DNA of 20,000 bases from Rhizaria sp. SCN 62-66. Taxonomy: Eukaryota. The stretch lies in the NCBI GenBank assembly GCA_001724265.1, contig MEDY01000135.1, forward strand, positions 46,524-66,523, read 5' to 3'. The position numbers were made by a program, and so were the translations under genes. Of the stretch, positions 1 through 20,000 are shown one piece after another. Within the stretch, counting starts at the first letter, position 1. The number at the start of each line of letters is the position of its first letter. Below the pieces are notes generated by a model. That model had not been told where the DNA came from and did not search any database. It saw only the letters and a program-made list of their open reading frames with translations.

Positions 1-2088
1 GCCGCCGCTGCTGCCGCTGCCCATGCGGGCGCGAGTGCGCCTGTGAGCGGCGCGGTGGGTGAGATCGTGGTCGACGTGAGTCCGTTGTCGCTCGTGCACT
101 GGCTGCTGCACCTGCTCGACTGCGCGACCTCGCCGCTGACTCTCCTCGCCGCGCTGCTCGCCGCTGCACGGACCGCCGTTGCCTGGCCCGCCACTGCAAT
201 CTCGGCCGCCCTCTCGACCGCGACCGCCCCCGCCCCTGTGAGAGCGACTGTGGCTGCAACCGTGAGCCACAGCGTGAGCGTGAGCATGAGCACGCTCTGG
301 CTCGTCGCGCTCGCCGCGTCGGCCGCCACGCTGTTGCCCGTCGCCTGGCTCATCGGGCCCTTCCAGTGGTTCACGCCGCCCGCGCTCGCCGCTATCAACA
401 GCAGCAGCAACGGCGCGAACGCAAACGAAGTTAAGCCGCGACTTAGCTTCAGCGCCGCGATGCGCCAGTTCCAGGACTCGACGATGACGACTCCGCAGCG
501 ACACTTGCTGCATGTTGTGGCGCCCGACGCGGTTCGTGAGGCGCGCGAGCGGGACAGCCGCCGCCGGAAGCCTGCTAACAGCAATGCCAGCAGCGCAAAC
601 ACCATCACTAGTGACAGTATGACAGCCCAACCTACTGTTGCGAGTCCTGCGAGCGCTGCAGCTGTGAGCGCAAGTGGTTTTGCGAACAGCAGCAGCAGCA
701 GCAGCAGCAGTGGCGGCGTTGCTGTGACCCCCGCGGCGCGGGGACGGCGCGCCACGCTTGCGCCCAACACCGTCGCCGGCGCCGGCATCGCGTCCCGCAC
801 CAACGCCGCCAGCACGGCCAACACTCCCGGCGTCGGCGTTGGCGTCGCGAGCGCAGCGGCGCCGGGGACGGGCGGAGTCATGCGCTTCAGCGCCCGCACT
901 ACCGGCGGGGCAGCCGTGGTTGCTGCAGGCAGCAGCAAGAAAGCTGCTCTTGCTCAATCACAACAGCAGCAGCAGTTTGACGGCAGTAACAGCGCCGTCA
1001 AAGCTCTGCGCCCGCGCGGGTCCGCCGCGCCGCTCCCGTCGCCCTTGGCGCCGGCGCCTTCGCCCTTTGCGCCCGCCGCCCGGACCCCGTTCACGCTGAG
1101 CGCGCTGTCGCCCTTCGCGCCGCCGCAGCGCGCCCTGAGCTCGGCGTTCGCGCTCGCTGCTCATCACACCGGCAATGACAGCGCGCATGGCAACGACAGC
1201 GGGCTCGAGGAGGGCGGCGAGTGGACCGACGACGACACCAGTGAAGTGGGCTACGGCAACCGCAATAACAATGTCAACAACGCCGGCAGTAGTAGCAAGA
1301 ACGTGAACGGCGCGAGTCGCGGCGGCGCCTACAAGGGCGGATACGACATTAGCGACGGCGACTACAACTACGACGACGACGACGGCGACGCAAACGATGA
1401 CGATGACGACGATGACGTTGCGCTCGGTGATTATGACGACGACTATGACGACGACGACGGCGACTACGGCGACGCGGCGTCGGAAACCAGCGAAGCCTCG
1501 CGCTATACCAATACAAGCAGCTACAGGGGCATCAGCGCCCGCGGCAGCAGAGGCGACGGGAGCAACATCGCCAGCGCCAGCGCCGTTGCGAGCAGCGTCC
1601 GCGCTGCCGCTGCCGGACCGGGCAGGCCTGTCCCTGCGCGCCGCCGCAGCAGCATTTCGCGCGCCGCCGTCCCCAGCGCCAGCGCGGCCGCCACTCCCTC
1701 TGGCGGCCGCCGCCGCAGCAGCATCACGCCCGCGAATGCCGCTGCCGCTGCTGCTGCGGCTGCTGTTGTCAGTGGCACTGGACGCAGAGGCAGGCGCGCC
1801 AGCGACGCCCGCGCGCGCTCGCCCGCCCGCTCCGCCGCGAACTTGACCGCGAACAACGCCGGCAGCCGCAGCGGCAGCCGCAGCCGCAGCTTTGCAGGCG
1901 GCGCATCTAGTCGTGGCACGACCCCTGTCCGCGGCCCCCGCGCCACGACGCCCGTGGGCACGGCGCCCGCGGCGGGCGCGGCGCAGCGGTCAGTGACGCC
2001 GGTGCGCCGGAGCCGGCGCAGCTCGATCAAGGGGCCCTGGGTGGGGCCCGACATCGCGTCGCCGCGCGGCGCCAAGGTCAAGTGGTGA
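1..2088 (+). CDS. 5'-truncated uncharacterised low-complexity protein: hydrophobic/TM-like segments near the window start, Ala/Ser/Gly-rich disordered region, Asp-rich tract, Arg/Ser-rich basic tail
   Basis: Frame 1 is open from base 1 (AAAAAAAHAGASAPVSG...) to TGA at 2086-2088, so the track's GTG start at 43 is probably internal. Strong G/C third-position bias, with an abrupt drop to AT-rich sequence after the stop. No recognisable family motif. Confidence 0.75.
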   Translation, partial: AAAAAAAHAGASAPVSGAVGEIVVDVSPLSLVHWLLHLLDCATSPLTLLAALLAAARTAVAWPATAISAALSTATAPAPVRATVAATVSHSVSVSMSTLWLVALAASAATLLPVAWLIGPFQWFTPPALAAINSSSNGANANEVKPRLSFSAAMRQFQDSTMTTPQRHLLHVVAPDAVREARERDSRRRKPANSNASSANTITSDSMTAQPTVASPASAAAVSASGFANSSSSSSSSGGVAVTPAARGRRATLAPNTVAGAGIASRTNAASTANTPGVGVGVASAAAPGTGGVMRFSARTTGGAAVVAAGSSKKAALAQSQQQQQFDGSNSAVKALRPRGSAAPLPSPLAPAPSPFAPAARTPFTLSALSPFAPPQRALSSAFALAAHHTGNDSAHGNDSGLEEGGEWTDDDTSEVGYGNRNNNVNNAGSSSKNVNGASRGGAYKGGYDISDGDYNYDDDDGDANDDDDDDDVALGDYDDDYDDDDGDYGDAASETSEASRYTNTSSYRGISARGSRGDGSNIASASAVASSVRAAAAGPGRPVPARRRSSISRAAVPSASAAATPSGGRRRSSITPANAAAAAAAAAVVSGTGRRGRRASDARARSPARSAANLTANNAGSRSGSRSRSFAGGASSRGTTPVRGPRATTPVGTAPAAGAAQRSVTPVRRSRRSSIKGPWVGPDIASPRGAKVKW

Positions 2089-2618
2089 GCGCTTCTTCGC
2101 GCTGTGTTGCTTGAAATTGTCCGCAAAATTTTTTTTATGAGTGTCATTTGATACTCTTCTTGTTTTTGTTTTGTTTTTCAATCTGTTCTTTAAAAAAATT
2201 TACATCGTGCCCCCGTACTTGCACTTTGATCAATCCGTATTCGTAATATTCATACGATGTGACACTAGTATATAGAATCGTTGCTCGCTTAATGAGACAA
2301 TGTACATATGCTACTCTGAATTCTCTTCCACTACATTAGCTTTTTTTCTATCGCACCACTCTTCGCTTTGCACTGTCATCAGTCAATACAGTTTGCTAAG
2401 TTAACTCCCTACGTCTTGTGAATAGAATATTATTGTTTATTATTATGTATCAAACCAGCGGCAAGCCATGCGCAACCGCCTTATATTTCATCAAATATTA
2501 TTTTTACTACATACTCGTCCCACAGTAAACACCCACACACAAGCACCACACGTCAACATCACTCGTTGACTGTGACCTGACCACTCAGCACCTGACTGAC
2601 TGGTTGAGTGAGTGCTGC

Positions 2619-4116
2619 TTACGCGGAGGGCTGGCCACTGCCGGCGGCGGCGGCCTCGCGCGCCTTCTGGTAGGCCGCCATCTGCGCGTTGAGGTCGCTC
2701 TCAGTCACCTTGGGCTTGGGGGCGGGGGCGGCCTTCTTGGCGGGCGCGGCAGCCTTCTTGACGGGGGCCTTGGCGGGGGACTTGGCGAGGGCGGCGGCGG
2801 GCTTCTTGGAGAGAACCTTCTTGGCCGGGGACGCAGAGGCCGAGGCGGGCACCGCGCGGGACGGCGAGGCGGCGCGCGCGGGGGACGACGGGCTGCGGGC
2901 GGCGACCTTGGCCTGGAGGTGGGCAGGCACCTGTTATATCAAACAATATGGAACAATGTCACGAAAGCAAGAGAGAACAGAAAAGAGCAAAAGATGTTAG
3001 AATATAAAGTAAAAGTCGCAATATGTTTATGAAACTGCATATACACACATATTTACGTATTTACGATTAAAATGTAAAATTAATCGTCACATACCTTGTT
3101 CTTGGGGGCGGGCGAGGAGCGCTGGAGGGGCGCGGCGGCGCGGCGCGGCGCGGGGGCGGGAGAGCGCGAGCGGTCGCGGTGCGAGTCCAACGCAACCTCA
3201 AAGCCGACGTTGCGGTTGTTGTTGTTGTTGTGGCGGGGCGCGTTGAAAGGCGCGTAGCCCATGGCCTGCGTGTCGTAGCCGCGCACAGCGCCGGTCGCGT
3301 GGTGGGGTTGCTGCGACTGGGGCTTCACGGGGCGCGGGTCGGGCTTGGCGGCCGCGGGCGCCGGAGCGGGCGTGCGCTTGACGACGACGGGCGGCGCAGT
3401 GCCGAGCGTGCACTGGAGGTGGACGGACATGATGCGGCCGTCGACAGAGGCACCGTCGTACTCCTCGAGGGCGCGGCGCGCCTCCTCAGGGGTCGCGAAC
3501 GTGATCAGCGATGAGCCGAGGGAGCGGCCAGCCTGGTCGTAGTAGACCGTGACGGAGGTGACGAGGCCGCAGTCGCGGAAGACGTCGTTGCGGAGCTCGT
3601 CCTCGCCGATGGCGGGGTCGAGGTTGGAGACGCGGATGGTGCGGTCGGCCTTGAGGGGGCGCTCGGGGGCCGCGGCCGCGGCGGGGGCGGAGGCGGGCTT
3701 GGGGGGGAAGCCGGACACTGATGACGGAATATCAAGGGCAGATGGTGGTGTAAAACGCAAGAAACACGATGCAAGAAAGAGTGGGGTAAGTGGTGATGCG
3801 GGGAAGCACAGGACGAAAGAAAGCCAATAGTGAAGTGGCCAAGCGAGACCAATGAGTGTTTTGTTAACGCCTGCAAGATCTGATGACAGAATAGTCATAG
3901 TACCACATTGGCACAAATTTAGAAGCAGATCTGTACAGAGATGTGCGTTGTGCAGAACAAAAGGAGCTGATGGTCACGGCAAGCGTGAAAATAGAGAAGG
4001 CGGGAGCTGTTGTAACCCGAGATTCGGGCCGAAGTTTCGCAAGGCTCGGCGAACACGATCCGAGACGAAAAAAGGCAAACCTTTAAATAGGTTGTGATAT
4101 GAGACAGTGACGTACT
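2619..4116 (-). CDS. ALYREF: ALY/REF (THOC4/Yra1-like) RRM mRNA-export adaptor; proposed join(4116, 3717..3095, 2930..2619), 311 aa
   Basis: The RRM 'IRVSNLDPAIGEDELRNDVFRDCGLVTSVTVYYDQAGRSLGSSLITFATPEEARRALEEYDGASVDGRIMSVHL' matches the ALY-type pattern (VSNL...YD.sGRSLG...F....A..A...Y.G..lDGR.M). The C-terminal 'PKVTESDLNAQMAAYQKAR' resembles the ALY C-terminal UAP56-binding motif (EELDAQLDAY). The exons join in frame (936 nt) and end in TAA. The 5'-most exon is less certain than the rest. Confidence 0.85.
2931..3094 (-). other. spliceosomal intron (164 nt, phase 0) in the ALY/REF-like gene
   Basis: Minus strand AAG|GTATGT ... ATAACAG|GTG. AT-rich interval between two GC-rich coding blocks; splicing joins PKNK to VPAHLQ in frame. 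Confidence 0.9.
3718..4115 (-). other. probable first intron (398 nt) of the ALY/REF-like gene, splitting the start codon A|TG
   Basis: Minus-strand acceptor CATCAG|TGTCCGGC sits at the edge of the GC-rich exon, after pyrimidine-rich sequence. Donor CAAA|GTACGT at 4115 is the same hexamer as the donor at 4561. The acceptor is well supported; the donor choice is inferred. Confidence 0.6.
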
Positions 4117-4529
4117 TTGCACAGGGAACTAAAGATAACTAGACGACCTAGTTATGTCTGTCAACCCTCTCCAACATCACCCTTCGTGATCAGTCAGTGT
4201 TGCCAGTCCAGCGAGCCAGACCAGCCGACCGGCCCCGGCTTGATTTCCTCTTGGTCAGTCGGACTGTGACAGACGACGAGGCAGGCGCCCATGAGGAAAC
4301 TAAAAAGTGTCGTGTTCGCGAGAGACTCTCCGTCAAATAGCTTCTGTCGCAGTGTACAGGTACTGCCTTGCTTTGATATCTTTGTCATTTTGATTATATC
4401 TTACCAGTCGCTCGTCTCACCCCTCAACGGACTTTCTGCAGCGTTAGCTCTTCGGTGACGAACGACACACACGTATAGTCCCTTCCGACCTCGCTCAGAG
4501 ACACCTGTCTGTCTCTCTGTGTGGGGGAC
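4117..4529. promoter_or_regulatory. short divergent intergenic region (5' UTRs plus probable bidirectional promoter)
   Basis: About 410 bp between the inferred start codons of two head-to-head genes. Inferred from gene geometry only. Confidence 0.5.
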
Positions 4530-6425
4530 ATGTCGCGCTTCCAGCTCCTATGCCAGACGGGTACGTCCTTGAATCTCCTCTTGTCTCTCAAGTTTTGAAC
4601 CGTATCTCTCAATCGCTCTCTGCCCCAAGTGATCTAATTCTATCATCAGTTTCTCTACACCACGCTTCGCTCACACGCTCTGTCTTTTTACTTTGGTTTT
4701 CTTGTACATCTTTCACAGGCTTTTTCATCCCGTCGGGCACCTGCGACTCGAACGCCGACCTCATGAGCGGCTACCGCATCGCCAGCGTGGTCATATGGTC
4801 CATCGCCGTGCTGCTGCTTCTGCCTAACGTCATGTGCCGCCGCCGCCGCTCCCGCTCGCCCTGCGGCAACCTCGTCATCCAGACCCTCTTTATTGCCGCC
4901 GTTTTGCGTCTCTGTAGCTTTGCGCTGGCCCTCGCTGAGGCGCTCCCGCGCGACGCCGCGTTGTTCCTCTTCGGCTCCGGCTCGTGCCTGCTCGCGGCAT
5001 GCTTCACCACGCTGTCCTTCCGCTGGATCAAACTGGGCATCCAGATCCGCTCCCAGCGCCTCGACCACCCGCGCGTGGCGCTCGTGCGCGTGCTCTACAT
5101 TATCCTCGCCGTCCTGCTGCTGAGCCTCTACCTCGCCTCGCTCGCGCCATCAGCGCCTGACGCGCTCGCGCTAGCCGGCCAGGCCAGCATAGGACTGCTC
5201 TTCCTCGTCGCCGCGCTCGCCACGGCCGCGCAGCTCCAGACGCTCTACGGCATGCTGCGCGCGCTCCACGTCGTCACCGTCGCGGTCGGGGAGACGTACC
5301 CGTCCCCTCGCTCCTCGTCCGCAGCCGCTGCCGCTGCTGCGGGTGGCGGCTCCGGCGGCGTCAACAGCCCCACACACAGCCAGCGCAAGGAGCCTCTGCT
5401 CAGCGGCGGTGGCGGCGGCGGCAGCAGCGACAGCGCGGGCGGGCAGCGGTACAACTCGACCGGGCACCGCCACGGCGACAGCGACGGCATGGCTCTGAGC
5501 CACGGCCACGACGGTGGCCACGCGGCCGGCGACAGCGATAGCGCGCGCCGTCTGCGCGCCGTGGGCGTGACGGGCCTCATGGTCGCGCTGCTGACCGCGC
5601 TGTACCTCCTGTGCACGGGCCTCGCGCTGGCCCTGCGCGCGAGTATGGTGCTCACGCCGCTCTTCTTCTTTGTACTCCGCACCGCCGAGCTCTTGTTCGC
5701 GGTGCTCATCTTGCTCACGGCGCACCCGGAGGCGCTGCTGCTGGGCGACGCCGACGCCGACGCCGACGCCGCGGCCGCCGAGGCCGGGCTCACCGGCAGC
5801 GCCTCGGCCTCGGGCTTCACACTGGGCGGCAGCGGCGGCGGCGGCGGCGGGCTCGGCGGTCTGGCGGCGGCCTCGTCGGTTGGCACGGACCCCAACTCGT
5901 TCTCGACCTACAACAACTACAGCTACGGCGCCGGGCTGGTGATGGACGACGACCGCTACGCGGCCGGGTACGACGTGTATGCGGCGCACGGCGTTGATGT
6001 CGCGGGCACGCCGCTCGCCGGGTCCGTGCGCCTGCAGGCCGGCTCGCTGGGCGCCGCCGCGGCGCGGCTGGGGTATTCGCCCGCGGTGTACAACAGCGGC
6101 GCCGGCAGCGGCAGCGGCGGGCTCAGCGGCAACAGCGCGGGCGGCATCGGCAGTCTCGGCGCCGGCAGCGCCGCGGGGGGCGTCATGGTCATCGGCAGCG
6201 CAGGCTCGGCGCACGGTCACCGCATCCACGGCCACGGCCACAGCAGCCACGGGCAGGGCGAGACTGTGGGCTTCTCACGCTTCAGCCCGCTGTCCCCCGC
6301 GGCCGCTGCGGGGGCGCTGGGCGGCGTCGGCTCGGCCTCGGCCTCGGTCTCGATGGGGCCCTCGATGGCGGCCACCGCGGCCGCGCACGCCACTGCCAGT
6401 CACACCGCCGCCGCGGCCAACAACA

Positions 6426-6488
<63 letters not shown>

Positions 6489-6691
6489 TGGAGCCCGGGA
6501 GCGTAGCTGGGTCGAGCGACGGCAGCGGCGGCGTCACCATCGGGTCTCGGTACTCGGTGGCGTCGACACCGATGTCATACGCGTCCTACGGGCAGTTCAG
6601 CCCTTACGCGCCGCAGGGCCACCGCAGCAGCAACTTCGTGCTGCACGCGCAAAGCCCGCCCGGCAAGAGCATCGGGTCGCCGCCCAACTAA
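4530..6691 (+). CDS. 7-TM THH1/TOM1/TOM3 (DUF1084)/GPR137-like membrane protein with a long Gly/Ser/Ala-rich C-tail; join(4530..4560, 4719..6691), 667 aa
   Basis: Seven hydrophobic helices with family-like residues (TM2 'AAVLRLCSF', TM3 'CFTTLSFRW', TM7 'RTAELLFAVLIL'). The spliced N-terminus reads MSRFQLLCQTG-FFIPSGTCDSNADL. Ends TAA at 6689-6691. The family call is from motif recall, not a database search. Confidence 0.75.
4561..4718 (+). other. spliceosomal intron (158 nt, phase 1)
   Basis: ACGG|GTACGT ... long polypyrimidine tract ... TTTCACAG|GC. Splicing puts ATG 4530 in frame with the 7-TM ORF (2004 nt total). Confidence 0.85.
6428..6487 (+). repeat. (GGC)19 GGT trinucleotide repeat encoding poly-Gly20
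   Basis: Perfect GGC run at 6428-6484 followed by GGT, in frame in the 7-TM protein tail. Confidence 0.95.
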
Positions 6692-8015
6692 GAAACCGGG
6701 GGACTGAGGTGAGGGGAGGGAACAGCAAGATGTGACCGCTTCAGTTAGAAAGGTTGGGTCAGTGTCTGGAGTGTCGCTTATTTCAATATAAGCACAACGA
6801 GGCAAGGCACTTGGTCTGATCATGAATGATTTTTATACGTACTACATGGAATGGACTTGGACTTGTGCGATTAATCATGAATGACCAGAGGGAAGATGAT
6901 AACATATAAACGCTACAATAGGGACATGTATAATGATTTAAATAAATACAATAAGCACTAATTTCTCGCCTTACTTCTCATCCACACTCGCAACACATGG
7001 TGAGTGTGTAATTTGAGGCCGTATAGCGCGGTGATAGGAATAAAAGAAGAAAAAAAAAGAAGTGTGCAAAGTTGGAAGTGAACTTGGTTCCTTCAGAAGT
7101 TTATGCTCGTATTCGTGCAAAAGTTAACGCACCAAATAGCAAAAAAAAATGAGGATTATGCCTATAAATCAAAATTTAAAATATTTAATGTAAATAAATA
7201 TATTTGACGGAACAGAGTTCACCCCCAATGGGTGGCTACTACGACTGGTGAGCAAAGACGGGGAAACACCTTTTGCACGAACGACAAAGACTGGTTAATT
7301 TACGGCACTGGAAATTTCGCCGGCTTCATCCAGCCGTGGTGATAAAGAGGTTGTGAATACGGCGATTGACAGAGTTGGTAATATTAATTTTCTATTTCGA
7401 TTGCTTCCGCCATTTTCTAGTAGTCAGGACAGAGCTTGTTTGGGAGCTTAATAGGATGGCTCGTTTGACAAGCAGAACGAAGTTTTTCTTGCCCTTTTAA
7501 AAGGGTTTTGTGCTTATCAATGCTTATTTTGGGGTATTAGGAGTGAAGACATCAGTTGGAAAGTTGCACGCGCCACGTTTTCTTGCGTATATCTTTTTTG
7601 GCCATTAGCTACGATCTCTTTTAGTTCTCACCTTACGTTCAACTTCTATGCTCTTTGCGACGTCGCTTCGCACTTTTTAATTCCCGTCCCCGTAGGAGCG
7701 ACGCAGTTTCCCCCGGCGTCCTGCTCATTTCTATTCTTCTCATTTCTTTCACGAGGCCTAGGTTTTATTCCTACGGCTGCGCTCTGTACTCCAGTATTTG
7801 ACCGATCCCGCTGTTGTGCCGATATTCGATCGCTCCATTGTAGGATCTCATTCGGAGTCTTTGCTTCCTCCTCCGGCCTTGAGCCGTCCTCACAACTGTT
7901 CACACTTATACCAATCTTGACAGCGACGTAAAACACTCGTGAGACTTTTCCTGGCACAAGAACTGAAGGAGTGGACACGTCAAGACACCAAGCACGTGGA
8001 GTTATTGTTACGACA

Positions 8016-11000
8016 ATGTTGCGTTGCTTTCGCTTCTTGTCAGCGCATCTACCGATGCTGCTATTGCTGCTGTCTTCGCTGTCCATTTTTCTGCTCCAAG
8101 TCTCAGCGTCATCGAATTTCTTTTTTCCGTCCACCAGCAACTCTCGCGGTGCCAATGTGTTCGTGCACTTCGTTCTTGATGGCCCGCACTCCGTCAACGT
8201 GGCCACCACTATCTTTCTGTCGACGCTCTCGCCCACGTCCTCGATCCTGTTCGCGGAATTCAGTGGTGGTCTTTCAAACTGTTTTTTTCATGACATTACG
8301 TCGGCGTCGACCCTGTCTGCGATCTCTTACGCTGCGTCCACGTACACCTTCACCGTCACACACACCGCCGACTCGTCCTTGGCTAAGCTCGTCATCTGCT
8401 CTGTGCTGGTGGCCGACGCTGCGGATGTCAATGCGAACAGCACTGCGACAGCGAGCTTTGTTACAGACACTGTGGTAGTAGCCACGGCCTCAATCTACAT
8501 TGCCGCGTCGTTTCTCACTCCAACACTGTCGATGTGGCGTAACAGCGACCAATTCGTACAGTCGCGCCAGAGCACGCCGGTGTACATCTACAACACTTTC
8601 ACCACGCCAGTGGTTTTGGGCAGCGAGGCTGGTAAGTCTACGGCGTTTATGACTATTAAGGTTGCTTGGGCATCTGAGCTAATGACCTGTTCCATGGTCT
8701 TCGAGGGCGGACTTGCGGCAACGGTCGCTGCTCCAACCGTCTCAGGCACTGTTGCGACGTACGCCGTCACGTTCCCGACGCAGATGCGCGAGACCACCGA
8801 GTTCGAGCTCCGATGTCTTGCATATTGGCGCTCTTCCAATGAGTCTGTTTTCTCCGGAGTCAGTATCGATGTTGCACTTATCTTCCCGTCTGGATTCACG
8901 CTCACCAAAAGCCCAAGCTATTTCTACTCCATCGAGTCGACAATGAACAAGACCTTGATCCCTATTGCTAGCACCAGTGATGGCGAGTGGGTTCCCGCAC
9001 TCTCTGGCTCGTCGCACGTGCTCGGCCTTGCGGGTAACGTCGCTGCGGCGAACAAAAGCGGTACTTTTTATTTTGCTATGAAATCCCCCGTTGGGGCAGA
9101 GGTCTACCGCGGCGCGCCGGGTTCATACTGTTTCCTCTTCGCAACACCGCTTAAGGACGACTTCACGGGTCCCGCTGTGTCACACTCACCCCACACACGC
9201 GTTAATAGTCTCACGTATGGCTCTGAGGGATGCACGTTCAGTGTTGCGCAAATGACTATCACAGGCACTGTGTCGGCGGCGCAAACGTCGCTCCAAGTGA
9301 CTATGGGCATTGTTCTTATGGATCCCCCCCTTTCGCTCACCAACAATGTCCCGCAGTCCTCTGTGACGTTCACCAGTATCCAAAACGTGTACCGTGGTGT
9401 GCCAACTGTTCTTGGCCTTTCGCCACTCTTTCAGACCGCGCCGACATACGTTACCACGTTCACGCCGGCCGGCCTATTTGTTCCGCCGCGCTCCTTTACC
9501 GTTACCGTGGGGTCTGAAACTCTTCTGTACCCGGACGACTGGGGCCGGCAAATGCAGAACGCACCCGTGACCTACCGCTCCAACATCACTAGCCCTCGCC
9601 TTTACACGCGTCCCCGGGCTCGCTACTTGCACGCGCAGACTACCAACGCGGCCTCTGCGCCGGTGCTTGGCCGGCTGTCACCCGCGACGTCCGGCCAGCT
9701 CACGTTCTGGTTTGGCGGCATCGCGTTTGAGAAGGCCGAAGACGTGGCGACATCGATCAGCACAATTCGACCCATTCTTGCCGACCTGTGGATGTTTGAC
9801 GCGCTTGGTAACACAACGACGCTGCTGTCAGGCGACCCGTCGCAAACGCGCTCCTCAGCGCGGTTGTATAATAACGGATAGTTCGTTCCCGTTGCCGGCG
9901 ATTACCACCCAGATCTTCACCCCGCGGCGCGGCACTCGGCGTCGCTCGCTTTCGACGCCGCGCTCGAAGTGCTTTGGCTCTACGGCGGCGCCGAGGGACT
10001 TATGGGCAACACCACGTCCGACACGCCTATTGCGCAGCAACGCTTCTTTGATGATCTGTGGTCCTATAACCTCAAGACCAACATGTGGGCGTGGTGGCGC
10101 GGCAGCGTGGTCCCGTTGTATCGTGCGCAGAATGCGACTTTATTCGGCTCGCTCCCGCCGCTCGCCGGCGCCGGTGCTGCAGCGCACGATGGCGTGTTGT
10201 TGATCTACGGCGGCCTGGTTATGAGCGCGGCCAACGCGCCTGAAGGGCGCAAACTGCCGTACTTTGAGCTTGACGCGATGATGATGTTCAACTCCTCCGA
10301 TGGGAGTATCACGCGCTTGGCTGGTGGTAGCAATGGTTACGACTTCACATTCAACGGCGGGACTCCCTTCGTTGGCGCCGCGACAAGCCCGCCTGCGGCA
10401 GCGTATCCGACGCTAGTGTGGAACACGCACGCCGCCACTGGAACGAGCGATGTGTACATGTACGGCGGTGTGCTTGCGCCCAGTCAAGCCGGATTCAGCT
10501 ACTTATCGCTCGACCTGGCCAACTCGCTCAACCCGCACTCTGACTCGAGCGTTCTTACCGGCCTCTGGCGTTTCTCAGTTTTGTCTAAGATCTGGACTCG
10601 TCTCGACGCGCCCACTGTGGCCATGTCGGCTAACCGCGGCCACCCGCGTATTGCGGAGCCGTTGCAGTCGGGCTTCCTCTCGCACCCCGGCGGACGCGTG
10701 TTTGCGGCGATGAACATTGCGCCCAACGGTGATGTGTATCTCTACGGGGGTCGTGGTCACTCGAGTGGGTTTATTATTACACCTAGCGGGTACGGCATCA
10801 GCAATGCGACTGTGCAGACGCTGACGAGTGTGCCTGCGCTTTCACCATTTACTTACCCGCTGTCGAGTCGGTTTGTTAATGGCGCCGATTCAAACGCAGT
10901 GACATTGTACGCGTTTGTCTACTCGGCCAGCGAGCTTCAGAATTCTGGCGTCAGTGTCAATGTGCCGCTTAACGACTTGGACATTATGCTGCGTCTTATG

Positions 11001-14000
11001 TCAACATCACTTGCCATCGGGGCGAGCACGACAACCGCCTTTAAGGTGCGCGCGATGTTGAAGACACTCGAAGGCGTATCGTTCTTTAATGATACCGATA
11101 AGTACAACGCTGCTGCGCTGCGTCAGTGGGGCGAGGAAGTGTTTTTGTACCCTGAGCACGCGTTTGACGCGCGCACATGGAAGGCCGGTACGTTTATGGC
11201 TGTCAACTCGCCGATGCACTCCACCGGCATCGACAGCGCGTTGGAGCCCAACCAGTCGCTCCTGCTCATCCTTCGCATCGAGTATTCGTTCAGCACAGCG
11301 CTGGGTTTGGCTGCACCGACTTATGTTGTCGACATGCTGCAAACAAGCGGCGATACAGGTGTAGCGCTTATCACTATCCCTGGCTATCCGTTCAAGAACG
11401 AGTACTTCACTCGGTACGCTTTTAAGCCAATTCTGATGCTGCGTTCGCGGCTCCCGCCCATTGGCATGCCTTCGCCGCGATCGTCTTTGTCACTGTACTC
11501 GCGCCCGCAGCTCGATGACCTATGGGTCTTCTCCGCGTCACTTCTCCAGTGGCGTTTGCAGTACGGTTTTCCCACCGCTCTCAAGCGCAACGTTGTTTCG
11601 GGCTCCCAACGGCAGTCCGGTGTCGACTACCATTGGCCCGGCGCGCGTCAACAGGCGTCACTTATGATTCCGACATCGTTTACCACCGCTACAACCGCGT
11701 CGGCGTACGACGTGTCACTGTTCCTGCACGGCGGTTACGCCGTATCCCCCACGGTCCACGAGGACTACGAGCTTGGACTCAACCCAGATGCCCCCATCGC
11801 ATTGCACCGGCGTCGCATCACGTTCTACGATGACCTGTGGTCGATCGACATGGGGCCGCAGGTTATTGACAGCGCGGCGCCCGGCGCAGCGGCGTATTCG
11901 ACGAACTCGGGGGCCTCCACCGCGGGGCTGAACCTTTACACACGTGGAATGCCAGTGTATGACGAGTTCATGTACTCGCGGTTGTCGCAGTCGCTCGGCA
12001 ATACGTGTCCCTCGAGCTCCAGCTGCGCATCCACGGCCACGTGTTTGGCGGGCGGCGGGTCTTACTTCTGCCGCTGTGCGTCGTACACATTCGGTGCGAG
12101 CTGCAACAACACTGCGCAAGAAATTGCTCTTATGCAAGGCATGTTCAAGCCGATCGGAGGCACCACGACTCTGGCCTCTCTCGACTTACAGGCGCAGCAC
12201 AGGCCCTTTAGCGCGGTCGCAGTGCACCCCGTGACGAAGGAGGTGTGGGGCTACGGTGGCGTCACATCTAACTCTGATCACGGGCCGCGCATACAGTCAT
12301 CGTTAGTCCGCACAAACCTCGCCTTACGGACACACTCTGAAGTGTCGTACGTGCGGGGGCAGACACAAAGCGAACAGCTCTCGTTCACTACTTCAGTGAC
12401 TGGCTTCTACCCCGTTAAGGAGGTCGGTGTGACGTACGCGTCCGCCACGGAACCCCCCCCGTCCGCTGACGCTATGATGTCTTTTTCCCCCTCTGGCAAC
12501 GCGCTCTATTTGTACGCAGAGAGTCTCGTGTGCTCACCGGGTGTGTGGTGGTTCAACACATCTTCTCTCACATGGGCATCGATTGGCAGCTTCATCTCTG
12601 AGAACTACCCCGCGACGAACGATCACAGTGCAGTTTATGGCAGCTACGGTCAGTACAATTATTCGTACCACCCCGACGCGCGGCAGGGTGCGGCCAAGGC
12701 GAGTCGCCCCGGTTTGATGTGTCTTTATTCGGGTTCGCAAGTCTACTTCCCCGACTTTTCCGCCGGCACTAATGATGACTTATGGTGCGCGCGCACGACT
12801 GATGACCCCGCAGGGATCACTTGGTCGCGTTTGGCGGGATTGACGAGCCGCAAAGTCGCTGGCTTGCTGCCCGTAGCCGCACAGCCCGGCGAGTTTAGCA
12901 CCGTGTGCACGCCTGGTGCACGTGTTGGCGCTTCGCTGGCTTTCTCGACCGATGGCTATTATCTGTACCTCTTCGGCGGCAGCTTGGTGCAGTATGGAAG
13001 CACAGCACAGGCGCTTATGGCTGATTTGTGGGTGTTTTCGATAACCAACATGACATGGGCCTATCTTTCCGGCCCCACAGAGCCTGTCACATCGCTCATG
13101 TCGTCGCATGCCTCGAGTCACTCAATCACCTCAGGCTCGCCCTCGCGGTTGCAGTACCCCGGCGCGCGCATGTTTGCCTCCATGGCAGTCTCCGGCGACG
13201 ATATGCTCTACGTCTCTGGCGGTATTAGGCTTCCCACGGAAGGCACAGGCGCAACCATGGTTGAAAAGACTACGTTTGCGACTTTCGTTCGTCCATTGCA
13301 CGACACGAACACAACGCTGCCGACAGCGGTGTGGGCGCCGTCATTCACCAACAAGACAGCTGCACTTGCGTGGGTGTCGATTGAAGTTGAGACAGGCGCT
13401 GAACCTATAACAAATCAGTGGTTCTGGAGCACAAACTTCATTAACAACGGCCGCTTTGGCACAAGTATGGTTTTTCTCCCGTCGACTATTAGTGTAGAGG
13501 CTCCGTTTGCGACTGACAACACGATCATGACAATGACAGCGGGAATGCAGATGCGCGGTTCCGTCGTCGCTGCTACTGCGTATTACCCATATTTCTCGTT
13601 CCCGCTTTATGACAGCGAAACCGCTGGTCTCGTGCTGCGCACGTCGCCGTGCCGTGTGAATCCATGTCTGAATGACGGTGTCTGTACGATCTGCGCTGCC
13701 GAGGATGCTATGTGCTCCAAAGGTTACATTGACACTGGTATTACATCCTCAGCGTACCATTGTATTTGCTCGACGCGATTTTTTGGTCGCCACTGTGAAC
13801 TCACGCGCGAAACTTATAGGCCCCCATCGGCAGCAACCTCACTCCCGTGTTTCCAGAACGCTGAGTTTGGAACGTCGATCTCAAGCCCGTGTCAGTGTAT
13901 CATCACCAGTCCTGCATCTTTTTTCGGTGTTTTTTGCTCACCTCTTGTTTCGTATTCGATCTATCACAATATCTCAAGCATAAATGACTTGAATCTCGCC

Positions 14001-17000
14001 ACTGACGCAGCTATTGCTGTTGTTCACAATGCCCCCGAGTTCATGTCACTCTCGCTTGGTGCAGAGATTAACAGTACTGTGATCTTCGTTGCCGGTGGCT
14101 CTACTGAACCCAGCAGCTGGGTTACTTCGGATGTGCTCACAGCAGTACTTGTCACGTCACGCACCACAGTCAAAGTCCACCCTCCAACGAGTAACAACAG
14201 CACTAAGGCGATCTACTCGGGCCCCAACACGTACATCGGCCGCCACATCGGTGCCACACTTGTCTACTCACGCTCTTCGGGAATGCTGTTTCTCTACGGC
14301 GGGCTTCATTTTGACCCCACAGGCACGCGGCGTAACCTATACGAGCGCCACTGGCTCATCACGCCTGGCGCCATGGGAACAGTGCGGCTGCCTCAGATCC
14401 TCACGCTCGAGTCACGCCGGGACGTGGTTCAGATCAGGTACAAGCTGGACACCCCCTCACAGGTCACGAGTGTGGATCAATCGGGCCTCACGTTTCACAG
14501 TCGCTCCGACCTCTCTGTTTACCCTGTAGGCACCCCCGGCGCGCGTGCGTACCACTCTGCCGCCGCGGTAACGATCGGTGAAGTCGAGTGGATTTACATG
14601 TTCGGTGGCGCAGTAATCAACTCAGGCGACACTGACGTCGAGTATCTCTCTGACTTGTGGCGTCACCGCGCGCTTGCCTCGGGCACTGTGCAGTGGGAGT
14701 ACGTTGGCTGCTCTCTCGACACCGGATACTTACCTCCGGCCAACATCACGATAGGCGCTTCGCTTGATATCAAGGATGGGTGCCCGATGGCGCGCTCGCA
14801 CACCCAGCTCGTCGCTGTTGGCAACACGCTCTGGCTTGTCGGCGGCCGCGGTGTGCGCGGCGGGTACGATGACGTGTGGTCGTTCAACACGGAGACGGAG
14901 GTCTTCACACTCCGCTCAGGCCTCGCTCTCAAACCTCTTCCCGCAACGTCGTCGAAACATCTCATCAGTGCTTTCACGGGCGATGTGGCGACTACGACCA
15001 TGGGTTCTCGGTACGCACACCGTTGTGACGTGCTGCCGACGGGTACTTCCGTGTACTGCTACGGCGGTTTGACTGCACATGGTGTGGCGGCTGATATGTA
15101 CCGCCGTATTTTGCCGATTAATCTTGCCAAGCATGTTCATTACATTGGCATGAACGATGTGGTTAATCCCTTCACTCTTACGAGGTCGGGTCTCTTCGTC
15201 GCGTTGCTCCCAGTGGCGCACCTTGATGCACCAGGTCTGACGACGCAGAAGCAGACGATTTATGGCGTGACTTTTTTTCTGGCTGACGATTATGACATGA
15301 CGAGCGATGCAATGACCGAGCTCGTGTTATCCATCGGCTATCTTGCAGCCGCGCCCACAGATGAACCGAAGGATATTGACGTGCCGCTGTCAAAGACGAC
15401 ACACTTGATCAAGGCATCAACATTCACCAACCCGCGCACATTTCAGTTCAGCTTACAAGCACCGGTCGAGCGGACGGCGTCGTCTCAGTATCTTGTGATC
15501 CGAATGAGTCTGTCAGTCACTAGGCCAACAAGGATCGATACACGGTTTGCGTTTGGTTCCACTGCAACAATAATTAGTCAAGTTCCCAACACCACAAACG
15601 ATTATTTCACAACCTACAACAATTCGCGCACCAAGACGTGCTTTTTCTTCAACAAGGACTACAGCTAGACGTATGAGACAACTATAATCCCACAGATTAG
15701 GCTACAAATGCAGCCACCTGCTGAGCAGCAGGGCCACACGACTGTTGCTGAGCTCATCAAAATCGACACGACATCCGGGCTTATTTCCCAGGTCTTTGGA
15801 CCCTCAACGCAGGGCAGTGTGCCGCTGTCTTTGTCCAAGGCGAGCATCTTTGCGCGCCCCACTGACGTGCCGAACCTTCCCGACTCCGTGCTGGAGCCGC
15901 TCGATGGCGGTGTGGCCGTTGCAGCTGGTATTTTAACAACCGACTTCTATGCATCGTCAAAGTTTGTACGGCCGTGGACAGTACCGGCGGCTGCGCTGCC
16001 TGTGTTTGCGATGTTGCCACTTGGAAAACCCACTCTTGATCTCATTCCTTCGTTCATTGTGTCGTCGGGCATGTGGCGAATGGAGACAGCGCTGTCAGGC
16101 ACGACGTGGTCTGGTTCTCACATCATGCTCAGCCGCTCGTCGCCGATTACGCAGAGCAACCAAGTCTTTTCCGCGCAAGGCATGAACACAATTTTTGGAG
16201 GCGTGCGCCCTGCGTACTACACTAACACTGTCCCTGAATCGCCTTATCCTGTTGTGACTGCAGCGACCTTTGCTGCGACAATGACGAGCGTTGAGCTTCT
16301 TTTCACCACAACCACGCAGCAACCGCGCTACAGCACATCAGCGTCGGCTGAAAACTGTGCTCTAATGTTTCCCGCCGCGAACCTTGCACACTTCGGCAGC
16401 GGATATACATGTGCGTGGTTAACTCCCTCTGCGTTAAGTATCACACTTGGCGCATCTTTTACTCTGCGCCCCGACGACACGTTAACTGTACTCGGTGATG
16501 TCATCCGTAGCGGCAGTACACTTGCTGAGGGACAGACCCCGCTGTATCTGCCCGAGACTGACTTGCTCGTTATAACTGCGACTACTCCTGTAGTGCCGAC
16601 TGTTGCACTCACAGGCTACAATACGGTCGGACCCTGCGAGGGGCTTACGCTCAGTTCCGCTGGCAGTGTTCACGCCGGTGGCCTTGCCTTTGAGTATGCT
16701 TGGAGCATTACTGGCACGGCGGCGCAGCAAGACAAGCTCGCCGCCATCGTGAGTGCGGCGTACGGTTCCCGTAATAGCAGTATCCCGTTTACTGCAACTA
16801 CGTCACCGCTCTATGCGCCCACGGTTACTGTGCCCGTGGGCGCGATGGTGGAGCTGTTTGGCGCCACAGGGGAGGAGACTACAACGGCGACGTTCACGCT
16901 GCAACTCACCACGTGGTTTGGAAAAACTTCTACAACAAGCTTCTCAGTTTCTCGTGCAGCGTCGATGTTACCTCAAATCTCCATTGCCGGCGGTACGCGC

Positions 17001-20000
17001 GTTGATGTTAAGCCACCGCGCAACGTGCTAGTGAATGCGCTTATATCTCGTGTCGGCCTCTGCTCCGGCGCTATTGTTCGCACCGATATTACATACAAGT
17101 GGAACCAGGTGCTCAGTGATGGCGAGCAGACTGTTAATTTCACTGGCAGTCTTGCATCGCTTCGTGTGCGCGCATATGACTTGCCCGCGCGATCAGCGCC
17201 ATACGTCTTCCGCGTTTTTGTGTCTGATACTGATACTACCACTGGCATGACGTACAACAATTCCGACACCGTCAACGTCTATGTCACGGCATCCCCACTG
17301 CGTGCAGTGCTCACGGGCGGCGATAAGGTCCACAGCTCTGCCGTCACACTTAAACTCTCTGCTTCAACTTCGCGCGATCTAGATGTTAACCCCACGGTCA
17401 GCTCCCAGTCTTTGAATCTCACATATGCGTGGGTGTGCCGTGACGCTTCCAACGCGTCAGTTCCATGTTTCCCCTCCTCGTCGGGAGTAACTGAGCCGAC
17501 AACTGCGGACTGGGAGCTTCCATCGATGCAACTAAAAAAATCACAGGTGACACAAATGCTCTTTACGGTGACTGTGAGTAAGGACTCGCGCAATGCTACT
17601 GCGACGTCGACGGTGACCCTTGTTTCGGAGCAAAAGTATAGCGTGACTATCAATGTGCCGGACCGTGCGCAAATGCTGCAACAGAATCCTATTGTGTTGA
17701 CTGCGGTCGTCGCAAAGATGAGCGGCCCAGGTACGGCTGCTAGCGAGACTGAAAAACCGCTGCCACTTTGGAGCTGCGACACGCGCAATGCCAATATTGA
17801 CGAGGCTGGCATCGTGCTCTTCTCCGGCGCGTTCCCATCGACAGATAACTCGGGTAACATGGTGCACACGCTGACGCTCGCCGGTGAGAAGCTTGTTGCA
17901 GGCATTGCGTACACGTTCCGTCTCTCGCTGTACCCTAATAATTACACTGACACACCGACACAGGCAGAAATTCAGGACTTACCTGTTGGCGCACTGCCCG
18001 ACGAGCTAGTCTCTGCACACGCGTCTTTCAGCATCAACGTCCCGCCGCGCTCTGGCCGCTGTTTTGCCGTCTTCTCTAATCCTGAGGCGATTACTGCAAT
18101 GTCAAACCAACCTTTTACGCTGCAGTGCAGTGGCTGGGAAGATGACGACGGCGATATGCCGTTGACATATCACTGGTATACTGAGTCAAAGCGCGTTTTA
18201 CGCGATGTGGTTAAGAGCAATTGGGTTGAAATCGGCATGGCTCTGCCTTCGCCAACGCTTTCCGTGACGCTCCTTGCGGGTCACGTTGACGACGACTACA
18301 GCCGCACTGTCGCCGTCTACATCACCGACGTCTGGGGCGCTCAGACACGTGTTGAGATTGTCGTGCCCTTCGCTCCACCACCAGAGTCGTTGAAGTGGCA
18401 TGCGTCTCCGTCTTTATACGCCATACTTGAGGACTCTGATGCAGTACAGACTGAGATTGAAACGCTTTTCACGGAGCTCGATGATGCGGTTGAGCTTTCT
18501 GACATCACCACAGTCACACAAACTGTGCTTCGTATCACTGACACTCTTGACTCAGCGAGTGTCACTGCTGAGGAGAATGTGGTTTTCCGTGTTCGTCTGC
18601 TTGCGACTGTGCGCAATGTAGCGACGATGTTTACAATTTCGCAAGATGCACGCCGCGCTGTGGCTGCGCTTGATGAGTCTACCCGCGCTGCTGCTGCTAA
18701 TAGCACGGAGACGATGAGCGATACAAACCAGTTCAACAAGGGCTCAGGTTATTCCGAAGTTGCGATCGAGTTGTTGACGCAGCTCTGCGGCGATGGTAAG
18801 CACTTAAACAGCGATGCGCGCACACAGGTAATGCAGTTCCTGATCTCGCAGACGTCATCATTGGCGTCACTAGACGCGTTCAATGGGATGCAGACTGCGA
18901 CGGCAGACTCGGCGCTTGTGACGACTCAAATGGTTATTGACGCGTTTGCTAATGAGATTACTGGGCTAAACCGCAACATGACGCTCAATAATGCAACTTC
19001 CGACGCAACAGTAGATGGCGCGCGCATGATTGCGCTTCAAAACGAGGCTGCAAGCATTGTCAACGTAATCGAGCAGCAAATGAATGTGCTCGCAATGGGC
19101 TCGATTGCGCAACAAGCTGTTGGACAAGAAGCCGCTCACACAGTCAAGTTTGCTGGTCTTTCCGTTGTATCGTATGCTTTTGCGACTGCACTAGCTCCAT
19201 CAAGCATGGAGTCACAGATGCCCAACACCGTTGACTCTGGCGCTGAGCCCGTTATGGCTCGCGTGACGATGCCGCCGTCGATTAATTCTCTCAACATGAG
19301 TGCTATGCAGGTCGTTATGGTCATGATTGAGGACTCTGCGATCTTCAACCTTGCTGGCATGGATGCTAACACGTATCTCAACGGTTCTGAGTCGTCGCCC
19401 CTGTTGGCGTTCACTGTGTTTAATCGTGCTCTCTCGACTGTGGGCGAAATGACTGTGGGTGAGAATGTCACTGTGCCAGCGCAGCAGCCCATCAAGTTCA
19501 ATCTTTCTGGCAGCAGTACTGTTGGCTACATTATGGCTGGTCGTCCGTTTGCGACGCTTGCTGCTGATGCGGGTGAGTTTTTTACTCTTCAAGTGCCACA
19601 CTCTGCGCCGACGTGGCCCGACGTCAACTTCGTTTGTGAGTGGTGGGACGCCAATGCCGACGGTGTTGGCGGCCAGTGGAGCACGAAAGGCTGTAAGCTT
19701 GTTTCTGTCTCGAGCACCAACACGACGACGACGTGCCAGTGCACTCATCTGACTCTATTCCGCGTGCGGCTCGACTTCAACAACTTTTTGCCCAAATTCA
19801 ACACATTGGACGCGGATGATTTCAAGAACCTCACTTGGACCAACATCAAGGCGCACCCGCTGCCGCTCATCACGTGCGGCGTCTGGTTCGGCGCATACCT
19901 GATCTTTGCGTTCATCGCGGCGATGATTGATCGTCGCAAAGACGCGCGCGCGCTGCGTCACTACCACGGTGAGTGGAGTGACCCACAGCGCAAGCAGTGG
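8016..20000 (+). CDS. giant polycystin-1/PKDREJ-like cell-surface receptor (signal peptide - Kelch blades - EGF - REJ - GAIN/GPS - TM), >3995 codons, 3'-truncated by the window, with two in-frame TAG codons
   Basis: ATG 8016 begins a signal-peptide-like stretch (MLRCFRFLSAHLPMLLLLLSSLSIFLLQVSA). Track ORFs 7971..9881 and 9969..15668 and the unlisted open stretch 15669..20000 share one frame. The 3' part translates to REJ motifs, a complete GPS motif and a TM helix. Confidence 0.85.
9879..9881 (+). other. in-frame TAG no. 1 (codon 622 of the giant gene)
   Basis: ...TAT AAT AAC GGA TAG TTC GTT CCC GTT... = LYNNG*FVPVAGDYHPDLHPAARHSASLAFDAALEVLWLYGG. Confidence 0.95.
12006..12104 (+). other. 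EGF-like domain 1
   Basis: CPSSSSCASTATCLAGGGSYFCRCASYTFGASC: six Cys with the C-x-C-x5-G-x2-C ending. Confidence 0.85.
13650..13937 (+). other. EGF-like domain 2 (with insertion) and a degenerate third EGF-like module
   Basis: PCRVNPCLNDGVC...YHCICSTRFFGRHCE, then PCFQNAEFGTSISSPCQCIITSPASFFGVFC. Confidence 0.8.
15666..15668 (+). other. in-frame TAG no. 2 (codon 2551 of the giant gene)
   Basis: ...AAG GAC TAC AGC TAG ACG TAT GAG ACA... = FNKDYS*TYETTIIPQIRLQMQPP; the frame then stays open to base 20000. Confidence 0.95.
16590..18365 (+). other. REJ module (Ig/FnIII-like repeats of polycystin-1-family proteins)
   Basis: Translated motifs: PTVALTGYNTVGPCEGLTLSSAGS...FEYAWSI; VTASPLRAVLTGGD...LKLSASTSRDLD...LTYAWVC; INVPPRSGRC...FTLQCSGWEDDDGDMPLTYHW; VYITDVWGA. 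Boundaries are approximate. Confidence 0.85.
19635..19760 (+). other. GPS motif (end of GAIN domain) with HL|T autoproteolysis site at 19746-19754
   Basis: CEWWDANADGVGGQWSTKGCKLVSVSSTNTTTTCQCTHLTLF matches C-x-x-W...W-x3-G-C...C-x-C-x-H-L-T-x-F. Confidence 0.92.
19857..19929 (+). other. first transmembrane helix after the GPS
   Basis: PLPLITCGVWFGAYLIFAFIAAMI followed by the basic stop-transfer stretch DRRKD. Confidence 0.85.

What the first reader, a model, noticed from the sequence alone, without database searches (positions are those of the whole stretch)
8016..20000. A 3995-codon frame broken only by two TAG codons: candidate UAG stop-to-sense recoding in a eukaryotic nuclear genome
Seen: one frame runs from a signal peptide to GPS+TM. 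Its only interruptions are TAG at 9879 and TAG at 15666, with no TAA, TGA or frameshift. The three genes that terminate in the window use TGA (2086), TAA (2621-2619) and TAA (6689). The signal peptide needs the downstream TM and GPS to make architectural sense, and the downstream pieces lack a signal peptide of their own. EGF cysteines and the GPS HLT triad downstream are intact. Established: UAG-only reassignment with UAA/UGA kept as stops is rare but known (UAG=Leu in the rhizarian 'exLh', UAG=Gln in Iotanema spirale, some ciliates). Inference: this organism may read UAG as a rare sense codon. Two events and three stops are a small sample, so this is suggestive only.
Basis: partly seen in the sequence, partly recalled or inferred. 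Interest (0 to 1): 0.88.

Follow-up and report, generated by a model that had tools for sequence, protein, structure and literature searches.

The report
Two real TAG stops in giant gene
A giant surface-receptor gene of an uncultured wastewater protist really carries two in-frame TAG stop codons, but the data fit a young pseudogene in a decaying gene family at least as well as a changed genetic code.

Summary
Frame 8016-20000 has 3995 codons and only two stops, TAG at 9879 and TAG at 15666. Both TAGs recur unchanged in assemblies from other samples, ten years apart, that differ by SNPs elsewhere. They are not sequencing errors.

A 4671-aa metagenomic homolog is collinear across both sites. Five further homolog clusters align continuously across the first site. 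So this is one gene. The TAGs lie in homologous coding sequence, not in introns.

The recoding reading is not established.
- No genome is held.
- All TAG sites fall in variable alignment columns.
- Random nonsense hits on this gene's codons would be TAG 53% of the time, so P(both TAG) = 0.29.
- One of the two relatives whose DNA I could fetch carries a TAG, a TAA and a frameshift, so this family does decay.

Against a simple pseudogene reading:
- The other relative has two TAGs and no other lesion.
- Neither that relative nor the window gene has a frameshift, over about 4,700 codons.
- The best-conserved part of the protein lies downstream of both TAGs.

My odds: young pseudogene or null allele about 0.5; UAG read-through, editing or reassignment about 0.35 together. 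Typing in-frame TAGs and terminators across this organism's other contigs would decide it.

The parts
8016..9878 (+). Piece 1 of the giant gene (621 codons). It has a signal-peptide-like N-terminus (8016-~8111), an N-terminal region with no Pfam family, and Kelch-like motifs FWFGG (9699-9719) and DLWMFD (9783-9800) just before the first TAG.
   Evidence: This ORF is protein P0001, seen on 6 contigs. It is 30% identical to P0042.
9879..9881 (+). In-frame TAG 1 (residue 622), context aacggaTAGttcgtt.
   Evidence: It is unchanged in contigs of X2 (7000-12206) and X3/X4 (9100-10358). It sits in a variable-length loop and aligns with E/T/A in homologs.
9882..15665 (+). Piece 2 (1928 codons), holding Kelch beta-propeller repeats (e.g. 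12906-13130, 14532-14909) and an EGF-like module (13650-13793, weak).
   Evidence: The ORF from its ATG at residue 663 is P0002, seen on 4 contigs. It is 37% identical to P0042.
15666..15668 (+). In-frame TAG 2 (residue 2551), context tacagcTAGacgtat.
   Evidence: It is unchanged in contigs of X2 (14219-19889) and X3/X4 (14140-16074). It aligns with K of P0042, and homology resumes at the very next residue.
15669..20000 (+). Piece 3 (1444 codons, runs off the window). It holds a REJ-like region, the GPS motif (19632-19760, with CTHLTLF at 19734-19760) and the first transmembrane span (19860-19928).
   Evidence: GPS. REJ is inferred from 57% identity to P0042, whose REJ domain scores E 1.7e-27, and from Atlas leads. 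Pfam REJ was not detected in the window copy itself.
2619..3721 (-). Neighbouring RRM-protein gene. Exons at 3095-3721 and 2619-2930, a 164-nt AT-rich intron at 2931-3094 (GTATGTGAC...AACAG, GC 0.28), terminator TAA at 2621-2619.
4550..6691 (+). Neighbouring low-complexity, GC3-rich (0.87) ORF ending in TAA at 6689-6691.
1..2088 (+). Neighbouring low-complexity, GC3-rich (0.80) ORF, open at the window's 5' end, ending in TGA at 2086-2088.

Best explanation
Window 8016-20000 is the first 3995 codons of one giant, intronless gene. It encodes a signal peptide, an unknown N-terminal domain, several Kelch propellers, an EGF-like module, a REJ-like region, GPS and a transmembrane anchor. The host is an uncultured, intron-bearing eukaryote from wastewater and bioreactor communities. 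The gene belongs to a multi-copy family with a variable ectodomain and a conserved C-terminal anchor.

The two TAG codons are real genomic premature stops, fixed in every sampled population. Most likely this copy is a young pseudogene or null allele. Two single-base nonsense substitutions (for example from GAG, AAG or CAG) hit a non-essential family member too recently for further decay. The gene is still transcribed.

Shown: the TAGs are real, this is one gene, the TAGs are not in introns, and the family decays elsewhere. Inferred: the TAGs actually terminate translation here.
For: (1) The TAGs are real. X2 contigs from another study in 2025 cover 7000-12206 and 14219-19889 with 4 SNPs (7347, 7613, 9832, 15358), none at the TAGs. 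X3/X4 contigs are identical over both sites.

(2) This is one gene. Five homolog clusters (P0003, P0004/P0042, P0005, P0006, P0007, P0010; 34-44% identity) align continuously across residue 622. The 4671-aa single ORF P0042 is collinear across both sites.

(3) The nonsense spectrum computed from this gene's own codons is TAG 0.53, TAA 0.26, TGA 0.21, so two TAGs have P = 0.29.

(4) The family decays. L001, a relative with the same intron style, has an in-frame TAG (700), an in-frame TAA (3683) and a frameshift near 2740. The ORF ends caused by the TAA and the frameshift recur in proteins from separate collections.

(5) All 5 family TAGs lie in variable columns, with no consistent aligned residue.

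(6) There is no in-frame TAG in the other window genes. No intact allele appears among 1.84 G cluster representatives.

(7) Both CDS SNPs between strains are non-synonymous: G606D and T2448I.

(8) Identity to P0042 is mosaic (30%, 37% and 57% by piece, roughly nine-tenths by eye around GPS and the TM span), as expected of a variable surface-protein family.
Against: All 4 lesions in the window gene and in L002 are TAG. Neither has a frameshift, TAA or TGA, over about 4,730 codons. If frameshifts are roughly as common as nonsense hits (my assumption), this pattern has a probability of only a few percent.

All 3 family loci with available DNA carry an in-frame TAG.

The best-conserved part of the protein lies downstream of both TAGs and is intact.

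SNP density is 2 per 1,016 nt upstream against 2 per 11,985 nt in the CDS (Fisher p = 0.033), which hints at continuing constraint.

polyA-RNA contigs map before and after both TAGs.

0 of 3 genuine terminators are TAG, and all 3 are followed by G. The in-frame TAGs are followed by T, A, A, C and A.
Confidence: 0.5

Rival explanations
1. Genome-wide reassignment. In this protist clade UAG is decoded as a rare sense codon, and UAA and UGA remain the terminators. The gene would then be intact.
For: 5 of 6 in-frame stops in family DNA are TAG: 2 in the window, 1 in L001, 2 in L002. There is no frameshift or other stop in the window gene or in L002. 0 of 3 terminators in the window are TAG. The TAGs are stable over 10 years and several sites. 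The conserved C-terminal 1444 codons downstream are intact. UAG-only reassignment is precedented (PMC5304391, passages read).
Against: No TAG falls at a conserved column and no consistent residue emerges. TAG frequency is 2 per 3995 codons, with none in about 1,520 other codons in the window. By contrast, exLh has 71 in-frame UAGs in 8 conserved proteins. P0042 (4671 aa) and P0003 (2302 aa) are TAG-free ORFs. L001 additionally needs a TAA and a frameshift, so decay must be invoked anyway. 5 TAG: 1 TAA: 0 TGA does not differ from the neutral spectrum (my binomial estimate p about 0.14, using shares). No tRNA gene lies in the window. The prior for a new nuclear code is low, and the window was picked for this very pattern.
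Confidence: 0.15
2. Leaky or gene-specific read-through. UAG is still a stop, but near-cognate tRNAs read through it often enough, in a weak termination context, to give some full-length receptor.
For: In-frame TAGs are followed by T or A in the window and by A, C or A in relatives. All 3 genuine stops are followed by G. 3 of 5 TAGs are followed by a Thr codon ACN (binomial p = 0.0099 before correction for the post hoc choice). All TAGs sit at variable positions, where any inserted residue would be tolerated.
Against: By eye, the codons after the TAGs (TTC GTT; ACG TAT) do not resemble the read-through contexts I recall (a CARYYA-type hexamer, CUAG). There is no unusual RNA structure around any of the 4 TAGs folded (z from -0.80 to +0.80). 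Two successive read-throughs would give a very low yield. No protein data exist.
Confidence: 0.13
3. Restorative RNA editing. The middle A of UAG is deaminated (UAG to UGG, Trp) in some life stage, as in filamentous fungi where premature UAG codons in 'pseudogenes' are corrected.
For: Every lesion in the window gene is UAG, the triplet edited in the fungal cases (PMC4817773 and PMC10776026; abstracts seen in the listing only).
Against: The RNA-derived contig of X5 that carries SNP 9832 shows no other letter at 9879-9881. That it covers the site is my inference from tables 2 and 3, and contigs drop rare variants. Homologs do not have Trp at either site. No hairpin surrounds the TAGs. The host is not shown to be a fungus.
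Confidence: 0.06
4. Artefact or mis-modelled structure. The TAGs would be sequencing or assembly errors, lie in short in-frame introns, or separate three independent genes.
For: In-frame GT..AG candidates exist over both TAGs, at 9808-9912 and 15638-15700. An ATG lies 13 codons after TAG 2.
Against: Independent assemblies agree at both sites. Both candidate introns would delete residues conserved in homologs (GNTTTLLSGDP; IPQIR). The window shows no insertion relative to P0042 at either site. Real introns here are about 106-185 nt, AT-rich (GC 0.28 for the one measured) and start GTATGT or GTACG, whereas no 60-nt window of the gene falls below GC 0.35. The X5 RNA contig carries SNP 9832, which lies inside the first candidate. 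Homologs are single proteins across both sites.
Confidence: 0.04

Closest known systems
UAG-only nuclear code variants (Rhizaria sp. exLh, UAG=Leu; Iotanema spirale, UAG=Gln; PMC5304391)
   Same: In-frame UAG, with UAA and UGA seen as the terminators of neighbouring genes (3 of 3 here). In exLh the terminators were 56 UAA and 15 UGA (passage read).
   Different: In those organisms UAG is abundant in conserved genes (71 in 8 proteins) and sits at hyperconserved Leu or Gln positions. Here there are 2 in 3995 codons, only in one fast-evolving family, at variable positions. No housekeeping gene could be examined.
Premature UAG codons corrected by A-to-I editing in Fusarium graminearum 'pseudogenes' (PMC4817773, PMC10776026; abstracts only)
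   Same: Genomic in-frame UAG codons inside otherwise intact, transcribed ORFs.
   Different: No edited base was seen in the one RNA assembly available. The host is not shown to be a fungus, and homologs lack Trp at these sites.
Polycystin-1 / sea-urchin REJ type receptors and GPS-containing adhesion receptors
   Same: A large ectodomain, then a REJ domain (in homolog P0042), then a GPS motif with HLT, then a transmembrane span immediately after.
   Different: No PLAT or PKD-channel domain was found in the full-length homolog. The ectodomain is built from Kelch propellers, EGF-like modules and an unknown N-terminal domain. By my reading of its tail, P0042 has about 4-5 hydrophobic spans and then a low-complexity region.
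Pseudogene-rich families of variable surface proteins in protists (recalled general knowledge, no call)
   Same: Mosaic conservation (30% identity at the N-terminus, about nine-tenths by eye around the anchor). Members carry stops and frameshifts (L001).
   Different: Family size, genomic arrangement and any recombinational use are unknown here.

Membership tests
Nuclear genetic code with UAG as sense codon | In-frame UAG at conserved positions of conserved proteins, matching one amino acid | tested here: inconclusive
   Only this gene family could be examined. 5 in-frame TAGs all lie in variable columns, aligned to E/T/A, K, A/M, a gap, and R/P. No housekeeping genes were available, because no genome is held.
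Nuclear genetic code with UAG as sense codon | UAG not used as a terminator | tested here: inconclusive
   0 of 3 terminators in the window are TAG (TGA, TAA, TAA). The sample is far too small.
Nuclear genetic code with UAG as sense codon | A tRNA with anticodon CUA and/or an altered eRF1 | not testable with these tools
   ARAGORN finds 0 tRNA genes in the 20-kb window.
Pseudogene or null allele | Disabling lesions inside sequence homologous to an intact relative | tested here: met
   Both TAGs lie in sequence collinear with the uninterrupted 4671-aa homolog P0042.
Pseudogene or null allele | A mixed lesion spectrum (frameshifts and all stop types) and relaxed constraint | tested here: inconclusive
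   In the window gene only TAG occurs, twice, with no frameshift. In relative L001 the feature is met: TAG, TAA and a frameshift. On constraint, 2 of 2 CDS SNPs are non-synonymous, but SNP density is 12-fold lower than upstream.
Programmed stop-codon read-through | A known stimulatory 3' context or a downstream RNA structure | tested here: not met
   The contexts are TAG TTC GTT and TAG ACG TAT. The comparison motifs are recalled, not taken from a call. Fold z-scores run from -0.80 to +0.80 for the 4 sites folded.
REJ/GPS (polycystin-1-like) receptors | A GPS motif followed directly by a transmembrane span | tested here: met
   Pfam GPS scores 37.3 bits (cutoff 22.5) at residues 1322-1364 of piece 3. 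The hydrophobic span at 19860-19928 was judged by eye.
REJ/GPS (polycystin-1-like) receptors | A REJ domain | tested here: inconclusive
   Pfam does not detect REJ in the window copy. It is present in homolog P0042 (E 1.7e-27), to which piece 3 is 57% identical. The Atlas neighbours are REJ clusters with scores 0.83-0.88, which are leads only.
REJ/GPS (polycystin-1-like) receptors | A PLAT domain and a polycystin channel region after the first TM | tested here: not met
   Neither family appears among the Pfam hits of full-length P0042 at E <= 0.01. The window itself ends before this region.

The most novel reading that the evidence does not exclude
An uncultured, intron-bearing, GC-rich protist clade that is widespread in wastewater reactors decodes UAG as a rare sense codon, or reads it through efficiently, while keeping UAA and UGA as terminators. 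That would be an early-stage UAG-only reassignment. It would be visible as lone TAG codons in otherwise intact giant receptor genes: 5 TAGs in three family loci.
Probability: 0.15. Interest if true: 0.85.

Novelty: new member of a known kind. Interest (0 to 1): 0.4.

Why it matters
If the TAGs are simply nonsense mutations, this is an ordinary young pseudogene in a previously undescribed family of giant Kelch/EGF/REJ/GPS receptors of an uncultured protist. That would be of modest interest.

If UAG is decoded, it would be a new, independent and possibly incipient UAG-only code change in a free-living eukaryote. The codon would still be very rare, which is the stage that codon-capture and ambiguous-intermediate models disagree about.

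The question is cheaply decidable, because the organism is well covered in several public runs and sits on contigs of up to 164 kb.

Tried and rejected
Sequencing or assembly error: rejected.

Short in-frame introns over the TAGs: 118 and 183 GT/GC..AG candidates were enumerated, and the best were 9808-9912 and 15638-15700. Rejected on homology, composition and the RNA contig.

Three separate genes: rejected on homolog continuity.

Collection scans:
- JGI metagenome scan with the whole protein found nothing.
- With A3 it returned 13 loci. 2 of them (L001, L002) are family members, and the other 11, at 27-32% identity, I took for unrelated Kelch proteins.
- Genome contigs gave 10 loci, all bacterial MAG Kelch proteins at 27-35% identity.
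- Viral contigs gave none.

The search for homologous proteins gave no hit and only P0003 plus one unrelated protein. It missed P0004 and P0042, which HMMER had found, so its blanks are not evidence.

The AlphaFold model of residues 545-1010 had mean pLDDT 53, with residues 1-67 below 50. It could not show whether a propeller blade lies upstream of TAG 1. Pfam also finds no Kelch match upstream of TAG 1. That the domain straddles the TAG therefore rests on the motifs FWFGG and DLWMFD alone.

Rfam found 0 matches in the window, L001 and L002. Atlas searches gave no taxonomic lead. The literature search for a wastewater protist with a variant code listed nothing relevant among the 15 shown (listing only).

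RNA cover of TAG 2 in X5 is not shown. The joint 9946->10085 is seen in DNA and RNA runs alike with 20-letter sides. I take it for another locus, not splicing.
Full report
OBSERVATION. Translating window 8016-20000 (+) gives 3995 positions with exactly two stops, at residues 622 and 2551. They read ggaTAGttc at 9879-9881 and agcTAGacg at 15666-15668. In-frame counts are TAA 0, TAG 2, TGA 0. The other two frames of the same stretch hold 111 and 182 stops. GC3 is 0.66, 0.66 and 0.59 in the three pieces and exceeds GC1 and GC2 in each, so all three are coding in this frame. Pfam places Kelch families and a sub-threshold EGF match in the middle piece, and GPS (37.3 bits) in the last piece. CTHLTLF and a hydrophobic span follow.

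WHAT KIND OF GENOME. The minus-strand RRM gene has a 164-nt intron at 2931-3094. It begins GTATGTGAC, ends AACAG, and has GC 0.28 against about 0.70 in the exons. Removing it joins the two exons in phase and leads to the TAA. The host is therefore a eukaryote with spliceosomal, AT-rich introns. No whole genome is held. The stretch 9000-16500 is held by runs labelled bioreactor, wastewater and activated-sludge metagenomes (X1-X5), with word shares of 1.00, 0.96, 0.88, 0.88 and 0.31 (RNA). I could not place the organism taxonomically: Rfam gave 0 matches and the Atlas searches gave no useful taxa.

ARE THE TAGS REAL? Yes. In X2 (another study, 2025) one contig covers 7000-12206 with three differences (7347, 7613, 9832). 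Another covers 14219-19889 with one difference (15358). Neither TAG is changed. In X3 and X4 contigs 9100-10358 and 14140-16074 are identical to the window. X3 and X4 have identical records and probably count once. The exact ORFs bounded by the TAGs (P0001, 621 aa; P0002, 1888 aa) are on record from 6 and 4 contigs. No allele bridging TAG 1 appears among 1.84 billion cluster representatives.

The polyA metatranscriptome X5 has contigs along the gene before TAG 1, between the TAGs and after TAG 2. It shares X2's SNPs at 7613, 9832 and 15358. The contig carrying 9832 lies 80 letters from its end and accounts for about 220 nt of its depth bin. It must therefore cover 9879-9881, and no other letter is listed there. 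That coverage is my inference from tables 2 and 3, because the record itself was not among the rows shown. RNA cover of TAG 2 is not shown. DNA carry-over in the RNA library cannot be excluded.

ONE GENE OR THREE? One. A HMMER search with residues 1-1200 found 41 proteins at E <= 0.001. Two are the window's own pieces. Eight are family members at E <= 1e-40. Of those eight, P0003 (2302 aa), P0004 (3754 aa), P0005, P0006, P0007 and P0010 align in a single stretch across residue 622. P0042, a 4671-aa single ORF in the same 90% cluster as P0004, is collinear with the whole window protein. Piece 2 matches P0042 642-2407. Piece 3 matches 2570-4003, starting at its second residue. The unmatched linker is 165 residues in the window against 163 in P0042. 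P0042 carries REJ (E 1.7e-27) and GPS. By my reading of its tail it then has about 4-5 hydrophobic spans and a low-complexity region. All of these relatives are unnamed metagenome proteins.

NOT INTRONS. In-frame GT..AG candidates exist at 9808-9912 and 15638-15700. Each would delete residues conserved in homologs: GNTTTLLSGDP, and IPQIR against RPQLR. The window has no insertion relative to P0042 at either TAG. No 60-nt window of the gene falls below GC 0.35, whereas the one real intron measured has GC 0.28. The X5 contig carries SNP 9832, which lies inside the first candidate.

WHAT STANDS OPPOSITE THE TAGS? TAG 1 lies in a variable-length loop between the conserved DLWMFD...GDP and RPAARHSA blocks. 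It aligns with E (P0042/P0004), T, A, E (P0006/P0044) and T, with a gap in P0007. TAG 2 aligns with K in P0042, the only cluster that bridges it. No residue is indicated. E (GAG) and K (AAG) are one step from TAG, as a nonsense substitution would require.

IS 'ONLY TAG' SURPRISING? Not much. Weighting every single-base change of the gene's own codons gives a nonsense spectrum of TAG 0.53, TAA 0.26-0.23 and TGA 0.20-0.23 for kappa 1-4. P(both TAG) is therefore 0.28-0.29. The lack of frameshifts is more notable. Nonsense changes are 2.9% of substitutions. If frameshifting indels are 4-8% as frequent as substitutions (my assumption), two disabling hits would both be nonsense only 7-18% of the time.

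RELATIVES WITH DNA. A JGI metagenome scan with alignment A3 gave 13 loci, of which two are family members. Both have AT-rich introns starting GTACG, the same style as the window.
- L001 (4597 bp) has an in-frame TAG at 700. It has a frameshift near 2740, with homology continuing across it and no AT-rich stretch there. It has an in-frame TAA at 3683, in W*LAHGY opposite R, K or E. The ORF ends made by the frameshift and the TAA recur in proteins from other collections (P0043, P0044, P0012, P0047). These lesions are therefore real, and L001 looks like a decaying pseudogene.
- L002 (2336 bp; spliced model of 735 codons) has TAG at 156 and TAG at 1062-1064. The second is the last codon of its exon (AAC TAG|GTACGT). 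There are no other lesions.

Across the family's DNA the tally is TAG 5, TAA 1, TGA 0 and frameshift 1. Against the neutral spectrum, 5 or more TAG out of 6 stops has p of about 0.14 (my binomial shares). Leaving out the window, which was selected for its TAGs, 3 of 5 lesions are TAG, which is unremarkable.

WEAK SIGNALS EITHER WAY. Both CDS SNPs between strains are non-synonymous (G606D, T2448I), which fits relaxed constraint. Yet SNP density is 2 per 1,016 nt upstream against 2 per 11,985 nt in the CDS (Fisher p = 0.033), which fits constraint. The three genuine stops are each followed by G. The five in-frame TAGs are followed by T, A, A, C and A. Three of the five are followed by a Thr codon (binomial p = 0.0099, post hoc). 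RNA folding around four of the TAGs is unremarkable, with z from -0.80 to +0.80. Identity to P0042 rises from 30% (piece 1) to 37% (piece 2) to 57% (piece 3), and by eye to about nine-tenths around GPS and the TM span. This is a family with a variable ectodomain and a conserved anchor, and the conserved part lies intact downstream of both TAGs.

VERDICT. The best-supported reading (about 0.5) is a transcribed, recently inactivated member of a multi-copy giant-receptor family that demonstrably decays in related genomes. UAG reassignment (about 0.15), leaky read-through (about 0.13) and restorative editing (about 0.06) remain open. Error, introns and separate genes are effectively excluded (about 0.04 together). 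Known UAG-only codes use UAG abundantly at conserved positions of ordinary genes (PMC5304391, passages read), and nothing of that kind could be examined here. The decisive analysis is a survey of codon usage and terminators across this organism's other contigs in the public runs.

Noticed in passing
L001:700, L001:~2740, L001:3683: A family member on a JGI metagenome contig carries an in-frame TAG, a frameshift and an in-frame TAA. The ORF ends they cause recur in proteins from other collections. It is likely a pseudogene.
   Followed up: yes
L002:156 and L002:1062-1064: A second family member has two in-frame TAGs and no other lesion. One of the TAGs is the last codon of an exon, directly before a GTACGT donor.
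   Followed up: partly
window 9882, 15669; L001:703; L002:159 and 1171: 3 of the 5 in-frame TAGs are followed by a Thr codon ACN (window TAG 2, L001, and the L002 junction), with p = 0.0099 post hoc. By contrast, all three genuine terminators in the window are followed by G.
   Followed up: partly
window 15669-20000 versus P0042: Conservation is mosaic. Identity to the 4671-aa homolog is 30%, 37% and 57% in pieces 1-3, and by eye about nine-tenths around GPS and the TM span. This suggests a variable ectodomain on a conserved anchor, or gene conversion at the 3' end.
   Followed up: partly
window 7434-7711: A polyA-RNA contig of X5 lies 305-582 nt upstream of the ATG at 8016, in the AT-rich spacer. 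It may be a long 5' UTR of the giant gene, the 3' UTR of the upstream gene, or DNA carry-over.
   Followed up: no
window 9924-10104: All four laid runs, DNA and RNA alike, hold a contig that matches only about 20 letters on each side of a 138-nt skip (9946->10085), with the same foreign flanks. It is probably another locus or organism, not splicing.
   Followed up: no
window 1-2088 and 4550-6691: Two neighbouring ORFs have GC3 of 0.80-0.87 and no Pfam family. They contain extreme low-complexity runs (for example 22 consecutive Gly, and Asp/Asn/Ala/Ser tracts). The giant gene's GC3 is much lower, at 0.59-0.66.
   Followed up: no
window 4550-4575: The sequence just after the ATG at 4550 reads GG|GTACGTCC, which looks like an intron donor. 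The first part of the 713-aa ORF may therefore include an unrecognised intron.
   Followed up: no
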